Shown one piece after another: positions 1 to 64,000 of a stretch of 64,000 nt of DNA. Under the pieces are notes generated by a model, which ran no database searches, had not been told where the DNA came from, and saw nothing but the letters and a program-made list of their open reading frames with translations. This DNA is from Candidatus Firestoneibacteriota bacterium (GTDB lineage Bacteria > Oederibacteriota > D2-FULL-39-29). How positions within the stretch are numbered: position 1 is the stretch's first letter; the number at the start of each line of letters is the position of its first letter. The DNA is taken from NCBI GenBank assembly GCA_903928075.1, contig CAIYPD010000076.1, forward strand, positions 10,292 through 74,291, written 5' to 3'. Both the position numbers and the translations under genes were made by a program.

Positions 1-234
1 GGCTCGCAGAGATGATCAAGGGCGGCATTATGCGTATCAAGAAGTTTTAGCCCGTGTTTCTTTAAAAGTTTTTTGAGCCCTTCAATATAAAAATCTTCAT
101 AAAGAATATCTTTAACCCAGTGCTCGCACCAGTGAATATACTTAAAGCCGGCTTCTGCAATAAGCCGGAGCTTGGGCTCTATCGGCCCTCCGTCATCCCT
201 ATAGTCCGTAGTTATGGATATTCTGTTATTCATT
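1..234 (-). CDS. sugar phosphate isomerase/epimerase-like (xylose-isomerase-like TIM barrel) protein, N-terminal fragment; gene continues beyond window start
   Basis: Reverse frame is open from ATG at 232-234 to position 1: MNNRISITTDYRDDGGPIEPKLRLIAEAGFKYIHWCEHWVKDILYEDFYIEGLKKLLKKHGLKLLDTHNAAL. The AGF..I(E/H) segment resembles the N-terminal strand of xylose-isomerase-like TIM barrels. The ATG overlaps the stop of the upstream small ORF (ATGA). Absent from the ORF track because there is no in-window stop. Confidence 0.4.
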
Positions 235-460
235 TTTCTTCTTTTAAAAAATACTCCGCCCGTACCTTGCAGGAAAGCAAGGCAAGGAAAAGCGAGATAC
301 CGGTGCTCCAGGGTGTAAAGGTGCAATGGGCTTTGTATCCGAGCTTGCATATTTTGCTTGCCGCCACATCCGGAATCAGTGTGACAACCGCCGACAAAGT
401 CATAAGCACCGTGAATCCCAAAAGTATTCCATACCAGGGTTGTTTTTTTTGCTTTAACAT
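230..460 (-). CDS. small two-TM membrane protein (76 aa), hypothetical
   Basis: ORF preceded by AGGAGGAAGTAATATG, a strong SD. Two hydrophobic helices (GILLGFTVLMTLSAVVTLI; GISLFLALLS). Translationally coupled to the downstream isomerase-like gene. Confidence 0.45.
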   Translation of the reverse strand: MLKQKKQPWYGILLGFTVLMTLSAVVTLIPDVAASKICKLGYKAHCTFTPWSTGISLFLALLSCKVRAEYFLKEEK

Positions 461-621
461 ATTACTTCCTCCTATCTGTAATTTGCCAACTCTATTTCCG
501 TTCTTTTTCTCTTCTTTCTGTGCTTGCCGGCCTTGCCAAATGCGTCAAAATGCGTATACTCGGTAGAAACCTCAAAAAGATATTTTGGCCGGCATTATTT
601 GATTTGCCTTTGCTATCCCTG

Positions 622-2043
622 TTACAATAGACTTTTCAAAACCTTCCAGCGTCCACTTTTCGTCGGTCCAACATGTTTCACTATTCCTTCTTTTTGAAGT
701 TTTCTAAGATAATGGATAATAGAACTTTCCGTCATTCTGGTTTCCCGTGAAATCTGCTTTCTGGTTATTTCTGAATTCATTCTTATAGCATCAATTATTA
801 TTTGTACATTTCCTTTGTGTTTCTTGTGCGTTTCCTGTGTGTTTCTTGTGCGTTTCTTGTGCGTCTTCTGAATACCATTCCCAAAAGAATTATCCATATT
901 TCTATTTACCATTCTGTAAAACACCACCATGAATCCCGTTTTAAGTATTTTGAAGTCTACCTTAACTCCAGCTTCTTTGCACAAGCTATAAATCTTTTTC
1001 AAACCAGAACCCCATTTCTCGACTTCTCTGGACTTATACAAAATATCCGCTATAAGCGGATTTCTTAAAACGGATTGTTCTTCCTTTTTAATATAGTCCT
1101 GCGGAGTTAGCCCTTCGGGAAAATCTCCCGGATTCCAGATCTCTATACGGTTCTTAAATATTGCTATCTTATTACTTTCAGGTGCAAGGTAGTCCCTATG
1201 GCATAAAGAATTAACAAGTACTTCTCTAATAGCATCTACCGGAACCTCCGGGATTTCCTGCCGTTCAAGTCCAACAGTTTTCGCACGCCAATTCATTTTT
1301 TCTTTTATGTAATCCTCTGATTTTTTAAGAAGGTTGAAAATGTTGTCTTTGTATTGATTAATATCAAGGAATGTTATCTTGTCAACGCCGGCAAATACTG
1401 CGACTTGAACCTCCAGAGAATTGTTCTTGCAAAAGAGCACTTGCGCCGCATTTGAAAGTTTACTATTTTTTATCAGTCCTAGCTTTTTCAATACATTCGG
1501 GACATTGTCATACTTAAAGCTTATTCTGCCAGCAAGATTTGCTCTCTTGACATAGTCCTTTACTGTTCCAGTGTTAATATCCTTAAAAGAGCTATTGGAA
1601 ATTTGGACTTCCCATTTAAATTTATCGGCACTCTTTTTTATAATTACCTTTCTCATCTCGTTTGCGCTCAGTTGCTTATCTTCATCCGCAACTCTAATAT
1701 AAACGCGGCCATAAGCATGATATGGAATATCTTCGCCTTGAAACTCAATCTTTATACAGGATTTACCTTTAATCTTAACTGTATCTATTGAAGGATATAT
1801 CTTTGGTTCTATATGATCAGAAATTGCCCGAGAAATATCCCGTAAAGTTGAAGACCCGATCACCTGCCCTATAACTTCACCGTCATTTCTAACACCAAAA
1901 AATAGTTCACCTTTCTTATGCTTATTCAAAATGGAAGAAATGGAAATAACAGCTTCTTTAAGTTCAGAAGTTGATTTTTTAAATTCCAATACTTCAGATT
2001 CTTTCAATTCCATATCCGCCCCTGTTTGCATTATTACTATCAA
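622..2043 (-). CDS. AlbA_2 (Schlafen-like divergent AAA) + HATPase_c_4 + C-terminal winged-HTH protein; 'RecG C-terminal-like putative transcriptional regulator' family
   Basis: N-terminal ELKESEVLEFKKS...GELFFGVRNDGEVIG is the AlbA_2/Schlafen core. C-terminal ITRKQISRETRMTESSIIHYLRKLQKEGIV is a wHTH. Internal 11-bp tandem DNA repeat (TTGTGCGTTTC x4, about 805-875) encodes a THKK(H/R) low-complexity linker. Confidence 0.7.
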   Translation of the reverse strand: MIVIMQTGADMELKESEVLEFKKSTSELKEAVISISSILNKHKKGELFFGVRNDGEVIGQVIGSSTLRDISRAISDHIEPKIYPSIDTVKIKGKSCIKIEFQGEDIPYHAYGRVYIRVADEDKQLSANEMRKVIIKKSADKFKWEVQISNSSFKDINTGTVKDYVKRANLAGRISFKYDNVPNVLKKLGLIKNSKLSNAAQVLFCKNNSLEVQVAVFAGVDKITFLDINQYKDNIFNLLKKSEDYIKEKMNWRAKTVGLERQEIPEVPVDAIREVLVNSLCHRDYLAPESNKIAIFKNRIEIWNPGDFPEGLTPQDYIKKEEQSVLRNPLIADILYKSREVEKWGSGLKKIYSLCKEAGVKVDFKILKTGFMVVFYRMVNRNMDNSFGNGIQKTHKKRTRNTQETHKKHKGNVQIIIDAIRMNSEITRKQISRETRMTESSIIHYLRKLQKEGIVKHVGPTKSGRWKVLKSLL

Positions 2044-2239
2044 TTATTTCTAAACATCTGTTCATTTATTATATATTACCCGGAATGTTTTATACAGAAA
2101 AATATTAAAATAGGAGAAAAAAGGCGGATAATAAAGCATTTTTTTTCTGCGAGCGAAAATACACCCCTGATCCCAGGGTAATGAACCTTCCCAACCTTTT
2201 ACCGAAATTGTTTCTTTTTTTTCCATCACTAATAAAACA

Positions 2240-2494
2240 CTACTCTTTGTCTTTTAATTCTTTTTCTTTCTCGTAGTCTTGGTCGGCTTTTTCTTTATTT
2301 CCTTTTGCCTTGTAAGCATCCCCGCGCCTTCTGAATAAATAATCTTTACCCCGAAATAACTCGATGGCTTTATTATAATCATTGATAGCTTTGTCGTATT
2401 CTTTCTTCATGCATTCAGAGGGACAGCGCCTACTTATTTTACTATTCTTTCTGTGCTTGCAGACCATCCGAACATCAAACCTTCCAACCCTCAC
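2240..2494 (-). CDS. small Cys-containing TPR-like protein (84 aa), hypothetical
   Basis: C-x(10)-C-x3-C cluster followed by a TPR-like helix pair (YDKAINDYNKAIELF...GDAYKAKGN). Lies immediately downstream of the ABC ATPase gene with a 6-bp gap. Confidence 0.4.
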   Translation of the reverse strand: MRVGRFDVRMVCKHRKNSKISRRCPSECMKKEYDKAINDYNKAIELFRGKDYLFRRRGDAYKAKGNKEKADQDYEKEKELKDKE

Positions 2495-2500
2495 CTTTTC

Positions 2501-3334
2501 CTACTTCACTTCCGCTCTATAGCCTGTTTTTTCTCTTATCAATTTAATATCCGCACCATAAAGCTCTGACAGGTTTTTTGTAGTCAGGGTGTTTTCTATT
2601 TCTCCGTCTTTAAATATTCTGCCTTCTTTAAAGAGCACAACGCGTTTTATTTCCGGAATAATATCTTCCAGGTCATGGGTCACGAGAATAATACTGGTCC
2701 CGGCTTTTGCTATCCCGGAAAGTATCTTTCTCAAACGGGCTGCAGCTTTTATATCAAGCCCGCTGGTCGGCTCGTCCAGAAGAAGCGTATCCGGCTCATG
2801 CGCCAGCGCCCGGGCAATCAGGGCCAGCCGGGCTTCTCCCGTGGAAATGGCGCTCATACTGCGGTTTTTCAAATGAGCAATACCGAGAAAGCCCAGAGTT
2901 TCTTCTGCTTTTTTCTTCATGGCATCCGTAACTTCCTCCCGCCAGATACCTATACTCGAAAAGTAACCGGAAAGTATATTATCAAAGACTGAAATATCGC
3001 CGAGCTCTGAAGAAAGGAAAGCAAATTGAAGTTCCGGGGAAATAATACCCATATGACTCTTGAGCTCAAAAATATGCCAGTCCTCCCGCCCGAAAATATC
3101 AAAGACCACCGGCACGGTTTTTAATTCGGGATACCGCTTTCTGGTAATAAGATTGATAAAGGAGGACTTACCGGAGCCGTTGGGGCCGAGAATAACAACA
3201 TTTTCGCCGCGCAAAATCAAAAGTTCTTTTATATCAACCGCTCTCTTTCCTTCTATATAGTCATATATCAAAGCGGTATTTTTGAAGTGTAACACAGGTG
3301 TGTCTGCTTTAAGAGTTTTTTTAATATTTTTCAT
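2501..3334 (-). CDS. ABC transporter ATP-binding protein (stand-alone ATPase, no permease adjacent)
   Basis: Walker A GPNGSGKSS. Signature-like ISTGEARLALIARALA. Walker B LLLDEPTSGLD. H-loop VTHD. Confidence 0.85.
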   Translation of the reverse strand: MKNIKKTLKADTPVLHFKNTALIYDYIEGKRAVDIKELLILRGENVVILGPNGSGKSSFINLITRKRYPELKTVPVVFDIFGREDWHIFELKSHMGIISPELQFAFLSSELGDISVFDNILSGYFSSIGIWREEVTDAMKKKAEETLGFLGIAHLKNRSMSAISTGEARLALIARALAHEPDTLLLDEPTSGLDIKAAARLRKILSGIAKAGTSIILVTHDLEDIIPEIKRVVLFKEGRIFKDGEIENTLTTKNLSELYGADIKLIREKTGYRAEVK

Positions 3335-3403
3335 TTTTTTTGCGGGAAACCGGCTCCGAAAGGTTAACTCCTTCGAAAAACCGCCAAAACTGGAGCTGCT
3401 CTA

Positions 3404-4405
3404 TCAAATTTCTACTTCCTTAAGATACTTGGCGGCTTCTTCCGGCGAGGTCGGATTAATATAGAAGCCCGAGCCCCATTCAAAACCGGCGACCTTCGTA
3501 AGCTTCGGGATGATCTCCAGATGCCAGTGGGTAGAAGCCCCATAAGCTTTTTTCAAGGGCGCAGTGTGGATGATGTAATTATAAGGCGGATCGTTCAACG
3601 CTTTTTTTATTTTCAAGAGTGTATCTTTAAGAATACGGGCCATATCAAAGGACTGCTCTTCATTAATATTTATAAAGTCCGCATTATGTGTTTTCGGTAA
3701 AATCCATGTTTCAAAAGGGAATCTGGGCGCAAACGGCGCAAAGGAAACAAAGTTTCTGTTTTCCAGAATGACCCTGGTCCCGTCTTTCATTTCTTGCTTG
3801 ATCATATCGCAAAAAACACATCTTTCTTTGTATTCATAATGGTGTTGCGCACCTTCCAGCTCTTCGAGGACCCTTTTTGGAATAATGGGAGTTGCTATCA
3901 ACTGGGAATGGGGATGTTCAAGTGTCGCGCCCGCGGCGTCTCCGTGATTACGGAATAAGAGAATATATTCAAACCTGAGGTCATTTTTGAGATCGAGACA
4001 TCGCATCTTATAAGTCCAAATTACTTTCTGCACCTGCTCATAAGAAAAATCCGCCATAGACTTTTCATGTTCGGGCGTTTCAATAATAACTTCATGCGCC
4101 CCTATGCCTTCCATCATGTCGTACATACCGTCGCCGCGCCGGTTAAGGTCACCTTCAACCCGGAGCACCGGAAATTTATTGGGCACCACCCGAACTTCCC
4201 AACCCGGCTGGTTTCGCCCTGTGTTGGCGGGCCTCATGGCAATAATCTCCGAAGCTGTTTTATCCTCACTGCCGTAACAGAAAGGACAAAATCCCTTTTT
4301 TTTCTTTTCTACAGGTTGATCCAGAAAGTCGTTCGGCCTTTTCGACCTGTCGGTAGAAATAATAACCCACCTGTTCGAAACCGGGTCTTTTCTGAGTTCA
4401 GGCAT
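3404..4405 (-). CDS. galT: galactose-1-phosphate uridylyltransferase (HIT-family GalT)
   Basis: N-terminal zinc knuckle FCPFC. Active-site HPHSQLI (H-x-H-x-Q). Length 333 aa. SD AAAGGAGA upstream. Confidence 0.8.
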   Translation of the reverse strand: MPELRKDPVSNRWVIISTDRSKRPNDFLDQPVEKKKKGFCPFCYGSEDKTASEIIAMRPANTGRNQPGWEVRVVPNKFPVLRVEGDLNRRGDGMYDMMEGIGAHEVIIETPEHEKSMADFSYEQVQKVIWTYKMRCLDLKNDLRFEYILLFRNHGDAAGATLEHPHSQLIATPIIPKRVLEELEGAQHHYEYKERCVFCDMIKQEMKDGTRVILENRNFVSFAPFAPRFPFETWILPKTHNADFININEEQSFDMARILKDTLLKIKKALNDPPYNYIIHTAPLKKAYGASTHWHLEIIPKLTKVAGFEWGSGFYINPTSPEEAAKYLKEVEI

Positions 4406-4441
4406 GTAAATCTCCTTTTCAGCCGTTTAAGTATTTAAAAA

Positions 4442-4470
4442 AGTATAACACACCCAAGGGTTTATTTCAA
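4442..4470 (-). promoter_or_regulatory. sigma70-like promoter for galT (TTGAAA-N17-TATACT on the minus strand)
   Basis: Minus-strand read gives TTGAAA (4470-4465), a 17-nt spacer, then TATACT (4447-4442), about 40 nt upstream of the galT start. Confidence 0.45.
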
Positions 4471-4520
4471 TTTGTAAAAGGCGTTATCAAAGTAATGCCT
4501 CAGTTTCGGGTCACATTATA

Positions 4521-4579
4521 ATGTAGTTGCCTGATTTATCAGGCATTTTTAAAGCGCCCAATGAATTGGGCAACTACAT
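4521..4579 (-). promoter_or_regulatory. nested inverted-repeat element at the 3' end of the URO-D-like gene (outer 11-bp arms enclosing two 7-bp hairpins)
   Basis: Outer arms ATGTAGTTGCC (4521-4531) and GGCAACTACAT (4569-4579). Inner hairpins GCCTGAT-TT-ATCAGGC and GCCCAAT-GA-ATTGGGC. No U-tract follows, so it is not a canonical intrinsic terminator. Confidence 0.4.
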
Positions 4580-5692
4580 TGTTTGCAATAGCTTCTTTTT
4601 CCGCTCGATATAATACTTGAAATTTTCATAAGATACTTCAGGAGATATAGTGTGATCAATGGTAGGTATGTAACCGCCCTCTTCTCTCAGGGGCAGGAGC
4701 TTTTTTTCAAGTTCTTCATCTATCATTCTTTTATTGCCAAAAAGTTTTCTTTTATCAATTCCCCCTATAAGAGCAACATCTTTTCCGTATTCTTTCCTTA
4801 CTTTCACCGGGTCCATACCGGCAGCACCCTCGAGCGGCCAGATACAGGTTGCGCCCGCTTCGATAATAAGCGGAATCAAAGGTTCAATATTTCCGTCACT
4901 GTCAAGTTCTATGAATTTCACGCCTTTGCTTTTCACAAAATTGAACATTTGCTTATGCCGCGGCAGGAAAAACTCCCTGTAGGTGGCGGGAGAAAGCAGA
5001 GGTCCGGACTTGCAGGCAAAATCTTCATTGCAAATAAAAGTATCAATCTCAACTTCGTTGAGCGCTTTTTCTGTGACCTGCATAAAATATTCCACAAAAA
5101 AATCCAAAATTTCGTGTACAAGTTCCGGCTGGTCATAAAAAGCGTAGGAAAGCCGTTCCGTCCCCATCATCTCCCGCAAATTCCAGTAAAGGCCGGCAAA
5201 GCCGCAGTTATCGCATAAATAAAGGGGAAAATCCCTCTTCTTCCATTCTATTTTTTTCTTTTCCCAGTCCGCCGGATATCTTTCAGGAAGTTTAGAATCA
5301 AAATGTTTTTTAAATTCAAGAAAATCCACCCGGGTCTTTACATAGAAATCCATAAAGGTGTCCATGGACATCCTGGTCCCGCGCACTTCGCCTTCCTTTA
5401 AACCCCTCCGGGTCTGCCCCCAGTTATCAATATACACAATGTACCTTTCCGTCTCTTCTATTACCTTATGAAGGCCCGGCAGAGGGTCAAACTTCAGTTT
5501 AATATATTCCCGCCTGTCCAGCTCCGCTGCTTTTGGTTCACCCCGGAACCAGTCACCTTTGATATCTTCTTCCCTGGCCCCTTCGTCCAGCCACCTTTGA
5601 TAGGTCTGCCCCCAGACTCCGAGCTCATAGTTCGGTATCCTGTCAACCGCCTTAAAACTCATCGTATTTATATATCTTTCTCTCGCATTCAT
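4574..5692 (-). CDS. uroporphyrinogen-decarboxylase (URO-D) family protein, subfamily b (methyltransferase-like); likely start at 5692, ORF track extends to 5767
   Basis: N-terminal RERYINTMSFKAVDRIP is the URO-D/MtaA family signature (ERVLxAxxxExxDRVP). C-terminal GGYIPTIDH. SD GGAGGAAAAGGA precedes the ATG at 5690-5692. The 25-codon in-frame extension is translated from a conserved leader repeat. Confidence 0.75.
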   Translation of the reverse strand: MNARERYINTMSFKAVDRIPNYELGVWGQTYQRWLDEGAREEDIKGDWFRGEPKAAELDRREYIKLKFDPLPGLHKVIEETERYIVYIDNWGQTRRGLKEGEVRGTRMSMDTFMDFYVKTRVDFLEFKKHFDSKLPERYPADWEKKKIEWKKRDFPLYLCDNCGFAGLYWNLREMMGTERLSYAFYDQPELVHEILDFFVEYFMQVTEKALNEVEIDTFICNEDFACKSGPLLSPATYREFFLPRHKQMFNFVKSKGVKFIELDSDGNIEPLIPLIIEAGATCIWPLEGAAGMDPVKVRKEYGKDVALIGGIDKRKLFGNKRMIDEELEKKLLPLREEGGYIPTIDHTISPEVSYENFKYYIERKKKLLQTM

Positions 5693-5711
5693 AATATATC
5701 CTTTTCCTCCG

Positions 5712-5800
5712 CTTCTCCGCCAAAAAGCGTTGGCGGATTTCGCAATGCTCAACTTCTCATTATTCATCTTGTTTTTCTTCTATCTATTGCTCCATTGCTC
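5712..5800 (-). repeat. conserved ~90-bp 5' leader, copy A (about 90% identical to copy B at 16942-17037), containing a CCGCCAA..TTGGCGG hairpin and a CAATAGATAGAAG motif
   Basis: By-eye alignment to 16942-17037. On the sense strand it carries ATGAATAATGAGAAGTTGAGCATTGCGAAATCCGCCAACGCTTTTTGGCGGAGAAGC. Confidence 0.7.
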
Positions 5801-6339
5801 TATTTTTCTATTTCATAAATAGCAGCCCTTGTCATCCGGCTTACCATCTCTTCTTTTCCGTTTATGTAAGCTTGAAGGTTATTTTTATATTTTGCTGCCA
5901 GCGTTTTTTTATAAAGGGAAAGTTTTTCAGCCACCTTAGGATGCGTCTCCAAATACTTTCTAAAAGCAAGATGGCGTTTTAACTCCCCGCTGTCGCTTTG
6001 ACAAACATACATGTGATGTTTAGGGAGGGTGTTTTTCCGGGTCTCATCCTTAAGGTCAAAGGCTTCTCTTCCGGGAATTCCAAGGTTTCCTTGATGAACA
6101 TATCCCAGAATGCTAAGTTTTTGAAGTATTTCAGGAAAACTGCCGGGCTTTATCACGATATCAATGTCAATTATGGGTTTTGCAGTCATTCCGCTTACAG
6201 AAGTACTGCCTATATGCTCTATTCTTAGAAAGGAATTCCCCAGCCCCTCCGCAAGGAAATCTTTTACAGACTCAAACCATTTTGCCCATTCCGGATTATA
6301 ATCCTCAACCAGCATCATTATCCTTTTTTTAATTATCAT
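5800..6339 (-). CDS. GrpB family protein (UPF0157, nucleotidyltransferase-fold)
   Basis: IEHIGSTSV motif. KPIIDIDIV. About 175 aa, typical GrpB length. Confidence 0.7.
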   Translation of the reverse strand: MIIKKRIMMLVEDYNPEWAKWFESVKDFLAEGLGNSFLRIEHIGSTSVSGMTAKPIIDIDIVIKPGSFPEILQKLSILGYVHQGNLGIPGREAFDLKDETRKNTLPKHHMYVCQSDSGELKRHLAFRKYLETHPKVAEKLSLYKKTLAAKYKNNLQAYINGKEEMVSRMTRAAIYEIEK

Positions 6340-6400
6340 TGTTAATATATAGGTTCAACGATTTTGTTTCGTATTTCGAATTTAGTGCTTCGAATTTGCT

Positions 6401-7618
6401 TTATCGTGGCCCCACGGTAAGTAACTTCATCCTCTCCTTCACAAAAAGCCTTTCGGCAAACTCCATCAAATCTTCTTTTTTTATCTTTTCTATCTCAGCC
6501 ATAATCCCGTCAAGATCCAAAAACTTCTCTTTATAGAATTCCTGTTTCAAAAGCCGGGTCATACGGTTGGTTGTGTTTTCCATACTTAGAATATAACTGC
6601 CTTTTATCTGCTGTTTTATCTTGGTGAGTTCTTTGTCTTTAATCCCGGTTTTCATCTTTAAAAGCTCAATATTAACGACTTCCAGAAGTTCCGCAAGTTT
6701 TTCCCTGTCTGTTGCGGCATAGACAAAAATAATACCGGAGTCGGAATAAGAATCGGCGTGCGAACTTATGGAATAGCAGAGACCGCGTTTTTCGCGAACC
6801 TCCTGAAAGAGATGAGAAGACATGGAGCCGCCGAGTATTTCGTTCATCACGAGAAGCTTATATCTGTCCTTATGCCTGAAGGATAAGCCTTCAGTCCCGA
6901 GACAGACATGCACCTGCTCGAGCTTCCGATCTATTTCTTTATCGTTAAAATCATACTCCGGAGGGAGTGTTTTAATAGTGCTGCCACTCTTTTTCCAGGA
7001 GCCAAAGTATTTCTCCGTCAGAGCGTAGAACTCTTCCTGCTTAACATTGCCCGCCGCTGAAATTATGGCGTTCTCCGGGGAATAAAATCTTTTATAATAA
7101 TTTCCAACTTTATTTTGACTGAAACTGTTTACCGTGCCTTCGTAACCGAGAATAGGATGGCCCAGAGGATGCCCGCCATAAAGCCCTTCAATAAAAGTAT
7201 CAAAAGTAAATTCGTCCGGCGAATCCAGATACATCTTGATTTCTTCAAGAACAACGCTTTTTTCCCGGAGAATTTCTTTTTCGGCAAAAGAAGGTTTGAG
7301 AATAATCTCAGAAAGGAGTTTCATAACTTTGGGAAGATATTCATCAACCATTCTTACATAAAAACAGGTATATTCTCTGGAAGTAAAGGCGTCAATGGAA
7401 GCGCCCAGGAGGTCAAAACCTTCGGCGATATCAAAAGCGGAGAGCTTCTCGTTGCCTTTAAAGACCATATGCTCAATAAAATGAGAAGAGCCTTCCTCGC
7501 CTTTTGTTTCGTAACGGGAACCGGATTTTATCAGGAGGCCTAAAGAAACCGACCTGACATGCGCAAGTTCTTCTACATGCGCAGTCAGGCCGGAGGCTAA
7601 TACTCTTCTAGAATGCAT
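6401..7618 (-). CDS. M16 family zinc peptidase (insulinase-like)
   Basis: Inverted zinc-binding motif HFIEHMVFKG (HxxEH). 405 aa. Confidence 0.8.
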   Translation of the reverse strand: MHSRRVLASGLTAHVEELAHVRSVSLGLLIKSGSRYETKGEEGSSHFIEHMVFKGNEKLSAFDIAEGFDLLGASIDAFTSREYTCFYVRMVDEYLPKVMKLLSEIILKPSFAEKEILREKSVVLEEIKMYLDSPDEFTFDTFIEGLYGGHPLGHPILGYEGTVNSFSQNKVGNYYKRFYSPENAIISAAGNVKQEEFYALTEKYFGSWKKSGSTIKTLPPEYDFNDKEIDRKLEQVHVCLGTEGLSFRHKDRYKLLVMNEILGGSMSSHLFQEVREKRGLCYSISSHADSYSDSGIIFVYAATDREKLAELLEVVNIELLKMKTGIKDKELTKIKQQIKGSYILSMENTTNRMTRLLKQEFYKEKFLDLDGIMAEIEKIKKEDLMEFAERLFVKERMKLLTVGPR

Positions 7619-7621
7619 AAT

Positions 7622-9724
7622 CTACTTTCCAGCAGAAGGACCCTTATCACTCATTAAAGCTTTTCTCGAAAGTTTGATTTTTCCGGTTTTTTCATCGATG
7701 CCGATGACTTTCACCGTCACAATATCGCCCTCTCTTACTACATCCTCAACTCTTTTGACTCTGGTCAAATCAAGTTCAGAGATGTGGCATAAACCGTCCT
7801 GGCCCGGGAAAATCTCTATAAAAGCCCCGAACTCGGCAACTTTTTTAACCGGACCCGTATAAGTGGCGCCCAGTTCTGCTTCCCTGCATATTTCCTTGAT
7901 ACGGTCGATCGCCGCTTGAAGGGCTACGCCGTCGGCAGAAGCTACATGCACCGTGCCGTCGTTATCCACATCTATCTTGGCGCCGGTCTCAAGGATAATC
8001 TTCTTTATTATCTTGCCCGCAGGTCCGATCAAATCTTTAATTTTGTCTAAGTGTATCTTCAGGGTGACTATTCTCGGCGCAAAGCTCGAAAGGTCTGCTC
8101 TGGGTGAACTGATAGAGGAAAGCATTTTCTCAAGAATAATCGCTCTGGCATCTTTTGCCTGGGAGAGAGATTTTTCTATTATCTCGTCAGAAATACCTTC
8201 GACTTTCATGTCCAGCTGGATAGCGGTAATGCCTTTTGCAGTGCCTGCTACTTTAAAATCCATATCTCCGTAATGATCTTCTATCCCCGCGATATCAGTG
8301 AGCGTAACCCAGCCGCTTTGTTCTTTGATCAAACCTATAGAGATACCCGCTACCGGACTCGTAATCGGAACACCCGCATCCATTAAAGACAATGTGGCCC
8401 CGCATACCGAAGCCATCGACGAAGAACCGTTGGATTCGACAATATCAGAAACCAGATTGACTACATAAGGGAACTTTTCCTGCGTAGGAATTACCGGAGC
8501 CAGGGCTTTTTCTGCCAGCGCGCCATGACCTACTTCTCTTCTGCCGACCCCGCGAACCGGTTTGGCTTCGCCTGTCGCAAACGGCGGGAAATTATAGTGG
8601 AGCATGTACTTCTTTTCCGCTTCGCCGGCTAAATCATCAAGATATTGTACATCGTCTTTGGTGCCGAGAGTTGTAACCACAAGCGCCTGGGTCTGGCCTC
8701 TTGAAAAGAGCGCTGATCCATGCGTCCGGGGCAAAAGACCGACTTCGCAGATTATAGGACGGATATCCGTCATACCTCTGCCGTCAGGCCTTACTTTGTT
8801 TTCGAGAATAGACTTTCTGACATTTTCTTCCTCTAGCTTTTCCAGGCAGCCGTTGATCTCGTTCTTGCCTGCCGGAAATTTTAAAAGAAGTGCCGCAAGC
8901 GTTTCTTCTTTTATTTTTTTAACTTCCGCCTGTCTTGCCAGTTTATCGGTGCCTTTTTCTATGGAAGCAAGTTTTCCGCCTGCCATTTCCTTTACAGTTT
9001 TTTCCAGCTCAGCGGTAACGGGCATATAGATATAGGTCTTGGTGGTTTTTTTAATCTTAGAGGCAAGTTCTTCCTGCATAGAAATAATCTCGTCGGCTAT
9101 CGGACGGCCGAATTTGATTGCCTCTAAAACTTCGGCTTCGGTAACTTCTTTACTGCCGCACTCAATCATAATAACACCGGCTTTAAGATAGACCACAAAA
9201 AGCTCAAGCGTGCTTTCTTTAAGCTGCGACATCGTCGGGAAGGCCACCAGACTGCCGCCGACTTTTCCTACTTTAACCGGCGCCACGGGCCCGTGAAACG
9301 GGATATTGGTACACATCAAAGAGGAAGAAGAACCGATAAGGGCCAGAACATCGGCTTCATTTTCTGCGTCATACGAAAGCACCGTATTAATTATCTGCAC
9401 TTCGTTAATAAGCGAAGACGGAAAGAGAGGCCTTATAGACCTGTCAGTTATCCTGGCATTAAGTGTTTCTAATTCCCGGGGCCGGCCTTCTCTTTTAAAG
9501 AATCCACCGGGTATTTTTCCGGCGGCATAAAATCTTTCGCGATATTCCACGGTCAAAGGAAAGAAATTTTGATCAGGCCTGGTCGTGTCCGAAGTACAGA
9601 CGGTCGAAAGCACCATTGTGTCGCCATATCTGACGGTCACAGAGCCCTCCGCTAATTTTGCAATCTTACCTGTAGTTATAGAGAGCTCCCTGCCCCCTAG
9701 CGTCCTCTTTATTACTATTTCCAT
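7622..9724 (-). CDS. pnp: polyribonucleotide nucleotidyltransferase (PNPase)
   Basis: 700 aa. Two RNase PH domains, KH and C-terminal S1 (GATYTGPVKKVAEFGAFIEI). Classic rpsO-pnp synteny. Confidence 0.95.
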   Translation of the reverse strand: MEIVIKRTLGGRELSITTGKIAKLAEGSVTVRYGDTMVLSTVCTSDTTRPDQNFFPLTVEYRERFYAAGKIPGGFFKREGRPRELETLNARITDRSIRPLFPSSLINEVQIINTVLSYDAENEADVLALIGSSSSLMCTNIPFHGPVAPVKVGKVGGSLVAFPTMSQLKESTLELFVVYLKAGVIMIECGSKEVTEAEVLEAIKFGRPIADEIISMQEELASKIKKTTKTYIYMPVTAELEKTVKEMAGGKLASIEKGTDKLARQAEVKKIKEETLAALLLKFPAGKNEINGCLEKLEEENVRKSILENKVRPDGRGMTDIRPIICEVGLLPRTHGSALFSRGQTQALVVTTLGTKDDVQYLDDLAGEAEKKYMLHYNFPPFATGEAKPVRGVGRREVGHGALAEKALAPVIPTQEKFPYVVNLVSDIVESNGSSSMASVCGATLSLMDAGVPITSPVAGISIGLIKEQSGWVTLTDIAGIEDHYGDMDFKVAGTAKGITAIQLDMKVEGISDEIIEKSLSQAKDARAIILEKMLSSISSPRADLSSFAPRIVTLKIHLDKIKDLIGPAGKIIKKIILETGAKIDVDNDGTVHVASADGVALQAAIDRIKEICREAELGATYTGPVKKVAEFGAFIEIFPGQDGLCHISELDLTRVKRVEDVVREGDIVTVKVIGIDEKTGKIKLSRKALMSDKGPSAGK

Positions 9725-9756
9725 TTTACCCTTTCCTTAGTTTTTGAACATCCATT

Positions 9757-9818
9757 GCGCAAAAACCTGCTAACTCAGGAGTTGCTTCGCGCCCCAGTGG
9801 CGCTTTCACTTGCAACTT
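9757..9818 (-). promoter_or_regulatory. rpsO terminator / pnp leader stem-loops in the rpsO-pnp spacer
   Basis: Sense strand shows an extended hairpin AGTTGCAAGTGAAAGCGCC-ACTGG-GGCGCGAAGCAACT, followed by CCTGAGTTAGCAGG and a TTTTTGC tract. This is the position of the RNase III-processed pnp leader in model bacteria. Confidence 0.5.
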
Positions 9819-9854
9819 CCTGCATATTTCTTTTTTTATTCAAAACGGCTTGTC

Positions 9855-10121
9855 TTACTTTCTCAACTTTAGACTATCAATAACACTTTTGTATTTTTCA
9901 AAATCTGTTTTCTTAATATAATCGAGTAAACTGCGTCTTTTGCCTACCAGCACAATAAGGCCTCTTCTGCTGCTATGGTCTTTTTTATGTATCTTCAAAT
10001 GCTCAGTCAGGTAGTTAATCCGGCCGGTCATAAGAGCCACCTGGACTTCCGAAGAGCCGGTGTCTTTTTCGTGCTTCCTGAACTTTCCAATCAGACTCGT
10101 TTTTACTTCTTTGTTCAACAT
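9855..10121 (-). CDS. rpsO: 30S ribosomal protein S15
   Basis: 88 aa. GSSEVQVALMTGRINYLTEHLKIHKKDHSSRRGL matches the S15 consensus. Confidence 0.95.
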   Translation of the reverse strand: MLNKEVKTSLIGKFRKHEKDTGSSEVQVALMTGRINYLTEHLKIHKKDHSSRRGLIVLVGKRRSLLDYIKKTDFEKYKSVIDSLKLRK

Positions 10122-10252
10122 ATTTTACTTCCTCCTTTGTTCGCGCGGCGACCAGTAAATCCCTGAGATACCTGCACCCGGTAAAAAAACCGTCTGCTCT
10201 TTCTTTCGTGATAAACCCAGTCTGCCCGTAGCGGAGCCTTTTTCCCCTACTA

Positions 10253-11725
10253 TTATATCCAGTAGTTAGGCGGCTCACTTGTAATTGTTATATTATGGGG
10301 ATGATTTTCCTGTAATCCCGCAGGTGTTATCCTTATAAATTCGGCTTTCGCCTGAAGTTCTTTGATAGAAGCCGCCCCGCAATAGCCCATCCCGCTGCGC
10401 AGTCCCCCGATAAGCTGAAGAACGCTTGCGGATATAGAACCCCTGTAAGGCACTCTGCCCTCAACCCCTTCAGGAACTAATTTTTGATTTTCAACATTAT
10501 CCTGAAAATATCTGTCTTTGCTGCCTTTTTTCATAGCGGCAAGAGAACCCATGCCGTGATACATCTTAAATCTTCTGCCTTCCAAAAATACGGTTTCCCC
10601 GGGCGCTTCGTCCGTTCCGGCAAACAGATTGCCTATCATGACGCTGGAAGCACCTACTGCGAGGGCTTTAGGAATGTCCCCCGAGTATTTAATACCGCCG
10701 TCGGCAATAATTGGGACCTTATATTTTTTTGCAACTTCACTGCACTCTTTTATAGCCGTAATCTGAGGTACACCGATACCGGCAATCACCCTCGTCGTGC
10801 AAATAGACCCGGGTCCCATCCCCACTTTCACCGCATCCGCTCCAATTTTACACAAATCTTTAGCCGCCTCAGCCGTCGCAACATTGCCGGCAATAAAATC
10901 CATTGCGGGATATTTTCTCCTGAGCTTCTTTAAAGTTTCCATAACATTTCTGGAGTGACCGTGAGCGGTATCAATGGCGATTACATCCACACCTGCTTTT
11001 ACCAGCTCGTCCGCTCTTTCTTCCGAATCTTTTGTCACCCCGATAGCCGCGCCGACCAAAAGCCGGCCCTGCTTATCCTTACAGGAAATAGGAAATTCCA
11101 ACCGTTTCTCTATATCCCGGATAGTGACCAACCCTTTAAGATTTCCGGCTTTATCAACCAGCGGCAGTTTTTCCACTTTATTTTTGTTTAATATCTCGAG
11201 CGCCTTTTGCAAAGAAACGCCTTCATGCGCGGTAATAAGATTTTGCCTGGTCATATGATCGCCGACCGTACCTTCAAATTTCTTAATGAACTTCAAATCC
11301 CTTCTTGTCAGTATTCCGACCAGCTTGCCGTTACCCGAACCGTCCTCGGTAACAGGAAAGCCGGAAATGCCCTTGCGCTTCATTATTTCGGAAGCTTCTC
11401 TTATGGACCGGGCCGGAGAAAGTGTGATAGGATGGTGAATAATCCCGCTCATGAATCTCTTAACTTTGTCCACCTGTTCGGCCTGCTCTTTCCAGGTTAA
11501 ATTTTTATGGATAATGCCGATACCGCCTTCCTGCGCTATAGCAATAGCCAGGCTGGCTTCGGTCACCGTGTCCATAGCCGCTGAAACAAGCGGAATATTA
11601 AGCTTGATATGTTTTGTTAGATAGGTCGAAACATCTACATCAGAATGCAAGAGCTCCGACCTCTGAGGAACAAGGAGGACATCATCAAAGGTTAACCCTG
11701 TTTTTCCGAACATATCTTTTGACAT
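10253..11725 (-). CDS. guaB: inosine-5'-monophosphate dehydrogenase
   Basis: 490 aa. [15 protein letters not shown]-terminus. Tandem CBS domains. Catalytic loop [11 protein letters not shown]. Confidence 0.95.
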
Positions 11726-12099
11726 TTTATTCTCCCAAACAATTAGCTCTTCTTTATAAACTATTTTATGAGCCTATCCCGGCTGCTGTGAAAGCTAAAG
11801 ACAGCCTGATAATATAGTATGTAACATAGTATTTTACATGAAAAAGACTATGTTTTCAATACAAATATGGGGGTATTTTGAGGCTTTGCGCTTAAAATCT
11901 AAAAGTGACCTGTTTTTAGTCTTCTAAATGTTGGAAAAGGACTTCAAATAACTTGTAAAATACTGCAATTTAAGCCCTTCTCAAGTAAACGGACCTTAAC
12001 TCAGGAAAAGACGAAAAAATCCCCCGCTAACAGAAATTAGGCAAAATAGTATCGACTTACTTGCTATCTAACCTACCGTAGGCTAAATGCCACTGTAAC

Positions 12100-14181
12100 T
12101 CATATTACAACTACGGCCGATTCTGCAGGCACAACTATCTTTCCGGAAGCATTTTTCCATTCCCCGCCGTCTACCAGCCTGTATTTTTTGAAGCTCTGAC
12201 CGTTATCCGCTTTTATTTTAAGTGAAACGGCTTTTTTATTATTGTAGTTGGCTATGGCCACTCCCAACTTTTTTGTTTTCCGGTTTATAAACGAAGTATA
12301 AGGGTGGTGCGCTTTGCCCTTGGCATCCTTGACCGAAACACCCACTGTATCCCTGAACTCGCCGTGCCAGAAATAATCCGCAAGCTCCGTCCGTAGAACA
12401 TCCATCTTCTTTGCATATTCTAGGGTGACAGGATAGTCATCAAGATGTCCTTTGAAGTTGTAAGGCTCATGGCTTATCACATATTTGTAGAGCAAGCACT
12501 GGTTAACCATATTCCGATCCTCAAAGCCCGTAATGGCGGTCATTATGTTGGCTGTCGGGAAAATATACCGTGATATGGGCGTATGTCCTCTTTCACCGGA
12601 TCTGAAATATGAATTCTCATATGTTTCAAATTCCCAGAAATATATAGCCTCACCCGCGTACAGGAAATCTTTATTTACTTTATCAGAAAGCTTTCTAAAG
12701 TTTTTAATGAGCTGCCTGTCATTCGCGTAAACCGGAGCGCCATACCTGTGGCCGTGGCTCATATCAAAGCAGGCCTGTGTACTGTGATGATGGAAACACT
12801 CATCAAAAAGTATCCCCGCCGCGCCAAGGTCCAATGTCTTTTGAAATTCTTTGTTACAGAGTTTCAGATATTCTTTATCCTGCAAACACATAGGAATAAG
12901 CCGTTTGGTATTGATATCCATCAACTGTGTCGCGGTCTGATATTGATAACCAGGATGATAATAATGATTCCCGTAGGGGTCTTTTATTGTGAGTTTTTTG
13001 TATTTCTTCACAAAGTCCTTGGTCCCCTGGTCCGCCCAGGTGAACTTCGCAAACAATATAACCTTTACTCCCATGGCGTGGATCTTTACGATGGCCTCTT
13101 TCAGTTCTTCAAAAGTCCCGAGCCTGGGGTCCGGGTCATGGGAAGGGTTGCCCTGGTCCTGTCCACCATCGTTCCAGCCGACAAGCTGAATTGCCGCAAT
13201 TCCGTGCCTGGCGCACTCTTCACCAACCTTCGGAAGGTCCTTGAACTTCATCCTGAGTTCATCCTCCGGAGAATTGATATGCAGCTGCAGCCAGGAATGA
13301 ACACCCTTAGCCCAGGAAGCTTTCTTTGATGTTTTAAGCCATTTACTCTGCCATTCTTTATAAATATCGGCGCCCACATGCCAGCCGCCCTTGTAAGCCT
13401 GAAGTACTATCGGTGTTAATTCTCTGGTCTCTCCCGGGTTTATGTAGGGAATATGTATCGCGCCGAAACGGGTATGAACATCCTTCCCCGCCATGGTAAG
13501 CGTTTCAGGAACTTTTTTTTCCATCTCACTGGACCAACCCGGCCTTAGCTCCGCGTGCCAGGCATGTGTATCACAGCTGTTGGTGGCCGGCCCCATGTAA
13601 AGCCCCTGGGTCGGAGTGCGAAGCAGTATAAAGACCTGGTAAGGGAAGTTACCGCATATCTGAATAGGGTAATCAACGCCAAAATACCCTTTTGTATTGA
13701 TAAATTCCGGCCAGAGACTCCAGTCATTTACGCTGGAATAGCCCGGAAAAGTAAATTTCGTCCACTCATCATTCTTCGGATGCTGAATATCCCCTATATA
13801 GGGGCAGTAGAAGTTCTCTACCATATATGAGGAGTCGTTCTTGATGGTTGAATAGTATATTGCCTGTTTGTCGGTGAGCTTTATCTTTATGGTGACCTTT
13901 ATTTTATGAAAACCTCCGAACTCCGAGGTAACGCCGTCCCAGACAAAGGTTATTTCCTTTTTATTCTTTGCGACCAGGCACGAAGTGACAGCCTGTTTTT
14001 CTCCAATCACATCATTATTTCTTTTTCCCGGGAGAGGCACCATCATCCTGAAAGAAAGTCCGAGTTGCGGCCTGTTAAGTAATTCCCACCCGGTCACTTT
14101 AGAAGTGAGGCGGGTAAGCGCGCCATTCACGGTATTAAACTCCATCTTCAAAGTCTTATTCTCAAGTGTTACTACCGGCAT
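12100..14181 (-). CDS. putative glycoside hydrolase (TIM-barrel, family unassigned), no signal peptide
   Basis: 693 aa. Central block GWNDGGQDQGNPSHDPDPRLGTFEELKEAIVKIHAMGVKVILF is typical of hydrolase-like (beta/alpha)8 barrels, with flanking beta-rich domains. SD AGGGGGAA upstream. Confidence 0.45.
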   Translation of the reverse strand: MPVVTLENKTLKMEFNTVNGALTRLTSKVTGWELLNRPQLGLSFRMMVPLPGKRNNDVIGEKQAVTSCLVAKNKKEITFVWDGVTSEFGGFHKIKVTIKIKLTDKQAIYYSTIKNDSSYMVENFYCPYIGDIQHPKNDEWTKFTFPGYSSVNDWSLWPEFINTKGYFGVDYPIQICGNFPYQVFILLRTPTQGLYMGPATNSCDTHAWHAELRPGWSSEMEKKVPETLTMAGKDVHTRFGAIHIPYINPGETRELTPIVLQAYKGGWHVGADIYKEWQSKWLKTSKKASWAKGVHSWLQLHINSPEDELRMKFKDLPKVGEECARHGIAAIQLVGWNDGGQDQGNPSHDPDPRLGTFEELKEAIVKIHAMGVKVILFAKFTWADQGTKDFVKKYKKLTIKDPYGNHYYHPGYQYQTATQLMDINTKRLIPMCLQDKEYLKLCNKEFQKTLDLGAAGILFDECFHHHSTQACFDMSHGHRYGAPVYANDRQLIKNFRKLSDKVNKDFLYAGEAIYFWEFETYENSYFRSGERGHTPISRYIFPTANIMTAITGFEDRNMVNQCLLYKYVISHEPYNFKGHLDDYPVTLEYAKKMDVLRTELADYFWHGEFRDTVGVSVKDAKGKAHHPYTSFINRKTKKLGVAIANYNNKKAVSLKIKADNGQSFKKYRLVDGGEWKNASGKIVVPAESAVVVI

Positions 14182-14249
14182 TTATTCCCCCTGTATACTT
14201 TTTTTTCTTATTTTGTGCTATTTCTCATTAGTCTTGTCATCTTGTCGTC

Positions 14250-15488
14250 TTACCCCTCCGTTATCTTCCTTACAATCCCCACCCACTTCTTCAATCTGGA
14301 AACATCGCCTTGAAGAGTCTCAACATCTTTTAATGTAATGTGCCAGTAACTTTCCTTGAAGGCGTCCTTTGCGTCAGTGATTATCCTTTTTATCCGGTCT
14401 TCATCCCAGGAGGTGCAGACCATATCGGTGGGATTGGGCCTGAAGGAACAGATGTAATCTTTTTTTATCTGTTCGGCGCATTTACGATAGTTAGCAACCG
14501 GCGTCACGGCAATGCTTCTCAAGTTCTTTACCTTCCGGAGCATATCTATTTTTTTTGTAAGATCCTCACAGCACCCGTAATGCGTCATCGCAAATTTTTC
14601 CATTATCGGCTGCTGGTACCGGAGCATAAATTCGTCATGAAACTCCGGCGAGACCAGCGTCAATTCCTGAGAGGCCATAAAGCCCCAGAGCTCTTTTCTC
14701 TTTGAGGGCGTATTGGGTTTGCGCCAGGGAAGCTCATTGCAATACGGCATTGCCTGGTTACCGCTCATGGTCAGCGTAAAATGCCCCGCCTCCTCCGCCT
14801 CCTGCTGATTCGTCAGTATCCCATCCCGCATAAAAGCCAGGAGTTGATGCAGTTCCTTCGGACTCTCGTACATATCCAGCATCATCTGCTCAAGCCCCCG
14901 GATATTAGCCAGGTCAGTGGAAATATCCCCCATAAAGCCAAGATACGCAGGGCCCCTTATTATATCTATCGGAATTATTTTACCTATCGCTTCGGCAAGT
15001 CTGTTATATTTTCTTTTTGTATCCTCTTCGTCTATCGCATGGTGCAGGGCTTTGATTTTTCCAATATCCTTCCAGTCTTTTATAATAGCATCAAGATGAA
15101 ATGCGCCGCCTTTCTGGGCAGACTTCGTCATCTGCCGTTCAACTCCCCAGTGATTATCCCAGGTCCCTTCCCGGGTTCCGGCAAGTTCTATCCAGGGCTC
15201 ATTTACGGCATCATGCCCGGTTTCTTCTGATAAAAGCCGAAATTTAAATGTCCGTTCGTAACCCCTGAAAAACTCATCTTCACACGCCATGTTTTTATCA
15301 GAAAACATCTCCTTACACCAGGCCTCCCAAAATCCGTTATTCAATAGGATGGGCGGCCGCGTTTTCTTTTTATTAAAATGGTCGCTCCAGAGCTTCCTTC
15401 TTTCTTCCTGAATAGGCTTAGTCGCAATTTCCATATATTGCCTGGCAAGGTCCTGTACTATTTTAATATCTTTTTGATTAGTAGGCAT
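14250..15488 (-). CDS. uncharacterised ~415-aa paralog family 'c' protein (copy 1 of 3), partner of the URO-D-like gene
   Basis: Shares with 50337-51608 and 57450-58706 an N-terminal P(V/I)Q(K/E)E...LW motif. Also shares a C-terminal YGCCE(D/P)L(T/D)KKI...R(K/S)I(A/S)V(T/S)P(V/W)A...DY(I/V).S and (H/P)(I/V)EFI(L/I)KD. SD AAGGAGA upstream. Confidence 0.6.
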   Translation of the reverse strand: MPTNQKDIKIVQDLARQYMEIATKPIQEERRKLWSDHFNKKKTRPPILLNNGFWEAWCKEMFSDKNMACEDEFFRGYERTFKFRLLSEETGHDAVNEPWIELAGTREGTWDNHWGVERQMTKSAQKGGAFHLDAIIKDWKDIGKIKALHHAIDEEDTKRKYNRLAEAIGKIIPIDIIRGPAYLGFMGDISTDLANIRGLEQMMLDMYESPKELHQLLAFMRDGILTNQQEAEEAGHFTLTMSGNQAMPYCNELPWRKPNTPSKRKELWGFMASQELTLVSPEFHDEFMLRYQQPIMEKFAMTHYGCCEDLTKKIDMLRKVKNLRSIAVTPVANYRKCAEQIKKDYICSFRPNPTDMVCTSWDEDRIKRIITDAKDAFKESYWHITLKDVETLQGDVSRLKKWVGIVRKITEG

Positions 15489-15852
15489 CTAATCTCCTTT
15501 GTATAGATAACAAGACCAAATGTACAGCAAACAGCTAACGGATGTACGGCTAATACCTTCTTTCTTTTGCTGTCTGCCTTGCATCCAATCCTCCGCTCTT
15601 CTATCTTTCACTTTGTACCTTGTCCTCCAAAGAACTTCTTTGGAGAGATCTCGCCTAATGGCGGATACTTCGTACTTTGTACTCTTGTTATCTTGTATTC
15701 TTCTCTACTCTTGCCAACCCTCTCCGCCAAGTTTGCTTGGCGAGATCTCGCTGTAAGCGGACAACCATCCACTTTTCCGTCCTCAGTCCTCCGGCTTCTG
15801 GCCTCATGTTTTCACTCTTGCCAAGCCTCTAACCATCCAAACATCCAATCCT
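15489..15852. repeat. repeat-rich 364-bp spacer with palindromic REP/MITE-like units
   Basis: Perfect 10-bp-arm palindrome CTCCAAAGAA-C-TTCTTTGGAG at 15626-15646. Two copies of (palindrome)-AGATCTCGC-(TAATGGCGGA / GTAAGCGGACAACC). Internal direct repeats CATCCAATCCTC at 15581 and 15841. Related unit at 41481-41580. Confidence 0.7.
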
Positions 15853-16923
15853 CTATCTATACTTGCCGTAGTTCTTTGCTGTTTCATACATCGCGAGCAC
15901 ATTTTCTGTCGGCGAATTATCCTGCAGAGCGTGAGTAGGCGCAAAACAATAACCGCCGCCCGGCATCATAATATCCAGCGTTTTTTCACAATATTTTACG
16001 GTATCTTCAACCTTACCAAAAGCCACAGGTCCGGCCGTACTTATACAGCCGTGGAAAGCAAGACGCCCGCCGAATTTTTTCTTTAAATACTCGGGGGACA
16101 TATTTGCCGCTTCCGGCTGGAGGGTATCCACCACATTTATGCCCATCTCAATAAAATCTTCATAAGCCCAACTACTGCTACCGCAGGTATGAATCATCAC
16201 AGGAAGCTTAAAACTTTTAGCCATGTCTATTATTTTTTGATGAAAAGGCCTGATTGCTCTTCTATATAGTTCCAGGCTTATCATCGGCGCAATCTGGGTC
16301 CCCAGGTCTTCCCCCATCCATAAAAAATCTACAGCGCCCTTAGCGGCTTCAATGGTCCGTCTGGTTATTTCGAGGTTAATATCGACCCTGCGCTTTGCCA
16401 GAAGCAGCCCCGCCGGTTCATCCGTCATAAGGTCAACTAAAACCTGTTCCATTCCCCGTACCATTCCGCTTGAATTAATAATGTCGCCGAGTCCGGCTCC
16501 GCCCACATATAGAGCATACTCTTTATTCTTTTTGCAATGTTCCTGTACCCCGGAAAAATCAAATTTGTCCGGATCCGGCATCGGCCAGTTAGCCACCTCT
16601 TCTTCCGTGGCATTCTGTAGCGGGAAATCACAAAAATCAAGGTAACCTCCGCTCTCATGTTCTATCCAGCGTGTATGCATACCCCAGTCGTTTACCTTCA
16701 CCCCTCTTTCAGGTATATCCTTATGAAGTTTTGGCCCAAGATATTTTGTCACTCCAACCCCGCGAAAATCCACGCCCAGCACATTTATGAGTTCATCTCC
16801 GTCTTTGACCTTAAAATGCTTTATAAGCCTCTCGTTTATGCCCGGATTGGCCGCGTAGTTTATCGGCACCCGGTCCGGTGTTCTATTCGCAAAAGTAGTG
16901 AGTACGCGTTCTTTAGAATTCAT
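15853..16923 (-). CDS. URO-D family protein, subfamily b (likely start at 16923, ORF track extends to 16953)
   Basis: MNSKERVLTTFANRTPDRVP family signature. HTCGSS (HxCG) segment. C-terminal MMPGGGYCFAPTHA. SD AAAAAGGAG 7 nt before the ATG. Confidence 0.8.
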   Translation of the reverse strand: MNSKERVLTTFANRTPDRVPINYAANPGINERLIKHFKVKDGDELINVLGVDFRGVGVTKYLGPKLHKDIPERGVKVNDWGMHTRWIEHESGGYLDFCDFPLQNATEEEVANWPMPDPDKFDFSGVQEHCKKNKEYALYVGGAGLGDIINSSGMVRGMEQVLVDLMTDEPAGLLLAKRRVDINLEITRRTIEAAKGAVDFLWMGEDLGTQIAPMISLELYRRAIRPFHQKIIDMAKSFKLPVMIHTCGSSSWAYEDFIEMGINVVDTLQPEAANMSPEYLKKKFGGRLAFHGCISTAGPVAFGKVEDTVKYCEKTLDIMMPGGGYCFAPTHALQDNSPTENVLAMYETAKNYGKYR

Positions 16924-16941
16924 TTTTCTCCTTTTTATCAG

Positions 16942-17037
16942 CTTCTCCGCCACAAAGTGTTGGCGGATTTCGCTATGCTCAACTTCTCATAATTCATCTT
17001 GTTTTTCTTCTATCTATTATCTATTGTTCCATTATTC
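16942..17037 (-). repeat. conserved 5' leader, copy B (paralog of 5712-5800)
   Basis: About 90% identity to copy A by eye. Sense strand encodes a 19-codon upstream ORF MNYEKLSIAKSANTLWRRS ending at a TGA just before the SD. Contains a CCGCCA..TGGCGG hairpin. Confidence 0.7.
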
Positions 17038-17289
17038 TACCCCGGGAGAAGGTATGGATGAGGGTAATGGTTTTCTAATCTCCATAAGAGTCGTAAAGGT
17101 CTATAAATGAAAACAATATATTTCAACGATTTTAGACCTTAAGAACCTTAAGAACCTTAAAAACTTTATAAACTTCTTTTTCCCTCTTTCCCCAATTGTA
17201 TCTATTTGGCCAGCCAATTGCAAGAATTTTACCTGACGGTTCACTTAAGAAATCCTGAATCAGGATAAACTTGATTTTAATAAAGCATA

Positions 17290-18813
17290 ATGTTATTATC
17301 CCTTATGATTAAGAACCCCAATGTCCTACTTATAACCACCGACCAGCAGAGATTTGATTCCATTGCCGCACTCGGAAACTCAAAGATAAAAACACCCAAC
17401 CTTGATAAACTTGTAAAAAACGGGGTGGCCTTCACGCGAGCTTATTCCTCATGTCCCGAATGCGTACCGGCAAGAATAACAATTAAAACCGGGATGCCGC
17501 CGTGGCGGAGCGGTTCTACTAACAACGGTGAGAAGATAAAACCAAACACCGATACCCTTATGTCAGTTTTAGCCAAAGGCGGCTACCACACCCAGGCCAT
17601 AGGCAAGATGCATTTTATTCCTACAAGAGCAAAATTCGGGTTCAAAGAGATGTGGCTTTCCGAGGAAGTACCGATAAAAGCAAGTGAGGATGAATTTTTA
17701 ACAGAACTTATAAAAAAAGGGTACGGCCACGCGGAAGAACCGCACGGAATGAGGAGCTTTCTATATTATGTACCGCAGGTCTCCCAGCTCCCCGAAAAAT
17801 TGCACACGACCGCCTGGACCGGAAGAAAGACCGTAGAATATTTAGCCCGGCGGAAGAAATCAAAGCAGCCGTTTTTTCTCTGGACTTCTTTTATCAAGCC
17901 GCATCCGCCCTTCGATCCGCCGGTGCCTTTTAACAGCATGTACAATCCGCTTGACATGGACCTTCCCATTCAAGAGAAAGACGCCGATAAAAATTACACC
18001 TTCTGGAATTACTGCCAGAACCGGTATAAATGGATGGAAAGTAACCGTAACGATGTCTTTAAACAGGCGCAAAAAGCTTTCTACTACGCCTGCATAAGTT
18101 TTGTCGACAAACAACTGGGCCTGATATTTGAGGCCTTGAAAAAGAACGGCCAGCTTAAAAATACGGTTATAGTTTTCACCGCCGACCATGGCGAATACCT
18201 CGGGGACCATTTCTGCTACGGCAAACGAGGCTTTCAGGATTCCGCGGCCAGGGTGCCTTTTATTATTTCCTACCCGGCCTATCTGCCTAAAAACAAAAGG
18301 GTTGAGGCGCCCGTCGGACACGCTGACATAATGCCGACTATCTTAAGCCTTTGTAATCTGGATTACAGAAAACCGCAGTACGGCTGGGATCTGACGCCTA
18401 AAATGAAAAATCCCTTTTCCAGCGCGAGGAAATATTTCTACGCCCAGTACAACAGAAAAGGTTATGCTATTTATATGTGCATGGATTCAAAATGGAAATA
18501 TATCTATGATGTGGCCGGAAAAAGAGAAATATTCTATAACTTTATAAAGGACCCGAAAGAAATAACAAATCTGGCCGGAAAGACTAAATACAGGAAAGAG
18601 AAATTAAGATTAAAGCAGGAACTAATAAAGCACTTTAAAGAACAGGGGAATTTTGAGGCAATAAAAGGAACTGAGTTCCGGTCCTACGCCAATAAGAACT
18701 TGAAACGCTATAAGAACCTGTCCGGCATAAATAATAATTCGAAAGACGGCCGGCTCTTCCAGTATGCGCTTTGGACCAATAGGAACAGTGACATGTGGAG
18801 CTCTTTAATGTAG
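17290..18813 (+). CDS. Cys-type sulfatase (arylsulfatase family), no signal peptide
   Basis: LLITTDQQRFD metal-binding N-terminus. Formylglycine motif C-V-P-A-R in SSCPECVPARITIKTG. 507 aa. Confidence 0.9.
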   Translation: MLLSLMIKNPNVLLITTDQQRFDSIAALGNSKIKTPNLDKLVKNGVAFTRAYSSCPECVPARITIKTGMPPWRSGSTNNGEKIKPNTDTLMSVLAKGGYHTQAIGKMHFIPTRAKFGFKEMWLSEEVPIKASEDEFLTELIKKGYGHAEEPHGMRSFLYYVPQVSQLPEKLHTTAWTGRKTVEYLARRKKSKQPFFLWTSFIKPHPPFDPPVPFNSMYNPLDMDLPIQEKDADKNYTFWNYCQNRYKWMESNRNDVFKQAQKAFYYACISFVDKQLGLIFEALKKNGQLKNTVIVFTADHGEYLGDHFCYGKRGFQDSAARVPFIISYPAYLPKNKRVEAPVGHADIMPTILSLCNLDYRKPQYGWDLTPKMKNPFSSARKYFYAQYNRKGYAIYMCMDSKWKYIYDVAGKREIFYNFIKDPKEITNLAGKTKYRKEKLRLKQELIKHFKEQGNFEAIKGTEFRSYANKNLKRYKNLSGINNNSKDGRLFQYALWTNRNSDMWSSLM

Positions 18814-18881
18814 CAGGTGCCGTCCTTAAATTATAGTCGAAAGAAGTTTAATAAGTATCATTCCCGCCGCAAAAAGCAGTA

Positions 18882-18974
18882 TCAGCGAAAAATAAAACCT
18901 CCTCCGATGTCAAACATCCCTGACAAAAAACCCACGGCCAGTCCTAAGACCACAAACCCGAAATATTCCAGCAT
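18882..18974 (-). pseudogene. 30-codon remnant of a TauE/SafE-type exporter N-terminus, translationally coupled to the sulfatase stop
   Basis: Minus-strand ATG at 18974-18972 overlaps the sulfatase TAA (TAATG). Encodes MLEYFGFVVLGLAVGFLSGMFDIGGGFIFR then a stop. Compare the intact TauE at 35121-35912 (GIFGGMFGLGGGIIMIPLL). Confidence 0.35.
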
Positions 18975-20452
18975 TATGTTACCTGCCTGTCTACCGGCCT
19001 GCCTCCAAATTTCTTCAATGTCAGAGCGTGATTCTTTCTTCCTGTCTCAGAAAGCCTTTTACAGTAGGCTTCGATTTCTCCTCTGGCGTGGTAAGGCCCG
19101 CCTTCTTCCATTACCGTATCAAGAGGATCAACACCGCTGGTAGAAGTTCTCATCATCTCCTCGCGCCATTTTGTAAGCTTGACCAGGCCTTCGCTGCTTT
19201 TCTGAGGATTTTGTTTTGATATTTCTTTAAGCAGATGCGGGTCTTTCTTAAAATCAAAGAGCATATGCTCCGGAAAATTTTTCAGCCCTGTATGATAGGT
19301 TTTCATAAACAAAAAATCCCCGAAGATAACGGCACGCTGACAGCTCCAGGCGCACTGACTTACTACAATAAAATCTCTGGAATATTCTTTGCCTTTTTTC
19401 AGTTCCCCGGCAAAACTTTCCCCGTCCCACTTAGCAGGTACTTTAAGCTTTAAAAGTTCCAGTATAGTAGCGCCGATGTCCACCTGATAATGCAGACCCT
19501 TATCCACCCCGGGTTTAAGCAGGCCCGGCCATTTTAAAATGAAGGGCACCCGAGAAGTAATAGTATCGGCGGTCTGATGGTCACCGTATATATTAAATTC
19601 CCCCTGGTTCTCCCCATGATCGGAACTTATCATGATAACCGTATCTTCAAAAACTCCGTGTTTTTTTAACAGGTCTATTATTTTACCGGCATAATGATCC
19701 GCGTAATTTATTCCAAGGTCATAACCGTCTATCCACTGTTTATAATCCTCAAGCGACTTTATCTCGTTAGGCATTTCAAGTAACTCCGGGCCTTTAGGCA
19801 CCCCGCCGCTAAAACCATTTCTGTCCCGGGCGCTGTAGGGACCGTAGCCTTCATAATGTTCTTTAATGATCTTCTCGTTTATCCAGGCCGGAGGCGGCTC
19901 ATTCTTAAAAGGATTTCCGAATTCCTTTGGCGTTTTATAAACCGTGTGAGGATCCCACATATTCACATGCAGGAACCAGTTGTCGGTTTTCGCATTTTTA
20001 TTCAACCACTCCTCTGCGTAAGGGTAGATTTCATCGGCTCTTTCACTGCCGTGTTTACCGGTATTGAACATCTCTTTAAATCCGGAATAGAACCACCAGG
20101 AAGCGTGTCTTTCGGCAAACGGGCTGACGGATACGGTATGCAGGCCGCTTTTCTTCAGAGTAGTCACAAACGATTGGAACTCAGGTGAGTCACTAAAACC
20201 CCTGTTTTTACCTTCCGGGTAAGGGTCGGCGTTAAGCCCACCGTGATTTACCACCCCCGAATGTATTCCGAACCTTCCTCCGAAAAAAGAACTGCGGGAA
20301 GGCAGACAGGGCGCATCGGAAGCAAAACACTTTTCAAACCTGACCCCGCTTTCAGCTACCTTATCAATATTCGGGGAGGTTTTCCTGTGATAACCGTAAC
20401 AGCCGAGGTGGTCGGCTCTAAGCGTATCTATATCAAGGTAGAGTATTCTCAT
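18974..20452 (-). CDS. Cys-type sulfatase, no signal peptide
   Basis: ILYLDIDTLRADHLGCYG. Formylglycine motif C-L-P-S-R in DAPCLPSRSS. 492 aa. Confidence 0.9.
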   Translation of the reverse strand: MRILYLDIDTLRADHLGCYGYHRKTSPNIDKVAESGVRFEKCFASDAPCLPSRSSFFGGRFGIHSGVVNHGGLNADPYPEGKNRGFSDSPEFQSFVTTLKKSGLHTVSVSPFAERHASWWFYSGFKEMFNTGKHGSERADEIYPYAEEWLNKNAKTDNWFLHVNMWDPHTVYKTPKEFGNPFKNEPPPAWINEKIIKEHYEGYGPYSARDRNGFSGGVPKGPELLEMPNEIKSLEDYKQWIDGYDLGINYADHYAGKIIDLLKKHGVFEDTVIMISSDHGENQGEFNIYGDHQTADTITSRVPFILKWPGLLKPGVDKGLHYQVDIGATILELLKLKVPAKWDGESFAGELKKGKEYSRDFIVVSQCAWSCQRAVIFGDFLFMKTYHTGLKNFPEHMLFDFKKDPHLLKEISKQNPQKSSEGLVKLTKWREEMMRTSTSGVDPLDTVMEEGGPYHARGEIEAYCKRLSETGRKNHALTLKKFGGRPVDRQVT

Positions 20453-21543
20453 TGTCTTATTCCTCCTGCCAATGTTTTCAATCTCACAATACTGTAACCG
20501 AAAAACTCTTTATAGGCTTCACACAGATAGTCCAAAGAACTGAAATTATCGTCTTTTATCAATCTGTATTTTAGACAGCCCCCGTTACATATATATTTCC
20601 ATTTGCAAAGCGCGCATTTTTCATTTACATCTGCTTTTTTAACCCCGAAATTTTCTTTAGCAAGACGGAAAGAATCCTCAAAGGAGGCATCTTTTATGCT
20701 CCCGAGTTTCCTCTCTTTCTTCACAAAAAAGTCGCAAGGATAGATATCCCCGTTATATTCCAGTGCAAGATAGTCGCCGCAGGTGCTCTTAAAACCGCAA
20801 TAGGTGGCATCATAGCCCGAAAGTATTTCCAGGATATTATCAAAAAATCTTACCGAGACCGCCGGCTTGCCTCCGTTCCACCACAGATCAAAGAATTCGC
20901 ATAAAAATTTACAGTAGGTTTTTGAGTCTACCGAAAATTCTGATAGCTTTCCCATGCTGTCCTTTTCCACACACGGGATAAGTTGAACAAAGTCAAAACC
21001 CTCTTTGACATAGAAATTATAAAGGTCTGCAGGCCGGGCAGCATTAAAACTATTTATTACGGTCAGTATATTAAAATCCAGTTCTAATTCTCTTAATAAC
21101 GCAATTCCTTTCATGGCTCCTTCAAAACTCTTCCCCCTGTGAAACTCATGCATGGGCCTGTCCCCATCCAGACTGATACCCAGCAGAAAATTATATTCCT
21201 TGAAAAGTTTTATGAATTCTTCATTCAATAATGTTCCGTTTGTCTGGACACTGTTGCCGACCCTCTGGCCTTTTTTTCCGTGTTTTTGCTGAAGCTCAAT
21301 AACTCTGCGGTAAAAAGTAACTCCGGCAAGCAGAGGCTCCCCGCCCTGCCAGGAAAATACCGCCAAACCCCCGTTTGAATACTGCATGGCCTTTAAAACA
21401 AGGGTTTCAAGGATTTTATCTTCCATGAGATGCTTGCCCGCCCCATAAATTGATTCCGTAGATTTATAAAAACAATAAGAACAGGCCAAGTTACAATCAA
21501 ATGACACAGGTTTAACTAAGAGTTCAATATTTTTCAAAGTCAA
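20449..21543 (-). CDS. anaerobic sulfatase-maturating enzyme (radical SAM, SPASM domain)
   Basis: CNLACSYC (CX3CX2C) radical-SAM cluster. C-terminal Cys-rich SPASM region CALCKWKYICNGGCLKYR. 4-bp overlap with the upstream sulfatase indicates an operon. Confidence 0.9.
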   Translation of the reverse strand: MTLKNIELLVKPVSFDCNLACSYCFYKSTESIYGAGKHLMEDKILETLVLKAMQYSNGGLAVFSWQGGEPLLAGVTFYRRVIELQQKHGKKGQRVGNSVQTNGTLLNEEFIKLFKEYNFLLGISLDGDRPMHEFHRGKSFEGAMKGIALLRELELDFNILTVINSFNAARPADLYNFYVKEGFDFVQLIPCVEKDSMGKLSEFSVDSKTYCKFLCEFFDLWWNGGKPAVSVRFFDNILEILSGYDATYCGFKSTCGDYLALEYNGDIYPCDFFVKKERKLGSIKDASFEDSFRLAKENFGVKKADVNEKCALCKWKYICNGGCLKYRLIKDDNFSSLDYLCEAYKEFFGYSIVRLKTLAGGIRQ

Positions 21544-21560
21544 AATCCTTTGTTTTGAAA

Positions 21561-22280
21561 CTATTTATTTTCGCCAAAGATTGAGTAAAGGGCAATACCT
21601 ACGGCTATTGAAAGGTTCAAAGAGTCTATCTCTTTGCTCTGGGGAATGACAACACTTTTTCCGGTATGAAGGAACTCTTCAGGCAGGCCGGAACTCTCGC
21701 CGCCGAAGATATAGGAGGCCGGGCTTTTTACTGCCAGTTCATCCAGCCTGTTTTTCCCGTTGGTAAGAAAAGGGTAAAATACCCTGTCTTTAAAATCTTC
21801 CGCGTAGCCGTCAAAATTTTCGTAGTACTTAAAATTAATTTTAAATAGGCTTCCCATGGAAGCCCTTACAACGGAAGGATCAAAAATATCCACGGCCGGC
21901 CGGATAAGGGCAAGTTCCGTGATATTAAAACCGGCCATCGTCCGCAAAATGGTCCCGAGGTTGCCGGCATTTTCCGGATTCACAAGAACAAGATGGTCTT
22001 TCTTCTTTGCCGGGCTGCCTTCGTATTTTTTAAAGACACCCGCAGCGTAGCAGTTTTCCTTTGATGAGATAAGGTCTATACCGGCATCATTCACGCAAAG
22101 CGGAATTCCTTTCTTGCCGCAGATGTCCTTTATCTTTAAAACACCTTCATTATTGTTCGCTTTTGAGTTAAGTATTATTTCTAGAACGCTTTCCGGACGG
22201 TTGAGCAAAAGTTCCACCGTGGGAAATATACCCGCGGCATAAGAATACTCAAACTCCTTCTTGTATCTCTTGATCTTCAT
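21561..22280 (-). CDS. SpoU/TrmH-family RNA 2'-O-methyltransferase
   Basis: LVLVNPENAGNLGTILRTMAGFN. IFGGESSGLPEE. SLNLSIAVGIALY motif. Confidence 0.8.
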   Translation of the reverse strand: MKIKRYKKEFEYSYAAGIFPTVELLLNRPESVLEIILNSKANNNEGVLKIKDICGKKGIPLCVNDAGIDLISSKENCYAAGVFKKYEGSPAKKKDHLVLVNPENAGNLGTILRTMAGFNITELALIRPAVDIFDPSVVRASMGSLFKINFKYYENFDGYAEDFKDRVFYPFLTNGKNRLDELAVKSPASYIFGGESSGLPEEFLHTGKSVVIPQSKEIDSLNLSIAVGIALYSIFGENK

Positions 22281-23401
22281 CAGACAGTTTTCCCTTTTTC
22301 GGCTTCTTTTCTTTCTTTCACCCAGGAAGAAATCTCCTTAAGCCTTTCAATTATATTGATATGCTGGGTGCATTTTTCTTCGCAGACCCCGCATTCGGTA
22401 CAAAGGTCCGCCTGCTCTGGCGCCACATCCCAGTGCCATTTCATCTGTCCGAAATAATTTTCCTTACTTTCAAGTATGGTCTGATTATACGCCAGCATGT
22501 GTTTTGAAACCTCTATCTCCTGAGGACAGAACTCGCAATACCGGCAGCCGGTGCAGAGCTTATCCATCCCGATACTTAATTTTCCCTGTATCTCCAGTTT
22601 TTTGCTTTCAGGGAAGTCCTTTATCTTTTCCCCGGCTTTTACATTTTCAAGAACCTCCGCCACGGTTCCCATCCCGCAGATATTGGTGGTTATTTCTTTT
22701 TGAGAAACTAAAAATCTAAGAGCCGCGTCCGCCGGTGTTGCATCATCGGTGTTTTTCAGGTATTCAAAGAGTTCCGCTCTTTTTGGTATCAAGCCGCCGC
22801 TCAAAGGATTCATCACCACCACGCCCAGGCCGTGGTCATACGCTGCCTTTATACCTTTTTGCCTGAAAGGGAAATTAAGAATATTGTACCCCAGGGTAAC
22901 CCCCTCAAAAACATCATCTTTAACAATAAGTTCTATCTCTTCGCCGGTGCAATGCGTGGAAAACACAATATGCTCAATCAGCCCTTCCTTTTTAGCCTGC
23001 ACGGCAGCCTCATAAGACCCGCCTTTCTTCATTCTTTCTTTATAATCCGCCAGGGTCTTAATGCTCCAGATATTGAAAAAGTTTATTTTTTTCAGATTAA
23101 AGCGTTTCAAGGATCTTTCGAGTTGTTCCCTGACGACAGCCCCTTCCAGCGCGCCGCTTTTTGTAGAAACATAAAACTGCCCCGGCATCTTTTGGAAAGC
23201 CCGCCCGAATATCTGCTCACTGTTATCTGCGCAATAGCCCGGAGCTGTATCAAAATAATTCACCCCGCACGCATTGGCTTTTTGGACCACCCCGGCACAT
23301 TTATCATAATCATATTTTCCGTTTTCAGCAACAAAGCGCATTCCTCCGAAACCGATAACAGATATTTTTTTTCCTGTTTTACCATACTGCCTATATTGCA
23401 T
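22280..23401 (-). CDS. aldo/keto reductase fused to a 2x[4Fe-4S] ferredoxin-like domain
   Basis: AKR N-terminus YRQYGKTGKKISVIGFGGMRF. C-terminal CTGCRYCEFCP and CTECGVCEEKC clusters. Confidence 0.8.
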   Translation of the reverse strand: MQYRQYGKTGKKISVIGFGGMRFVAENGKYDYDKCAGVVQKANACGVNYFDTAPGYCADNSEQIFGRAFQKMPGQFYVSTKSGALEGAVVREQLERSLKRFNLKKINFFNIWSIKTLADYKERMKKGGSYEAAVQAKKEGLIEHIVFSTHCTGEEIELIVKDDVFEGVTLGYNILNFPFRQKGIKAAYDHGLGVVVMNPLSGGLIPKRAELFEYLKNTDDATPADAALRFLVSQKEITTNICGMGTVAEVLENVKAGEKIKDFPESKKLEIQGKLSIGMDKLCTGCRYCEFCPQEIEVSKHMLAYNQTILESKENYFGQMKWHWDVAPEQADLCTECGVCEEKCTQHINIIERLKEISSWVKERKEAEKGKTV

Positions 23402-23477
23402 ATTTTCTCCTTTTCAAGTCTTCTATTCCGGCGTGAACGCCCGTAAATTTTATGAAAAAACTATTTCCGGCTATTTT

Positions 23478-24443
23478 TCAGGAATTATTTTCAAGTTCAG
23501 CAATGCTTGCGGCGGCTTGCACTGACATTTTACTTTCCGGGTACTCCGCAACTACTCTTTTATAATTTTTCAGAGCACTCTCCTTGTCTTTCATTTTTTC
23601 AAGATAGAGTTCTCCTATGCGATACAAAATATCCGGAAGCAGTTCTTCCCGGTCTGCTTTTATATAACATTTCTGATATTCGAGAACGGCACCCCGGAAA
23701 TCCCCAGTTTCCTCCAATAAAAGAGCCAGTTCATAATTAAGTTTAAAGCTTTTCGGCTGCCTGTTGATTTTTTTGCGGTATTCTTTTATTACTTTTTCCG
23801 GATTACCGTGTTCTATCAGGCGTTTAATACTTAAATTGCCGCTTTTCGGTATTTCTTCCCCGGCGCCGGCATGAAATACCACTAAATACTTATCTAAAAA
23901 CCGCGTGGACCGGGTCAGAGCATAGAGAGCAAAGAATATAACCGTAAACATACCGAAAAAGAACTGCCAGTATTTTTCCTGGTTTGTAAAAAATACCGCC
24001 AGAAAAATCACAAGCGTAAGCGCAAACGGCACTGCCAGCAAAGAATAGTAAAATTCCAGTTCGCTCTTATCTTTAAAACCGTCCTTATAGATTTCCTGAC
24101 TGGCCGAGGCCGCTTCCTTGTAGGCCGCATGAGCTTTGACGATTCTCTTAATATATTCCTGGGTCTGCTCCTGGCTAGCGTTGTAAATAATATGGCAGTT
24201 GAGAAATATTTTATCTTTTTCCGGAAGGTCCATATCGTTTAAAGCCTGCACCTTTGAGTTGCCGCCGGTATTCTTTTGCAGTAATTCCGCGCATTCTTCA
24301 AGTTGTTTGCAGGAGGGATGCTTTTTATAAAGGATATAAAAAATGTTTTCCGGATCGGTGGCGGAGTAATCTGCGGCGTTTTTCTTGTGAAAAACAGCCA
24401 TAACATCAGGGTAGGCGGTGAAAATCCCGGTTATTTTTTCCAT
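23478..24443 (-). CDS. membrane protein with C-terminal TPR repeats, hypothetical
   Basis: Two central TM helices (LLAVPFALTLVIFLAVFF; FFFGMFTVIFFALYAL). C-terminal TPR-like repeats (YELALLLEETGDFRGAVLEYQKC...). Confidence 0.5.
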   Translation of the reverse strand: MEKITGIFTAYPDVMAVFHKKNAADYSATDPENIFYILYKKHPSCKQLEECAELLQKNTGGNSKVQALNDMDLPEKDKIFLNCHIIYNASQEQTQEYIKRIVKAHAAYKEAASASQEIYKDGFKDKSELEFYYSLLAVPFALTLVIFLAVFFTNQEKYWQFFFGMFTVIFFALYALTRSTRFLDKYLVVFHAGAGEEIPKSGNLSIKRLIEHGNPEKVIKEYRKKINRQPKSFKLNYELALLLEETGDFRGAVLEYQKCYIKADREELLPDILYRIGELYLEKMKDKESALKNYKRVVAEYPESKMSVQAAASIAELENNS

Positions 24444-24462
24444 TTTTGCTCCGGAAAAATAT

Positions 24463-25755
24463 TCAAATACCCAGGCGTTTAAAGATCTTGTTTACATTTC
24501 TCAAATAATCGGCCATGTCAAAACAGGCTTCTATCTCTTCCGGATTTAACAATTTTCTTACCCCGGTATCATTTAAGAGCAACTGCTTGAAGCTCCCTTC
24601 TTTTTTCCAGACCTTCATGGCGTTGTCCTGTACCAGTTGGTAAGCCTCATCATAACCCATACCTTTATTGGTTAGCGCAATACGGACCTTCTGGGAATAC
24701 ATAAGCCCCTGCATCTTATCAAGGTTTTCCTGCATATTTTCGGGATAAACATTCAGATTTTCCATAAGCCAGTTGAATTTATGAAGCATGTAATCGAGAG
24801 TAATGGTGCTGTCCGGCAGAGTAATCCGCTCAACCGAAGAATGAGAGATATCTCTTTCGTGCCAGAGCGCGATGTTTTCATAACCTGTAAGGGCATTACC
24901 TCTAAGCAGCCGGGCCAGCCCCGAGATTCTTTCGCAGGTAATGGGATTCTTTTTGTGCGGCATGGCCGAGGAACCCTTCTGGCCCTTGGCAAAAGGCTCT
25001 TCAGCTTCCCGGACTTCCGTGCGCTGGAGATGCCTGATTTCTGTCGCAAACTTATCCAAAGAAGAAGCAATAATAGCTATGGTTGAAAGGTATTCCGCAT
25101 GCCTGTCCCGCTGCACCACCTGGTTGGAAACAGCGGCATTCTTGATTCCAAGTTTTTTGCAGGCCGCGACTTCCACCGCCGGATCAATATTGGAAAATGT
25201 CCCGACCGCACCGGAGATTTTACCGTAGCTTATAATCTCTCTTGCGCGTTCCATTCTTAAAAGATTTCTCTCCATCTCTTTCCACCAGATAGCGAGCTTC
25301 AGGCCAAAAGTTGTCGGCTCGGCATGAACCCCGTGAGTACGGCCCATAACAGGCAGGTTTTTGTATTGTTTTGTTTTCTTTTTGAGGATGGCAATAGTGA
25401 TTTTGATATCTTTAATAATAATATCCGCGGCACCTTTTAATTGAAGGGCCAGGCCTGTATCCACAACATCCGAAGAAGTGAGTCCGCGGTGAAAATATAT
25501 TGCATCTTTACCGAGATAGCCGTCAACGCACTGCTTAAAAGCAATAACATCGTGCCGGGTTTTTTCTTCTATGGCTTCGATCCGCTTGACATTAATATCT
25601 GCTTTCTTTTTAATATTCAAATAGGCTTTTTTGGGAATTTCACCGCGGTCGGCAAGAACCGAGCAAACAGCGATCTCAACCGCCAGCCATTTTCTGTATC
25701 TGGCATCATCGGTCCATATAGCGCCCATTTCAGGCAGAGTATAACGGCTTATCAT
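24463..25755 (-). CDS. purB: adenylosuccinate lyase
   Basis: 430 aa. Fumarate-lyase signature GSSAMPHKKNP. N-terminal YTLPEMGAIW. Confidence 0.9.
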   Translation of the reverse strand: MISRYTLPEMGAIWTDDARYRKWLAVEIAVCSVLADRGEIPKKAYLNIKKKADINVKRIEAIEEKTRHDVIAFKQCVDGYLGKDAIYFHRGLTSSDVVDTGLALQLKGAADIIIKDIKITIAILKKKTKQYKNLPVMGRTHGVHAEPTTFGLKLAIWWKEMERNLLRMERAREIISYGKISGAVGTFSNIDPAVEVAACKKLGIKNAAVSNQVVQRDRHAEYLSTIAIIASSLDKFATEIRHLQRTEVREAEEPFAKGQKGSSAMPHKKNPITCERISGLARLLRGNALTGYENIALWHERDISHSSVERITLPDSTITLDYMLHKFNWLMENLNVYPENMQENLDKMQGLMYSQKVRIALTNKGMGYDEAYQLVQDNAMKVWKKEGSFKQLLLNDTGVRKLLNPEEIEACFDMADYLRNVNKIFKRLGI

Positions 25756-25787
25756 CTTTTAAATACCCCCAATACTTTCCAGTATTT

Positions 25788-26612
25788 TTATACTTTTGTT
25801 AAACCCAGTTCCTTGGAAACCTGTTCAACAACATCCGCTTCTATTCTTTCCTTTTTCTGAATGAAAGCCTCAAGTAAAGCATTGTCACAGACCGCGTTAA
25901 TCAGCCTTGGAATTCCCCTTGTGTATTCAAAGACCATACTGCAAGCCTCTGTGGTAAATATTTCCCGCTGGCCTCCCGCAACCTTTACGCGGTAATTTAT
26001 ATAGCCGTGTGTAGAGTTTTGGTCAAGCGGTCTTAGGGTCACTTTAAGACCTATTCTTGAAACCAACGGCGGATCCATCTGCATAAACTGTTCAAGTTCA
26101 GGAGGGCCAAAAAGAACTATGTTCAGAAGTTTATGGCTGCTGCTTTCCACATTCAATAAGCCTCTTAATTCCTCGTAAATATCTCTTGTCTGAAGCATGT
26201 GCGCTTCATCTATAAGTATTACCGCTTTTTTTCCGGCTTCGTCAATATGGATGAGTTGTCTGCAAATCTGAGAGATGAGCATAGATTTGTCGTCGGCAGG
26301 ATTTTCCACTCCCAGTTGAATGCCTATTTTTTTTAGCAGCCAGGCGGCGGTAATCTCATGATGGATAATTATTAGAAGAGCCACCTCGTACTTGCCTTCC
26401 TCTGACTGGAGTTCATCAAGGATTTTCCGGGAAAGAAAGGTTTTACCCAACCCTATATCACCGATAACAACCGAAAGCCCTTTGGCAGAAGAAATGGCAT
26501 GCTGAATACGAATAAGTGCGCCCATGTGCTGGTCGCTTTCAAAAAAATAGCGCGGGTCTGGAGTGATAGCAAAAGGCTGCTCTTTTAGTCCAAAATACTG
26601 CTCATAACTCAT
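25788..26612 (-). CDS. ExeA/GspA-like AAA ATPase
   Basis: YFGLKEQPFAITPDPRYFF N-terminus typical of ExeA. Walker A GDIGLGKT. Walker B ILIDEAH. Confidence 0.75.
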   Translation of the reverse strand: MSYEQYFGLKEQPFAITPDPRYFFESDQHMGALIRIQHAISSAKGLSVVIGDIGLGKTFLSRKILDELQSEEGKYEVALLIIIHHEITAAWLLKKIGIQLGVENPADDKSMLISQICRQLIHIDEAGKKAVILIDEAHMLQTRDIYEELRGLLNVESSSHKLLNIVLFGPPELEQFMQMDPPLVSRIGLKVTLRPLDQNSTHGYINYRVKVAGGQREIFTTEACSMVFEYTRGIPRLINAVCDNALLEAFIQKKERIEADVVEQVSKELGLTKV

Positions 26613-26890
26613 TATTTACACCTCGAGGCATAGGAACTCCGCTCATTATCTTTAAGTATAACTTTAGAATAAGGCATTTTTGCAAAAGGTTCCTTTTTTA
26701 GGCAGCAAATTCTTCATAACTCACAGACTTCTATTTTACAAGAAAAACCCTTATAAGTCAAGAAAACCCGCTTTTTCTGCTTCTCTATTTCAATCACAAT
26801 AGTATAATATGGCCATTGGCTCAGAAGGTTTCGTCTCATTTCCAACTGAAATATTGCTTTTTAGAGTATATACAGGTAAAATGTCCACTA

Positions 26891-28348
26891 ATGAGTCTAC
26901 TTGATAAAATTAAGAACATACCGGCAAAAAGCGGTGTTTACCTGATGAAGGATCAAAGCGGGAAAATTATTTATGTCGGGAAATCAGCCAATTTAAAAGA
27001 CCGTGTAAGATCCTACTTTTTAGAAAAGAGCCGTTATGACAGGAAAGTTTCGGCTCTAGTTCCAAAAATTGCCGATCTTGAAATAATTACCACTCAAAAC
27101 GAGATGGAAGCACTTATTCTGGAAAGCAAACTTATAAAGAAATACAAACCAAAATATAATGTTTTATTCAAAGATGATAAGGCCTATCCCTATATAAAGA
27201 TTTCCACTGACGAAGCTTTTCCGAGAATTGTTTTGACCCGCAGGGTTTTACCCGACGGGGGCAGGTATTTTGGCCCCTATGTTTTCGGTTCGGTGAGAAA
27301 TATAATAAAGGTCGTACAGAAAACCTATAAACTTAGAGATTGCAGGCTGCCCTTACCGCCGGTGGATAACAAAAAACAGAACCGTGCCTGCCTCAAAGAA
27401 CAGATAAATTTTTGTACCGCTCCCTGTCTGGAAAAAGTAACCCGGGAAGAATATGCGCAACAGGTAAATGAAGTTATAAAATTTCTGGGAGGCAAACAAA
27501 AAGAGCTCCTTGCACTGCTTGACGAAAAGATGAAGAAGGCCGTAGAAAAACTCGAGTACGAGGATGCGGCGCTTCTTCGGGATCAAAAAGAGCTAGTCCT
27601 GTTAATAGCCCTGCAAAACGAAAAAAATATACAGATGTCTTCCGGGGCCCGTGAAGATTCCAGGTCGCTCCAGATAGATAAAGCCTTAAGTCAGCTTAAG
27701 GAGCTTTTGAAACTTTCAAAAATGCCTATAGTTATCGAAGGAGTGGATATCTCTAATATTTCAGGCACAAATTCCGTCGGCTCTGCCGTGCGCTTTTTCA
27801 ACGGCGAGCCGGATAAAGCCGGTTATAGGAAATTTAAAATTAGAACCCTGACCGGTCCGGACGACACCGGGATGATAAAAGAAGTAGTCGAAAGAAAATA
27901 CAAAAGAGCACTTGCAGAAAATACGCTCCCGGACCTGGTGCTTATAGACGGAGGAAAAGGCCAGTTAAATGCGGCGCAAGAAGCCCTGGACCGGCTCAAT
28001 ATCCGGCTACCTCTTATTTCTCTGGCGAAGAAAGAAGAAGTAATCTTCGTCCCGGGGCTTGCTCTACCGCTTAAACTTGAGAAAGATTCTTCGGCTCTGC
28101 ATCTTTTGCAGTATGTACGGGATGAAGCTCACCGTTTCGCGGTCAACTATCACAAAACGCTTAGAGACCGGCTAACCGTCGGGTCGAGGCTGGACAGTAT
28201 CAAAGGTGTAGGGGAAAAGACCAAGCGGGCTATACTCTCAAAAATAAAAGATATTAATAAACTGTCAGAAAGCGAAATAGAAAATTTAACCGGTGTTTCC
28301 AAAAACATAAAAGAAAAACTAAAAGGACTCCTCAATGAAAGCAGCTGA
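26891..28348 (+). CDS. uvrC: excinuclease ABC subunit C (short form; ATG at 26891, ORF track starts 26816 on a TTG)
   Basis: GIY-YIG GVYLMKDQSGKIIYVGKSANLKDRVRSYF. C-terminal RNase-H-like region and HhH LDSIKGVGEKTKRAIL. Confidence 0.8.
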   Translation: MSLLDKIKNIPAKSGVYLMKDQSGKIIYVGKSANLKDRVRSYFLEKSRYDRKVSALVPKIADLEIITTQNEMEALILESKLIKKYKPKYNVLFKDDKAYPYIKISTDEAFPRIVLTRRVLPDGGRYFGPYVFGSVRNIIKVVQKTYKLRDCRLPLPPVDNKKQNRACLKEQINFCTAPCLEKVTREEYAQQVNEVIKFLGGKQKELLALLDEKMKKAVEKLEYEDAALLRDQKELVLLIALQNEKNIQMSSGAREDSRSLQIDKALSQLKELLKLSKMPIVIEGVDISNISGTNSVGSAVRFFNGEPDKAGYRKFKIRTLTGPDDTGMIKEVVERKYKRALAENTLPDLVLIDGGKGQLNAAQEALDRLNIRLPLISLAKKEEVIFVPGLALPLKLEKDSSALHLLQYVRDEAHRFAVNYHKTLRDRLTVGSRLDSIKGVGEKTKRAILSKIKDINKLSESEIENLTGVSKNIKEKLKGLLNESS

Positions 28349-29726
28349 ACTAATAGATATGGTCAGAAAAACGGCAAAACGCAAAAAGATAAAGATTTAC
28401 CTGACGGGCGGCTATCTTCGTGATTCTCTTCTGGGCCGCGGAAAAATCAGGGATCTTGACTTCGTAGTTTACGGGGACACAAAGAAAACGGCAAAAACCT
28501 TTGCCAGCGCCATTAAGGGTAATTTAATAGAGCTTTCCGAGGCCTTCCACATATTCCGGGTTACCGGCAAAGACGGTATTATTTGTGATTTTTCCAGGGG
28601 CAGGGGCAAAAGAATACAAGACGACCTGCGAAAAAGGGATTTTACGGTAAACGCCCTGGCCCGGGAAATAAACAGTGAGACAATAATAGATACCTCCGGC
28701 GGAATCAAAGATTTAAGCGCCTCTCTAATCAGGGGTACGGCCGGGGTAAATACTTTTAAAGCTGACCCGCTCCGGCTTCTTAGAGCCGTCCGCTTTGCGG
28801 CAGTGCTAGATTTTAAAATTACTCCGGAAACCCTGAAAAATATTAAAGCTATGTCCGACTTGATAACAAAGCCGGCAAAAGAAAGAGTCCGGGATGAACT
28901 CTTTAAAATATTTGAAACAAAAAAAGCAGCGGGCTATATCCGTCTCCTGGATAAACTGGATTTGCTGGAAAAAATATTTCCCGCAATAAAAAATATGAAA
29001 GGCGTCTCTCAGCCGGGTTTTCATCATCTGGATGTCTTCGCTCATTCCCTGGAAACGCTGAAAAGACTCGAAGAAATACAGGAAAATTTTGACTTAAATT
29101 TACCGGAAGAGGCTAAAGCTCTTATACGGTCAAGAATGAACCAGAAACTCGGACAATTTGACCGGGGTACTTTCTTAAAACTTGTTGCGCTTTTACACGA
29201 CAGCGGAAAGCCCAAGACCAAATCAAAAGACAAGAAAGGAACGCATTTTTATAATCACGAACTTCTGGGGGCCGAGAATTTTAAAAAAATCGGAAAACAA
29301 TTTAAACTCTCCAATGAAGAGATAAACCTGGGCGTGACGGTTATAAAGTGCCACCTGCGGACCGGGTACCTTTCGGGCTTAAAGAAGATTTCCAAGCGCG
29401 CGGTTTATAAGTTTTTCAGGGATGCCGGGGATACGGCAGTTGAATTACTCCTGCTCTCCTGGGCCGACCGCCTTTCCGCCCGGGGTGTCAAAGTTGACAA
29501 AAAAACTCTTCTCCATCATAAAAAAATAATTGAACGCCTCTTTACCGGGTATTATGAACTCTCCACAGTCAAACAAGTTCTTCCTTTATTAAACGGCCAC
29601 GACATTATGAAACACCTGAAGCTCCCGCCCTCTCCTGTAATAGGAAAACTTCTGGAAAAAGTAAAGGAAGCCCGGGCCACAGGAAAAGTAAATACAAAAA
29701 AGGAAGCTCTGGAATATTTAAAATAG
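28335..29726 (+). CDS. CCA-adding tRNA nucleotidyltransferase / poly(A) polymerase family with HD domain
   Basis: Pol-beta head GGYLRDSLLGRGKIRDLDFVV. HD domain HHLDVFAHS...LLHDSGK. Confidence 0.8.
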   Translation: MKAAELIDMVRKTAKRKKIKIYLTGGYLRDSLLGRGKIRDLDFVVYGDTKKTAKTFASAIKGNLIELSEAFHIFRVTGKDGIICDFSRGRGKRIQDDLRKRDFTVNALAREINSETIIDTSGGIKDLSASLIRGTAGVNTFKADPLRLLRAVRFAAVLDFKITPETLKNIKAMSDLITKPAKERVRDELFKIFETKKAAGYIRLLDKLDLLEKIFPAIKNMKGVSQPGFHHLDVFAHSLETLKRLEEIQENFDLNLPEEAKALIRSRMNQKLGQFDRGTFLKLVALLHDSGKPKTKSKDKKGTHFYNHELLGAENFKKIGKQFKLSNEEINLGVTVIKCHLRTGYLSGLKKISKRAVYKFFRDAGDTAVELLLLSWADRLSARGVKVDKKTLLHHKKIIERLFTGYYELSTVKQVLPLLNGHDIMKHLKLPPSPVIGKLLEKVKEARATGKVNTKKEALEYLK

Positions 29727-29751
29727 TTATTCTGTTAAAAAGAACGGCTAT

Positions 29752-31995
29752 TTATTTAACTCTTCTAATTCTGAGAGAATTTGTCACGACCGAGACCGAA
29801 CTCATGGCCATGAGCAGGGAAGCAAGCATGGGATTTAAAATATATCCGCTAAAAGGATAGAGCAGGCCGGCCGCAACGGGAATTCCGATGATGTTATAGA
29901 TAAAAGCCCAGAAGAGATTTTGCCGGATTATACGCATGGTGCGTTTTGAGAGTTTTATAAGTTCTAAAAACTTTGAAAGGTCGCCCTTAACCAGTACGGC
30001 ATCCGAAGCTTCCATAGCTATGTCGGTCCCGGTGCTTAAAGAAACACCGATATCCGCCTGGGTTAGAGCCGGGGCATCGTTTATCCCATCTCCCACCATG
30101 GCCACTTTATTCCCCTTCCTTTGTAAACCCCTGATAATTCCTGCTTTATCTGCAGGAAGAACTCTTGCTTTTACATCTTTAATGCCGAGAGTTTCTGCAA
30201 CCTGTTTAGCGACTGTTTCATTGTCCCCTGTGGCCAGAACCGGCCGGATTTTTATTTTTCTTAACTCCTCAATAACGGCCTTAGCATTTTCTCTGACCGT
30301 GTCAGATAGTGCAACAACTCCTAAAATATTTTTTTTATCGGCGAGACAAACAACAACTTTGCCTTCTTTTTCCAATACGGCGGCAACTTTTATAATTTTC
30401 AGGTAATTATTTCTAGCTTTCGCAAAATCCGGTTTCCCGGCAATATATTCCTTTCCCGCAATTTTCGCTTTTATCCCGAAACCCGACAGGGCTTTGAACT
30501 CTTTTGTTTCAAAAAGTGCCAGGCCCTGCTTTGCGGCTTTGCCTGTTATGCTTTTTGCTATAGGATGCTCGCTCTTTTTTTCCAGCGAAGCGATAATAGC
30601 CAGCAAATGCCCGGAGGGAAGCCCCTTAAAAGGAATTATATCTGTGACCGTAAGCGCGCCTTCCGTTAAAGTCGCGGTTTTATCAAAAACGACGACATTT
30701 ATTTTTTCACAACGCTCCAGGCTGTCAGCATTTTTTATGAGTATGCCTTTTTTTGCCGCCGTGCCGACTCCGACAATTATTCCTATAGGTGTTGCGAGGC
30801 CTAAAGCACAGGGACAGGCCACCAGAAGCACAGACATAAATCCGACCCCGGCCATAGCCGTCTTTCCTGCCAAAAACCATATTACGAAAGTAAGAAGCGC
30901 CACACCCATTACTGCAGGAACAAAAACATTTGCCACTCTGTCTACAAGGTTTTGAATAGCCGCTTTTGAGCCGGCCGCATTTTCAACCAGGCTTACAATC
31001 TGAAAGAGCACAGTGTCTTTTCCGACTTTCGTTGCTTTTATTTTAATGAAGCCGTTCTTATTTATGGTTCCGCCTATGACCTTGTCGCCCTTTTTTTTAT
31101 CAACCGGAAAACTTTCCCCGCTGAGCATTGACTCATCTACCGAAGATTCTCCAAAGAGCACAAGGCCGTCCACAGGCACCCGCTCCCCGGGCTTAACCAG
31201 TAAAATATCTCCGGTCTTAACATATTCAATATTTATATTCAGTTCTTTTTTGCCTTTTAATAATAAGGCGGTTTTTGGCTGTAAATTAAGCAGGCTCTTT
31301 AAACTTTCCAAAGCCAGTTTTCTTGATCTTGCTTCCAGAAGCTTCCCCATAAGAACCAGGGTAATTATTACGGCAGAAGTATCATAATAGACCGCGGGTG
31401 CGATACCCGCTTTAAAAAAATACTCCGGGAAAAATGTGGCTATACTGCTGTAAAGAAAAGCACTCAAAGTGCCTACGGCCACAAGAGTATTCATATCGGC
31501 ATACCCGGCAGGCGGTTTAAATGCAGAAAAAGCACCCTTAAAAAACCGGTTTCCGGACCAGAAGAGTACCGGCAGAGTGAGAAAAAACAGCATATAATTT
31601 ATTAGCCCCGGTTCTTTGATCAACGGCAGAACAAACATGGAGAGTAAAAAAATCAAACCGGAAAGTATGGCGGCAAGCAGAAACTTATTCTTGAGCCGCC
31701 GGTACTCTTCCTTTTCCATCTTTTCCATGGCCTCGGCTGAAGTACTGATACCAAAACCCGTATCTTCAACGGCTTTTTTTATTTTAGGTAAGGAGATTAT
31801 TTCGGGTTCATAAACTATCGAGGCGTTGTTAAGGGCGAGATTAACCTCCGCATTCTTAATACCTTTAAGCCCGCGGAGCTTTTTTTGCACTCTTTCCACG
31901 CAAGAGGCGCAATGAAGGCCGATTATATTGAATATTATTTTCTTATCTGACATAAAACTCCCGGAAAGAGCAGTGCTAGGAGGACAGAACACCAA
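29752..31995 (-). CDS. copA: copper-translocating P1B-type ATPase
   Basis: HMA GLHCASC. Transmembrane CPC ([11 protein letters not shown]). Phosphorylation site FDKTATLT. Hinge GDGINDAP. Confidence 0.9.
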
Positions 31996-32965
31996 CGAGC
32001 TGGTAATCGGAGATATCTATGGTTTTTTTGGTTTTTAATACTTTTTTTATATCGGTGGCTATGACCTTGTTGCCGACAACTCCGACCATCTTTCCGTATT
32101 TAGCTTTAAGTAAAAGCTCAACAGCTGCCTCTCCGAGCCTGGCCGCGAGCGCCCTGGAAAAAGCCGTAGGCGAGCCGCCTCTTTGCATATAGCCAAGGAC
32201 GCTTACTCTCACTTCCAGGCCTTTAGTCCTTTTTCTTATCTCTTTTGCTACATCCTGTCCGGACATTGCTCCCTCGGCTACGATTATAATACTGCTGTGC
32301 TTTCCTCTTTTATGACCCTTATCAAGAAGCGCGCAGATTTTTCCAATATCCGGCTTAATTTCCGGAATAAGTACCGCTTCTGCCCCGGAACCCAGCGCGA
32401 CTTCAAGGGCAATAAGCCCGTTATCTCGGCCCATCACCTCAACCACAAAAACCCTGTCATGAGAGGTCGCCGTGTCTCTTATTTTATCTATCGCAGAAAG
32501 CGCGGTATTAACGGCTGTATCAAAACCCACCGTATAGTCAGTATAGGCCAGATCATTATCGATAGACGCGGGTATATTGACAACGGGGACTTTCCAGTTA
32601 TAGTAGAGGGCGCCGCCGCCGGCAAGCGACCCGTTACCGCCGATAATCACAAGGGCGTCAATGCCGTAGCACAAAAGGTTCTCTACCGCTTTCTTCTGGT
32701 TCTTTTTATCCCTGAATTCGGGGCAACGAATAGTTTTTAAAATAGTACCGCCCCTGTTAATAATTCCGCTTACAGAGGTAGCTCCCATTTCCGCTATTTC
32801 ACCGTCTATCAGGCCGCGGTAGCCCCTGTTTATCCCGTAAACCTTAAGACCATGAAAAATTGCCGTACGCACAACGGCGCGAATAGCCGCATTCATCCCC
32901 GAAGCGTCACCGCCGGTAGTCAAAACTCCGATGGTTTTGATGGAGCTGCTCTTTTTAATTGACAT
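31976..32965 (-). CDS. pfkA: ATP-dependent 6-phosphofructokinase
   Basis: [41 protein letters not shown]. 329 aa. Confidence 0.9.
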
Positions 32966-32988
32966 TATTTCACCGCCTTTAAAAATTT

Positions 32989-33028
32989 GTCTGTAAAAGT
33001 CCGTAAAGGTCCATAATGTCTATAAAAG
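32989..33028 (+). repeat. tandem decamer array GTCYRTAAAG x4 (inverted partner of 33421-33500)
   Basis: GTCTGTAAAA GTCCGTAAAG GTCCATAAT GTCTATAAAAG read directly. Ends 7 bp before the stop of the four-helix-bundle gene. Confidence 0.8.
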
Positions 33029-33034
33029 ACCTTT

Positions 33035-33403
33035 CTATTCCTTGTGCTCTCTAAGGTATTTAATTAAATTGCTTATCATACTGCTTGTCTTTTCACATTT
33101 AGAGCGCGTGTTTTTATACAAAGTTTCGTTAACATAACTCTGATCAAGAGCAATATCCATTTGTGCTCTAAGCTCCCCGCAGGAACCTTTTGCTATAAAA
33201 AGGAACTGAGCAAACTCTTTATCTCCTTTTCTCTCAAATCCTTCCGCAATATTAGACATGATTGACACAGCGGACTTTCTAATTTGATTGATAAGGTAAA
33301 AATCATTTTGAAAACCCGATGATTTTGTAATCCCATAAATATCGTGTGTCAACTCCCGAGCTTGCTTGTAAATATTCAAATCCTCAAATCTCTTTGCTTT
33401 CAT
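33035..33403 (-). CDS. four-helix-bundle protein (23S rRNA IVS protein / Avd-like family)
   Basis: 122 aa. DLNIYKQARELTHDIY...FQNDFYLINQIRKSAVSIMSNIAEG...AKGSCGELRAQMDIA matches the TIGR02436/PF05635 pattern. Confidence 0.7.
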   Translation of the reverse strand: MKAKRFEDLNIYKQARELTHDIYGITKSSGFQNDFYLINQIRKSAVSIMSNIAEGFERKGDKEFAQFLFIAKGSCGELRAQMDIALDQSYVNETLYKNTRSKCEKTSSMISNLIKYLREHKE

Positions 33404-33420
33404 TCTCCCCTGTCTCCCCT

Positions 33421-33500
33421 TGTAGACTTTCCCCTTTACAAACCTTTACAGACCTTTACGGACTTTTACAGACCTTTGTAGACCTTTACGGACCTGTATT
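33421..33500 (-). repeat. tandem decamer array (CTTTACAGAC-like) x7
   Basis: CTTTACAAAC CTTTACAGAC CTTTACGGAC TTTTACAGAC CTTTGTAGAC CTTTACGGAC read directly. Begins 18 bp upstream of the four-helix-bundle start. Confidence 0.8.
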
Positions 33501-33503
33501 TAT

Positions 33504-34577
33504 CTACTTTTTCTTTTCCAAATCCTGGAGCATGAGTTTTCTGAAACCCTCGGGATTATGCGCCTTCGTAAGCGCCGCTTCAAAAGTTACGGTCTCTGCG
33601 TTAACCAGGTCTTTCAGCGCAACATCAAGCGTTTGCATTCCCTCTGATTTTCCGGTAAGCATGGTAGAAGGTATCTGCGCAAGCTGATTTTCCCGTATCA
33701 TATTTCTTATGGCGTGGTTGGCCACAAGTATTTCCAGCGCGACAGCCCGGCCTTTGTTATCAGCTTTCGGCAAAAGCACCTGGCAGACAATTCCTTCCAG
33801 GGTCAAAGAGAGCTGGCTTCTTATCTGCTGCTGCTGTGCCGGCGGAAAAACATCCACAATTCTGTCTATGGTCTGGGAAACGGAACCGGTGTGAAGAGTT
33901 GCAAAAACCAGATGGCCTGTTTCCGCGGCTGTAATCGCAGTAGCAATAGTTTCCAGATCGCGAATTTCACCTATTACTATTACATTGGGATCCTGTCTCA
34001 GCACTCTTTTAAGCGCATTATTGAAAGACAGAGTGTCCCTTCCGACCTCACGCTGATCCACTATCGCTTTTTTATCAGTGTGAATGAATTCCACAGGGTC
34101 CTCAATAGTAATGATATGACATCTTCTTGTCTGATTAATATGGTCTATCATTGCGGCAATTGTAGTTGATTTTCCGGAGCCGGTAGGGCCGGTAACGAGC
34201 ACCAGACCGCGCGGCCTGTCCGCTAATTTTTTTAAAACCTGCGGAAGCCCCAGCTCATCAATTGTCATTATTTTTAAAGGTATTACTCTGATTACACTCG
34301 CCAGGTTTCCTGTCTGTAGATAAACATTGACCCGGAACCGGGCCAGTTCAGGAACGGCATAGGCAAAATCAAGCTCCCTTTCCTCGTCAAATTTCTGCTT
34401 TAGCGCATCATCGGTCATCTGATTGATAAGATCCCTGACCTCCTGTAAAGTTAAGACCGGATACGACGAATCCACATAGACGCCGTCAATTCTAAAAGTC
34501 GGAGGGTGGCCTGCTTTTAAGTGCAGATCGGAGGCATTTTTCTTGACCATCTCTTTCAGAAAATCATTTATTTTCAT
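33504..34577 (-). CDS. pilT: type IV pilus retraction ATPase PilT
   Basis: 357 aa. Walker A GPTGSGKSTT. HIITIEDPVEF. Asp and His boxes. Confidence 0.9.
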   Translation of the reverse strand: MKINDFLKEMVKKNASDLHLKAGHPPTFRIDGVYVDSSYPVLTLQEVRDLINQMTDDALKQKFDEERELDFAYAVPELARFRVNVYLQTGNLASVIRVIPLKIMTIDELGLPQVLKKLADRPRGLVLVTGPTGSGKSTTIAAMIDHINQTRRCHIITIEDPVEFIHTDKKAIVDQREVGRDTLSFNNALKRVLRQDPNVIVIGEIRDLETIATAITAAETGHLVFATLHTGSVSQTIDRIVDVFPPAQQQQIRSQLSLTLEGIVCQVLLPKADNKGRAVALEILVANHAIRNMIRENQLAQIPSTMLTGKSEGMQTLDVALKDLVNAETVTFEAALTKAHNPEGFRKLMLQDLEKKK

Positions 34578-34590
34578 ATAGTCACCGCCT

Positions 34591-35073
34591 TTACTTTTTC
34601 AGCATTTTTAAAGTCGTATTTCTTAACCTGAGGCTAAGCAGCCTGAGTAAAAGGTCCATCAATTTTATTGCTATCTTAGGATGCTCTTTTTTAAGATTAC
34701 TAAACTTCGTGAGGGAAAGTTCCAGAAGTTCGGTGTGTAGCAGCGCCTTTACGGTTGCCGACCTGGGACTGCCGTCAACCACAGCCATTTCGCCGACAAA
34801 CTCCCCGGGATTTACGGTGGCAATAACTGTCTCGCCCAAATATCCCATTTTAAGGATATTGACTCCGCCTTTTTTTACAACAAACATTGCATGCCCGCAC
34901 TCGCCTTCGGAAAAAAGAATCTCTCCTTCGGCCAGTTTCTTGTCAACACAGTAGCCGGAAAAGATATTAAGCTCTTCCTCCGTAAATTGCATAAAGTTAG
35001 GATGGTGAATAAATAACTCAACTACCGGAGGTTGCTCCGACAGCCTGCCGCACGACTTATCTGTGTTTCCCAT
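34591..35073 (-). CDS. cyclic-nucleotide-binding domain protein (stand-alone cNMP domain)
   Basis: FVVKKGGVNILK...GEMAVVDGSPRSATVKA cNMP-binding beta-roll. 14 bp upstream of pilT. Confidence 0.65.
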   Translation of the reverse strand: MGNTDKSCGRLSEQPPVVELFIHHPNFMQFTEEELNIFSGYCVDKKLAEGEILFSEGECGHAMFVVKKGGVNILKMGYLGETVIATVNPGEFVGEMAVVDGSPRSATVKALLHTELLELSLTKFSNLKKEHPKIAIKLMDLLLRLLSLRLRNTTLKMLKK

Positions 35074-35120
35074 ATTTTCCCCCTTAGACCGGCTTTTAAG
35101 AGTAACAGGAATTAACTATA

Positions 35121-35912
35121 CTATTTTTTCTTTTTAAAAATTATTAATAATGCTATTAAAAATACCACTATTCCCGTAAGGGTTCTCAGTTGATCATTTT
35201 TTATCTGCCCCGCAAAATATATTCCTATGCCTGACCCGAAAACCGCGCCGCCGGCCAGCAAAACAAATAACCGCATGTCCAAAGCGCCCGTCTTAAAAGA
35301 TTTTAGAGAGCCGGAAACTGAGGTTGGGACCATTATTGCCAGTGAAGTCGCCGTTGCCATGTGCGCCGAAAAACCAAAGCCTAATATAAGCATCGGCAGC
35401 ATTAATACTCCGCCGCCCAGACCGAGCATTCCGGAGAAAATTCCGACAATAACACCCAGGCCTACAAGAATAAAATGCCCCGTCAAAGCAATCTCCGGCA
35501 GAGTCCCTGCGGTGGTTTTCCATAATTTAAAAATCATAGCCAGGGAAGTAAGGAGAACTGCAACACCGAGAATTTTCCGCAAGGCCTCCTGCGGTACTTT
35601 TTTTTGCCACGCTGCCCCCAGATAGGCACCGCCTATAGACCCCGCCGACATAAGGACAAAAGCCGTATAATTAATATTTCCGGTAAAAATATTGTTTATA
35701 GAACCGGCCAGAGCCATCGGGCCGATTACCGCAAGTGAAGTAGCCGTTGCTGTATGCAGATTTTTTTTAAATACGAACAACAACAGCGGGATCATTATTA
35801 TTCCGCCGCCAAGACCGAACATCCCGCCAAAAATACCTATAAAAAGACCGAGGATTAAAACCAATGCGTTGTAGCGCAGGGTTATTTTAGTATTCTTAGA
35901 AAGTTCATCCAT
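35121..35912 (-). CDS. sulfite exporter TauE/SafE family membrane protein
   Basis: Duplicated G-rich TM repeats GGMFGLGGGIIMIPLLL and GMLGLGGGVLMLPMLIL. Confidence 0.85.
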   Translation of the reverse strand: MDELSKNTKITLRYNALVLILGLFIGIFGGMFGLGGGIIMIPLLLFVFKKNLHTATATSLAVIGPMALAGSINNIFTGNINYTAFVLMSAGSIGGAYLGAAWQKKVPQEALRKILGVAVLLTSLAMIFKLWKTTAGTLPEIALTGHFILVGLGVIVGIFSGMLGLGGGVLMLPMLILGFGFSAHMATATSLAIMVPTSVSGSLKSFKTGALDMRLFVLLAGGAVFGSGIGIYFAGQIKNDQLRTLTGIVVFLIALLIIFKKKK

Positions 35913-36723
35913 TCTTTATCTTTTTCAAGTGAGTCAGGTTCATACTGCCGCTTCTAAAGCCTTCAAGGTCAAAAGTAATATAAGTATAACCGATTTTTTT
36001 AAGTTTTTCTGCAATATTTTTTGAGATTCTAGGGTTAAGAAGTATTTTCAAATTTGCAAGCGGCACTTCTATTCTTGCGATGTTCGCGTGATGCCTGACC
36101 CGCACCTGCTTGAAATATTTTTTTCTAAGAAAAGCTTCGGCAGCACCTATTTTATTCAAGATAACATTATCAATCTTCACACCGTAAGGTATTCTTGAGG
36201 CCAGGCAGGCCATGGAAGGCTTATTCCAGTTGGGCAAGTTGATTTTTTTTGCGTTTTCTCTTATTTCGGACTTTGTAATGCAGGCTTCTTTTAAAGGACT
36301 CCTAATTCCGAGTTTCCTACCGGCCCGGGACCCCGGGCGGAAATCCAGACGGTCATCATAATTCGCTCCGTCAACCACATAACTAAAACCTTTTTCTTTT
36401 GCTATCCCTTTCAATTTTGAAAATAACTCCGACTTGCAATAGAAACACCTTTCCAGGGGGTTACCAGCAAAACGGGGATCGGAAAGTTCCTCGGTTTTTA
36501 TCAAAAGAAGATTCGTGCCTAATTTTTTTGCAAGTTTAACCGCCAAAGCGATTTCAGTTGAAGGATAAGTTTCTGAAGAAGCAATTACCGCCAGTACATT
36601 ATCTTTCCCGAGGACATTTATTGCGGTTTTTAAGAGAAAAGTGCTGTCCACCCCGCCGGAGTAAGCAACCAGAACTCTTTCCATTTTTTTTAATATACTG
36701 TGAAGTTTTTCAATTTTCTTCAA
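35905..36723 (-). CDS. PP-loop ATP pyrophosphatase, LarE-like (TIGR00268 family)
   Basis: PP-loop AYSGGVDSTFLL. Conserved Cys in CFYCKSELF. 272 aa. Confidence 0.7.
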   Translation of the reverse strand: MKKIEKLHSILKKMERVLVAYSGGVDSTFLLKTAINVLGKDNVLAVIASSETYPSTEIALAVKLAKKLGTNLLLIKTEELSDPRFAGNPLERCFYCKSELFSKLKGIAKEKGFSYVVDGANYDDRLDFRPGSRAGRKLGIRSPLKEACITKSEIRENAKKINLPNWNKPSMACLASRIPYGVKIDNVILNKIGAAEAFLRKKYFKQVRVRHHANIARIEVPLANLKILLNPRISKNIAEKLKKIGYTYITFDLEGFRSGSMNLTHLKKIKNG

Positions 36724-36788
36724 CTATTTTTCCTTTTTCAGCTTTTAACAGCGCCAGCAATGCCCTAAATTTATATTATGGCTGTTGA

Positions 36789-36826
36789 GAAAATAAAACC
36801 CCGCCCGTGTTAAAACGGACGGGGCT
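36789..36826 (-). terminator. intrinsic terminator downstream of the lipoprotein gene
   Basis: Sense strand GCCCCGTCCGTTTTAACACGGGCGGGGTTTTATTTT, a GC-rich hairpin followed by a U-tract. Confidence 0.6.
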
Positions 36827-36841
36827 TTAGCCTGTGGTAGT

Positions 36842-37375
36842 TTATTTCTTTTTCTTTGTTGTTGCTTTCTTCGCCGGGGTTACCGGTTTCTTAGGCTCAA
36901 CTTTCTTCTCAACAACTTTCGGGACATCTCCCGGCTTAATATCCGCCGGAATTTTACTGGCTATCGGAGTGAGGGTCCGGAGATAAGCGACAATGCTTTT
37001 CAAATCCTCTTCTGTAAGACTTCTATAGTAATCATAGTAAAGAGGAGCTTTACCGTTAATGCCTTCTTCTTTAATCATATTAATTACATCTTCATCGGTC
37101 ATCATACCTATACCGGTATCATTATCCGGTGTAAGATTTTTCGCATAGGATACGCCCCAGACCCCTTTATACCCGGTCTCACTTCCTGCCATAAATTTAT
37201 TTAGATCCGGCTTTCCGTCTTTTCCTATCGGGGTGTGGTGAGCAAGCACGCCGCAGGCATTGATAAGATATTTTCCGCGTTCAATCATTTCGTCCTTAGA
37301 AAGCTTCTTGGAACAAGCAACTCCAAGAAAAACCATACAGCAGACCATCGAGAACACTACAACTTTCTTTAACAT
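36842..37375 (-). CDS. lipoprotein with Lys/Pro-rich C-terminal tail, hypothetical
   Basis: Signal peptide plus lipobox LGVAC. C-terminal KKVEPKKPVTPAKKATTKKKK. Confidence 0.5.
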   Translation of the reverse strand: MLKKVVVFSMVCCMVFLGVACSKKLSKDEMIERGKYLINACGVLAHHTPIGKDGKPDLNKFMAGSETGYKGVWGVSYAKNLTPDNDTGIGMMTDEDVINMIKEEGINGKAPLYYDYYRSLTEEDLKSIVAYLRTLTPIASKIPADIKPGDVPKVVEKKVEPKKPVTPAKKATTKKKK

Positions 37376-37405
37376 TTTCTTTCCCTCCTATAGGAAATAC
37401 GATTT

Positions 37406-37434
37406 CACAGATTAATAAAAGAGATTCCACAGAT
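37406..37434 (-). promoter_or_regulatory. paired CACAGAT direct repeats (22-bp spacing) upstream of the lipoprotein gene
   Basis: GATTTCACAGAT ... AAAGAGATTCCACAGAT. Same architecture as at 39228-39255 and 41396-41425. Confidence 0.5.
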
Positions 37435-37470
37435 ATAACCCGGGATCTCTAAGCTTCACTATAGTATAAC

Positions 37471-37520
37471 CTTTACAGACCTTTACAGACCTTTACGAAC
37501 ATTTGCAGACTTTTATAGAC
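37471..37520 (-). repeat. tandem decamer array x5 (CTTTACAGAC family)
   Basis: CTTTACAGAC CTTTACAGAC CTTTACGAAC ATTTGCAGAC TTTTATAGAC. Confidence 0.8.
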
Positions 37521-38180
37521 TTATCTGCTTTTGTTGACTCCTATTTTAGCACAATAACCGCTCAATTTACAAATACTGCATCTCGGAGATACCGGGTGGC
37601 AGAGATTTTGCCCGTAGGTTACCAGGAGATCATTGATAATTTTCCAATGTTTTCTTGGAAGAATGCCCCGGAGTCTAAACTCTGTCTCTTCAGGGGTTTT
37701 TGTCTTTAAATAACCCCAGCGGTTGGTTATTCTATGCACATGTACATCCACACAGATGCCATACTTGTTAAACCCGAGCGTTAGAACCAAATTGGCAGTT
37801 TTTCGCCCAACGCCCCGGAGAGTTAAAAGCTCGTCAAGCGTATCTGGAACTTTTCCGTTAAATTTTTCCAGAAGCATTTTTGAAGTTGCTCTGATACTTT
37901 TTGCTTTCACTCTGTAAAAGCCTGCCGGGTAAATAGCCTTTTCTATCATCCTGTCGGTTAATTTAAGCATTTCTCCCGGGGTCCCGGCAAAACTAAAAAG
38001 CCTCTCTGAAGCCCGGGTAGTAACATCATCTTTAGTGCGAAGCGATATCATGGTGGAAACCAGGATTTTAAAAGGATCCCGGGTGGCTTTTGCCAGTACA
38101 CCGACTATAGGTTCTTTATATTTTTTTATTTCCTCTTTGAGTATTTTTACTACGGCATCGATATTTTTATTGGTAACCAT
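37521..38180 (-). CDS. nth: endonuclease III
   Basis: HhH-GPD LTLRGVGRKTANLVL. C-terminal [4Fe-4S] CHPVSPRCSICKLSGYC. Confidence 0.9.
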   Translation of the reverse strand: MVTNKNIDAVVKILKEEIKKYKEPIVGVLAKATRDPFKILVSTMISLRTKDDVTTRASERLFSFAGTPGEMLKLTDRMIEKAIYPAGFYRVKAKSIRATSKMLLEKFNGKVPDTLDELLTLRGVGRKTANLVLTLGFNKYGICVDVHVHRITNRWGYLKTKTPEETEFRLRGILPRKHWKIINDLLVTYGQNLCHPVSPRCSICKLSGYCAKIGVNKSR

Positions 38181-39178
38181 TAAACTAAGTCAGCCATTGT
38201 TTTAATCTGCTCCACGGTGCCCAAAACGACCAGGGTATCATTTTTATTAATTACCGTCGAGCCGCGCGGATTGTACAAAAATTCAGAGGTTCCGCTTCTG
38301 ATTGCCACCACGCTTGCGCCTGTCTCCTCATAAATACCGGAGGCAAGGATGGTCTTTCCCGCTATCTTGGAAGCTTCTTTTATCACTATTTCTTCAAACC
38401 GGACACCCTTCTTGTCCCGGAGCATTCCGTCAAGAAAAGAAGCTGCAGTCGGCCGGACCATTTCTGAAGCCATCCGGAGTCCGCCTATCCTATTGGTAGA
38501 AACTGTTTTATCTGCCCCCGCTCGGATAAATTTTTGCTCCGAAAGGTCCTCCACACATTTTGTGACAATTCTTATTTCTTCATTAAGTTCTCTTGCTGTA
38601 AGTACAACAAATAAATTATCTTTATCAAAAGGCAGGCAGCAGAAGATGCCTTTGGCCGTTTTAATCCCGGCTTCAAGGAGGGCCTTATCATCGGCAGCAT
38701 CTCCTAGAATATATAGTAGCTCCCTGTTATTGAATTTACTGATATTATTTATTTCTTTGTCCACTATTACAAAAGGCCTTTTTGTTTGCAGCAGTTCCCC
38801 TATTATATGCTCGCCGAGTTCGCCGGAGCCGCAAACAATATAATGTTCTTTTAACCTGGCTATTTCTTTATCCATTCTGCCCCTCCGCAACAATCTTTGC
38901 AATTCACCTTCAGCTATCATCGTCGTTATCGTTAAAAGTCCGTAGGAGAAAACGCTGAGGCCGCCTATAATGAGAATAATAGTGAAAACTCTTCCTGTAT
39001 CCGAAAGCGGGTGAGTTTCTCCGTAGCCGATGGTGGCCAGAGTAATGGTCGTCATATAAACAGCGTCGAGAAAGCCCCACTTTTCGATGAGCTCGTAACC
39101 CAGAGTCCCGAAGAGGAAAACACTAAAAATAATCAGTATTAAAGTATAAAACTGCCTTTTAATGTCCATTGAGTACAT
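38180..39178 (-). CDS. two-TM K+ channel with RCK (TrkA-N/TrkA-C) domains, MthK-like
   Basis: Selectivity filter TIGYGE. Rossmann IVCGSGELGEHI. C-terminal TrkA-C. Confidence 0.75.
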   Translation of the reverse strand: MYSMDIKRQFYTLILIIFSVFLFGTLGYELIEKWGFLDAVYMTTITLATIGYGETHPLSDTGRVFTIILIIGGLSVFSYGLLTITTMIAEGELQRLLRRGRMDKEIARLKEHYIVCGSGELGEHIIGELLQTKRPFVIVDKEINNISKFNNRELLYILGDAADDKALLEAGIKTAKGIFCCLPFDKDNLFVVLTARELNEEIRIVTKCVEDLSEQKFIRAGADKTVSTNRIGGLRMASEMVRPTAASFLDGMLRDKKGVRFEEIVIKEASKIAGKTILASGIYEETGASVVAIRSGTSEFLYNPRGSTVINKNDTLVVLGTVEQIKTMADLV

Positions 39179-39227
39179 TATCTAACAGACTGGGAGGAAA
39201 ATCAAGGCTGAAATTCCAGCCTGATGA

Positions 39228-39255
39228 CACAGATGGGCAAAGAGATTACACAGAT
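39228..39255 (-). promoter_or_regulatory. paired CACAGAT direct repeats (21-bp spacing) upstream of the K+ channel gene
   Basis: GATGACACAGATGG ... AAAGAGATTACACAGATG. Confidence 0.5.
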
Positions 39256-39303
39256 GTTGCCTTGTGATTGTTTAAAATTTCTAGTTTAATGCTTCGAGTT
39301 TTG

Positions 39304-41286
39304 TTATTGCTCCATCTCTGATACATATTGCACTGCCTTATCTAATTCGGCATGATTACCCAGAACAACAAGCACATCATTTTCCGCAAGTAAAAAATCA
39401 CTCTTGGGATTAGTGGAGGCTTTTCCCTCGCGGACCACGGCAATCACGGTGGTTCCGGTCTCAGTCCGCAAATTTAACTCTGCTAAAGTTTGTCCGATGG
39501 CCTTCGAACCCGTTTTAATAAGCATCGTTTCCGTAAGAGTAAGATTTAGAATATCATTTAAATCCATAAGTTTTCCCGGCTCAAGAGATACAGACCGGAA
39601 CATATCGTAGGTGCCTTTTCTGACCAGACTTACCTCCTGTTCTATCACATTTCTCGGGACATGATACCTTGAAAGAACCCTGGAAAATATTTCTATAGAG
39701 GTTTCAAACTCTTCCGGAATTACTTCATCCGCCCCAAGTTTGGTCAAGGACGCCACATCTTCATTTGAAAGCGTCCTTACAACGGTATATATAGAAGGAT
39801 TCAATTCTTTAATAAGCCAGAGACCGTGTTCTGTGGCAATTGGATCAGAAATTGCGATTACCGCTACTTTGGCATTTTCAATCCCGGCTTCTTCGAGTAT
39901 CTCCCGTCTTGTAAAATCACCATACAGGACCGTGTCGCCATCGTCTTTAGCCGCCTGAATTTTCTCCGCATCCAGGTCCACAATTATATGTTTTATGCTT
40001 ACTTCATGAAGCACCCGGGAAAGATTCTTTCCGTTTAAACCAAAGCCGATAATAATCACATGGTTCTTGAGAGCATTTGTACTGATATTTTTTTCTTCTA
40101 TTTTCCCGGGATGTTTCAATAATTTCTGAAAAAAGAGCCCCAGACCCGGAGCTAAAGCAATAAAAAACGGCGCAGCAACCATACTCACAACCGAGACGGC
40201 TATGAAATATTCATATCTTATATTATTCATGATATTTAGCTCGTGGCCAAACTTCCCGAGCACAAAAGAAAATTCCCCTATCTGGGAAAGACAGAGCCCG
40301 GTAATAATTGCGATCCTTAAAGGAAATTTCAGATAGAGAACTACGGGAATTATGATAAGCGTCTTAAATATAGTAAGAGCAAGCGCACCCCCGAGAATCA
40401 GAGGCAAATTAGCCGCTAAAAAATTCATTCCCAGCAACATACCTATGGAAACAAAGAAAACGCTGTTAAAGCAATCCTTAAATGGAATAATATCGGAAAT
40501 AATCTGGTGGCTGTAATTGGACTTGGAAAGAATAATGCCGGCTAAAAAAGCTCCGATAGAAAGTGAAAGGCCTCCTATACGGAAAGAAAAGTACGCCGTG
40601 CCCAAACATACCGCAACTACGGTGAGCGTAAATATCTCCCGATTCTTTAACCGTACGATGTAATGCATTATTCTTGAAAGCACAAAATTTGCGACGAAAT
40701 ACAACGCCACTAACCCGAGAAGCGCAAAAAACAGCGCTTTTAAAAACACTCCGGCTTGCAAAGAGGCCGGGTCTTTTAAAAAGGGAAGGACTACCATCAA
40801 AGGGATTACAAAGAGATCCTGAAATAAAAGTATTCCGAGAGAAATGTTTCCGAAAGGCGAATCCGTTTCTTTCCTCTCGGCAAAGCTTTTCAAAACAATA
40901 GCCGTACTACTCAGGGAAATAAGAAATCCGGAAAGCACCGATAGTCCGGGATTGCCCGTAATAAAATAAAATGCTATACCGGCAACACCCGCCGTCAGGA
41001 ACACCTGCAAAAGCCCCCCGACCAGAAGAATTTTTCCCAGGGAAAGAAGACGGGAGAGCGAAAACTCAAGCCCTATTGAAAATAACAGGAGTATTACTCC
41101 GACTTCGGCCAGAATGTTTACGCTTGCGGCGTCAGATATAAGTTTAAAGCCGCCGGGCCCTATTAATACCCCTGCAATAATAAACCCCACGATAGACGGA
41201 ATTTTAAGTTTCTGAAATAGAAAAACTACAGGCAGAGAAATGAAAAGTATGACAACGAATTCTCTTAATATGGCAATATTTTCCAT
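39304..41286 (-). CDS. CPA2-family cation:proton antiporter (Kef-like) with C-terminal RCK domains
   Basis: 660 aa. About 12 TM helices. Then IIIGFGLNGKNLSRVL (TrkA-N Rossmann) and a TrkA-C domain. Confidence 0.8.
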   Translation of the reverse strand: MENIAILREFVVILFISLPVVFLFQKLKIPSIVGFIIAGVLIGPGGFKLISDAASVNILAEVGVILLLFSIGLEFSLSRLLSLGKILLVGGLLQVFLTAGVAGIAFYFITGNPGLSVLSGFLISLSSTAIVLKSFAERKETDSPFGNISLGILLFQDLFVIPLMVVLPFLKDPASLQAGVFLKALFFALLGLVALYFVANFVLSRIMHYIVRLKNREIFTLTVVAVCLGTAYFSFRIGGLSLSIGAFLAGIILSKSNYSHQIISDIIPFKDCFNSVFFVSIGMLLGMNFLAANLPLILGGALALTIFKTLIIIPVVLYLKFPLRIAIITGLCLSQIGEFSFVLGKFGHELNIMNNIRYEYFIAVSVVSMVAAPFFIALAPGLGLFFQKLLKHPGKIEEKNISTNALKNHVIIIGFGLNGKNLSRVLHEVSIKHIIVDLDAEKIQAAKDDGDTVLYGDFTRREILEEAGIENAKVAVIAISDPIATEHGLWLIKELNPSIYTVVRTLSNEDVASLTKLGADEVIPEEFETSIEIFSRVLSRYHVPRNVIEQEVSLVRKGTYDMFRSVSLEPGKLMDLNDILNLTLTETMLIKTGSKAIGQTLAELNLRTETGTTVIAVVREGKASTNPKSDFLLAENDVLVVLGNHAELDKAVQYVSEMEQ

Positions 41287-41395
41287 CTATTTTCCTCTGT
41301 TTATCGGCTCACAGGTTAATCCTATATTACATTAAACCTATTTGTAATTCAAGCTTTCTCAGAAAAGCTGATGGCATTGATAGGCAAAGAGATGG

Positions 41396-41425
41396 CACAG
41401 ATGGTTGTTGCCTGATTTCACAGAT
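41396..41425 (-). promoter_or_regulatory. paired CACAGAT direct repeats (23-bp spacing) upstream of the CPA2 antiporter gene
   Basis: AAAGAGATGGCACAGATGG ... GATTTCACAGATTTT. Confidence 0.5.
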
Positions 41426-41480
41426 TTTCAAAAAGATATCGCAGATAAAGCATTAAAACAATATTTCAGTATTTTTGTAG

Positions 41481-41580
41481 CTGCTAAGCATCTCCGCCAA
41501 ATTTGCTTGGCAAGATATCGTCCACCTTTGGTGAGATCTCGTCCGCCTAATGGCAGGACGGACCGTAGGCGGACAACCCC
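41481..41580. repeat. REP/MITE-like palindromic unit related to those at 15626-15770
   Basis: CTCCGCCAAATTTGCTTGGCAAGATATCG ... GAGATCTCGTCCGCCTAATGGCAGGACGGACCGTAGGCGGACAACCCC. Shares CTCC-(hairpin)-AGATCTCGC-TAATGGCGGA/GCGGACAACC with the 15.6-kb spacer. Confidence 0.6.
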
Positions 41581-41718
41581 TTGCAAACTGTTATTTTTAT
41601 TGTAATAAAACTCACTTTGATTTAAGTTGAAAAACGAAAATATTGTGCTATACTCTTTTAAGAAGAACACTGTGCAATGCAAAGAAAAATTATCAAAAAG
41701 ACCTAATTTGGAGGCAGT

Positions 41719-42798
41719 ATGAAAAAAATATTATTTTTACTTTCATTTCTTTTTGTCTTTTCCGGACTGCTTCCGGCTGAGACTACAGTTCTCAAGATTT
41801 CCGCGCTCTCGGGTGAAGTTGACTGCTCGCTTGCCGGCGGAGATTGGAAACCTGCTCTGCTTAATCAGGAACTTAACACCAGCGATAAGATAAGGACCAG
41901 AAACGGGAGGGCGGAGCTTCTTTTTTCTGAAGGAACAACCATAAGAATCAAGGAAAGTTCTCTCCTGGATCTCGAAAAAATACAGTGCGCGGGCGAAAGG
42001 CAGAATTCCTCTTTCAAACTTTTTTTTGGCGGGCTCAAGGCCAAAGTCACAAAGCTTAAGGCGGGTGGTTCCTTTGAGGTCTCAACCCCGAAGATTGTAG
42101 CCGCTATAAAGGGTACCGAGTTTATCCTCGACACCACAGAATTGTCAAGCGAACTTCGCGTGCTGGAAGGGGTGGTCGCGCTTTATGATCTTTTGCGGGT
42201 AAAAGAGCTTTTTATCAAAGAAAATGAGAAGGCGGAATACCGGGATGGCTTGCTCGGAAATCCGAGAGGCATGGAACCGGGAGAAGTTCAAGGCATTAAA
42301 ACACTTTATGAGTTTTCTTCAATAAGGAATGGACAAAATTCTCCCTTTTTTTCTCCTTCAGGCAGGGGTGACATAGAAGCAGATACGAAGGAGATGAAGG
42401 CCTTAAGAAATGATCTTGCGGATCTTAAGGATAGATCTAATCTTGAAGACAAACAGGATCTGCTCGAGAGAATCTCTGATGTGCAGCTTGGAAAGACTGC
42501 TATGGATATGCACGGTTACAGGGTTCGTACCGATAACTATGTTCTTCGCCCCAGACCGGATTTGCTGCAGCTCTTGAACATCACAAAAAGAGAAGGCGGA
42601 CCGGATGCAGGAATCTCTTCTTTTGAAATAAATGACACTTTTAATAAAAACCTGCCTGACAACTATATAGATGTTAAAGTGGCGATACGCGACAGTTCTA
42701 ACGGTATTGTTCTTAAAAATGGAAATCCTGACTACTGGCTAAAATTAGAAACTGCGGCCATAAGAAATCCTCATGGAGATGTCATTCTTAACGGATAA
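41719..42798 (+). CDS. secreted FecR-domain protein (possibly continues by frameshift into 42816-43208)
   Basis: Signal peptide MKKILFLLSFLFVFSGLLPA. FecR-like beta core GRAELLFSEGTTIRIKESS...IKGTEFIL. Confidence 0.55.
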   Translation: MKKILFLLSFLFVFSGLLPAETTVLKISALSGEVDCSLAGGDWKPALLNQELNTSDKIRTRNGRAELLFSEGTTIRIKESSLLDLEKIQCAGERQNSSFKLFFGGLKAKVTKLKAGGSFEVSTPKIVAAIKGTEFILDTTELSSELRVLEGVVALYDLLRVKELFIKENEKAEYRDGLLGNPRGMEPGEVQGIKTLYEFSSIRNGQNSPFFSPSGRGDIEADTKEMKALRNDLADLKDRSNLEDKQDLLERISDVQLGKTAMDMHGYRVRTDNYVLRPRPDLLQLLNITKREGGPDAGISSFEINDTFNKNLPDNYIDVKVAIRDSSNGIVLKNGNPDYWLKLETAAIRNPHGDVILNG

Positions 42799-42815
42799 AT
42801 CTTTCTGACCCAAGC

Positions 42816-43208
42816 TTGAATGGCACAAAATATGACCAGCCGTTTAACGAAACTTTCAAAATTAATGGCAAACTGAAATGGACCCATGATTATAATGCTA
42901 GTTTTCAAGAAACATATACCGACAATAATCCTTTAGGTGCTATCACTACTCCTGCCACCACTCTACCCTACACGGTTTCAGACCCGGTAAAGACTGCTGA
43001 CGGCGGGATTCTTTTTAAAGATACCTATGCTGACGGTTCCTATCTTGAAAAATATGTCTACCTGATCAATGATGCGGGGGCAATTCAACCGCTTGCGGAT
43101 ATCGGCAAGGCAAATCTAAACTGGGAGATGATCTACAAAGCGCCTGAATTCGGCGCCCGCTCCATTGACTTAATAGTTCTACCGGAAATCTTTAACGAAC
43201 TTTTCTAA
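42816..43208 (+). CDS. hypothetical protein / probable frameshifted C-terminal part of the FecR-domain gene
   Basis: No ATG (TTG only) and no SD. Frame opens 2 codons before the FecR stop. Composition is protein-like. Confidence 0.3.
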   Translation: MNGTKYDQPFNETFKINGKLKWTHDYNASFQETYTDNNPLGAITTPATTLPYTVSDPVKTADGGILFKDTYADGSYLEKYVYLINDAGAIQPLADIGKANLNWEMIYKAPEFGARSIDLIVLPEIFNELF

Positions 43209-43281
43209 GCAGTTTAATCAGACTACAAGTATCTGCAGTCCCCGGGCTTGCGGATACTTGTTATTAACGGAGGAATATTTA

Positions 43282-44469
43282 ATGAGAAGGCTTTTTTCTA
43301 TTCTAGTATTGGTTTTTATAGTGTCTACCGCAAAAGCAGAGTTCAAATTCATACCGCTCTTTGACGCAGATATTCGACTGGCCTATTCTTCCGTGCTGGA
43401 AAGCAGCGGCGGTTATTCCGGGTCCGGCTGGCTTTTCTTTATGCCTGCAATGAAACTCTCAGACAGCGATTATATCCTCCCGGTCTTTAATGTAAGTGTT
43501 TCCCTGAGCGAAAGAGTAATTGAAGAAGATACTCTCTTTTTAAGAAGAATGAATAACCTTGGCTCCCTTGCACTAAAACACAAGTTCAGTAAAGAACTTG
43601 AAGGGAAAATATCCTTCGATACCCGCTATAACTTTAATATGGAAACAAAAGACGAACCGTTCGGCAAAGGTCTTTACGACCTTTATGATTTGGGAGCTTC
43701 CGCTTCTATTTCCTTGAATTCTTTTTATAATGACAATCCTCTCCCTCTCACTTTTGGTGTAAAGTACTATCAGAGAAAATATCCTAACTATACTTCGCTC
43801 GCTCTGACAAATTCAACCGTGGTTAGTTTAACCGCAGGCAAGGAAGCCGCCCCCAAGGATTATAATGCTTTTGTATTTTCCACCGACTACAAGACAGTTT
43901 TCTCTCAGGCTTTTACCGACATTTCCTATAATCTTGTCCTGAAAAATTATTTGGACGCTTTCACCCGCACTTCTCAGGGGGCTATTTCCAATACCCTGCG
44001 CGTTGACGCGGTGCATTACCTTTCTGCCTCCGTCCAGCTTCCTTCGGCAGGTAAAACTCTTTTTGGCGCAGACCTTGATTTTACTCTCTATACCTCCAAC
44101 GGAAGTATATTTGATTCAGGAAATCTTGTTTATAACGACAATTATTACGGCTTTTTCAGCCTGGCACTTAAGCCTTATTACTCTTTCAACCTCACCGGAG
44201 ATTTAAACGCCGCTATTTTCTACCAGATACTTTTTAGAAACTATGCCAACAGAAAAGCGAGAACCAGCGGCGGTGCCTATACAAGCGACAATCAAAGCGA
44301 CACAGAAAACACTATTGGAATCTCCTTTAAGTACCCCGTAGACAAAAATTTCAGCCTGGTTGCGGGTTTTAGCTACATGGCTGTTGATTCCAATATGAAA
44401 TATCAGGATTTTGTAAAATATAATTTCAAAATTGTTTCTGCTTCGGCAGGCGTTTCTATGAGCTTCTAA
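43282..44469 (+). CDS. outer-membrane beta-barrel protein, hypothetical
   Basis: SD GGAGGAATATTTAATG. Signal peptide. Alternating amphipathic beta-strands. C-terminal ...GVSMSF (terminal Phe). Confidence 0.5.
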   Translation: MRRLFSILVLVFIVSTAKAEFKFIPLFDADIRLAYSSVLESSGGYSGSGWLFFMPAMKLSDSDYILPVFNVSVSLSERVIEEDTLFLRRMNNLGSLALKHKFSKELEGKISFDTRYNFNMETKDEPFGKGLYDLYDLGASASISLNSFYNDNPLPLTFGVKYYQRKYPNYTSLALTNSTVVSLTAGKEAAPKDYNAFVFSTDYKTVFSQAFTDISYNLVLKNYLDAFTRTSQGAISNTLRVDAVHYLSASVQLPSAGKTLFGADLDFTLYTSNGSIFDSGNLVYNDNYYGFFSLALKPYYSFNLTGDLNAAIFYQILFRNYANRKARTSGGAYTSDNQSDTENTIGISFKYPVDKNFSLVAGFSYMAVDSNMKYQDFVKYNFKIVSASAGVSMSF

Positions 44470-44515
44470 AATGCAGGGTCAAAAGGTCTTAGGTTAAGGA
44501 AGTTTTAAGTGCAGG

Positions 44516-47500
44516 TCATTTGGAATTAGCGAGGGCGCTGAAGTAGGTTAGAACTTCGTTTAGTTTGTCTGAAGAGTTTGAGATTAACTTAAAGTAACCC
44601 CGGCCTGTGTTTTTCATCTCAAAATTAATACTGTTTTCTGACTCAAAAATAGAAGAGATGCCTGCTTTTTTTGCTACCAGGCGAATCTTCACAATTTGGA
44701 GCAGATTCTCGGCCTCGAAAGGCAGAGTTCCGAACCGGTCAATAAGTTCTTCTTTTATTTTATCCACCCCCGGCAGGTCCTCTACGGCCATCAAATCTTT
44801 ATAAATATTTATTTTTAAGAATCCGTCGCTGACATAAGAATCCGGCAGATAAGCATTTGTCTTAATGTCAATTTCTATTTTCTCTTCCGGTATTCCTTCT
44901 TCGATACCTTTTGCTGCGTTTACAGCTTCCTTTAGGAGTTTCATATAGAGTTCAAGTCCGACCCGGCCTATCTGCCCGTGCTGTTCCTTCCCGAGAATAT
45001 TACCGGCACCTCTTATTTCAAGATCCTTCATCGCTATCGAAAAGCCCATAGAGAGTTCATCGCATTCTTCTATCGCCGCCAGACGCCTCATGGCGACATC
45101 CGTAAGTGACCTGTCTTTAGGATAGGTTAAATACGCAAAAGCCTGCACCCGGCTGCGCCCTACCCGTCCCCTAAGCTGATATAATTGTGAAAGCCCGAGA
45201 TCATCGGCATCTTCTATTATTATCGTGTTTGCGGAAGGATTATCCAGGCCCGCTTCAATAATAGTAGAGCAAACCAAAACATTGTATTTCTTCTCATAAA
45301 AATCCATCATTATTTTTTCCAGCCGGGGCCCGGGAAGTTGACCGTGGGCTACCGCTACCCTGGCTTCGGGCACCAGACGCTGTAGTCTGCTCGCAGCTCT
45401 TTGTATGGTTTTTACTTTATTGTAAACATAGTAAACTTCCCCGCCCCGCGCCAGTTCCTTGTTTATGGCGCCCCTGATTATTTTTTCGTTATACTCTATA
45501 ACATAGGTTTGGATAGCCATTCTTCCGGAGGGGGGTGTATTTATATTGCTGATTTCCCTTATACCGGAGAGTGAAAGATAGAGGGTCCGGGGTATGGGCG
45601 TGGCAGACAAACTTATGCAATACACTGTTTTTCTGAGTTTTTTTAATTTCTCTTTTTGCCCTACGCCGAATTTCTGTTCGTCATCCAGGATAAGCATCCC
45701 CAGGTCCTTGAATACAATATCCTCCTGGAGCAGCCGGTGCGTGCCGACAACTATATCAACAGTGCCCGCCTTTAATTTTTCCAGGGTCTTTCCTTGCTCT
45801 TTTTTTGCGCTAAATCTTGAAAGCATCGCAATGCTTACGGGATACTCCGCCATGCGCTCCTTGAAAGTTTTATAATGCTGTTCGGCAAGTATGGTAGTCG
45901 GACAGACAAAGGCAACCTGTTTGCCTTCAAGCGCGCATTTAAAAGCCGCGCGCAGCGCCACTTCCGTCTTACCAAAACCCACATCCCCGCAAACAAGCCG
46001 GTCAATGGGCCTTCCCTGCTCCATATCTTCTTTTACCTCAGAAATTGCGCGCAGCTGATCTTTGGTCTCTTCGTAAATAAACGAGTCCTCAAATTCTTTC
46101 TGCCAGGTCGTATCCGGCGGAAAAGCGTGGCCTTTTAGAGTCTCTCTTGCCGCATAAAGAAGCAAAAGGTCATCCGCCATTTTTTTAACATCTTCTTTGA
46201 CTTTTTCTTTGGCTTTTTCCCACTGGGAAGTCCCGAGATTAGATAAAACCGGAGTTTCCTCAAAACCGACATACTTTTGTATTTTATTTATGTCTTCGAC
46301 CGGGATATAAAGTTTATCGCCGTTTAAATATTCCAAAGTTACAAAATCTTTCTTTGTGCCGGAAAGTTCCAGACTGCTTAGGCCTAAAAACCGGCCTATA
46401 CCATAATTTTCATGTACCACCGCTTCTCCGGTGTTTATCTCAAAAACGCTCTTTACGGGTGCTCCGTCTTTAAAAAACCTACGCCTCCTCTTTGTGGCCG
46501 GCCTCGAATTGCCGTAACGCCCGAATATTTCATTGTCGGTAACAACTAACACACCGGCCTCAACAAAGTGAAACCCGCCGTGCAGTTCTCCTGTCAGATA
46601 TTTTACCGAAAGAACTGCGTTATTCTCCGTCAATATTTCGGCGAATCTTTCCTGCTCGCCGTTACTATTAAACAATAAAAATACTGCGGTGCCTTCTGCC
46701 TCATTTTTTTGCAATTCTTTTATAGCCAGGCCCGCATTTCCGTTAAAAGAAGGGAAACTTTTGGTTTTAATATTTATGCCGTCTGTGCCCCTTTGATTCA
46801 GTATTACCGGAAAATCACTTATTTTTGGAATGGAAAATTCGTTGCTAAGGGGTTCTTCAACATAGATAATAGTATTTTCCAGGAGATATTCGGTGACTTT
46901 TCCTTTTTTAAAACTATCTTCGGAAGCAGGATAAATCTCAATTTCCTCAATTTCTTTAGTAGATTTCTGCGTAAGGAGGTCGAAAACCCTTATCGTATCA
47001 ATATTATCCCCAAAAAAATCTATTCTTACCGGGTGTTCTTCCGTCAGGGAATAAATGTCAAGAATACCTCCCCGGACAGAAATATCCCCTTTTCTTTCTA
47101 CAAAGGCCTCCATCTTGTATCCGGCAGTTATCAACTGTTCAACCAGTGAAAGCAGGTTTAGTTCTTTTTCTTTCTTCAATTTGAAGACCGCGGTGGAAAA
47201 TTCTTTTTTTGACGGGACAGGTTGCGTGAAGGATTGGCGAGAAAACACGGCTACTTTAATTTTTTTCTGCAGCAAATCCTTAAGGCCTGAAAGGCGTTGT
47301 TCCTTGAGTTCTTTTGAAGGCGGAAGCCTGACCCCTTCGAGTTCTTCTAAAGCCGGAAAAAGAAGCAAACCTTCATTAAAAAATACCTGCAGATCGTAGA
47401 AAGCCCTTAGAGCCGAATCGTTATCTGGCAGAATCAAAAGGAGAGGGCGGCCAGAATCATTAAATATTGAATAGGCCAGGAAGGAATCAGCAGAGCCTTT

Positions 47501-47623
47501 AATTCCGCTAATCTCAATAGTTCCGGTTTTTTTTATTTTCTTCAAGAGCTCGCAGTAAACCGGACTCTTTAGGAGAAGGTTATCGAGGTTTTGAATGTAC
47601 GAAGCAGGTCTATAAAGATCCAT
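44516..47623 (-). CDS. mfd: transcription-repair coupling factor
   Basis: 1035 aa. Superfamily-2 helicase motifs GDVGFGKTEVALRAAF, DDEQKFGV, TATPIPRTL. C-terminal TRCF domain. Confidence 0.9.
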   Translation of the reverse strand: MDLYRPASYIQNLDNLLLKSPVYCELLKKIKKTGTIEISGIKGSADSFLAYSIFNDSGRPLLLILPDNDSALRAFYDLQVFFNEGLLLFPALEELEGVRLPPSKELKEQRLSGLKDLLQKKIKVAVFSRQSFTQPVPSKKEFSTAVFKLKKEKELNLLSLVEQLITAGYKMEAFVERKGDISVRGGILDIYSLTEEHPVRIDFFGDNIDTIRVFDLLTQKSTKEIEEIEIYPASEDSFKKGKVTEYLLENTIIYVEEPLSNEFSIPKISDFPVILNQRGTDGINIKTKSFPSFNGNAGLAIKELQKNEAEGTAVFLLFNSNGEQERFAEILTENNAVLSVKYLTGELHGGFHFVEAGVLVVTDNEIFGRYGNSRPATKRRRRFFKDGAPVKSVFEINTGEAVVHENYGIGRFLGLSSLELSGTKKDFVTLEYLNGDKLYIPVEDINKIQKYVGFEETPVLSNLGTSQWEKAKEKVKEDVKKMADDLLLLYAARETLKGHAFPPDTTWQKEFEDSFIYEETKDQLRAISEVKEDMEQGRPIDRLVCGDVGFGKTEVALRAAFKCALEGKQVAFVCPTTILAEQHYKTFKERMAEYPVSIAMLSRFSAKKEQGKTLEKLKAGTVDIVVGTHRLLQEDIVFKDLGMLILDDEQKFGVGQKEKLKKLRKTVYCISLSATPIPRTLYLSLSGIREISNINTPPSGRMAIQTYVIEYNEKIIRGAINKELARGGEVYYVYNKVKTIQRAASRLQRLVPEARVAVAHGQLPGPRLEKIMMDFYEKKYNVLVCSTIIEAGLDNPSANTIIIEDADDLGLSQLYQLRGRVGRSRVQAFAYLTYPKDRSLTDVAMRRLAAIEECDELSMGFSIAMKDLEIRGAGNILGKEQHGQIGRVGLELYMKLLKEAVNAAKGIEEGIPEEKIEIDIKTNAYLPDSYVSDGFLKINIYKDLMAVEDLPGVDKIKEELIDRFGTLPFEAENLLQIVKIRLVAKKAGISSIFESENSINFEMKNTGRGYFKLISNSSDKLNEVLTYFSALANSK

Positions 47624-47647
47624 AAATTTCTATCAAAGTCCTTAAAA

Positions 47648-47656
47648 GTCTGTAAG
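47648..47656 (+). repeat. single inverted copy of the decamer (GTCTGTAAG), about 110 bp left of the 47768 array
   Basis: Read directly. Together with the array it brackets a 110-bp AT-rich segment. Confidence 0.5.
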
Positions 47657-47699
47657 CAGAATTTTTTCGATATGAAATACATCGTATAGACAACATCCG

Positions 47700-47727
47700 T
47701 TGACAAAACGAAACAATTATTTATAAT
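47700..47727 (+). promoter_or_regulatory. consensus sigma70-like promoter (TTGACA-N16-TATAAT) on the plus strand, pointing into the decamer array
   Basis: TTGACA at 47700-47705, 16-nt spacer, TATAAT at 47722-47727. No plus-strand gene downstream. Confidence 0.35.
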
Positions 47728-47767
47728 CAATTTTTTCAATTCAATTAATATATTTCCTAAGTACAAA

Positions 47768-47808
47768 CCTTTTAAAGACCATTACAGACCTTTAATGACT
47801 TTTACGGA
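47768..47808 (-). repeat. tandem decamer array x4 (CTTTACAGAC family)
   Basis: CTTTTAAAGAC CATTACAGAC CTTTAATGAC TTTTACGGAC. Confidence 0.75.
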
Positions 47809-47818
47809 CTTTTTTTAC

Positions 47819-48376
47819 TTAGAACTTTACCTTAACGGATTCTCTGTCTGCTTCGCTAATATTAAAGTATTCTTTTGCTTTAAAGTTAAAAAGCATAGCA
47901 ACAAGATTAGTCGGAAACATTTGAAGGGCATTAGAAAAACTCATAACCGTATCGTTATAAAACTGCCTGGCATAGGCAATCTTGCTCTCTATTCCGTCAA
48001 GTTGTTCCTGGAGCAAACGAAATTGCGAATCAGCTTTTAATTGAGGATAGTTCTCAGCCACAGCAAATAAACTCTTAAGCGCCTGGGTAAGGCCATTTTG
48101 AGCTTTTTGCATATCGGCCACCCCGGTTGCACCCATGATGGCGGAACGCGCTTTTGTTACATTTTCAAAAACGCTTTTTTCGTGCGCCGCGTAACCTTTG
48201 ACGGTTTCAACGAGATTAGGTACTAAATCGGCTCTTTTTTTCAGCTGGACATCTACTTGCGCCCAGCTATTCTCACAACGGTTGCGAAGGATCACCAGGC
48301 GGTTATACAAAGAGATTAGGAGAAGCACAATGAATGCTATTATCATTATGAAAAATATCTGAAGCGGTAGACTCAT
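47819..48376 (-). CDS. lemA: LemA family protein
   Basis: N-terminal TM then [43 protein letters not shown], the LemA signature. Confidence 0.85.
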
Positions 48377-48379
48377 ATT

Positions 48380-49198
48380 TTAATCCTCCCATCCAAATAA
48401 ATTTACCGTAAAACTTTTTAGCTCTTCTTTAAATATTGCTGCAGCAATTGCCACCAGAGGCATAAATATCACCAAAGTTGCGGCAACTGCACCTACCAGC
48501 CTGTTAAAATCGGTGCCTACCCTAGTGATTATAACACAAAATATTCCGAATAAAAACCCCTTATGAAACTTTCTACCTTTCTCGCCTGCCTCCTCACCTA
48601 AAAGCAGTTCCGGCACCTTGACAAATAAGAACCAGGTTAGAACCGGGAAAAGAGACAAAAAGAGAAACATATTGGAATAAAAAGCTTTCACTATAAGCTT
48701 AAAAGGCCCCACATTCGTGAGCCGATAAAAAATAGAATCCACCGGTTTAATATATGCATTCTTTAAACTAAGCAGAGAAACGCCTCTCGTTGTGGAAATA
48801 TTATTGGCTAGAATAACTGCTGCCGACTCGACTTTTTCTCCGGAAGTGCCCGGAGTAACGCCTAATAACTCATTTTCCAAAACAAAAGAAAAGAAATCTT
48901 TGCTGAGCAAATTTAAGGTATTCTTACCCTGAAATTTATAGATTCTTTTATTATGCTCATCAAGTATTATTAATATATCATTTTCAAGTATTGTACCCGC
49001 CGTTGTTTCCATATATGCTTTTGAAAGCTTAATATTCTTATCTATAATAAACCTGAGGCGTACGCCGGTTTTCGCCTCAAGTTCAGAGGTAATTCTGTTG
49101 ACAGTCTGGAAATTAAGAAAAATGGAAGTCTTACTTTTAGATTCGACGCCGGAAAATAGGAGCAGAGTAACTACGCCAAGCGTAAGCGCTTTCATCAC
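48380..49198 (-). CDS. TPM-domain-like secreted/membrane protein (LemA-associated), hypothetical
   Basis: Signal peptide. C-terminal TM segments. Sits in the conserved lemA-TPM-htpX arrangement. 4-bp overlap with htpX. Confidence 0.45.
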   Translation of the reverse strand: MMKALTLGVVTLLLFSGVESKSKTSIFLNFQTVNRITSELEAKTGVRLRFIIDKNIKLSKAYMETTAGTILENDILIILDEHNKRIYKFQGKNTLNLLSKDFFSFVLENELLGVTPGTSGEKVESAAVILANNISTTRGVSLLSLKNAYIKPVDSIFYRLTNVGPFKLIVKAFYSNMFLFLSLFPVLTWFLFVKVPELLLGEEAGEKGRKFHKGFLFGIFCVIITRVGTDFNRLVGAVAATLVIFMPLVAIAAAIFKEELKSFTVNLFGWED

Positions 49199-50088
49199 AT
49201 AGACCTGAGTATTCTTATTCTTTCTTCTATCGGAGGATGGGTATCAAAGAGACCTCTAAAACCGCCTTTGATATTCGAAAAAGGATTAACAATAAAGAGG
49301 TGGGCCGTAGCCTTATTTGCAACTTCCAATTCTTCTTTGTTTTCTGAGAGTTTTTCTAAAGCATCTGCTAAACCCGGAGGATATCTGGTCAAAAGTGCTC
49401 CGGCGGCGTCAGCCAGATATTCCCGTCTTCGTGAGAGAGCCAAATTTAAAAGCTGCGCTATAAGAGGAGAGATTAGCGCAAGCACAATTGATAAAAGCAG
49501 AAGGACAAGTCCTGCGGAACCGCCCAAACCTCTCCCTTTTCCTCCCAGACGCGACCACCTTACATTCCTGAGCATCCAGTCAGAAAGCAGGGTTATCGTC
49601 CCGACTAAAACCACGGCGATAGTCGAAATCAAAATATCGTAGTTTTTAATATGGGAAAGTTCATGCGCAGTTACGCCTTCCAGTTCTTTTCTGTTAAGCT
49701 TTTCAATAATGCCTGTGGTAAAAACAACAGCAGCGTGAGCAGGGTCCCGCCCAGTAGCAAATGCATTCGGCGCTGTATCCCGGATAATATAAATTTTAGG
49801 GCAGGGAAGTCCTGCGGCCAGGCAAAGCCCCTCTACGGTATTTATCAGGTAAGTATGCTCTAAAGGATCCGCCGGCTCCGCATGAGAAACCGCAAGCACC
49901 AGATCGGCGCTGTAATAATAACTGCCATATACCGTTACTATAGAAATGATAACTGCAAGAAAAATACCGAAAGGTCCCGAGCCTGAGGTTTTTCCAAAAA
50001 CATACCCCAGCCCAAGCACAAAAATAACAAAAAGAGCTATTATAAATACCGCCCGGCGCTTATTTTCCGCTATTGTTTCATATATCAT
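49195..50088 (-). CDS. htpX: M48 family zinc metalloprotease HtpX (start at 50088, ORF track extends to 50136)
   Basis: HELSHIKN (HExxH). N-terminal TM helices. SD AAAGAGG 8 nt before ATGATATATGAA. Confidence 0.85.
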   Translation of the reverse strand: MIYETIAENKRRAVFIIALFVIFVLGLGYVFGKTSGSGPFGIFLAVIISIVTVYGSYYYSADLVLAVSHAEPADPLEHTYLINTVEGLCLAAGLPCPKIYIIRDTAPNAFATGRDPAHAAVVFTTGIIEKLNRKELEGVTAHELSHIKNYDILISTIAVVLVGTITLLSDWMLRNVRWSRLGGKGRGLGGSAGLVLLLLSIVLALISPLIAQLLNLALSRRREYLADAAGALLTRYPPGLADALEKLSENKEELEVANKATAHLFIVNPFSNIKGGFRGLFDTHPPIEERIRILRSM

Positions 50089-50336
50089 TATTTTCGCCTC
50101 TTTAACCGGAGTTACAAGGCCGACTAAACTTAACAAGTTGATTATATAGCCTACAAGCTAAAAGTCAAGAAGAGAAGCGCCCTAATAAGACGGTTATAAG
50201 GTTGGATGTTTGGAGGCTTGGCGAGAGCAAAAAACAGAAAAAAGTTTGTTGCATACACTTTTTTGTGATCATAAAGCATTCGGCAGTATTTTGTCCTCTG
50301 ACTGCTGTCCATTTTTCCAAACAACCAAACCCCTGT

Positions 50337-51608
50337 CTATTTTTTCACAATTTTCATCACTGTATCGGCCCATTCGGTAAGTCTTTTTGGTTCGTAGTTT
50401 ACCGTGCTCAAGTCCTTAAGGATGAATTCTACCGGGGTGCCGTTCTTTTTACAGTCAGTTATCACATCTTTTGTATCTTTTATTATGGCATCAAGTTCAA
50501 AGTTACCCCTGGAGAAAAACGCTGGGCTGGATTTCCTGGAAATCACATAATCCTTGCCAATCTGTTCCGTAGCATTTTTTACATCAGCCCAGGGACTTAT
50601 AGAGATTTTTCTCACATTGGGAAGTTTCCTGATAACCCCGATTTTTTTATCCAGCGGTTCACAGCAGCCGTAATACACGAGGCCAAACCTCTCATACCAT
50701 TTCTTGGCGTATTCTATCTCAAATTCGTCGTGCATAGCAGGCGAAGCCGTGGAAAATATCTGCGCCATCCCGAAGGTCCAGGTATCTTTTGCCCTGGGTT
50801 TTGCCGGGTCAAAGCCGGTCCCGATAAACTTTTCAAGGAAGGACGGCAGTTCGTTGGTATGGGCACCAGAGCAATGGATGGTTCGGAACCCGTAACCCAG
50901 CAAACCCTGCGTTTCCAACTGGTCCAGCCCTGCAAGGTACGCTTCCGAGAATCTGGAAATTATCTTGTGCATGAATTCCGGCCTTAGCGCCATGTCAAGA
51001 AGCAGCTCCCCCGCCCCGCGAAGCATTACTATAACATCCCATACCGGAAAGCCGTACATTATCCCTTCTTTTTTTACTTCAATTACCCCGGTAAAGATTT
51101 CCTGCATTGTTTCAAAATCTTTCTCGGTTTTCTCCTTGTTCAGCCTGATGGCGGGATTTTTTATTTTTTGAATATCTTCTTCTTCCTTAATCTGGTCATT
51201 GTAGAAGTGCCCCACGACATCATTATTAACATCGGTCACGGCCTTTTCTGTTTCCTTAACCTTTATACCAAAATCCCACCCTTCGACAACCGGGGAGGAA
51301 CGCAGAACCGGCTCTATTACCATATCTGTCCTGAAATGCTTCCACTTATAAAGTTCGCGCCTTAACTTTGTTTCTATATTCCGGCAGAAGGGGTCAGAGG
51401 TCTTTAATGTTAACTCCCCTTCAGCGTTCAATTCATGCCACGGCAGTTGATCTATCATGACCATCGGCCGCACCGGCTTTAAACTGTTTATGGCTTTCCA
51501 AAGGGTAATCGTCTCCTTTTGTACGGGAAGTTCTGCTATTTCTCTATACTTTTTACCCAGCTCCCTGAGTATCCCCTTGTCTTGCGCGCTTATTGAAATC
51601 ATTTCCAT
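50337..51608 (-). CDS. paralog family 'c' protein (copy 2 of 3)
   Basis: ELPVQKETITLWKAINSLKPVRPMVMIDQLPWHELN ... YGCCEPLDKKIGVIRKLPNVRKISISPWAD ... PVEFILKDLSTV. SD AAAAAGGAGA. Confidence 0.6.
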   Translation of the reverse strand: MEMISISAQDKGILRELGKKYREIAELPVQKETITLWKAINSLKPVRPMVMIDQLPWHELNAEGELTLKTSDPFCRNIETKLRRELYKWKHFRTDMVIEPVLRSSPVVEGWDFGIKVKETEKAVTDVNNDVVGHFYNDQIKEEEDIQKIKNPAIRLNKEKTEKDFETMQEIFTGVIEVKKEGIMYGFPVWDVIVMLRGAGELLLDMALRPEFMHKIISRFSEAYLAGLDQLETQGLLGYGFRTIHCSGAHTNELPSFLEKFIGTGFDPAKPRAKDTWTFGMAQIFSTASPAMHDEFEIEYAKKWYERFGLVYYGCCEPLDKKIGVIRKLPNVRKISISPWADVKNATEQIGKDYVISRKSSPAFFSRGNFELDAIIKDTKDVITDCKKNGTPVEFILKDLSTVNYEPKRLTEWADTVMKIVKK

Positions 51609-51695
51609 TAGATACGGTCTCCTTTTTAAGTCAATAACAGATTACTATCTGTAATACTTCTCAACCGTCTTTTATCAGTTATCATCCATATTTTA

Positions 51696-52732
51696 TTATT
51701 TATTATAGGTTCCAAACTCCCTTATAGTCTCGCACATCGCAAGAACATTTTCTATGGGGGTCGCCTCCAGAACAGTATCATGACTGGCCCCCGCCACATA
51801 CCCGCCGCCCGGCATCATTATTTTCAGTATTTCTTTTGTCCTCTCCCTTACTACCTCAGGGGTGCTTTCCATCAGTATATGGTGGGAATCTATACCGCCG
51901 TTGAAGACTATTTTTTTCCCGTAATTATTTTTCAGTTCAACAAGGTTCATCCCGACACAGGTCGTCTGTACGGCATGTAAAGCATCCAGGCCGACACTAA
52001 TCAAATCTGGAATCAAAGGCTCAATACCTCCACAGCAATGAAGCTGGACTTTAAGTTTATAGGCGTGTCCTAGATCTATAAGTTTCTTAAAGTGAGGAAG
52101 CAAAAATCGCCGGAATTGTTCCGGGCTTAAAAGCGGGCCGTTCTGACTCCCCAAGTCGTTCCCCATGAAAAAAATATCAATATATTTTCCGGCCGTATCA
52201 AATGTTTTTTTATTTACTTCAAAATAGAAAGAGGAAAGATGTTCGAACACCGCGTCCACAATCTCAGGTTCGTCGTACATCTTTAGGCAGAGGTTTTCCA
52301 TTCCAAAAAGATCAATGGCTTCATGCCAGAACGGAGACCAGAACCCGCCCATAATCGCATATTTCCCTTTGTGTTTTTCCGCCTGCGCTTTTATCCCCGA
52401 GGCGTCAAACCATTTCGGATCCGGCCAGGCATAAGCATGCACCTCTTTTAATGTTGCATTTGCGAGCGGATGATTAAGCGGTTGACCGCAGCCCACTCCC
52501 GCGCGTTTGATTCCGAGCCTATTAACGCCGTCTTTTAAGTCCGGGCCAATATCAGAAGCATGAACGGCCCTGAAATCATCTTCAAGCATCTGCTTTAGTC
52601 CTTCATCATCAAGGGAGAGCTTCTTTTGCATCCCTTCCCACATCTCGCGGGAAGCCCCAAACCAAAGCGGTACCCGATCCGGCTCCTCATGCGCAAAAGC
52701 AGTTAATACCCGTTCCCTCGAAGTCATCACCA
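51696..52732 (-). CDS. URO-D family protein, subfamily b (start at 52732, ORF track extends to 52805)
   Basis: MTSRERVLTAFAHEEPDRVP. LHCCGG. MMPGGGYVAGASHD. SD GGAGGAAATATTATG. Confidence 0.8.
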
Positions 52733-52915
52733 TAATATTTCCTCCAAAATAGATAGATAACAAGCTAACAAGACGACAAGATAACAAAGTTAAAGCAAAT
52801 AGCAAATTACTGAATTTCTTTATTGTTTTTGTACTCTTATTTTCTTGTATTCTTTTATATTTTATTTTATTTATTAGCCAATTAGAAATTAGTAATCAGA
52901 AATTCGAGACGGCGT

Positions 52916-54217
52916 TTATTGAACGCCGTCGACCCACACATGTCCCGCCCCGAGCCTCTGGCTTGGCTTAGACTCACATTCCAGAGCAATGACCGTCATA
53001 TCCTTATCCGGCGGGTTCACAGGCAGGTCGTAAAGATGGAGCCGTTCCGTCGGCTTGAAGGTCTGTTTAAACTTAACCTTTTCGCCGGTACTGACTATCC
53101 GGGCACTGCGTACCTTCATCTGCAGACCGCCTAACCAGAGTTCTTTACCGTACCAGCGGGTAATATGCCAGTACATAGTATTCCCCTTGGCGGTTGCCGA
53201 GGTCCCGTGCGGATTGAAGTTCATCCATTCGGTATTAACTCTCTCGGTTCCGTAAATAGATTCTCCGTTATTGTTGCGTTTAAGCCAGTCTCCCATTCCG
53301 CGAAGACTGGAAATTGCTTCTTCTTCAATAGAGCCGTCGCCGCGAGGGCCGACATTTAATATAAAATTACCTCCGTTTCCGGCGCAGGAGACAAGTTTTC
53401 CCAGAAGATTAGGAACGCTCTTCCATTCCTTGTCGGCCTTATTCCAGCCCCAGGAGCCGTTCAAGGTATCACAACTTTCCCAGTCCCGGTAATCCGCGCT
53501 TGCCCTGGTTGAGTTTTCGGGTGTGTCAAAATCCTCCGGCATCAAAGAACCCTCTACACCCCAGCCCGACCTGTTATTTATAAGTATCTGCGGTTGAAGC
53601 GACCTGACCATATAATTTAATTTTGTTGAGTCCCAGCCATTGGGTTTAAGCGGCCACGGTACATCGTAAAAGAGATAGTCTATCTTTCCATAATTCGTCA
53701 TAATTTCACGGACCAGGCCGTGAGTGTAATCAACGAATCTTTTGCGGGCTTTTAAGTCATGCAGGCAGTTGGCGCCGTCAGGATGATGCCAATCCATCAA
53801 ACTATAATAAAGCCCGACATGCAGGCCTTCGGCGCGGACCGCCTCGACAAACTCGGCCACAATGTCCCGGCGCGCCGGAGAATTTACGGAAGTATATTTT
53901 GTAAGTTTGGAATCAAAAAGACAAAAACCTTCATGGTGCTTGGTGGTTAGGGCAACATATTTCTGGCCCGACTCTTTTGCCAGTCTGGCCCAGGCTTTGG
54001 GGTCAAATTTTTCGGCTGTGAATTTTTTAGCCAGTGCTTCATACTCTTTAACAGGAATCCGCTCCCGGTTCATCACCCACTCATGCCGGCCAAGAATACT
54101 ATAAAGGCCCCAGTGGATAAACATACCGAACTTGGCCTCTCTAAACCAGGCCATCCTCTCACTCAGTGAAGGGATTCCGCCTTTTGAAAGCTGAACCTGC
54201 TTACTCGTTTTTTTCAT
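52916..54217 (-). CDS. alpha-L-fucosidase (GH29), no signal peptide
   Basis: WFREAKFGMFIHWGLYSI ... YVALTTKHHEGFCLFDS ... YYSLMDWHHPD, the GH29 hallmarks. SD AAGGAGAGAG. Confidence 0.9.
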   Translation of the reverse strand: MKKTSKQVQLSKGGIPSLSERMAWFREAKFGMFIHWGLYSILGRHEWVMNRERIPVKEYEALAKKFTAEKFDPKAWARLAKESGQKYVALTTKHHEGFCLFDSKLTKYTSVNSPARRDIVAEFVEAVRAEGLHVGLYYSLMDWHHPDGANCLHDLKARKRFVDYTHGLVREIMTNYGKIDYLFYDVPWPLKPNGWDSTKLNYMVRSLQPQILINNRSGWGVEGSLMPEDFDTPENSTRASADYRDWESCDTLNGSWGWNKADKEWKSVPNLLGKLVSCAGNGGNFILNVGPRGDGSIEEEAISSLRGMGDWLKRNNNGESIYGTERVNTEWMNFNPHGTSATAKGNTMYWHITRWYGKELWLGGLQMKVRSARIVSTGEKVKFKQTFKPTERLHLYDLPVNPPDKDMTVIALECESKPSQRLGAGHVWVDGVQ

Positions 54218-54262
54218 TGCTCTCTCCTTTTTTTATATTTCATCATCTATTATCTATTGCTC

Positions 54263-55291
54263 TTATGGCGGAGTTATCTTTCCGTCTAAATCCCACAGGT
54301 CTTCCCAGGTTTGCCCCTCTTTCCAAAGAAAAACCTGACCTTTTATCAGTCGGCAATTTTTATCTATATCCGCTATTTCTTTCATCTCCTCATTAGTAAG
54401 CGGAGCGGAAAGCACTGCTTTTAGATTACTCAAATATTTAGAACGGTTCACGGAAAAAGGTATCACGACCTCCCCCCGCTGAACACCCCATTTAACACAA
54501 ACCACCGCAGGATGGACTTTAAGCCTTTCTGCAATTTTCACAATGACGGGGTCTTCAATATCTACTGTGTCCGCAGGGGTTTTATCCCGTTCGGGACGCT
54601 TGGGCGAGCCGATAGGACTGTAACCTATAGGAATTATCCCCGCTTTCACAACAAAATCATAAAGCTCCGCCTGCTGTAAATGAGGATGTAATTCCATTTC
54701 CCCGCAGGACGGTTTTATCTTAGCATCTCGAAGTAGAAGTTTCAGTTTCGGAATGGTCATATTAGATGTTCCGATATTTTTTACCAATCCCCGCTCTACC
54801 AGTTTTTCGAGCTGCCTCCAGGTCTTCATATAGTTTTCATGGATGTAAGCTTTTGCATTTTTATCGCGCGAGGAAACGCTTACGCCTTTAGCATGGCTGT
54901 TGGGGAAAGGCCAGTGTATAAGATAAAGATCAAGATAGTCCAGCTGCAAATCTTTAAGCGACTTCTCACAAGAAGGCCCTACATCTTTTTCGGCGTGTTT
55001 ATCATTCCATAACTTTGAAGTGATCCACAACTCTTCGCGCTTGACCCCGCTCTTTATCGCCTCTCTCAAGACCGGGCCTATTAAATGTTCATTGCCGTAA
55101 ATAGACGCACAGTCAATATGTCGGTACCCCAGGGCTATTGCATCTTTTACCGCGGCCGCGACCTCTTCTCCCGGGTAACAATCTGACCCAAAAGTTCCCA
55201 GCCCTACTACCGGTATTTTTGCGCCTGTACGCAGCGTCTTACTTGGAACCTGTTTTGGGTCAACTGCTTCTTTACTCAAATTTAAACTCAC
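54263..55291 (-). CDS. aldo/keto reductase
   Basis: IPVVGLGTFG ... GYRHIDCASIYGNE ... AKR catalytic tetrad context. 342 aa. Confidence 0.85.
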   Translation of the reverse strand: MSLNLSKEAVDPKQVPSKTLRTGAKIPVVGLGTFGSDCYPGEEVAAAVKDAIALGYRHIDCASIYGNEHLIGPVLREAIKSGVKREELWITSKLWNDKHAEKDVGPSCEKSLKDLQLDYLDLYLIHWPFPNSHAKGVSVSSRDKNAKAYIHENYMKTWRQLEKLVERGLVKNIGTSNMTIPKLKLLLRDAKIKPSCGEMELHPHLQQAELYDFVVKAGIIPIGYSPIGSPKRPERDKTPADTVDIEDPVIVKIAERLKVHPAVVCVKWGVQRGEVVIPFSVNRSKYLSNLKAVLSAPLTNEEMKEIADIDKNCRLIKGQVFLWKEGQTWEDLWDLDGKITPP

Positions 55292-55303
55292 TAATTCCTC
55301 CTC

Positions 55304-56365
55304 CTACTTTACTTCTTCGTCAAAAACTATAGCGACCTTACCGCATTTTCCTTCCGCCATTAATTTATAAGCCTCATCGGCCTTATCCAGAGTAAACCTG
55401 TGGGTGACAAGGTCTTCGGGATGGAGTTTCCACCTGACCAACCGCTCCACAAGTTCTTCCATAAGCCAGATGCTGGTGACCCAGGAACCATAAATTGTCT
55501 TTTGCTCATGAATTATATCCGGGCTGGGATTAAATTCCACGGTTCCGCCTTCTCCGACCAGCGCGATTTTTCCCCACTTACAGGTTGCCCGTATCGCCAG
55601 CTGCCGGCCAAGGGTGTGCCCGGAACAATCTATCGCACGCTCAACACCTTTGCCCTTTGTGAGTTCCAAAATTTGTTTCAAAGTATCCGGCCCGGAAACA
55701 AGCACATGTTCGGCAAGGTTTCTATCTTTAGCAAGTTTGCAGCGTTCAGCTGTAACATCAACGCCTATAAGCATATTCGCCCCCAGGGCTTTTGCAAGCA
55801 TCAAGGTAGCAAGCCCGACCGGACCTAAACCCACAACAAGCACGGCATCATTTCCGCAAATACCTATCTTCTGCAGGCCTTCATAAACAGTTCCGAAGCC
55901 GCAGGCTACCTGCGCTCCGTCCGTGTAAGTAAGTTCGTCCGGTAAAAGTACACAGTCTTTTTCCTCCGCAAGAATATAAGGCGCCATCCCGCCGTCTCTC
56001 TGCCAGCCGTAGGCGGCGCGATGAGGACTGGTACAACTGATCATATAACCTCTGCGGCAGTCGTTGCAGACCCCGCACCCGGAAATATGGTAAAGCACCA
56101 CCCGGTCATTATTTTTGAATCTTCTCAGCCCGGGCCCGCATTTTATAATCTGGCCTGCAGGCTCGTGGCCGGCGATTTTATTCTGATAACCCTCGGGACC
56201 TTTCCCCAGGTGTTCGCGATAGATAGCGCGAATATCACTGCCGCAGATGGTTGAGGATTTCGTTTTTATCAAAACCTCGCCATACCCCGGCTCGGGAACC
56301 TCTACCTCTTTCAGTACCACCGTACTGTTACCCGGCAAATATGCTGCGGTCATAGTATTTTTCAT
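55304..56365 (-). CDS. zinc-dependent medium-chain alcohol/polyol dehydrogenase
   Basis: [14 protein letters not shown]. Structural-zinc [15 protein letters not shown]. Rossmann VGLGPVGL. Confidence 0.85.
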
Positions 56366-56448
56366 ATAAGAACCATCCTTTAGTTAGAGCGATTTTCTTT
56401 TGCCGTACTTCCATTCATCCGACCTTCCGCCCCTCTGTCCTTGCTCCT

Positions 56449-57453
56449 CTATCTTGGCGTCTCGCAAAATGCTTTCAAGACTTCATCTTTCGTTTCCGCC
56501 GGAATCTCGCAGCCGGCGCTTAACATATACTTCGTCCCTTCAGCTATTTTCATGCACGCCCGCGCCTTCTCTGTGCAGTCAGTTACCGAGGCATTCATAA
56601 TGTCTGCAACCGGGTTAAGATTTCCTTTATAACATTTATTTTGCGAACCATAAACCTCTTTTGCTTTTAGCAAAGGCACCATGTGGTCCACATTAAAAAG
56701 ATCTGCCCCGGAATCAACCATATCGGGAAGTAAAGCCGTAGTGTTCCCGCAGATATGCAGTTTCACCGGACAATTTGCGTTGTGAATGGCCGTCGTTACC
56801 TCTTTTTCATAGGGCAGGGCAAACTCCCGGTACATAGAAGGTGAAATCAAAGAAGCCGCGGCATCCCCGCACCCGATCATATCGGCCCCGGCTTCAACCT
56901 GCGCAAGCGAAAAATCAATTACTACTTTAGTCAGGAACGAGAGAAGCCGGTGCGCCAACGCCGGCTCATCATTTATCATAATCATAAAGTTAGTTATACC
57001 GCAGATTGAACAGGCTTCTGTAAAAGGCATATCCACCCAACCGAGAACCGCTACTTCGCCCCCGGCCCCCTTAACCATTTCTTCTACGGCAAGCACCCTG
57101 TCTGCCATTCTCCCTTTTTTTCCCTTAGGGTCGGGCCTGCCTAATTTATTCAAATCAGCCGCGGAAGAAATTATAGGTTCTACGGCAAAAGGCGGTTTTT
57201 CTTCGGGATAAGCCATCTTTGCCCCTAAGTCCGCTGAAACCCTGAACGCATCAGAACAGGAGGTAATGGCGTCAAGTTCAAATCTTTTTTGAATGAAAAG
57301 CTGCGCGGCGGCCATAGACCTGCCGTTAGTTGCAAATTCTTTATAGGTAATCCCGAAACGGGCCGCAGGTAAAAACATCAGGAGGGGAAACACGGGAATT
57401 CTGTCCGTCTTTTCCCCTCTAACACAGGCCAGAAACCGTTCGCGGCTCTTCAT
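56449..57453 (-). CDS. MtaA/CmuA-like methyltransferase (URO-D family, subfamily a)
   Basis: 334 aa. MKSRERFLACVRGEKTDRIPV. LHICGN. AGCEIP C-terminus, close to MT2-type methylcobamide:CoM methyltransferases. ATGA overlap with the upstream family-c gene. Confidence 0.8.
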   Translation of the reverse strand: MKSRERFLACVRGEKTDRIPVFPLLMFLPAARFGITYKEFATNGRSMAAAQLFIQKRFELDAITSCSDAFRVSADLGAKMAYPEEKPPFAVEPIISSAADLNKLGRPDPKGKKGRMADRVLAVEEMVKGAGGEVAVLGWVDMPFTEACSICGITNFMIMINDEPALAHRLLSFLTKVVIDFSLAQVEAGADMIGCGDAAASLISPSMYREFALPYEKEVTTAIHNANCPVKLHICGNTTALLPDMVDSGADLFNVDHMVPLLKAKEVYGSQNKCYKGNLNPVADIMNASVTDCTEKARACMKIAEGTKYMLSAGCEIPAETKDEVLKAFCETPR

Positions 57454-58706
57454 TGTTCTTCTGCCATTTCGCAGATCCTTTTAGAGAGTTCCCACAATCT
57501 CTCCGGGTGATAACTTACCGTGGAGATATCTTTTATTATAAACTCTATGTGACATTTTTTATCTGCCCGTTCAAGCACTTCCCTGACTTCTTTTACGGCG
57601 GTTTCTATGTTCCAGGTATCCCCGGCAAGAGTTGCAGGATTTATCTTATAACTTATCACATAATCCCCGCCAATATTTTGTAGAGCCCTTTCTTTGTTAG
57701 CCCAGGGACTGACCGAGATTTTTCTGAGATTTGGGATTCTTTTTAAAATATCAATTTTCCTGTCAAGCGGCTCGCAGCAGCCGTAATAGTTCCTTCCCCA
57801 CTTCTGCAGCCAGGGTATATCATGCTTGAGAGCAAATTCCCAGTGCATCTCCGGCGATACCTCAGAAAATATCTGGGCATTTGAACAGCCCCACATATTA
57901 TGAGGACGGACACAATTCGGATCATAATTTTCCCCGGGCAGCTCTTCCGTATAACCATAGCCTCCGGAACCCGTTCTACGGGCATTCCCCAAAGAAAGAA
58001 GATTAAGTTTTTCATACTGCTCAAGTTCCGCCATGCAGGACTCCGCCACCCTGGCGACTGCGGCATTGACAAAATCAGGCCGGTCGAGCATATCAATCAT
58101 CGCTTCCTGAATTCCGTACCAGCGCACCAAAAAATCCCAGGGCGTATACCAGATATGCTGTACTCCGGTTTTTTTTACCGGCAAGATATCTTTGTAAACT
58201 TCGCACATGACCTTGTAGTTTTTATCTGTCTGTTCCTTATCATAAGTCACAACCGGAAGTTTTATTTTTTTCAGGTCCTCGTCCTTTGCAATCTGTACTT
58301 TGAAATGCCGGGAAACAACACTGCTTTCTTTGTCGGTTTCAACAACATCAACATTTTCCTCTATGCCAAAACCCGTACTATGAACAACCAGCGGACAAGT
58401 TAAATATTCATTCACCGTCATATCTGCGGGCATATGCTGCCAGGTGTATAAGGTCAGGCGCAAATCAAGCTCCTGCTTTCTGGCCCAGGGGTCCATGCTT
58501 TGAAGCGTTAATTCATTATTTACATTCATCTCATGCCACGGAACTTCACTTATGAGCACCATAGGCCGCTCGGACTTAAGGTCATTTACCTTTGACCAGA
58601 GCCGTGCTTTTTCCTTCTGGACGGGAAGTTTAGCTATAGCCGCAAGCTTTTCTGCCAGACCACGGAGTACTTGAAGATCCTTTTCGGGAATTTTCAGGGA
58701 TTCCAT
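57450..58706 (-). CDS. paralog family 'c' protein (copy 3 of 3)
   Basis: KLPVQKEKARLWSKVNDLKSERPMVLISEVPWHEMN ... YGCCEPLDRKIDILKRIPNLRKISVSPWAN ... HIEFIIKDISTV. SD AAAGGAG. Confidence 0.6.
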   Translation of the reverse strand: MESLKIPEKDLQVLRGLAEKLAAIAKLPVQKEKARLWSKVNDLKSERPMVLISEVPWHEMNVNNELTLQSMDPWARKQELDLRLTLYTWQHMPADMTVNEYLTCPLVVHSTGFGIEENVDVVETDKESSVVSRHFKVQIAKDEDLKKIKLPVVTYDKEQTDKNYKVMCEVYKDILPVKKTGVQHIWYTPWDFLVRWYGIQEAMIDMLDRPDFVNAAVARVAESCMAELEQYEKLNLLSLGNARRTGSGGYGYTEELPGENYDPNCVRPHNMWGCSNAQIFSEVSPEMHWEFALKHDIPWLQKWGRNYYGCCEPLDRKIDILKRIPNLRKISVSPWANKERALQNIGGDYVISYKINPATLAGDTWNIETAVKEVREVLERADKKCHIEFIIKDISTVSYHPERLWELSKRICEMAEEQ

Positions 58707-58787
58707 TAAAACACTCCTTTGTTTTTAATACAAGCCCGGGGGCTTATTAATGCTTCCAAAACAACTTGACCGGAAGGAAATAATTAT

Positions 58788-60284
58788 CTATTCGGTCAGG
58801 GTAATTCTCCATTCTCTGGTGCTGTCATTCATCGTAAACCTTACACGGTAGTCCCCTTTAAGCGCCTTGCCGGATTTATCCGTTCCGTTCCACTTCATAT
58901 AGAACATGTCATCGGCTCTCTTGGCGTCAAGACTGCCTATTTCAAACAAAGAGGTATTTCCGTCTTTGCTGAATAGAGTTAACTTGACCGTACCTTTGGC
59001 CCTTACCTGACAGCCAATCTTAATCTCTTCGCTTTTACCCGCAGAAATATGCGAAGGAATACAAACCGCCATACTAATATCCCTGCTCGGAAAGACCGGA
59101 ATATCCGGAAGTACGACTTGGCCTATAACATTCCTTCTCTTGAAAGACGGGGGTTCTTTGCAGGTAACATTTTTAAAATAGGCCGCCTCCACTTCATTAT
59201 TATTGCCTTTCTTTATCACGGCCGCATAAATTTCTCTTATCGTCGGGTCAAACTCCGCCAGGGACGGCCATAAAGCTCCGGCATCGCCGTCCGAGCCTGT
59301 AGGCGTCCCATTTGAACTTTTAAAATGTATATCGGTCAGGGATTTATTCCACATCCAGAGATTTGAATTAATTATCTTCTTCATATCCTCTTCACTGAAA
59401 ATCAGACCCGCATGATAGGCTTCGACAAAAGTAGCGCTTTCGAGTGCCTGATAGCCCCCTCTATAGGAGTGCACATCCACCCAGGACTGTGTTTTCGCCC
59501 CCTTCCAGTCGAAAGGCGCAAGCGGTTCCCAGAAATTCCAGAAATACCGGTCTTCGTCCTTGTGGTATCTCATTATGGACTTGTAATGACTGAATATTTT
59601 TTCCGCCCGTTCCTTAAACATTGTTTCGCCCGTTATCCGGTAAAGTTTGATAAAGCAGACGGCCATCTTGGCGTGCTTGTTCAGGTTCTCGCTCCATTTT
59701 TTACCAGCCAGAGACCTGAGCTGGTTTGTTTTCCTGTCAATGATAATGCCGGTATTCAAATAGGAAGCAAACATCCCGTCTTCATAGTAGCCGCCTCTTT
59801 TATCCCATTTTTCTATCAAAGTTTTTCTGGCCAGAAGAATGTATTTTTCTGCTTTCGCGCCAAGGGGAGAACTCTTTAGCGCCGGGTCTTTCATAACTAT
59901 TTCGGAAAAAGCCAGCATGGGATCAATTAGATTTGCGTCTCCGACAACTACTGAACCTATTTCCGGTTCCAACCCGAAGTAGGGGCCGACCCAGCCCATA
60001 TACCCATCCGGTTCTTTATCCATTTTTGATATTAAAAAATCATAATAAATCGCAGCCTCTTCCAGCCAGGTTTTATCTTTTCCGTAAGCGTAGTAGCCCT
60101 GAATAAAGCCGGCAACCGAAAACTGGGCGTACCAGGAAAACATCTCCCCTTTGCTTGTTTGAATATCCTTTTTTGCCATAATACCTTCACGAAAACTTTT
60201 GGCGGTCAAACAATAGGCATTATTTGCAAGACCTAAAATAACGGCTAGAACTGCCGTCAAAACTACGGCATACTTCTTAATCAT
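58788..60284 (-). CDS. secreted hypothetical protein, possibly (alpha/alpha)6-barrel glycosidase/lyase-like with a C-terminal beta-sandwich domain
   Basis: Signal peptide MIKKYAVVLTAVLAVILGLANNAYC. Helix-rich middle. Beta-rich C-terminal 100 aa. No family motif recognised. Confidence 0.4.
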   Translation of the reverse strand: MIKKYAVVLTAVLAVILGLANNAYCLTAKSFREGIMAKKDIQTSKGEMFSWYAQFSVAGFIQGYYAYGKDKTWLEEAAIYYDFLISKMDKEPDGYMGWVGPYFGLEPEIGSVVVGDANLIDPMLAFSEIVMKDPALKSSPLGAKAEKYILLARKTLIEKWDKRGGYYEDGMFASYLNTGIIIDRKTNQLRSLAGKKWSENLNKHAKMAVCFIKLYRITGETMFKERAEKIFSHYKSIMRYHKDEDRYFWNFWEPLAPFDWKGAKTQSWVDVHSYRGGYQALESATFVEAYHAGLIFSEEDMKKIINSNLWMWNKSLTDIHFKSSNGTPTGSDGDAGALWPSLAEFDPTIREIYAAVIKKGNNNEVEAAYFKNVTCKEPPSFKRRNVIGQVVLPDIPVFPSRDISMAVCIPSHISAGKSEEIKIGCQVRAKGTVKLTLFSKDGNTSLFEIGSLDAKRADDMFYMKWNGTDKSGKALKGDYRVRFTMNDSTREWRITLTE

Positions 60285-60363
60285 ATTTACTCCTCTTTTC
60301 GCAATATTTTTTTATTATCTATTTTTCAATTTTGTGGTTATTTGAAATTTGCAGTAATATTCT

Positions 60364-61365
60364 TTATTTGCCGCTGTCTTTTATGGCTCTTTTCATTGCC
60401 AGAAGATTTTCTTTCGGAGTGTTGACCGTAATTTCACAACCGCCCGATAAAATAAAAGGCCGCCCCTCTTCTTTTTTTATTAATTCTTTTGTTATCTTAT
60501 AAACCTCTCCGGCAGAAAGGCGCTCTATTACGCTTACCGGATCAATATTGCCGCAGCGAATGATTTTCTCTCCAAAAACAGCGTAGAGTTCATCCATCTC
60601 AACCATCCAGTCTACATCAACAATGTCGGGTTTTAAACTCTTCAAATCCGGGACCAGATGCTTAATGTTTCCGCAAATATGAAGTTTTACCTTAGCCCCG
60701 AGGGTGTGAATATAATCTATTAATTCCTTATGCCTGTTAAAAATAAATTTCCGGTACATCTCTGCGGATATCTGCGAGCAAATTGCGTCCCCGACGCCGA
60801 TAATATTAGCCCCATTTTCGACCTGGGCTTTTGCAAAAGCTTTTCCGGTTATCAGACATTTATCCAGCAGTATTTTTGTGAGCTCTTCGTCGGTTGCAAG
60901 GAGCATAAGCATCTCGGTGACACCCATAAGATCGCAGGCCTCGGCCAGAGGTCCTTCCACCCAGCCGATTACATCTACTTCCGGTTTTACGAGCTTCCTG
61001 TAATACTCTACGCCTTTTATTCTATTTAAAGTTCTTTCACAGTTATAGACTTCCGGGGTTTTTAGCGTTTTTATATCTTCCCCGCTTCTCACTACTTTTT
61101 CGACACAATGCGGTACGCCTTCCGTTTCATAAATCATCTTTGCGCCAAAAGCAGAAGTCTCGCAGTAAGGGTCAGAAATAACAGAAACTGCATCGGTTTC
61201 AAAATATTCATGACACTTCATATTAGTTTCCACCAAAACGCGGTAATCTGAAGCAAATTCTCCGTAGGTCTTTTTTGAAAATCTTGCGGCAAAATGCATG
61301 AGAATGGGATGAAATAAGGTGCGTTTTGTATCAATACTTTTTGGCTTTTCCACCATTGAATGCAT
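60364..61365 (-). CDS. MtaA/CmuA-like methyltransferase (URO-D family, subfamily a), second copy
   Basis: 333 aa. LHICGN. GVGDAICSQISAEMY. SGGCEI C-terminus. Paralog of 56449-57453. Confidence 0.75.
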   Translation of the reverse strand: MHSMVEKPKSIDTKRTLFHPILMHFAARFSKKTYGEFASDYRVLVETNMKCHEYFETDAVSVISDPYCETSAFGAKMIYETEGVPHCVEKVVRSGEDIKTLKTPEVYNCERTLNRIKGVEYYRKLVKPEVDVIGWVEGPLAEACDLMGVTEMLMLLATDEELTKILLDKCLITGKAFAKAQVENGANIIGVGDAICSQISAEMYRKFIFNRHKELIDYIHTLGAKVKLHICGNIKHLVPDLKSLKPDIVDVDWMVEMDELYAVFGEKIIRCGNIDPVSVIERLSAGEVYKITKELIKKEEGRPFILSGGCEITVNTPKENLLAMKRAIKDSGK

Positions 61366-61521
61366 TCTTCCTTTACTTTAACGAATATTTAAGCAAGAAG
61401 TATTGTAATCTATACAACGCATATTTTCAAGTTTAATCTAAATTTTACCCCCATTGTATATCTATTCAAAAAAATAAACGGCTTTCAGGCTTGATTTCAT
61501 TGAAAAAACGGGAAACTGGGC

Positions 61522-63096
61522 TTAGCTTCTTGAAATTGATTTTTCTACGGCTTTAATCCCGTCGGCTGCTGAGCTGGTAATACCGCCTGTATAGCCGGCG
61601 CCTTCGCCTATGGGGTAGAGGTTTTTAATGTTTTCGGATTCAAAGTCCCCGTTACGGAAAATCCTTACCGCGCAGGAAGTCCTTGTTTCGGGAGCCATCA
61701 AAATGCCGTGCTTTGAAACAAAGAGAGGATACTCTTTTTCCCACTCTTTAAATCCGGCTAAAAGGGTTTCAGCGACGAAATCAGGAAGAATTTCTTTAAG
61801 AGCTACTGATTTTACTCCTATCTTACAGGAGTTTTTATTTAAGACACTTGAAGTTTTTCCGGCTAAAAAATCCAAAAGATTCTGGGCGGGGACCTGAAAA
61901 CCCGCCGTTCCGGAATTATAGGCTTTTTTTTCTATTTCCTTCTGAAACTCCATACCGGCTAGAGGAGCTGTTGAAGGATAATCCTCCGGCAGGCAGGTAA
62001 TAATGAAAGCGGTATTTGAATAGGCGGAGGCCCTCTTTGAATAACTCATGCCGTTTATTACCAGAAAACCCTCTTCCGAGGAAGCGTTCACCACCTCCCC
62101 GCCCGGACACATACAGAAGGTATTCAACCTTCTTTTTGTTTTCTCATCGTTATAATTAAAGGAATATCTTGCCGCGCCCAGAATGCTTAAATTTTTATAC
62201 TTTTCTCCGTAGGCCATCTGATTAATTATCTCTACAGGATGCTCTACCCTTATGCCTACGGCTATCGGCTTTTGCTCCAGCTTTACTTTCTTTTCATTTA
62301 AAAGCAGGAAAGTATCCCGCGCCGAATGGCCTATCGCCAGATAAACGCTTTTTGAAAGATATTCCTTTTTAGCGTTAATTACGACACCCCGGACCGCGCC
62401 GTCAGAGATTAAAAGGTCCGTCATTTTTGAATTGAAAATAACTTCCCCTCCGTTTTCAATAATATAATTTCTAATATTTTTAACAATCCGGCAAAGCACA
62501 TCGGTCCCCAGATGCGGCCTGCCCTCATAGCCTATTTCGGCCGGCGCGCCGAATCTTATTAAAGTATTCAGGACCTTTTCGATGTAGACCGAATTTTTTA
62601 TACGGGCAAATAGTTTACCGTCAGAATAAGACCCTGCACCGCCTTCGCCGAACTGTATATTGGACTCCGGATTTAAAACTTTATCTTTTATAAAACTTAT
62701 AATATCTGCAGACCTCTCTTCTATATTCTTTCCTCTTTCAAAGACTACCGGCTTATACCCGTATTCAAGAAGTTCCAGCGCCGCGAACATGCCGGCGGGG
62801 CCAAAGCCTACAACAAGCGGTCTTTCCTCTGATTTTTTTTGGATGTTTTTAATAGGTATTTTTTCTACATATTCGGGGAAGTCAGTTTTATTGACAAAAG
62901 GAGGGAAAACCGCGACGACAATTGAAATTTCATAGTAGAACTGTTCTTTATCCTTTGTATTGAGCGCTTTGTGAAGTATCTTAACCAAAGTCAACTTTTC
63001 TACGCCTGCATCTAATTTTTGGGCCGCAAGCCTCAGGTATTCAAAAACCGAGTCTTTTTCAACTGGTATTAGCAGGCCGCTAATAATTAATTGCAA
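61522..63096 (-). CDS. FAD-dependent oxidoreductase (COG2509-like 'NAD(FAD)-utilising dehydrogenase')
   Basis: GXGXXG VVGFGPAGMFAALEL. C-terminal YPIGEGAGYTGGITSSAADG. Confidence 0.7.
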   Translation of the reverse strand: MQLIISGLLIPVEKDSVFEYLRLAAQKLDAGVEKLTLVKILHKALNTKDKEQFYYEISIVVAVFPPFVNKTDFPEYVEKIPIKNIQKKSEERPLVVGFGPAGMFAALELLEYGYKPVVFERGKNIEERSADIISFIKDKVLNPESNIQFGEGGAGSYSDGKLFARIKNSVYIEKVLNTLIRFGAPAEIGYEGRPHLGTDVLCRIVKNIRNYIIENGGEVIFNSKMTDLLISDGAVRGVVINAKKEYLSKSVYLAIGHSARDTFLLLNEKKVKLEQKPIAVGIRVEHPVEIINQMAYGEKYKNLSILGAARYSFNYNDEKTKRRLNTFCMCPGGEVVNASSEEGFLVINGMSYSKRASAYSNTAFIITCLPEDYPSTAPLAGMEFQKEIEKKAYNSGTAGFQVPAQNLLDFLAGKTSSVLNKNSCKIGVKSVALKEILPDFVAETLLAGFKEWEKEYPLFVSKHGILMAPETRTSCAVRIFRNGDFESENIKNLYPIGEGAGYTGGITSSAADGIKAVEKSISRS

Positions 63097-63159
63097 CTAC
63101 TACCATCCTTAATTTTGATTTATCTTGCGACCCCGCCGACTGACCGGGGGAATTTGTAT

Positions 63160-64000
63160 TTAAGATCTTTTTTCCCTGGCTACAAACTCTTTATTAAACT
63201 CACCGATATAAACATCTCGTGGCCGGAAAATTCTATTTTCAGCCCGGTATTCAAGAATTCTGGCCAGCCAGCCGGAGACCCTGGCTGCGGCAAAGATAGT
63301 TGTAAAAAAATTAGTTTCAAAGCCCAGGTGATTGTAGATAATCCCTGAATAAAAATCTACATTGGGGTAAATCCCTTTGGAACCGTACTTGGCTACCACT
63401 TCTTTGTCCAGGACTTCCGCTATCTTAAACATCTCTACTTCATCATTTAATTTGGACGCATATTTTTTCAGTAACGCCGCGCGCGGGTCGTAGGTTTTAT
63501 AGATTCTGTGGCCAAAGCCCATTATCTTTTCTTTTTTTGCAACTTTCTCTGCGACAAACTCCTTTACATGCTCAACACTTTTTATTTTTAGAAACTCTTT
63601 TAAAACAATCTCATTTGCTCCGCCGTGCAAGGGGCCTTTAAGTGACCCGATGGCGCCGACTATGGAAGAATAAAGATCAGAAAGTGAGGCGCTGGTCGCT
63701 ACCGCCGTCAGCGTGGAAGCATTCATTCCGTGGTCAGCGTGAAGAATCATAGATATTTCAAGAAGCTTAGCATCCAAAGCTGAAGGTTTTTTGCCGTGGA
63801 GCATATAGAGAAAATTTTCAACATGCTTTAGGTTCATATCCGGCTCAACAGGTTTAAGTCCCAGGCGGAGCCGGTGAAGAGCCGCAATAACCGTCGGCAT
63901 ACTGGCTATTAAATGTATTCCCATTCTTAATTCATTTTCCCGAGAGGTATCCATAACATTCTTTTGTAGAACGCCTAATACCGAAACAGCAGTTCGAAGT
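63160..64000 (-). CDS. gltA: citrate synthase, C-terminal about 280 codons; gene continues beyond the window end
   Basis: GFGHRIYKTYDPRA active-site motif. The frame stays open upstream of the ORF-track M through position 64000. Confidence 0.85.
   Translation of the reverse strand, partial: LRTAVSVLGVLQKNVMDTSRENELRMGIHLIASMPTVIAALHRLRLGLKPVEPDMNLKHVENFLYMLHGKKPSALDAKLLEISMILHADHGMNASTLTAVATSASLSDLYSSIVGAIGSLKGPLHGGANEIVLKEFLKIKSVEHVKEFVAEKVAKKEKIMGFGHRIYKTYDPRAALLKKYASKLNDEVEMFKIAEVLDKEVVAKYGSKGIYPNVDFYSGIIYNHLGFETNFFTTIFAAARVSGWLARILEYRAENRIFRPRDVYIGEFNKEFVAREKRS

What the first reader, a model, noticed from the sequence alone, without database searches (positions are those of the whole stretch)
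12100..21543. Second glycan island: GH-like protein, methyltransferase-like pair, two leaderless Cys-type sulfatases and anSME
The sulfatases (C-V-P-A-R and C-L-P-S-R) and the fucosidase and GH-like protein I read through have no signal peptides. The radical-SAM maturase is cytoplasmic by nature and forms an operon with one sulfatase (4-bp overlap). This implies uptake of sulfated, possibly methylated, oligosaccharides and intracellular desulfation. Bacteroidetes and Verrucomicrobia fucoidan degraders instead desulfate in the periplasm or outside the cell.
Basis: partly seen in the sequence, partly recalled or inferred. Interest (0 to 1): 0.6.

Follow-up and report, generated by a model that had tools for sequence, protein, structure and literature searches.

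The report
Leaderless sulfatases with their maturase
An uncultured, Firestonebacteria-like bacterium keeps two sulfate-removing enzymes without export signals next to the enzyme that activates them, a glycosidase-like protein and two proteins of unknown function; this points to sulfated sugars being desulfated inside the cell, a strategy already known from other anaerobes.

Summary
Window 12100-21543 encodes six proteins: a DUF6259 protein with a GH36/GH129-like fold, two URO-D/MtaA-fold proteins (X1, U1), two Cys-type S1 sulfatases (CVPAR, CLPSR), and a radical-SAM maturase that passes the anSME equivalog cut-off. The maturase overlaps one sulfatase by 4 bp.

None of the six can carry a signal peptide. 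In-frame stops lie 0-19 codons upstream of each start. Both sulfatases also belong to clades that are overwhelmingly leaderless and Cys-type.

- Cytoplasmic desulfation is the best reading, but it is not unusual. About a quarter of Kiritimatiellales sulfatases are predicted to be cytoplasmic, and Bifidobacterium breve has sulfatase-anSME clusters with a transporter.
- No importer, regulator or fucoidanase lies in the window.
- The substrate is unproven. Sulfatase 1 is closest to BT1918 (S1_46), but the residue that recognises its substrate differs. Sulfatase 2 fits no characterised subfamily.

The more interesting part is the X/U pair. It occurs three times in the window, and X belongs to an unstudied family of more than 1,800 members found in carbohydrate contexts across many phyla. 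A role in anaerobic sugar O-demethylation is possible but speculative.

Verdict: a new member of a known kind, of modest interest.

The parts
12100..14181 (-). DUF6259 protein (693 aa), leaderless. Predicted N-terminal beta-sandwich, (beta/alpha)8 barrel and C-terminal beta-sandwich, like GH36/GH129/GH31 alpha-glycosidases.
14250..15488 (-). X1: 412-aa URO-D/MtaA-fold protein from an uncharacterised family, with an invariant HYGCCE motif (aa 303-308; nt 14565-14582).
15489..15852 (-). 365-bp non-coding spacer between U1 and X1, with short direct repeats spaced about 100 bp apart.
   Evidence: No Rfam match.
15853..16953 (-). U1: URO-D/MtaA-like protein (366 aa; public gene callers start it at MNSKERVL, giving 356 aa). 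It has an H-T-C-G motif at aa 255-258 (nt 16180-16191).
   Evidence: Pfam URO-D 7.2e-13, C-terminal half only. NCBIfam MtaA/CmuA hits are far below the cut-offs. Alignment with U2-U5. 32% identical to 51696-52805.
17290..18813 (+). Sulfatase 1: leaderless Cys-type S1 sulfatase with CVPAR at aa 58 (nt 17461-17475) and DHG at aa 299. Its closest solved relative is BT1918 (S1_46).
   Evidence: Pfam Sulfatase 3.2e-51, starting at residue 10. PDB 7oz8 3.5e-68, and 7OZ8 is BT1918, S1_46. PRK13759 arylsulfatase 341 bits, below the 481 cut-off. Its relatives are 89% leaderless and 94% Cys-type.
18974..20452 (-). Sulfatase 2: leaderless Cys-type S1 sulfatase with CLPSR at aa 49 (nt 20294-20308) and DHG at aa 278. 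It is a divergent, unassigned subfamily.
   Evidence: Pfam Sulfatase 8.5e-38, starting at residue 3. The best PDB hits score only about 1e-22 to 1e-32 and span several subfamilies. The 120 closest homologues are all leaderless, and 119 are Cys-type.
20449..21543 (-). Anaerobic sulfatase-maturing enzyme (radical SAM/SPASM). It has CX3CX2C at aa 17-24 (nt 21472-21495) and eight further Cys for two auxiliary clusters. It overlaps sulfatase 2 by 4 bp.
   Evidence: TIGR03942 370.8 bits, above the 349.45 cut-off. Pfam Radical_SAM and SPASM. Cys positions.
21561..23401 (-). SpoU methylase and an aldo/keto reductase with a 4Fe-4S dicluster domain, packed directly upstream of the anSME (17-bp gap; 1-bp overlap between the two). 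They are probably in the same transcription unit. Any functional link is unknown.
   Evidence: The same order is kept in L001, L084 and L092.

Best explanation
The island is a cytoplasmic module for processing small, imported sulfate esters, most probably sulfated mono- or oligosaccharides. It sits in an anaerobic, uncultured bacterium whose closest named relative is Candidatus Firestonebacteria.

Shown:
- An anSME with the radical-SAM CX3CX2C motif and eight auxiliary-cluster cysteines is translationally coupled (4-bp overlap) to a Cys-type S1 sulfatase.
- A second Cys-type S1 sulfatase lies convergent to the first.
- Neither sulfatase, nor any other island protein, can carry a signal peptide.

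Inferred:
- The anSME oxidises Cys49 of sulfatase 2, and probably Cys58 of sulfatase 1, to formylglycine in the cytoplasm. The enzymes stay there.
- They hydrolyse sulfate esters of substrates small enough to be imported by a transporter encoded elsewhere.
- The DUF6259 protein, with a GH36/GH129-like architecture, cleaves an alpha-glycosidic bond of the same or a related substrate.
- U1 and X1 (URO-D/MtaA fold, with a conserved Cys-containing site on the catalytic face of the barrel) carry out a further, still unknown tailoring step. The released sulfate has to be exported.
For: - Gene identities and motifs.
- No room for leaders, while classical signal peptides occur elsewhere in the window.
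- Clade-wide leaderless, Cys-type character: sulfatase 2; sulfatase 1.
- Carbohydrate link for sulfatase 1: about 40% identity over 450 aa to BT1918 (S1_46, 3S-GlcNAc sulfatase).
- DUF6259 fold matches GH36/GH129/GH31 over 430-550 aa.
- Synteny within the lineage. L001 and L092 (about 81-86% identical proteins) keep AKR-SpoU-anSME-sulfatase 2 / sulfatase 1 / URO-D x2 / X / DUF6259.
- Recurrence in unrelated genomes:
  - L089 has URO-D, URO-D, rSAM-SPASM (37% identical to the anSME) and two sulfatases, one 60% identical to sulfatase 2.
  - L093, L132 and L148 have an anSME next to sulfatase-2 relatives.
  - L088 has a sulfatase-2 homologue followed by three GH42-like genes.
  - L097 has five sulfatases and a GH29.
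  - L023 and L029 have X, a PHP-domain protein, a PfkB sugar kinase and a sulfatase-2 orthologue. L025, L110 and L111 have X near a sulfatase-2 relative.
- Precedents for cytoplasmic sulfatases and sulfatase-anSME clusters: PMC6388578, PMC9239261.
Against: - No transporter, regulator, sugar kinase or recognised CAZy-family enzyme lies in or next to the island. The flanks are housekeeping genes: IMPDH, S15 and PNPase on one side, SpoU and adenylosuccinate lyase on the other.
- The genes form at least three transcription units on both strands, with 337- and 365-bp gaps. A co-occurring strain tolerates an IS3-type insertion between sulfatase 1 and U1.
- Sulfatase 1's best NCBIfam match is 'arylsulfatase'. 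It is also close to the promiscuous Enterococcus arylsulfatase 9KOQ.
- The BT1918 residue that recognises the N-acetyl group (Y94) is Asn in sulfatase 1, by my reading of the alignment.
- Within +-2 genes of sulfatase-2 relatives, the recurrent families are other sulfatases, xylose-isomerase-like TIM barrels and DUF6206. Glycoside hydrolases are rare.
- The X homologue of Firestonebacteria GWA2_43_8 sits beside Zincin_1 and a GH94 protein, without sulfatases.
- Nothing was tested biochemically.
Confidence: 0.55

Rival explanations
1. The two leaderless sulfatases and the anSME act on small sulfate esters that are not carbohydrates (aryl sulfates, choline-O-sulfate, sulfated metabolites). Their role would be sulfur or carbon scavenging or detoxification. 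The DUF6259 and URO-D-like genes would merely be neighbours.
For: - Best NCBIfam hits are arylsulfatase, choline-sulfatase, PehA and Mn-arylsulfatase.
- Sulfatase 1 and sulfatase 2 are related to promiscuous arylsulfatases and phosphonate monoester hydrolases: 4uph, 4upl, 4upi and 9koq.
- Only two sulfatases lie in 64 kb.
- Neighbourhoods of sulfatase-2 relatives contain few glycoside hydrolases.
- No glycan transporter is present in the window.
Against: - The closest solved relative of sulfatase 1 is a carbohydrate sulfatase of S1_46.
- All NCBIfam scores are below their cut-offs.
- Sulfatase-2 relatives occur next to GH42-like genes, a GH29 and a PfkB sugar kinase in other genomes.
- DUF6259 stays linked in the 83%-identical relative.
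Confidence: 0.25
2. There is no functional island. The anSME-sulfatase 2 operon is one unit, and sulfatase 1, U1, X1 and DUF6259 are independent genes that happen to be adjacent in a gene-dense genome.
For: - Both strands are used, with long intergenic gaps, housekeeping flanks and GC content like the surroundings.
- An IS insertion polymorphism lies inside the 'island'.
- X neighbourhoods vary widely across 80 genomes.
- The GWA2_43_8 homologue of X lies in a different context.
- U-like genes are about as frequent near sulfatase-2 relatives (5 of 38 loci) as near X (13 of 83 loci) when +-8-10 kb is considered.
Against: - URO-D-like genes, an anSME and two leaderless sulfatases recur together in L089, at only 60% or lower identity.
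- X lies within 0.4-3.3 kb of sulfatase-2 orthologues in L023, L025, L029, L110 and L111.
- All three X genes in the window are immediately adjacent to a U gene.
- URO-D is the most frequent family within +-2 genes of X (13 of 230 neighbours). It does not recur (at most 1 of 124) within +-2 genes of sulfatase-2 relatives.
Confidence: 0.15
3. The proteins are exported after all, either through mis-called starts or through an unrecognised secretion route, so desulfation would be periplasmic as in Bacteroidota.
For: None found. The only room for doubt is that no dedicated predictor (SignalP or DeepTMHMM) could be run.
Against: - In-frame stops lie 0-19 codons upstream of the starts, and the 19 codons before sulfatase 2 hold no ATG, GTG or TTG.
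- The N-termini are identical across the clades.
- Shine-Dalgarno-like sequences precede the listed starts.
- Classical signal peptides are present on other proteins of the window.
Confidence: 0.03

Closest known systems
Bifidobacterium breve UCC2003 ats1/ats2 glycosulfatase clusters (Egan et al. 2016, as described in PMC9239261)
   Same: A sulfatase gene lies next to an anSME gene in an anaerobe. From my own knowledge of Egan et al. 2016 (that paper could not be read here), the sulfatase is intracellular and the substrate is an imported sugar sulfate, GlcNAc-6-S.
   Different: The B. breve clusters carry their own transport system and transcriptional regulator; this island has neither. This island has a second sulfatase, a DUF6259 GH-like protein and two URO-D-fold proteins. 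The phyla differ (Actinomycetota versus a Firestonebacteria-like lineage).
Clostridium perfringens Cys-type arylsulfatase with anSMEcpe (Berteau 2006; Benjdia 2007; the NCBIfam PRK13759/PRK13758 pair)
   Same: A Cys-type sulfatase is matured by a radical-SAM/SPASM anSME with three [4Fe-4S] clusters. By my recollection of the anSMEcpe structure, the spacing of the eight auxiliary cysteines here (249, 255, 270, 310, 313, 319, 323, 341) mirrors it.
   Different: Sulfatase 1 scores 341 bits against PRK13759, below the 481 cut-off. The anSME scores 288.6 against PRK13758, below the 441 cut-off. They are relatives, not orthologues.
BT1918 of Bacteroides thetaiotaomicron, SulfAtlas subfamily S1_46 (PDB 7OZ8)
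   Same: It is the closest solved relative of sulfatase 1: E 3.5e-68, aligned over residues 8-456.
   Different: BT1918 is Ser-type, and the PDB chain aligns only from its residue 25, so it has an N-terminal extension that sulfatase 1 lacks; that BT1918 is exported is my own knowledge. Sulfatase 1 is Cys-type and leaderless. The tyrosine that reads the N-acetyl group (Y94) aligns with Asn here. The paper reports the same variability for environmental S1_46 sequences.
Predicted cytoplasmic sulfatases of Kiritimatiellales F1/F21 and other sulfatase-rich PVC anaerobes (PMC6388578)
   Same: Anaerobes with almost exclusively Cys-type sulfatases and an anSME. A substantial fraction of the sulfatases (141 of 521 and 106 of 480) are predicted to be soluble and cytoplasmic.
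   Different: Those genomes hold hundreds of sulfatases. This 64-kb window holds two, and the anSME is physically coupled to one of them.
MtaA/CmuA-type URO-D-family methyltransferases and corrinoid-dependent O-demethylase systems (MtvB/MtoB + corrinoid protein + MT2 + activase; PMC8630106)
   Same: U1 and X1 share the URO-D (beta/alpha)8 fold. U3 and U4 in the window carry the full H-x-C...C zinc motif. X (about 47 kDa) is similar in size to MtoB.
   Different: No corrinoid protein, activase or cobalamin riboswitch lies in the window or among the recurrent neighbours. U1 is far below the MtaA/CmuA cut-off (32 versus 235 bits). X has no family assignment at all.
GH36 / GH129 / GH31 alpha-glycosidases (for example AgaA 4FNP, NagBb 5WZN, ZgGH129 5OPQ)
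   Different: There is no detectable sequence similarity: no Pfam GH family and no PDB sequence hit. Catalytic residues are not identified. DUF6259 matched no GH-family model in Pfam, and to my knowledge it is not assigned to a CAZy family; CAZy itself could not be searched.

Membership tests
S1 formylglycine-dependent sulfatases | Pfam PF00884 match above the gathering score | tested here: met
   174.9 bits (sulfatase 1) and 130.8 bits (sulfatase 2) against a cut-off of 25.
S1 formylglycine-dependent sulfatases | C/S-x-P/A-x-R signature at the N-terminus of the catalytic helix | tested here: met
   CVPAR at aa 58 and CLPSR at aa 49. The motif is invariant in the sulfatase-2 family alignment.
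S1 formylglycine-dependent sulfatases | Metal-binding residues (N-terminal Asp pair, D-H/N-G motif) | tested here: met
   Sulfatase 2: D7, D9, D278 and H279 are invariant in A6. Both proteins have DHG, at aa 299 and aa 278. These are assigned by sequence pattern only.
S1 formylglycine-dependent sulfatases | Formylglycine actually formed; sulfate-ester hydrolysis | not testable with these tools
   Needs mass spectrometry and enzyme assays.
SulfAtlas subfamily S1_46 | Sulfatase 1 clusters with S1_46 sequences and shares the residues that recognise the substrate | tested here: inconclusive
   The best solved relative is BT1918 (S1_46), E 3.5e-68. Y94 is not conserved. The SulfAtlas HMMs are not available.
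Anaerobic sulfatase-maturing enzymes (TIGR03942) | Score above the equivalog cut-off | tested here: met
   370.8 bits against 349.45.
Anaerobic sulfatase-maturing enzymes (TIGR03942) | CX3CX2C radical-SAM motif, plus a SPASM domain with cysteines for two auxiliary [4Fe-4S] clusters | tested here: met
   C17, C21 and C24, plus C249, 255, 270, 310, 313, 319, 323 and 341. Pfam SPASM 7.4e-06.
Anaerobic sulfatase-maturing enzymes (TIGR03942) | Genomic coupling to a sulfatase substrate | tested here: met
   4-bp overlap with sulfatase 2. An anSME lies next to sulfatase-2 relatives in L001, L089, L093, L132 and L148.
MtaA/CmuA URO-D-family methyltransferases | Family model above the cut-off | tested here: not met
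   U1 scores 32 bits against TIGR01463, whose cut-off is 235.4. It does pass the Pfam URO-D cut-off (48.7 versus 23.9), but over the C-terminal half only. X1 has no hit at any threshold.
MtaA/CmuA URO-D-family methyltransferases | URO-D (beta/alpha)8 fold | tested here: met
MtaA/CmuA URO-D-family methyltransferases | Zinc ligands H-x-C ... C | tested here: inconclusive
   U3 and U4 have HICG ... GC. U1 has HTCG, but His stands at the third position. X has HYGCCE, and only C307 aligns with the ligand Cys.
MtaA/CmuA URO-D-family methyltransferases | Cognate corrinoid protein (B12-binding domain) encoded nearby | tested here: not met
   No B12-binding domain in any of the 48 main predicted genes, all of at least 150 aa. 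None among the recurrent neighbours of X. No cobalamin riboswitch.
Clan GH-D-like glycoside hydrolases (GH27/31/36, GH129) | Beta-sandwich, TIM barrel, beta-sandwich architecture | tested here: met
Clan GH-D-like glycoside hydrolases (GH27/31/36, GH129) | Sequence membership of a CAZy family; catalytic Asp nucleophile and acid/base | tested here: not met
   No GH Pfam family and no PDB sequence hit. Catalytic residues were not mapped.
Intracellular glycosulfatase utilisation cluster (B. breve ats type) | Dedicated transporter and regulator in the cluster | tested here: not met
   No transporter or regulator lies between 10253 and 24443.

The most novel reading that the evidence does not exclude
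The recurrent X/U pairs would be an enzyme system that removes O-methyl groups from sugars without oxygen. X is an uncharacterised URO-D-fold family with more than 1,800 members. U is an MtaA-like, zinc-motif protein. The pairs are embedded with a GH29 fucosidase, a DUF6259 glycosidase-like protein and leaderless sulfatases. Such a system could work by zinc-activated alkyl transfer, with a corrinoid partner encoded elsewhere or, like MetE, without one. [quoted passage not shown] The evidence does not exclude this, but supports it only by fold, by a conserved Cys-containing site and by carbohydrate-type gene neighbourhoods.
Probability: 0.1. Interest if true: 0.8.

Novelty: new member of a known kind. 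Interest (0 to 1): 0.35.

Why it matters
The core finding extends a known strategy to an uncultured candidate phylum with almost no functional literature: cytoplasmic, anSME-matured, Cys-type sulfatases acting on imported sulfate esters. Only 17 papers mention Firestonebacteria, and none of them mentions sulfatases. It also shows that both sulfatases belong to large, overwhelmingly leaderless clades. This is useful for annotation, because 'sulfatase' should not be read as 'periplasmic' in these lineages.

The greater potential value is in the accessory genes:
- X is a widespread URO-D-fold family without any family model. It is repeatedly paired with MtaA-like genes and found in sugar-catabolic contexts.
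- DUF6259 has a GH36/GH129-like architecture and may be an unclassified glycoside hydrolase family. It has a member in Mahella australiensis, which to my knowledge is a cultured species.

Either would be a tractable target for biochemistry.

Tried and rejected
- An exact look-up of sulfatase 1 in public contigs found nothing. Public gene callers start it five codons later, giving 502 aa.
- PDB sequence searches with the X profile, U1 and the DUF6259 protein gave no significant hit.
- A relaxed Pfam scan of X1-X3 gave nothing.
- The promoter/terminator scan found no more sites than shuffled sequence, so it says nothing about operon boundaries.
- Rfam found nothing in the whole window at gathering thresholds, so no cobalamin or other riboswitch supports a cofactor hypothesis.
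- Literature searches found nothing for DUF6259, for Firestonebacteria with sulfatase, for URO-D with sulfatase and fucosidase, or for corrinoid O-demethylation of methylated sugars.
- Egan et al. 2016 could not be read. The SulfAtlas paper has no statement on localisation.
- The afdb50 fold library was unavailable.
- Horizontal acquisition of the island was considered and dropped. GC content (0.43-0.46) matches the flanks, and the order is conserved in relatives.
- A fucoidan-specific role was considered and rejected. There is no endo-fucoidanase, only one GH29, and only two sulfatases in 64 kb.
- The first ORF-based neighbourhood count missed genes, and was replaced by tblastn.

Full report
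**What is there.** Window 12100-21543 holds six genes.
- 12100-14181(-) is a 693-aa DUF6259/DUF5696 protein.
- 14250-15488(-) is a 412-aa protein with no Pfam or NCBIfam match (X1).
- 15853-16953(-) is a 366-aa URO-D-family protein (U1).
- 17290-18813(+) is an S1 sulfatase with CVPAR at residue 58.
- 18974-20452(-) is an S1 sulfatase with CLPSR at residue 49.
- 20449-21543(-) is a radical-SAM/SPASM protein. It scores 370.8 bits on TIGR03942, 'anaerobic sulfatase maturase', above the 349.45 cut-off. It has CX3CX2C at residues 17-24 and eight more cysteines in the SPASM region.

The maturase overlaps sulfatase 2 by 4 bp. An aldo/keto reductase with a 4Fe-4S domain and a SpoU methylase are packed directly upstream of the maturase on the same strand. 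The flanks are housekeeping genes: IMPDH, S15 and PNPase on one side, adenylosuccinate lyase on the other. GC content does not differ from the surroundings.

**Are the proteins really leaderless?** Yes.
- The ORF lister starts at the first ATG, GTG or TTG after a stop. In-frame stops lie 0 (DUF6259), 0 (X1), 11 (U1), 2 (sulfatase 1), 19 (sulfatase 2) and 7 (anSME) codons upstream.
- The sulfatase Pfam domains begin at residues 10 and 3.
- No island protein has an N-terminal hydrophobic stretch or a TM-like segment. Five other proteins of the same window have textbook signal peptides, so this organism's export signals are recognisable.
- The GH29 fucosidase at 52916-54217 is likewise leaderless.

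This is a property of the clades, not of this one genome.
- Among the 120 closest homologues of sulfatase 2 (54-100% identical), 114 have the catalytic Cys at exactly position 49, 119 are Cys-type, and none has a hydrophobic N-terminus.
- Among 124 single-domain-sized cluster representatives related to sulfatase 1, 110 have the motif at or before residue 66, and 116 are Cys-type.

**Organism.** The closest named relative of X1 is a protein of Candidatus Firestonebacteria GWA2_43_8, at 73% identity. The window's GC content (about 43%) agrees. This assignment rests on one protein and is tentative. The same population, with identical DUF6259 and sulfatase-2 proteins, is present in several metagenomes. 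In one of them an IS3-type element sits between sulfatase 1 and U1.

**What the sulfatases resemble.**
- Sulfatase 1's best solved relative is PDB 7OZ8 (E 3.5e-68, residues 8-456). This is BT1918, the 3S-GlcNAc sulfatase of SulfAtlas subfamily S1_46. The tyrosine that reads the N-acetyl group aligns with Asn, so the substrate need not be GlcNAc. The paper notes such variability in environmental S1_46 sequences.
- Sulfatase 1 is also related to arylsulfatase-type enzymes: PRK13759 at 341 bits, below its 481 cut-off, and the Enterococcus EfAS structure 9KOQ. Its next-nearest 50%-identity cluster is only 42% identical.
- Sulfatase 2 is divergent. The best hits, with the single sequence or with a family profile, are spread over several subfamilies at E 1e-22 to 1e-32. 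Its subfamily is unresolved.

**The GH-like protein.**
- The DUF6259 family is strongly conserved (about 57% identity, about 698 aa) and leaderless. It includes a protein of Mahella australiensis.
- The AlphaFold model (pLDDT 79.8) has an N-terminal beta-sandwich, a (beta/alpha)8 barrel and a C-terminal beta-sandwich.
- 'GH-like' is therefore well founded at fold level. There is no sequence membership of any CAZy-type family, and I did not map catalytic residues.

**The 'methyltransferase-like pair'.**
- A profile-profile comparison of the X family with the window's U proteins gives probability 96.9%. It aligns the invariant Cys307 of X's HYGCCE motif with the zinc-ligand Cys of the MtaA H-x-C motif.
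- U3 and U4 carry the full H-x-C...C motif. U1 and U2 have H-x-C with His at the third position. U5 has lost the motif.
- The pair is not unique to this island. X/U pairs occur three times in the window, plus two solitary U genes, and one pair flanks the GH29 fucosidase.
- X is a large family of more than 1,800 hits. It occurs in Verrucomicrobiota, Lentisphaerota, Kiritimatiellia, Planctomycetota, Armatimonadota, Spirochaetota, Chloroflexota, Omnitrophota and others.
- Within +-2 genes of X in about 80 genomes, the recurrent families are URO-D (13 of 230 neighbours), AraC regulators (9), sulfatases (5), GFO/IDH/MocA oxidoreductases (4), GH2 (3), GH32 (2) and PfkB kinases (2). This is a carbohydrate-catabolic flavour.
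- No corrinoid protein recurs among the neighbours, none is in the window, and there is no cobalamin riboswitch.

**Is the island a unit?** Evidence that it is:
- A relative with about 83% identical proteins keeps the order AKR-SpoU-anSME-sulfatase 2 / sulfatase 1 / URO-D x2 / X / DUF6259, with three inserted genes.
- An unrelated genome (L089; sulfatase 2 60% and anSME 37% identical) has URO-D, URO-D, rSAM-SPASM and two sulfatases side by side.
- An anSME lies next to sulfatase-2 relatives in L093, L132 and L148.
- X lies within 0.4-3.3 kb of sulfatase-2 orthologues in L023, L025, L029, L110 and L111. In L023 and L029 a PHP-domain protein and a PfkB sugar kinase lie between them.
- Sulfatase-2 relatives also precede three GH42-like genes in L088, and sit with four other sulfatases and a GH29 in L097.

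Evidence against:
- There are at least three transcription units, long gaps, and a tolerated IS insertion.
- The neighbourhoods are highly variable. Within +-2 genes of sulfatase-2 relatives the recurrent families are mostly other sulfatases.
- The Firestonebacteria GWA2_43_8 X homologue has no sulfatase nearby.

**Mechanism I commit to** (confidence about 0.55).
- *Shown:* the gene identities, the motifs, the coupling of maturase and sulfatase 2, and the cytoplasmic location by sequence.
- *Inferred:* the anSME converts Cys49 of sulfatase 2, and probably Cys58 of sulfatase 1, to formylglycine in the cytoplasm. The sulfatases stay there and hydrolyse sulfate esters of small imported sulfated sugars or oligosaccharides. 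The DUF6259 protein removes an alpha-linked residue. U1 and X1 perform an unknown tailoring reaction.
- *Unknown:* the importer, the regulator and the fate of the released sulfate.

**Comparison with what is known.** Intracellular desulfation is not new.
- Bifidobacterium breve carries sulfatase+anSME clusters with a transport system and a regulator (PMC9239261).
- From my own knowledge, the Clostridium perfringens Cys-type sulfatase/anSMEcpe pair is the biochemical archetype.

The label 'fucoidan' has no support beyond one GH29 gene 31 kb away.

**Novelty and score.** The core is a new member of a known kind, in a barely studied phylum. The least ordinary element is the X/U module. Anaerobic demethylation of O-methyl sugars is an acknowledged gap (PMC12316285), and I found no paper linking corrinoid or URO-D methyltransferases to methylated sugars. 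The idea that X/U fills this gap is not excluded. It rests only on fold, on a conserved Cys site and on gene context, and it lacks the corrinoid partner expected from known O-demethylases. I give it about 10%. Overall interest is 0.35.

Noticed in passing
window 50337-52805, 56449-58706, 60364-61365, 4574-5767: The X/U gene pair of the island recurs. X2/U2 flank the GH29 fucosidase, and X3/U3 overlap by 4 bp. Two further solitary URO-D-like genes (U4, U5) bring the total to eight URO-D-superfamily genes in 64 kb.
   Followed up: partly
L084/L090 (JGI 3300022555, Ga0212088_10001134), corresponding to window 16954-17289: A co-occurring strain with identical sulfatase-2 and DUF6259 proteins carries an IS3-type element (HTH_Tnp_1 + rve) in the divergent intergenic region between sulfatase 1 and U1. 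The window and another sample lack it.
   Followed up: partly
window 15489-15852: A 365-bp non-coding spacer between U1 and X1, purine-rich on the coding strand. It has short direct repeats about 100 bp apart (15707/15814, 15640/15737, 15582/15842). There is no Rfam match, and it could be a regulatory leader.
   Followed up: partly
window 21561-23401: An aldo/keto reductase with a C-terminal 4Fe-4S dicluster domain and a SpoU methylase sit immediately upstream of the anSME (1-bp overlap, 17-bp gap). They keep that order in relatives (L001, L084, L092). Whether the Fe-S oxidoreductase serves the maturase is unknown.
   Followed up: no
P0215 (homologue of window 18974-20452): A 56%-identical member of the leaderless sulfatase-2 family is labelled Candidatus Hodarchaeota archaeon. 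This suggests transfer of the family between domains, or a binning error.
   Followed up: no
window 51696-52805: The listed TTG start adds a hydrophobic N-terminus (MLFALTLLSCRLVSLL...) that the paralogues lack. The real start is probably at MTSRERVL, so this is not a signal peptide.
   Followed up: partly
L003 9648-11236; L172 9521-11239; L173 4010-5728: A small Zincin_1 gene lies directly upstream of X homologues in three relatives. In L003 the group also includes a TRAP transporter, a flavodoxin, a URO-D gene and an AraC regulator. This hints that some X/U pairs act on a small imported acid.
   Followed up: no
L023 8898-14844; L029 10001-15980: The conserved arrangement is X, a PHP-domain protein, a PfkB sugar kinase and a sulfatase-2-type leaderless sulfatase. 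It occurs in an Omnitrophota MAG and in an unclassified MAG.
   Followed up: partly
window 58788-60284: A 498-aa protein with a clear signal peptide and no Pfam or NCBIfam match, located between U4 and the X3/U3 pair. It is the only exported protein of the first island.
   Followed up: no
window 35121-35912: A TauE/SafE-family anion exporter about 14 kb from the island, and the only candidate sulfur-oxyanion exporter in the window. No link to the island was established.
   Followed up: no
window 1-64000: No Rfam family reaches its gathering score anywhere in the 64 kb, on either strand.
   Followed up: yes

What the first reader, a model, noticed from the sequence alone, without database searches (positions are those of the whole stretch)
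14250..16923. Module 1: URO-D subfamily-b gene, structured 364-bp spacer, then a ~415-aa family-c gene
The same b-c gene order recurs at 50337-52732, and a c-a pair recurs at 56449-58706. Three repeats of 'one URO-D-superfamily member plus one family-c member' argue for a functional two-component unit. By analogy with MT1/MT2 pairs, these would be a substrate-specific and an acceptor-specific methyltransferase.
Basis: seen in the sequence. Interest (0 to 1): 0.7.

Follow-up and report, generated by a model that had tools for sequence, protein, structure and literature searches.

The report
Paired URO-D-fold enzymes in fucose loci
The gene pairs are real, but "family c" is a deeply diverged, unannotated branch of the same URO-D/MtaA enzyme fold; it sits only sometimes beside a classical URO-D gene, usually in fucose/rhamnose-utilisation loci of anaerobes, and may be a sugar-demodifying (possibly O-demethylating) enzyme.

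Summary
On the minus strand, b1 (15853-16923), a 364-bp spacer and c1 (14250-15488) form a module. The pattern recurs as b2-c2 (87-bp gap) and c3-a (4-bp overlap). With random gene order, all three c genes would touch a URO-D gene with P of about 0.006.

- The pairing is optional. A URO-D gene lies directly beside c in 4 of 51 fully visible c1-type loci and 6 of 29 c3-type loci.
- No corrinoid protein or activase is encoded in the window. Only 2 of 173 related loci have a corrinoid protein, and both lie next to c3.

Orthologues of c3 and b2 sit with GH29/GH95 fucosidases, RhaM mutarotase, sugar transporters and AraC regulators.

My best reading is a set of independent, co-regulated cytoplasmic URO-D-fold enzymes acting on fucose/rhamnose-type sugars. 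Their chemistry may be methyl-ether removal, but that step is inferred. The spacer is built from dispersed intergenic repeats and is not module-specific. I rate this a new variant of a known kind, of moderate interest.

The parts
15853..16923 (-). b1: URO-D/MtaA-superfamily protein. It is 356 aa from the ATG; the ORF extends to 16953 with a GTG start. It carries an H-T-C-G motif.
   Evidence: ORF. Pfam PF01208 E 7e-13. NCBIfam MtaA-type models hit below their cut-offs. 32% identical to b2. Orthologues of 356/357 aa in L001. Motif seen in the alignment.
15489..15852 (-). 364-bp b1-c1 spacer. It is purine-rich on the coding strand, rich in hairpins and built from dispersed intergenic repeats.
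   Evidence: Fold z = -4.3. No Rfam hit. Internal direct and inverted repeats. Motifs shared with the intergenic regions at 41.5 kb, 50.2 kb and 52.8 kb. Not conserved in L001, where a second b copy and a hexapeptide acetyltransferase occupy this position.
15640..15657 (.). Copy 1 of the palindromic repeat TTGGnGAGATCTCG.
   Evidence: 5 matches in the window against 1.3 expected, confined to this spacer and 41507-41541.
15737..15750 (.). Copy 2 of the palindromic repeat TTGGnGAGATCTCG.
14250..15488 (-). c1: 412-aa cytoplasmic protein with a divergent URO-D (beta/alpha)8 fold and the invariant motif Y304-G-C306-C307-E308.
51696..52733 (-). b2: URO-D-family protein with H-C-C-G-G and S-H-D motifs. 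It belongs to a subfamily that is 61-66% identical across phyla.
   Evidence: Pfam PF01208 E 2e-28. 3558 homologues. It is the recurrent URO-D neighbour of c3 orthologues. Its contexts hold rhaM, RhaT/SSF, GH29 and FucI.
50337..51608 (-). c2: family-c paralogue of 423 aa, 87 bp downstream of b2.
   Evidence: 38% identical to c3 and 28% to c1. No Pfam hit.
57450..58706 (-). c3: family-c paralogue of 418 aa. Its stop overlaps the start of 'a' by 4 bp.
   Evidence: More than 4400 homologues at about 60% identity across PVC phyla. Its neighbours are enriched for GH29, GH95, rhaM, SSF, RhaT, ABC transporters and AraC.
56449..57453 (-). a: MtaA/CmuA-like URO-D-family protein of 334 aa with an intact H-x-C...C zinc-ligand pattern.
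   Evidence: Pfam URO-D E 4e-72. TIGR01463 167 bits, below the 235 cut-off. Best PDB hit MtaA 4ay7 at E 9e-21, with LHICGN and GCE aligned to the MtaA ligands.
60364..61365 (-). a2: second MtaA-like URO-D paralogue, first gene of the same minus-strand gene string.
   Evidence: Pfam URO-D E 4e-56. 36% identical to a. LHICG and GGCE motifs.
4574..5767 (-). Fifth URO-D-superfamily paralogue, 397 aa. It has D-S-D in place of H-x-C and is not next to a c gene.
   Evidence: Pfam URO-D E 3e-16. Alignment.
52916..54217 (-). GH29 alpha-L-fucosidase, between a and b2 in the same gene string. It has no signal peptide.
   Evidence: Pfam Alpha_L_fucos E 2e-91. N-terminus shown.
54263..56365 (-). Aldo/keto reductase (54263-55291) and Zn-dependent alcohol dehydrogenase (55304-56365), between a and GH29.
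   Evidence: The public gene calls show the same order.
58788..60284 (-). 498-aa secreted or lipoprotein-like protein with no family assignment, between a2 and c3.
   Evidence: No Pfam hit. Not related to c or URO-D. Signal-peptide-like N-terminus.
12100..14181 (-). DUF6259/DUF5696 protein (glycosidase-like) immediately downstream of c1.
   Evidence: Its orthologue lies in the syntenic part of L001.
17290..21543 (.). Upstream context of module 1: two sulfatases (17290-18813 on +, 18974-20452 on -) and a radical-SAM/SPASM maturase-like gene (20449-21543 on -).
   Evidence: Synteny with L001.

Best explanation
SHOWN.
- Module 1 is two neighbouring cytoplasmic paralogues of the URO-D/MtaA (beta/alpha)8 superfamily.
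- b1 is a recognisable member.
- c1 belongs to a large branch with no Pfam or NCBIfam model, about 3000 clusters at 50% identity. Compared with URO-D it has roughly 100 unaligned N-terminal residues, an insertion, and an invariant Y-G-C-C-E motif. The first Cys of that motif aligns with the zinc-ligand Cys of the H-x-C motif.
- The window holds eight such paralogues: five URO-D-type and three c-type. They lie inside cytoplasmic sulfatase and fucosidase gene strings.
- In other genomes c genes mostly stand alone. c3-type and b2-type genes sit next to GH29/GH95 fucosidases, RhaM mutarotase, monosaccharide transporters (SSF, RhaT, ribose-type ABC) and AraC regulators. A URO-D gene is the direct neighbour in only about 8-21% of loci.

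INFERRED.
- The paralogues are separate, substrate-specific enzymes of one regulon. They act on imported fucose/rhamnose-type (6-deoxyhexose) sugars. They are not an obligate two-subunit enzyme.
- The chemistry most consistent with the superfamily is metal-assisted methyl (alkyl) transfer. That would be removal of O-methyl ethers from methylated deoxyhexoses so that the standard fucose/rhamnose pathways can proceed.
- The methyl group would pass to a corrinoid carrier encoded elsewhere or used free, and then to a thiol or folate acceptor through the MtaA-like 'a' proteins.
- The 364-bp spacer is a patch of dispersed intergenic repeats left where a relative carries two more genes. It is not a dedicated regulatory RNA.
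For: Fold and homology of c:
- AF2 pLDDT 91.
- Foldseek PDB top hits are UROD, followed by MtaA.
- hhalign gives 97.2%, E 3.7e-11.
- A URO-D HMM built without any c sequence still detects 169 of 171 c ORFs.

Family size: 3022, 1806 and 717 cluster representatives at E <= 1e-3, 1e-10 and 1e-30.

Optional pairing: plus the L001 synteny.

Sugar context:
- GH29 lies within 1.5 kb in 15 of 80 c3 loci against 1 of 80 c1 loci.
- Pfam census of the immediate neighbours of c3: Peripla_BP_4 9, GH29 8, URO-D 7, SSF 6, AraC 6, rhaM 5, RhaT 4, GH95 3.
- In Anaerohalosphaera lusitana the order is AraC, SASA, GH29, c3, b2, SSF, rhaM.
- b2 orthologues lie beside rhaM, RhaT, SSF, GH29 and FucI.

Methyl-transfer leaning:
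- 'a' and a2 keep the MtaA H-x-C...C ligands, and 'a' hits MtaA at E 9e-21.
- TIGR01463 matches 'a' at E 5e-49.
- b1 and b2 keep H-x-C.
- The only two corrinoid proteins found in 2.04 Mb of related loci both lie within 1 kb of a c3 gene. In L144 it is directly downstream on the same strand. In L154 it sits beside DUF1638.
- All characterised non-HemE members of the superfamily are alkyl or methyl transferases (PMC10418091).

No signal peptides on c, b, a, GH29 or the sulfatases.

Spacer.
Against: - No corrinoid protein, activase or pterin-binding MT2 was found in the window. 171 of 173 related loci also lack a corrinoid protein. Known corrinoid methyltransferase systems are normally encoded together.
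- The two corrinoid-linked loci come from one metagenome, and their c3 genes are 83% identical. They are not fully independent.
- The metal site of c is inferred from an alignment, not from coordinates. The His of H-x-C is not conserved across the c subfamilies: it is H in c1 and Y in c3.
- The 4574-type paralogue has D-S-D instead of H-x-C, so not every paralogue need be a thiolate-zinc enzyme.
- No paper linking URO-D-like proteins to fucose or rhamnose loci or to sugar demethylation was found.
- The context evidence is for c3 and b2. c1 itself has almost no conserved neighbourhood.
Confidence: 0.4

Rival explanations
1. Each b-c or c-a pair is a dedicated MT1/MT2 couple of a corrinoid-dependent methyltransferase system: one barrel demethylates the substrate and the other methylates the acceptor. 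The corrinoid protein and activase would be encoded elsewhere.
For: - There are three adjacent pairs in one window (P about 0.006), and c3-a overlap by 4 bp.
- URO-D genes are enriched next to c in other phyla.
- 'a' looks like the MT2 enzyme MtaA.
- There are two c3 loci with an adjacent corrinoid protein.
Against: - Direct adjacency is seen in only 4 of 51 and 6 of 29 fully visible loci.
- The partner subfamily varies. It is b1, b2, a or the 4574-type.
- In the nearest relative the pair is interrupted.
- No corrinoid protein is present in the window or in 171 of 173 loci.
- c3 often sits alone beside a transporter.
Confidence: 0.15
2. The c, b and a proteins are not methyltransferases. They would be URO-D-fold enzymes recruited for another step of 6-deoxyhexose metabolism, such as an isomerase, epimerase, lactonase or decarboxylase acting on fucose- or rhamnose-derived intermediates.
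For: - Gene order in L170 is RhaT, rhaM, b2, kinase-like PRK. That places b2 where an isomerase would sit.
- c3 is frequently paired only with a transporter or mutarotase.
- Corrinoid genes are generally absent.
- The window operon also has an AKR and a Zn-ADH.
- The H of H-x-C is not conserved in c, and the 4574-type lacks Cys.
Against: - No characterised member of this superfamily performs such chemistry (PMC10418091).
- 'a' and a2 retain the exact MtaA zinc ligands.
- FucI co-occurs with b2 in L173, so b2 is not simply replacing it.
- Invariant Cys-Cys-Glu is atypical for sugar isomerases (general knowledge).
Confidence: 0.28
3. b and c form a heterodimeric 'split MetE-like' double barrel. 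It would carry out corrinoid-independent alkyl or methyl transfer between a sugar ether and a thiol or folate.
For: - There are two divergent homologous barrels side by side.
- No corrinoid gene is nearby.
Against: - Most c genes have no adjacent URO-D gene.
- No fused b-c protein appears among the 150 best representatives, nearly all of which are about 410 aa.
- Direct displacement on an unactivated methyl ether is chemically demanding (inference).
Confidence: 0.07
4. The adjacency has no functional meaning. It would be a by-product of tandem duplication and divergence, or of general clustering of sugar-catabolic genes.
For: - All partners are paralogues of one superfamily.
- L001 has a fresh tandem duplication of b.
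- c1 orthologues have essentially no conserved neighbourhood.
Against: - c and b are far too diverged to be recent duplicates (hhalign only, 13% identity).
- The c3-b2 pair recurs on the same strand in several phyla, with both partners about 60% conserved.
- c3 and a overlap by 4 bp, which suggests translational coupling.
Confidence: 0.1

Closest known systems
MtaA/MtbA/MtsA methylcobamide:coenzyme M methyltransferases (MT2; PDB 4ay7)
   Same: - They share the (beta/alpha)8 URO-D fold.
- 'a' and a2 share the H-x-C...C zinc ligands, and 'a' hits 4ay7 at E 9e-21.
   Different: - All window proteins score below the NCBIfam cut-offs for MtaA, MtbA and CmuA.
- There is no cognate corrinoid protein or MT1 gene nearby.
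- The genomic context is fucosidases and sugar transport, not methanogenesis.
- c has Y-G-C-C-E instead of H-x-C, plus about 100 unaligned N-terminal residues and an insertion.
Ether-cleaving methyltransferase I of anaerobic O-demethylases (OdmB, VdmB, MtvB type; URO-D superfamily)
   Same: - They belong to the same superfamily.
- In the known systems, multiple substrate-specific paralogues occur per genome (my own knowledge).
- They catalyse anaerobic removal of O-methyl groups, which is the chemistry proposed here.
   Different: - Known enzymes act on aryl methyl ethers.
- They are encoded with a corrinoid protein, an MT II and an activating enzyme. Here 171 of 173 loci lack a corrinoid protein.
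- No sequence comparison with OdmB or VdmB could be run. This resemblance rests on PMC10418091 and on my own knowledge.
Uroporphyrinogen decarboxylase HemE
   Different: - Identity is only 9-14%.
- TIGR01464 hemE scores are far below its cut-off.
- b and a carry the metal-type Cys/His motif that metal-free HemE does not need.
- The context is not haem synthesis.
Cobalamin-independent methionine synthase MetE and epoxyalkane:CoM transferase (Zn-thiolate alkyl transferases of the same clan)
   Same: - They carry out corrinoid-independent zinc/thiolate chemistry.
- MetE is a pair of homologous barrels, reminiscent of the b+c pairs.
   Different: - c, b and a are single barrels of 330-420 aa.
- No Meth_synt Pfam hit was found.
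- The ligand pattern differs.
Cytochrome P450 sugar O-demethylase of aerobic marine bacteria (6-O-methyl-D-galactose)
   Same: It is a possible functional analogue. It removes a methyl ether from an algal monosaccharide so that catabolism can continue, and it is encoded in polysaccharide-utilisation loci (PMC6292453).
   Different: It has an unrelated fold, requires O2 and releases formaldehyde. The anaerobic counterpart is stated to be unknown (PMC12316285).
Type 1 mlp gene clusters (MtaA-like proteins in non-methanogens; Kountz and Balskus)
   Same: These are MtaA-like URO-D proteins present in several copies in anaerobic bacteria outside methanogenesis (PMC10418091).
   Different: mlp clusters encode a corrinoid protein and are linked to methyl-sulfur or methyl-selenide metabolism. 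The loci here lack the corrinoid protein and are linked to fucosidases and sugar transport.

Membership tests
URO-D / MetE-like (beta/alpha)8 superfamily | URO-D-type barrel fold | tested here: met
   [not shown]
URO-D / MetE-like (beta/alpha)8 superfamily | Detectable sequence-profile homology to recognised members | tested here: met
   hhalign of the c profile against the URO-D paralogue profile gives 97.2%, E 3.7e-11. A URO-D HMM built without c detects 169 of 171 c ORFs at E < 1e-5. The S-P-x-x-F/H-x-x-F motif is shared.
Pfam URO-D (PF01208) | Score above the Pfam gathering threshold | tested here: met
   This is met for b1, b2, a, a2 and 4574-5767 (48.7 to 243.6 bits against a threshold of 23.9). 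It is NOT met for c1, c2 or c3, which have no hit even at E 0.01.
MtaA/CmuA methyltransferase family (TIGR01463; NF040654, NF041608) | Score above the NCBIfam cut-off | tested here: not met
   The best score is 'a' at 167 bits against a cut-off of 235. b2 scores 77, b1 scores 32 and c has no hit.
MtaA/CmuA methyltransferase family | Zinc ligands H-x-C ... C | tested here: met
   This is met for 'a' (LHICGN and GCE aligned to the MtaA ligands) and for a2. It is partial for b1 (HTCG) and b2 (HCCG, with the third ligand position occupied by S-H-D). In c, only the Cys of Y-G-C-C-E aligns. It is absent in the 4574-type (D-S-D).
Corrinoid-dependent MT1/CP/MT2 methyltransferase system | Cognate corrinoid protein (B12-binding PF02310 and PF02607) encoded with the methyltransferases | tested here: not met
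   No such hit was found among the 48 ORFs retained as likely genes from those of at least 150 aa in the window. Pfam confirmed the L154 protein.
Corrinoid-dependent MT1/CP/MT2 methyltransferase system | Reductive activase (RACo or RamA type) and a pterin-binding or thiol-specific MT2 in the locus | tested here: not met
   No such Pfam family appears in the window scans or in the context tables. An MtaA-like MT2 candidate ('a') is present.
Corrinoid-dependent MT1/CP/MT2 methyltransferase system | Methyl transfer to or from cob(I)alamin | not testable with these tools
   This needs enzyme assays.
Uroporphyrinogen decarboxylase HemE | TIGR01464 equivalog score | tested here: not met
   'a' scores 108 bits and b2 scores 24 bits against a cut-off of 303.
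MetE cobalamin-independent methionine synthase | Tandem double barrel of about 750 aa with Meth_synt_1 and Meth_synt_2 domains | tested here: not met
   [not shown]
Obligate two-gene module (c + URO-D) | Conserved adjacency across genomes | tested here: not met
   Direct adjacency occurs in 4 of 51 c1-type and 6 of 29 c3-type loci that have at least 1.5 kb on both sides. It is enriched over distant flanks but is a minority arrangement.

The most novel reading that the evidence does not exclude
Family c, together with the b2-type URO-D proteins, would be the missing anaerobic sugar O-demethylase. These would be cytoplasmic URO-D-fold methyltransferases that strip methyl ethers from fucose/rhamnose-type sugars released from methylated, sulfated glycans. 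They would use a shared, trans-encoded or free cobamide, or possibly no cobamide. In oxic habitats this job is done by P450 enzymes.
Probability: 0.3. Interest if true: 0.8.

Novelty: new variant of a known kind. Interest (0 to 1): 0.55.

Why it matters
Methyl ethers block sugar catabolism. The only known sugar demethylase is an O2-dependent P450 (PMC6292453). A 2025 paper states that demethylation of methylated galactose in anaerobes "has not been elucidated yet" (PMC12316285).

A large protein family is described here. It has about 3000 clusters at 50% identity, no Pfam or NCBIfam model, and is almost always labelled "hypothetical". It has the fold of the only enzyme class known to cleave methyl ethers anaerobically. 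It sits beside fucosidases, mutarotases and sugar transporters in Planctomycetota, Kiritimatiellia, Lentisphaerota, Armatimonadota and Firestonebacteria. That makes the open question directly testable with a few recombinant proteins.

Even if the chemistry turns out different, c3 and b2 would be unrecognised components of fucose/rhamnose utilisation in abundant anaerobic glycan degraders. Annotation pipelines could at least label family c as URO-D-fold.

Tried and rejected
- Riboswitch or known RNA in the spacer. A cobalamin riboswitch would have been telling. Rfam gathering over the whole window and the E-value mode on 15400-15950 both gave nothing.
- Promoter or terminator in the spacer. None was found on the coding strand.
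- The extra 229-aa ORF between b and c in L001 as a corrinoid protein. It is a hexapeptide-repeat acetyltransferase.
- The 498-aa protein 58788-60284 as another hidden c or URO-D member. There was no signal with either HMM.
- Sequence search of c1 against PDB chains gave no hit even at E 10, so structure prediction was needed.
- My first iterative URO-D HMM absorbed family c. I rebuilt it with c excluded. That exercise itself shows the homology.
- My simple greedy ORF caller lost some c genes in high-GC loci. I replaced it with six-frame HMM labelling.
- Fold search against afdb50 was not available.
- Literature searches for URO-D with fucoidan, fucosidase, rhamnose, PVC phyla, or methylated-sugar demethylation found nothing relevant.
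- AlphaFold-multimer and whole-genome scans for corrinoid genes could not be run with these tools.

Full report
**1. What is in the sequence**

All relevant genes are on the minus strand.

Module 1:
- b1 is an ORF at 15853-16953. Its likely start is the ATG at 16923, giving 356 aa like the orthologues in L001.
- The spacer is 364 bp, at 15489-15852.
- c1 is at 14250-15488 and is 412 aa.

Module 2 is b2 (51696-52733 by the public gene call), an 87-bp gap, and c2 (50337-51608).

Module 3 is c3 (57450-58706) followed by 'a' (56449-57453), which overlap by 4 bp.

BLASTP of all window ORFs against each other gives these relationships:

| Pair | Identity | E-value |
|---|---|---|
| c1/c2 | 28% | 9e-44 |
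| c1/c3 | 26% | 1e-39 |
| c2/c3 | 38% | 5e-109 |
| b1/b2 | 32% | 1e-52 |
| a/a2 (60364-61365) | 36% | 9e-59 |

A fifth URO-D gene lies at 4574-5767. Pfam PF01208 is hit by b1, b2, a, a2 and the 4574 gene. It is not hit by any c protein. With 5 URO-D and 3 c genes among 48 genes in random order, all three c genes touch a URO-D gene in 0.6% of shuffles.

**2. Family c is a hidden URO-D-fold family**

c1 has no Pfam, NCBIfam or PDB sequence match. It has more than 1800 homologues. Almost all are called "hypothetical". One is labelled URO-D/MetE family and one carries a precomputed PF01208 hit.

- An AF2 model built from a 33-sequence alignment has pLDDT 91.4 and pTM 0.90.
- Foldseek against the PDB returns 24 hits at E <= 1e-3. 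Of these, 23 are uroporphyrinogen decarboxylases and one is MtaA 4ay7.
- hhalign of the c profile against a profile of the window and locus URO-D paralogues gives 97.2% probability and E 3.7e-11. It covers c1 residues 108-378.
- A URO-D HMM built without any c sequence still detects 169 of 171 c ORFs.

The shared signature includes the Q...S-P-x-x-F/H-x-x-F segment. The strand-end motif also aligns: the first Cys of the c motif Y-G-C-C-E matches the Cys of the H-x-C zinc motif.

Residues conserved in at least 95% of 61 c1-, c2- and c3-type sequences are W34, R44, W54, E78, D93, D188, D205, D222, Q274, S280-P281, H284, Y304-G-C-C-E308, K313, R324, S348, K387-D388 and R398, in c1 numbering. Judged by the model's secondary structure, many of these (Q274, the Y-G-C-C-E stretch, S348, K387-D388) lie at or just after the ends of successive beta strands.

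A profile search of 1.84 billion cluster representatives finds 3022, 1806 and 717 members at E <= 1e-3, 1e-10 and 1e-30. Nearly all are single-domain proteins of about 410 aa.

**3. Is the pair a conserved unit?**

I fetched two sets of loci:
- 80 genome loci encoding c1 orthologues (47-83% identity). They come from Firestonebacteria, Planctomycetota, Verrucomicrobiota/Kiritimatiellia, Lentisphaerota, Armatimonadota, Omnitrophota and Spirochaetota.
- 80 metagenome loci encoding c3 orthologues.

| Measure | c1 loci | c3 loci |
|---|---|---|
| URO-D gene within 1.5 kb | 11 of 80 | 13 of 80 |
| Direct adjacency, loci with >= 1.5 kb visible on both sides | 4 of 51 | 6 of 29 (all same strand) |
| URO-D density at 0-500 bp, per 100 kb | 7.9 | 20.6 |
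| URO-D density at 6-10 kb, per 100 kb | 1.0 | 0 |

The association is real but is a minority arrangement.

The URO-D neighbours of c3 orthologues that were aligned are all clear b2 orthologues, with LHCCGG...AGASHD motifs. The neighbours of c1 orthologues belong to mixed subfamilies. Only the Firestonebacteria locus L001 has b1 orthologues.

L001 is syntenic with the window from the aldo-keto reductase to the DUF6259 gene. However, it has two b copies and a hexapeptide acetyltransferase between b and c, and two HtrA-type proteases after c. The b1-c1 juxtaposition and the 364-bp spacer are therefore recent and lineage-specific.

**4. The spacer**

- It folds better than shuffled sequence (z = -4.3).
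- It matches no Rfam family.
- It has no consensus promoter or terminator on the coding strand.
- It is not conserved in any fetched locus.
- It contains two copies of a two-hairpin palindromic unit (TTGGnGAGATCTCG...). This unit also occurs twice at 41507-41541 in an unrelated intergenic region: 5 matches against 1.3 expected.
- It shares other short motifs with the intergenic regions at 50.2 kb and 52.8 kb.

I read it as a patch of dispersed intergenic repeats, not a module-specific regulatory RNA.

**5. Context**

The window encodes no corrinoid (B12-binding) protein, activase or pterin-binding methyltransferase.

Module 1 lies between a DUF6259 glycosidase-like gene and two sulfatases plus a radical-SAM/SPASM maturase-like gene.

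Modules 2 and 3 are part of one minus-strand gene string: a2, a 498-aa secreted protein of unknown family, c3, a, Zn-ADH, aldo-keto reductase, GH29 fucosidase, b2, c2.

None of c, b, a, GH29 or the sulfatases has a signal peptide.

Elsewhere, GH29 lies within 1.5 kb of c3 orthologues in 15 of 80 loci, against 1 of 80 for c1. A Pfam census of the immediate neighbours of c3 orthologues (124 ORFs) is led by:
- Peripla_BP_4: 9
- GH29: 8
- URO-D: 7
- SSF: 6
- AraC: 6
- RhaM mutarotase: 5
- ABC permease: 4
- RhaT: 4
- MFS: 4
- GH95: 3

.

Examples of gene order:
- Anaerohalosphaera lusitana: AraC, SASA, GH29, c3, b2, SSF, rhaM.
- Kiritimatiellia: AraC, c3, GH29.
- b2 orthologues: RhaT-rhaM-b2-kinase-like; rhaM-GH29-URO-D-b2; FucI-b2-SSF-rhaM-URO-D.

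c1 orthologues have almost no conserved neighbourhood. URO-D, at 5 of 134 ORFs, is still the top family.

**6. Corrinoid link**

A B12-motif scan and phmmer with a Pfam-confirmed corrinoid protein find only two corrinoid proteins in 2.04 Mb, comprising 173 loci plus the window.
- In L144 it lies directly downstream of c3 on the same strand.
- In L154 it lies beside a DUF1638 gene, about 0.8 kb from c3.

Both are within 1 kb of a c3 gene. If corrinoid genes fell at random, that would be roughly a 3% event. This is my estimate: the focal +/-1 kb neighbourhoods make up about 16% of the sequence searched. However, the two c3 genes are 83% identical and come from one metagenome. This is a hint, not proof.

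**7. Interpretation**

Shown:
- The pairs consist of two paralogous URO-D-fold barrels.
- They are cytoplasmic.
- The pair is optional.
- c3 and b2 belong to fucose/rhamnose-type sugar loci.
- 'a' and a2 carry the intact MtaA zinc site.

Inferred:
- The paralogues are independent, substrate-specific enzymes of a common regulon.
- Apart from HemE, every characterised member of this superfamily is an alkyl or methyl transferase (PMC10418091). The loci combine a fucosidase, a transporter and a mutarotase, and usually lack the downstream catabolic enzymes. For these two reasons the most economical chemistry is removal of a blocking O-methyl group from methylated deoxyhexoses.
- The carrier would be encoded elsewhere or used free.

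This is not demonstrated. The general absence of corrinoid genes is the main argument against it. A non-methyl-transfer role in deoxyhexose metabolism is the chief rival. I rate these lower for the reasons given in the rival list.

**8. Comparison with known systems and novelty**

The b and a proteins are members of Pfam URO-D. They fall below the NCBIfam cut-offs for MtaA, MtbA, CmuA and HemE.

Family c is a member of the superfamily by fold and by profile. It belongs to no curated family.

The system lacks the defining corrinoid protein of MT1/CP/MT2 systems, so it should not be filed as one.

Anaerobic demethylation of sugars is explicitly described as unresolved (PMC12316285). The aerobic solution is a P450 enzyme (PMC6292453).

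**Verdict.** This is a new variant of a known kind. Interest is moderate (0.55), and would be high if the demethylase reading proves correct.

Noticed in passing
window 33433-33495, 37469-37520, 47762-47814; also 17136-17168: There are short tandem arrays of a 10-bp unit (CCTTTACAGA type, 4.5-6 copies) and a 9-bp ACCTTAAGA array. All are intergenic. Three lie immediately 3' of minus-strand genes (T2SSE ATPase, HhH-GPD glycosylase, LemA). Related GTCCGTAAAGGTC-like motifs also flank the ORF-poor stretch 32966-33503.
   Followed up: no
window 15640-15657, 15737-15750 and 41507-41541: A dispersed two-hairpin palindromic intergenic repeat (TTGGnGAGATCTCG plus a CGCC-TAAT-GGCG hairpin) gives 5 matches against 1.3 expected. 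It looks like a REP-like element of this genome.
   Followed up: partly
window 17290-18813 (+), 18974-20452 (-), 20449-21543 (-), 52916-54217 (-), 12100-14181 (-): Both sulfatases, the GH29 fucosidase and the DUF6259 protein lack signal peptides. A radical-SAM/SPASM maturase-like gene is adjacent. This suggests cytoplasmic desulfation and defucosylation of imported oligosaccharides.
   Followed up: partly
window 58788-60284 (-): A 498-aa protein with a lipoprotein-like signal peptide and no Pfam hit is conserved in position between two URO-D-superfamily genes in the public contigs that encode an identical c3. It is unrelated to c or URO-D by HMM.
   Followed up: partly
window 43258-44469 (+): A 403-aa ORF has a signal peptide, a beta-rich outer-membrane-protein-like composition and no Pfam family.
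   Followed up: no
L154 1337-2488, 5911-6672 (-), 6682-7419 (-); L144 1393-1883: These are the only two loci of 173 with a corrinoid protein next to a c3 orthologue. L154 also has DUF1638 and a MetE-like Meth_synt_2 gene. In L144 the corrinoid gene follows c3 by 25 bp on the same strand. The two corrinoid proteins are 54% identical, and the two c3 genes are 83% identical.
   Followed up: partly
L001 6860-9097 and 9234-9923: The closest relative (Candidatus Firestonebacteria, c1 83% identical) has a tandem duplication of b1 and a hexapeptide-repeat acetyltransferase where the window has the 364-bp spacer. Two HtrA-like proteases are inserted after c1.
   Followed up: yes
L170, L172, L173 (b2 contexts): A further URO-D subfamily of 374-404 aa, recognised by PF01208 and possibly related to window 4574-5767, recurs next to b2, rhaM and GH29/GH38 in Kiritimatiellia and Sedimentisphaerales. 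Fucose/rhamnose loci there can therefore hold up to three different URO-D-fold paralogues.
   Followed up: partly
window 9725-10252 and 32966-33503: Two stretches longer than 500 bp have no ORF of at least 150 aa: one between PNPase and IMPDH, and one upstream of PFK. I did not examine them for small genes or RNAs. Rfam gathering found nothing anywhere in the window.
   Followed up: no

What the first reader, a model, noticed from the sequence alone, without database searches (positions are those of the whole stretch)
15489..15852. 364-bp spacer inside module 1 packed with palindromic REP/MITE-like units, echoed at 41481-41580
The spacer contains a perfect 10-bp-arm palindrome (CTCCAAAGAA-C-TTCTTTGGAG) and two composite units of the form CTCC-(7-bp-stem hairpin)-AGATCTCGC-TAATGGCGGA/GTAAGCGGACAACC. 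It also has internal direct repeats (CATCCAATCCTC twice). A third, longer composite of the same blocks sits between the CPA2 antiporter and FecR-like genes. This is a dispersed small-repeat family that may act as a transcriptional insulator or an RNA processing site between the two genes of the module.
Basis: seen in the sequence. Interest (0 to 1): 0.5.

Follow-up and report, generated by a model that had tools for sequence, protein, structure and literature searches.

The report
REP-like palindromic repeats between genes
The 364-bp gap between two genes really does hold copies of a small hairpin-forming repeat that recurs elsewhere, the kind of "junk-like" intergenic repeat (REP/BIME-like) many bacteria carry, here in an uncultured Firestonebacteria-like genome; it is a sound but fairly ordinary finding.

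Summary
Window 15623-15665 (unit A), 15720-15766 (unit B) and 41493-41578 (unit C) share one architecture: TCCGCC, hairpin, GGCGAGATCTCGCC, hairpin, GGCGGAC(AACC). GAGATCTCG occurs 4 times against 0.28 expected. A covariance model built without unit C finds it, and finds nothing else in the 64 kb.

The organism is probably Candidatus Firestonebacteria. Related units occur in two other metagenome contigs, one Verrucomicrobiota MAG and a phage-like contig with two copies. None occur in about 105 kb from other Firestonebacteria-like genomes, including the orthologous region upstream of CPA2. Every well-supported copy is intergenic, and the neighbouring genes are functionally unrelated. Hairpin stems differ between copies but stay complementary. 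The units sit in a mosaic of further small modules.

There is no Rfam match, no U-tract terminator, no predicted promoter in the spacer, no target-site duplication and no transposase gene in the window.

Best reading: a lineage-restricted, mosaic REP/BIME/REPIN-like palindromic repeat. It inflated the spacer of one of three paralogous gene pairs to 364 nt, against 87 nt and a 4-nt overlap in the other two. Any effect on the transcript, such as stem-loops that buffer mRNA decay, is inferred and not shown. This is a new member of a known kind, of modest interest.

The parts
15489..15852 (.). 364-bp spacer between two co-directional minus-strand genes. It is pyrimidine-rich on the + strand and purine-rich on the gene-sense strand, and is built from small repeated modules.
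   Evidence: Identical in three metagenome contigs of the same species. Not a detectable pseudogene of the extra genes found at this position in an 83%-identity relative. Both strands fold better than shuffles, z = -4.3 and -6.4.
15623..15665 (+). Unit A: TCCTCC, then the 10-bp-arm perfect hairpin (15625-15645), AGATCT (15646-15651), the hairpin CGCC-TAAT-GGCG (15652-15663), and GA.
   Evidence: I5, D4. R1 hit 15622-15671, 55 bits. The TCCTCC/GGAGAG change is compensatory relative to the canonical TCCGCC/GGCGAG.
15720..15766 (+). Unit B, the canonical form: CTCT + core 15724-15762 (CCGCCAAG-TTTG-CTTGGCGAG-ATCT-CGC-TGTAA-GCG-GAC) + AACC.
   Evidence: R1 hit 15719-15769, 79 bits. 88-92% identical to the units in L130 and L126.
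41493..41578 (+). Unit C, a composite of three nested TCCNCC-loop-GGNGAG modules (41493-41520, 41521-41541, 41542-41567), ending in GGCGGACAACC.
   Evidence: R1 hit 41489-41581, E = 2e-10; this unit was not in the training set. It lies between the divergent CPA2 antiporter gene (39304-41286, -) and the FecR-like gene (41719-42798, +), and upstream of the predicted promoter at 41627-41654.
15708..15723 (+). Flank module F (CTCTTGCCAACCCTCT), immediately 5' of the unit B core.
   Evidence: (D3). F-like sequence also precedes the cores in L126, L130 and unit C.
15815..15838 (+). Second F module, joined directly to AACCATCC with no core. It looks like a paralogous 'empty' version of unit B's flanks.
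   Evidence: The boundary is ambiguous by about 8 nt because the flanks are 8-nt periodic.
50196..50240 (-). Third F-type module (GCTCTCGCCAAGCCTCC + AAACATCC...), in inverted orientation and without a core, in another intergenic spacer.
15582..15593 (+). 12-nt direct repeat CATCCAATCCTC (copy 1). Copy 2 is at 15842-15853. The pair brackets the ~260-nt block that holds units A and B.
   Evidence: (D1). Weakly significant.
15853..16953 (-). Upstream gene of the pair: URO-D-family (MtaA-like) protein. The real start is probably at 16923 (356 aa).
14250..15488 (-). Downstream gene of the pair: a 412-aa protein, a distant member of the URO-D / cobalamin-independent methionine synthase family. It has two paralogues in the window.

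Best explanation
The units belong to a lineage-restricted family of mosaic, hairpin-forming intergenic repeats of the REP/BIME/REPIN kind, in a Firestonebacteria-like genome.

The core is about 40-80 nt and consists of two side-by-side hairpins built from four related hexamers: TCCGCC ... GGCGAG-AT-CTCGCC ... GGCGGA. Variable, self-complementary inserts extend the stems. The core travels with short flank modules (CTCTTGCCAAGCCTCT and 8-nt AAnCnTCY repeats).

Shown:
- The family exists and recurs only in intergenic DNA next to unrelated genes.
- It is absent from related genomes.
- It keeps its hairpins through compensatory changes.
- It accounts for the oversized spacer of this gene pair.

Inferred:
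- It spreads as DNA by a hairpin-dependent process: single-strand transposition by a trans-acting enzyme such as a RAYT/IS200-type protein, or recombination or duplication.
- It has no dedicated regulatory job.
- Where it lies inside an operon transcript, as in this spacer where no promoter or terminator is predicted, it is co-transcribed. Its stem-loops then most likely act as E. coli REPs do, as barriers to 3'-to-5' exonucleases that partly uncouple the stability of the upstream and downstream cistrons.
For: - Recurrence beyond chance.
- Related units in L126 (two in tandem) and L130 at 84-92% identity.
- All Firestonebacteria-type and phage copies are intergenic and lie between Pfam- or PHROG-supported genes of unrelated function. 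These pairs are URO-D/412-aa, CPA2/FecR, methyltransferase/flavodoxin, GntR/AHSA1, and phage genes.
- There were no hits in about 105 kb from at least five other Firestonebacteria-like genomes. This includes the orthologous CPA2 upstream region and the orthologous URO-D...412-aa interval, which in the 83% relative holds two extra genes instead.
- Stems covary between copies: GCCAAG/CTTGGC, AAAGAA/TTCTTT, AAA/TTT, AACAG/CTGTT, AGGCAGAA/TTCTGCCT; also TCCGCC/GGCGAG versus TCCTCC/GGAGAG versus TCCACC/GGTGAG.
- The organisation is mosaic. The F module occurs both with and without a core.
- Only this one of the three paralogous gene pairs has a long spacer: 364 nt against 87 nt and a 4-nt overlap.
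- There is no Rfam match and no promoter or terminator in the spacer.
- REP and REPIN properties are as described in PMC3116915 and PMC3337134.
Against: - Copy number is unknown and may be low. An exact-pattern scan of the metagenome collection found only two related contigs, and the species-representative genome scan found only one distant hit.
- No RAYT, IS200/IS605 or other transposase gene is present in the window or in the fetched loci.
- There is no conserved GTAG-type tetranucleotide.
- There is no orthologous filled-versus-empty site pair, so mobility is not demonstrated.
- The same invariant centre, GGCGAGATCTCGCC, occurs in distant lineages and in a phage. That is unusual for REPs, which are normally species-specific.
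- The proposed effect on mRNA is untested.
Confidence: 0.55

Rival explanations
1. A selected cis-acting RNA element read on the gene-sense strand (5'-GUCCGCC..GGCGAGAUCUCGCC-long hairpin-GGCGGAG-3'). For example, a processing or stabilising module, or a two-hairpin processive-antitermination (put-like) RNA placed in leaders and intercistronic spacers.
For: - At all five loci with co-directional flanking genes (window A/B, L126, L130, two phage copies), the long hairpin is on the 3' side in the gene-sense reading.
- The gene-sense strand folds slightly more stably in 7 of 8 units because G-U pairs replace C-A mismatches.
- The spacers are purine-rich on the sense strand.
- One phage copy precedes a hairpin followed by a T6 run (reading by eye).
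- Stems covary.
Against: - Unit C lies in a divergent intergenic region upstream of the only predicted promoter.
- The element is absent from orthologous positions in relatives, so it is not a conserved regulator of these genes.
- Neighbouring genes are unrelated.
- The orientation bias is only 5 of 5, and in the window it is confounded with replication or gene-strand bias.
- The element is almost symmetric, and the Verrucomicrobiota copy is ambiguous or opposite in orientation.
- There is no Rfam family.
Confidence: 0.2
2. A miniature derivative of a single-strand (IS200/IS605- or RAYT-type) transposon, that is a PATE/REPIN in the strict sense. It would carry left- and right-end hairpins and insert strand-specifically without target duplication.
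For: - Two similar hairpins in direct order.
- No target-site duplication at the apparent boundaries CTCT|core|AACC.
- The F module occurs with and without the 39-nt core.
- All five hairpin modules in the window have the same absolute orientation.
- Copies in a phage and in distant phyla suggest horizontal movement.
Against: - No Y1-transposase, TnpB or RAYT gene is present in 64 kb plus about 60 kb of unit-bearing loci. The Pfam scan of the window is sound, but the tblastn used queries recalled from memory and is weak.
- The hairpins abut the inferred ends, unlike the IS608 geometry (own knowledge).
- The F module precedes the core at four loci, so it may be part of the element rather than the target.
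- No orthologous empty site was found.
Confidence: 0.15
3. A double-stranded DNA operator: an array of four GGCGRR half-sites around the 14-bp palindrome GGCGAGATCTCGCC, bound by a dimeric or tetrameric regulator.
For: - The central palindrome is perfect and is conserved in distant lineages.
- Unit C lies upstream of divergent promoters.
Against: - The spacing between half-sites varies from 3 to 25 nt, and the inserts are always self-complementary. That fits extruded hairpins, not a fixed protein footprint.
- Most copies lie between co-directional genes, directly after stop codons.
- Neighbouring genes are unrelated, and the element is absent from orthologous promoters in relatives.
Confidence: 0.05
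4. No entity at all: chance palindromes in low-complexity DNA left behind by gene loss.
For: - The relative L136 has two extra genes at this position.
- The spacer is low-complexity, with weak 7-8-nt periodicity.
Against: - Motif counts lie far above shuffles.
- The covariance model recovers an untrained copy 26 kb away, and copies in other contigs.
- No residual protein similarity to the lost genes remains.
Confidence: 0.03

Closest known systems
REP / BIME elements of Enterobacteria and REPINs of Pseudomonas (PMC3116915, PMC3337134)
   Same: - Short imperfect palindromes restricted to extragenic DNA, often directly after stop codons.
- They occur singly, in tandem and in composite or mosaic clusters.
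- Each unit is a doublet of two related palindromes.
- Distribution is lineage-specific.
- They are co-transcribed hairpins inside operons.
   Different: - No RAYT gene was seen, and there is no conserved GTAG-like tetranucleotide.
- Copy number is unknown and possibly low.
- The two half-palindromes abut with no spacer.
- The same core occurs in a phage and in other phyla.
BOX elements of Streptococcus pneumoniae and ERIC/IRU elements (own knowledge)
   Same: Modular build: a core plus separable flank modules that also occur alone. Intergenic, transcribed and able to form stable secondary structure.
   Different: No sequence similarity. The modules here are much smaller. BOX and ERIC elements are found in Firmicutes and Enterobacteria.
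MITEs such as Correia/NEMIS elements of Neisseria (own knowledge)
   Same: Small, non-coding, intergenic, with inverted termini (TCCGCC ... GGCGGA). They can be co-transcribed and alter mRNA processing.
   Different: - No target-site duplication and no long terminal inverted repeats.
- No parent IS was identified.
- The core, at 39-82 nt, is at or below the usual MITE size.
PATEs / IS200-IS605 end-derived miniature elements (own knowledge)
   Same: Two subterminal-type hairpins in direct order, no target duplication, and a possible strand-specific orientation.
   Different: No TnpA or TnpB gene nearby, no defined cleavage or guide tetranucleotides, and the hairpins sit at the very ends.

Membership tests
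REP/BIME/REPIN | Short (about 20-40 nt) imperfect palindromes, often paired as doublets | tested here: met
   Two adjacent hairpins per unit, built from TCCGCC/GGCGAG and CTCGCC/GGCGGA.
REP/BIME/REPIN | Confined to extragenic DNA | tested here: met
   All window, L126, L130 and phage copies lie between Pfam- or PHROG-supported genes. The L117 copies in a high-GC contig may be coding or chance and are not counted.
REP/BIME/REPIN | Many copies per genome (tens to hundreds) | tested here: inconclusive
   Three units in 64 kb. The rest of the genome is not available. Exact-pattern scans of public collections found only two related contigs and one distant MAG.
REP/BIME/REPIN | A cognate RAYT (Y1/HUH transposase) gene, typically flanked by the repeats | tested here: inconclusive
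   None among about 50 window proteins scanned with Pfam, nor in the gene tables of the loci. A tblastn with remembered queries was negative. A single-copy gene elsewhere in the genome cannot be excluded.
REP/BIME/REPIN | Conserved tetranucleotide (GTAG-type) at the foot of the hairpin | tested here: not met
   The loops and feet read TGTAA, TAAT, GTA, GCA and GAA. No invariant GTAG is present.
MITE | Terminal inverted repeats plus a target-site duplication | tested here: not met
   Only 6-nt inverted termini are present. The flanks CTCT | core | AACC are not duplicated.
MITE | Insertion polymorphism (filled versus empty sites) | tested here: inconclusive
   The paralogous F module occurs with and without the core. 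Strains of the same species are 99.8-99.96% identical and all carry the units. More distant relatives lack the units, but their spacers cannot be aligned.
Intrinsic (Rho-independent) terminator | GC-rich hairpin followed by a U-tract | tested here: not met
   No terminator-like site on either strand in 15300-16000 or 41200-41800.
Any Rfam RNA family | Covariance-model match | tested here: not met
   No match at gathering score in the window. No match at E <= 10 in the spacer. Only chance-level matches near unit C. No match on the units in L020, L124, L126 or L130.
Integron attC site | RYYYAAC ... GTTRRRY paired termini at the 3' end of cassette genes | tested here: not met
   By inspection, the termini CTCTCCGCC ... 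GGCGGACAACC do not fit the consensus. The outer flanks are not complementary, and the neighbouring genes are housekeeping genes.

The most novel reading that the evidence does not exclude
The invariant TCCGCC / GGCGAGATCTCGCC / GGCGGAC framework has freely covarying side hairpins. It is shared by a Firestonebacteria-like genome, a Verrucomicrobiota MAG and a phage-like contig with two copies. It could therefore be a cross-phylum, horizontally carried structured module rather than a private REP. It can fold either as two hairpins or as a four-way junction. It might be the recognition structure of an as yet unidentified single-strand DNA transposase or recombinase, or a portable cis-acting RNA such as an antitermination or stability cassette that phages also use.
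Probability: 0.15. Interest if true: 0.6.

Novelty: new member of a known kind. Interest (0 to 1): 0.3.

Why it matters
It adds a repeat family to a candidate phylum (Firestonebacteria) for which none has been described. It also explains why one of three paralogous gene pairs has an abnormally long spacer.

Such repeats break metagenome assemblies and can serve as strain markers. They can also change the relative expression of genes in an operon.

The one feature that goes beyond routine is that the same core occurs in a phage and in another phylum. If that holds up in a proper census, it would point to a mobile structured module with a conserved partner protein.

Tried and rejected
- **Rfam**, at gathering and at permissive thresholds, on the window, the spacer, the unit C region and four unit-bearing loci: nothing on the units.
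- **Promoter and terminator scans** of both loci: nothing in the spacer. A scan of 1-20000 was close to the random expectation and was not informative.
Nine soil hits were a single coding sequence matching by chance.
- **High-GC viral hits** L142-L148 look like coding or chance occurrences of GGCGAGATCTCGCC.
- **BLAST of the unit** against plasmids, and of the phage element against phages: nothing informative.
- **Literature search** for the core sequence: no paper.
- **tblastn with IS200 TnpA and RAYT sequences** recalled from memory: no hit. This is a weak test.
- **Test of the spacer as a pseudogene** of the two genes present in a relative: no similarity.
- **Attempt to extend the window** through edge proteins: no exact product on record.
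- **A relative of the phage's neighbouring gene** (L151, 48% identity) has no element.
- **The attC-site, operator and terminator readings** were rejected for the reasons given in the membership and rival sections.

Full report
**Observation**

The region 15489-15852 is the spacer between two minus-strand genes. The upstream gene is a URO-D-family protein at 15853-16953, whose start is more likely at 16923. The downstream gene encodes a 412-aa protein at 14250-15488 with no Pfam hit. Homologues of it are annotated as uroporphyrinogen decarboxylase / cobalamin-independent methionine synthase family.

- The perfect palindrome is at 15625-15645.
- The two units share TTGG(A/C)GAGATCTCGC.
- The 12-nt direct repeat occurs twice.
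- The longer composite lies at 41493-41578, between the CPA2 antiporter and the FecR-like gene.

GAGATCTCG occurs four times against 0.28 expected. A covariance model built from units A and B plus three units from other contigs was run over the whole window with filters off. It recovers unit C, which was not in the training set, at E = 5e-6 to 2e-10. Apart from weaker reverse-strand readings of the same units, it recovers nothing else below E = 0.1. The window therefore holds exactly three units, at two intergenic loci.

**Anatomy**

The canonical unit, seen as unit B and in L130, is CTCT-CCGCC-AAG-TTTG-CTT-GGCGAG-ATCT-CGCC-GTA-GGCGGAC-AACC. It is built from four related hexamers: b1 TCCGCC, b2 GGCGAG, b3 CTCGCC and b4 GGCGGA.
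- These can pair as two side-by-side hairpins (b1:b2 and b3:b4).
- Alternatively they can pair as an outer helix plus the central 14-nt palindrome (b1:b4 and b2:b3).

Across ten units the second arrangement is almost perfectly Watson-Crick (114 of 120 positions). However, the only variation seen supports the side-by-side hairpins: TCCTCC/GGAGAG in unit A and TCCACC/GGTGAG inside unit C are both compensatory for b1:b2.

Where it is long enough to fold, the insert between b1 and b2 is a perfect hairpin of differing sequence: AAG/CTT, AAA/TTT, AAAGAA/TTCTTT, AACAG/CTGTT, AGGCAGAA/TTCTGCCT. Loops are not conserved. The whole element is nearly symmetric about AGATCT, so the model also scores the reverse strand. 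Both strands of the spacer fold better than shuffles.

The units are embedded in a mosaic of smaller modules.
- CTCTTGCCAAGCCTCT ('F') directly precedes the unit B core at 15708.
- F recurs at 15815 joined straight to AACCATCC with no core.
- F recurs a third time, inverted and without a core, at 50212.
- F-like sequence also precedes the cores in L126, L130 and unit C, and the flanks are 8-nt periodic (AAnCnTCY).

F with and without the 39-nt core looks like a filled and an empty site without target duplication. Because F accompanies the core at four loci, it may instead be part of a modular element. I count this as suggestive only.

**Organism and distribution**

The 412-aa protein and the CPA2 antiporter have their best named relatives in Candidatus Firestonebacteria, at 69-73% identity. 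Gene order downstream of CPA2 is conserved with Firestonebacteria contigs.

The spacer is 100% identical in three metagenome contigs of the same species. Those strains are 99.8-99.96% identical overall, so this says nothing about constraint.

These are 84-92% identical to unit B.

Viral-contig scans found a phage-like contig (L020, identical to L053; PHROG hits) with two copies 1.7 kb apart. The second copy was detected only by the model. They also found ambiguous copies in a high-GC contig (L117) that may be coding.

In about 105 kb from at least five other Firestonebacteria-like genomes there is no hit. This includes the orthologous CPA2 upstream region and the orthologous URO-D...412-aa interval. 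At the window's density about five hits would be expected, so the family is lineage-restricted.

**Context**

Units lie next to functionally unrelated genes:
- URO-D-like / 412-aa
- CPA2 / FecR-like
- SAM-methyltransferase / flavodoxin
- GntR regulator / AHSA1
- phage genes

. This argues against a regulon-specific element.

At the five loci with co-directional neighbours, the CTCCGCC...GGCGGACAACC reading is antisense to the genes. The gene-sense strand folds slightly better in 7 of 8 units. This bias is weak, for three reasons:
- It rests on 5 of 5 loci only.
- In the window it is confounded with the predominance of minus-strand genes.
- The element is almost symmetric.

The Verrucomicrobiota copy is opposite or ambiguous in orientation. 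Unit C lies upstream of the only sigma-70-like promoter predicted for the FecR-like gene, and 205-294 nt upstream of the CPA2 start, so it need not be transcribed.

The spacer has no predicted promoter or terminator, which is consistent with co-transcription of the two genes.

The window contains three paralogous pairs of a URO-D-like gene and a 412-like gene. Their spacers are 364 nt, 87 nt and a 4-nt overlap. In the 83%-identity relative the corresponding interval holds two further genes, of which the spacer keeps no trace. The long spacer is therefore a derived, repeat-filled state.

**Interpretation**

The best-supported reading is a lineage-restricted, mosaic REP/BIME/REPIN-like palindromic repeat family (definitions in PMC3116915 and PMC3337134).
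- Met: short paired palindromes, strictly extragenic, clustered and mosaic, lineage-specific.
- Not met or not testable: a RAYT gene (none in the window), a conserved GTAG-type tetranucleotide, and high copy number.
- MITE criteria (terminal inverted repeats plus target duplication) are not met.

How the family spreads is inferred, not shown. So is what it does in the URO-D / 412-aa transcript, where it most likely forms stem-loops that hinder 3'-to-5' exonucleases as E. coli REPs do (own knowledge).

The rivals are a selected sense-strand RNA element, a strict IS200/RAYT-derived miniature transposon, a DNA operator, and chance. They are weighed in the structured fields.

The feature that does not fit a routine REP is that the invariant framework is shared with a phage and with another phylum. 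I give a 0.15 probability that this reflects a portable structured module with a conserved partner.

**Verdict**

The 'dispersed small-repeat family' interpretation is supported within the limits of the available sequence. The MITE label and the insulator or processing function are not established. This is a new member of a known kind, of modest interest.

Noticed in passing
window 16924-17039 and 5768-5810 (minus-strand sense); L126 4495-4607: A second repeat family. It is a ~100-nt 5'-leader cassette (...AATAGATAATAGATAGAAGAAAAACAAGATGAATTATGAGAAGTTGAGCATAGCGAAATCCGCCAACGCTTTGTGGCGGAGAAGC...AAAGGAG) placed directly upstream of the start codons of two URO-D-family genes in the window and of a flavodoxin gene in L126. 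Identity is 85-95%. It ends in a hairpin, TCCGCCAAC...GTGGCGGAG, related to the first hairpin of the units, in the same orientation relative to the downstream gene. It contains a short ATG-initiated reading frame whose end is not conserved. No Rfam match.
   Followed up: partly
window 33433-33495, 37469-37520, 47762-47814; also 17136-17168: Tandem arrays with a 10-nt period (CCTTTACAGA on +, GGTCTGTAAAG on the gene-sense strand; 5-6 copies) in three intergenic regions, plus a 9-nt array (ACCTTAAGA) upstream of the URO-D-like gene. The latter is also present at the orthologous place in relative L136. These may be phased upstream promoter or regulator-binding arrays.
   Followed up: no
L001 7010-8288 (corresponds to window ~17195-17200): One strain (JGI 3300022555) carries a 1.28-kb IS3-family insertion (HTH_Tnp_1 + rve genes) upstream of the URO-D-like gene. 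It is absent from the window and from the other contigs, so it is an insertion polymorphism.
   Followed up: partly
window 16249-16305 versus L003 9231-9240: Strain L003 has a 57-nt stretch of the URO-D-like gene replaced by 10 nt, which splits the gene into two called ORFs of 219 and 114 aa.
   Followed up: no
window 14250-16953, 50337-52805, 56449-58706; also 4574-5767 and 60364-61365: Three paralogous pairs of a URO-D-family gene and a 412-423-aa distant URO-D-like gene (26-28% identity among the large proteins), plus two further URO-D-family genes. This is an unusual local concentration of this family, next to sulfatases, a radical-SAM/SPASM maturase, a fucosidase and a DUF6259 protein.
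   Followed up: partly
whole window: GATC is under-represented (105 against about 237 expected from base composition), as is AGATCT (9 against about 19). Three of the nine AGATCT sites are inside the units.
   Followed up: no
L020 994-1062 and 2690-2756 (= L053 1508-1566 and 3201-3254): A phage-like contig (tail assembly chaperone, DNA methyltransferase and phrog_2045 hits) carries two copies of the same two-hairpin framework with quite different stem inserts. Both are intergenic and antisense to the flanking genes. A 48%-identity relative of the neighbouring gene (L151) has none.
   Followed up: partly
window 802-869: An 11/22-nt tandem repeat (GTTTCTTGTGC, 4.5 copies) inside the ORF 622-2043 (Schlafen AlbA_2 / HATPase_c_4 / HTH protein).
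   Followed up: no
window 15505-15515 / 15683-15693, and 52740-52860: The word CTTGTTATCTAT just upstream of the ribosome-binding site of the 412-aa gene recurs upstream of the URO-D-like gene 51696-52805. It also forms an 11-nt perfect inverted repeat with a copy inside the spacer, 167 nt away.
   Followed up: no
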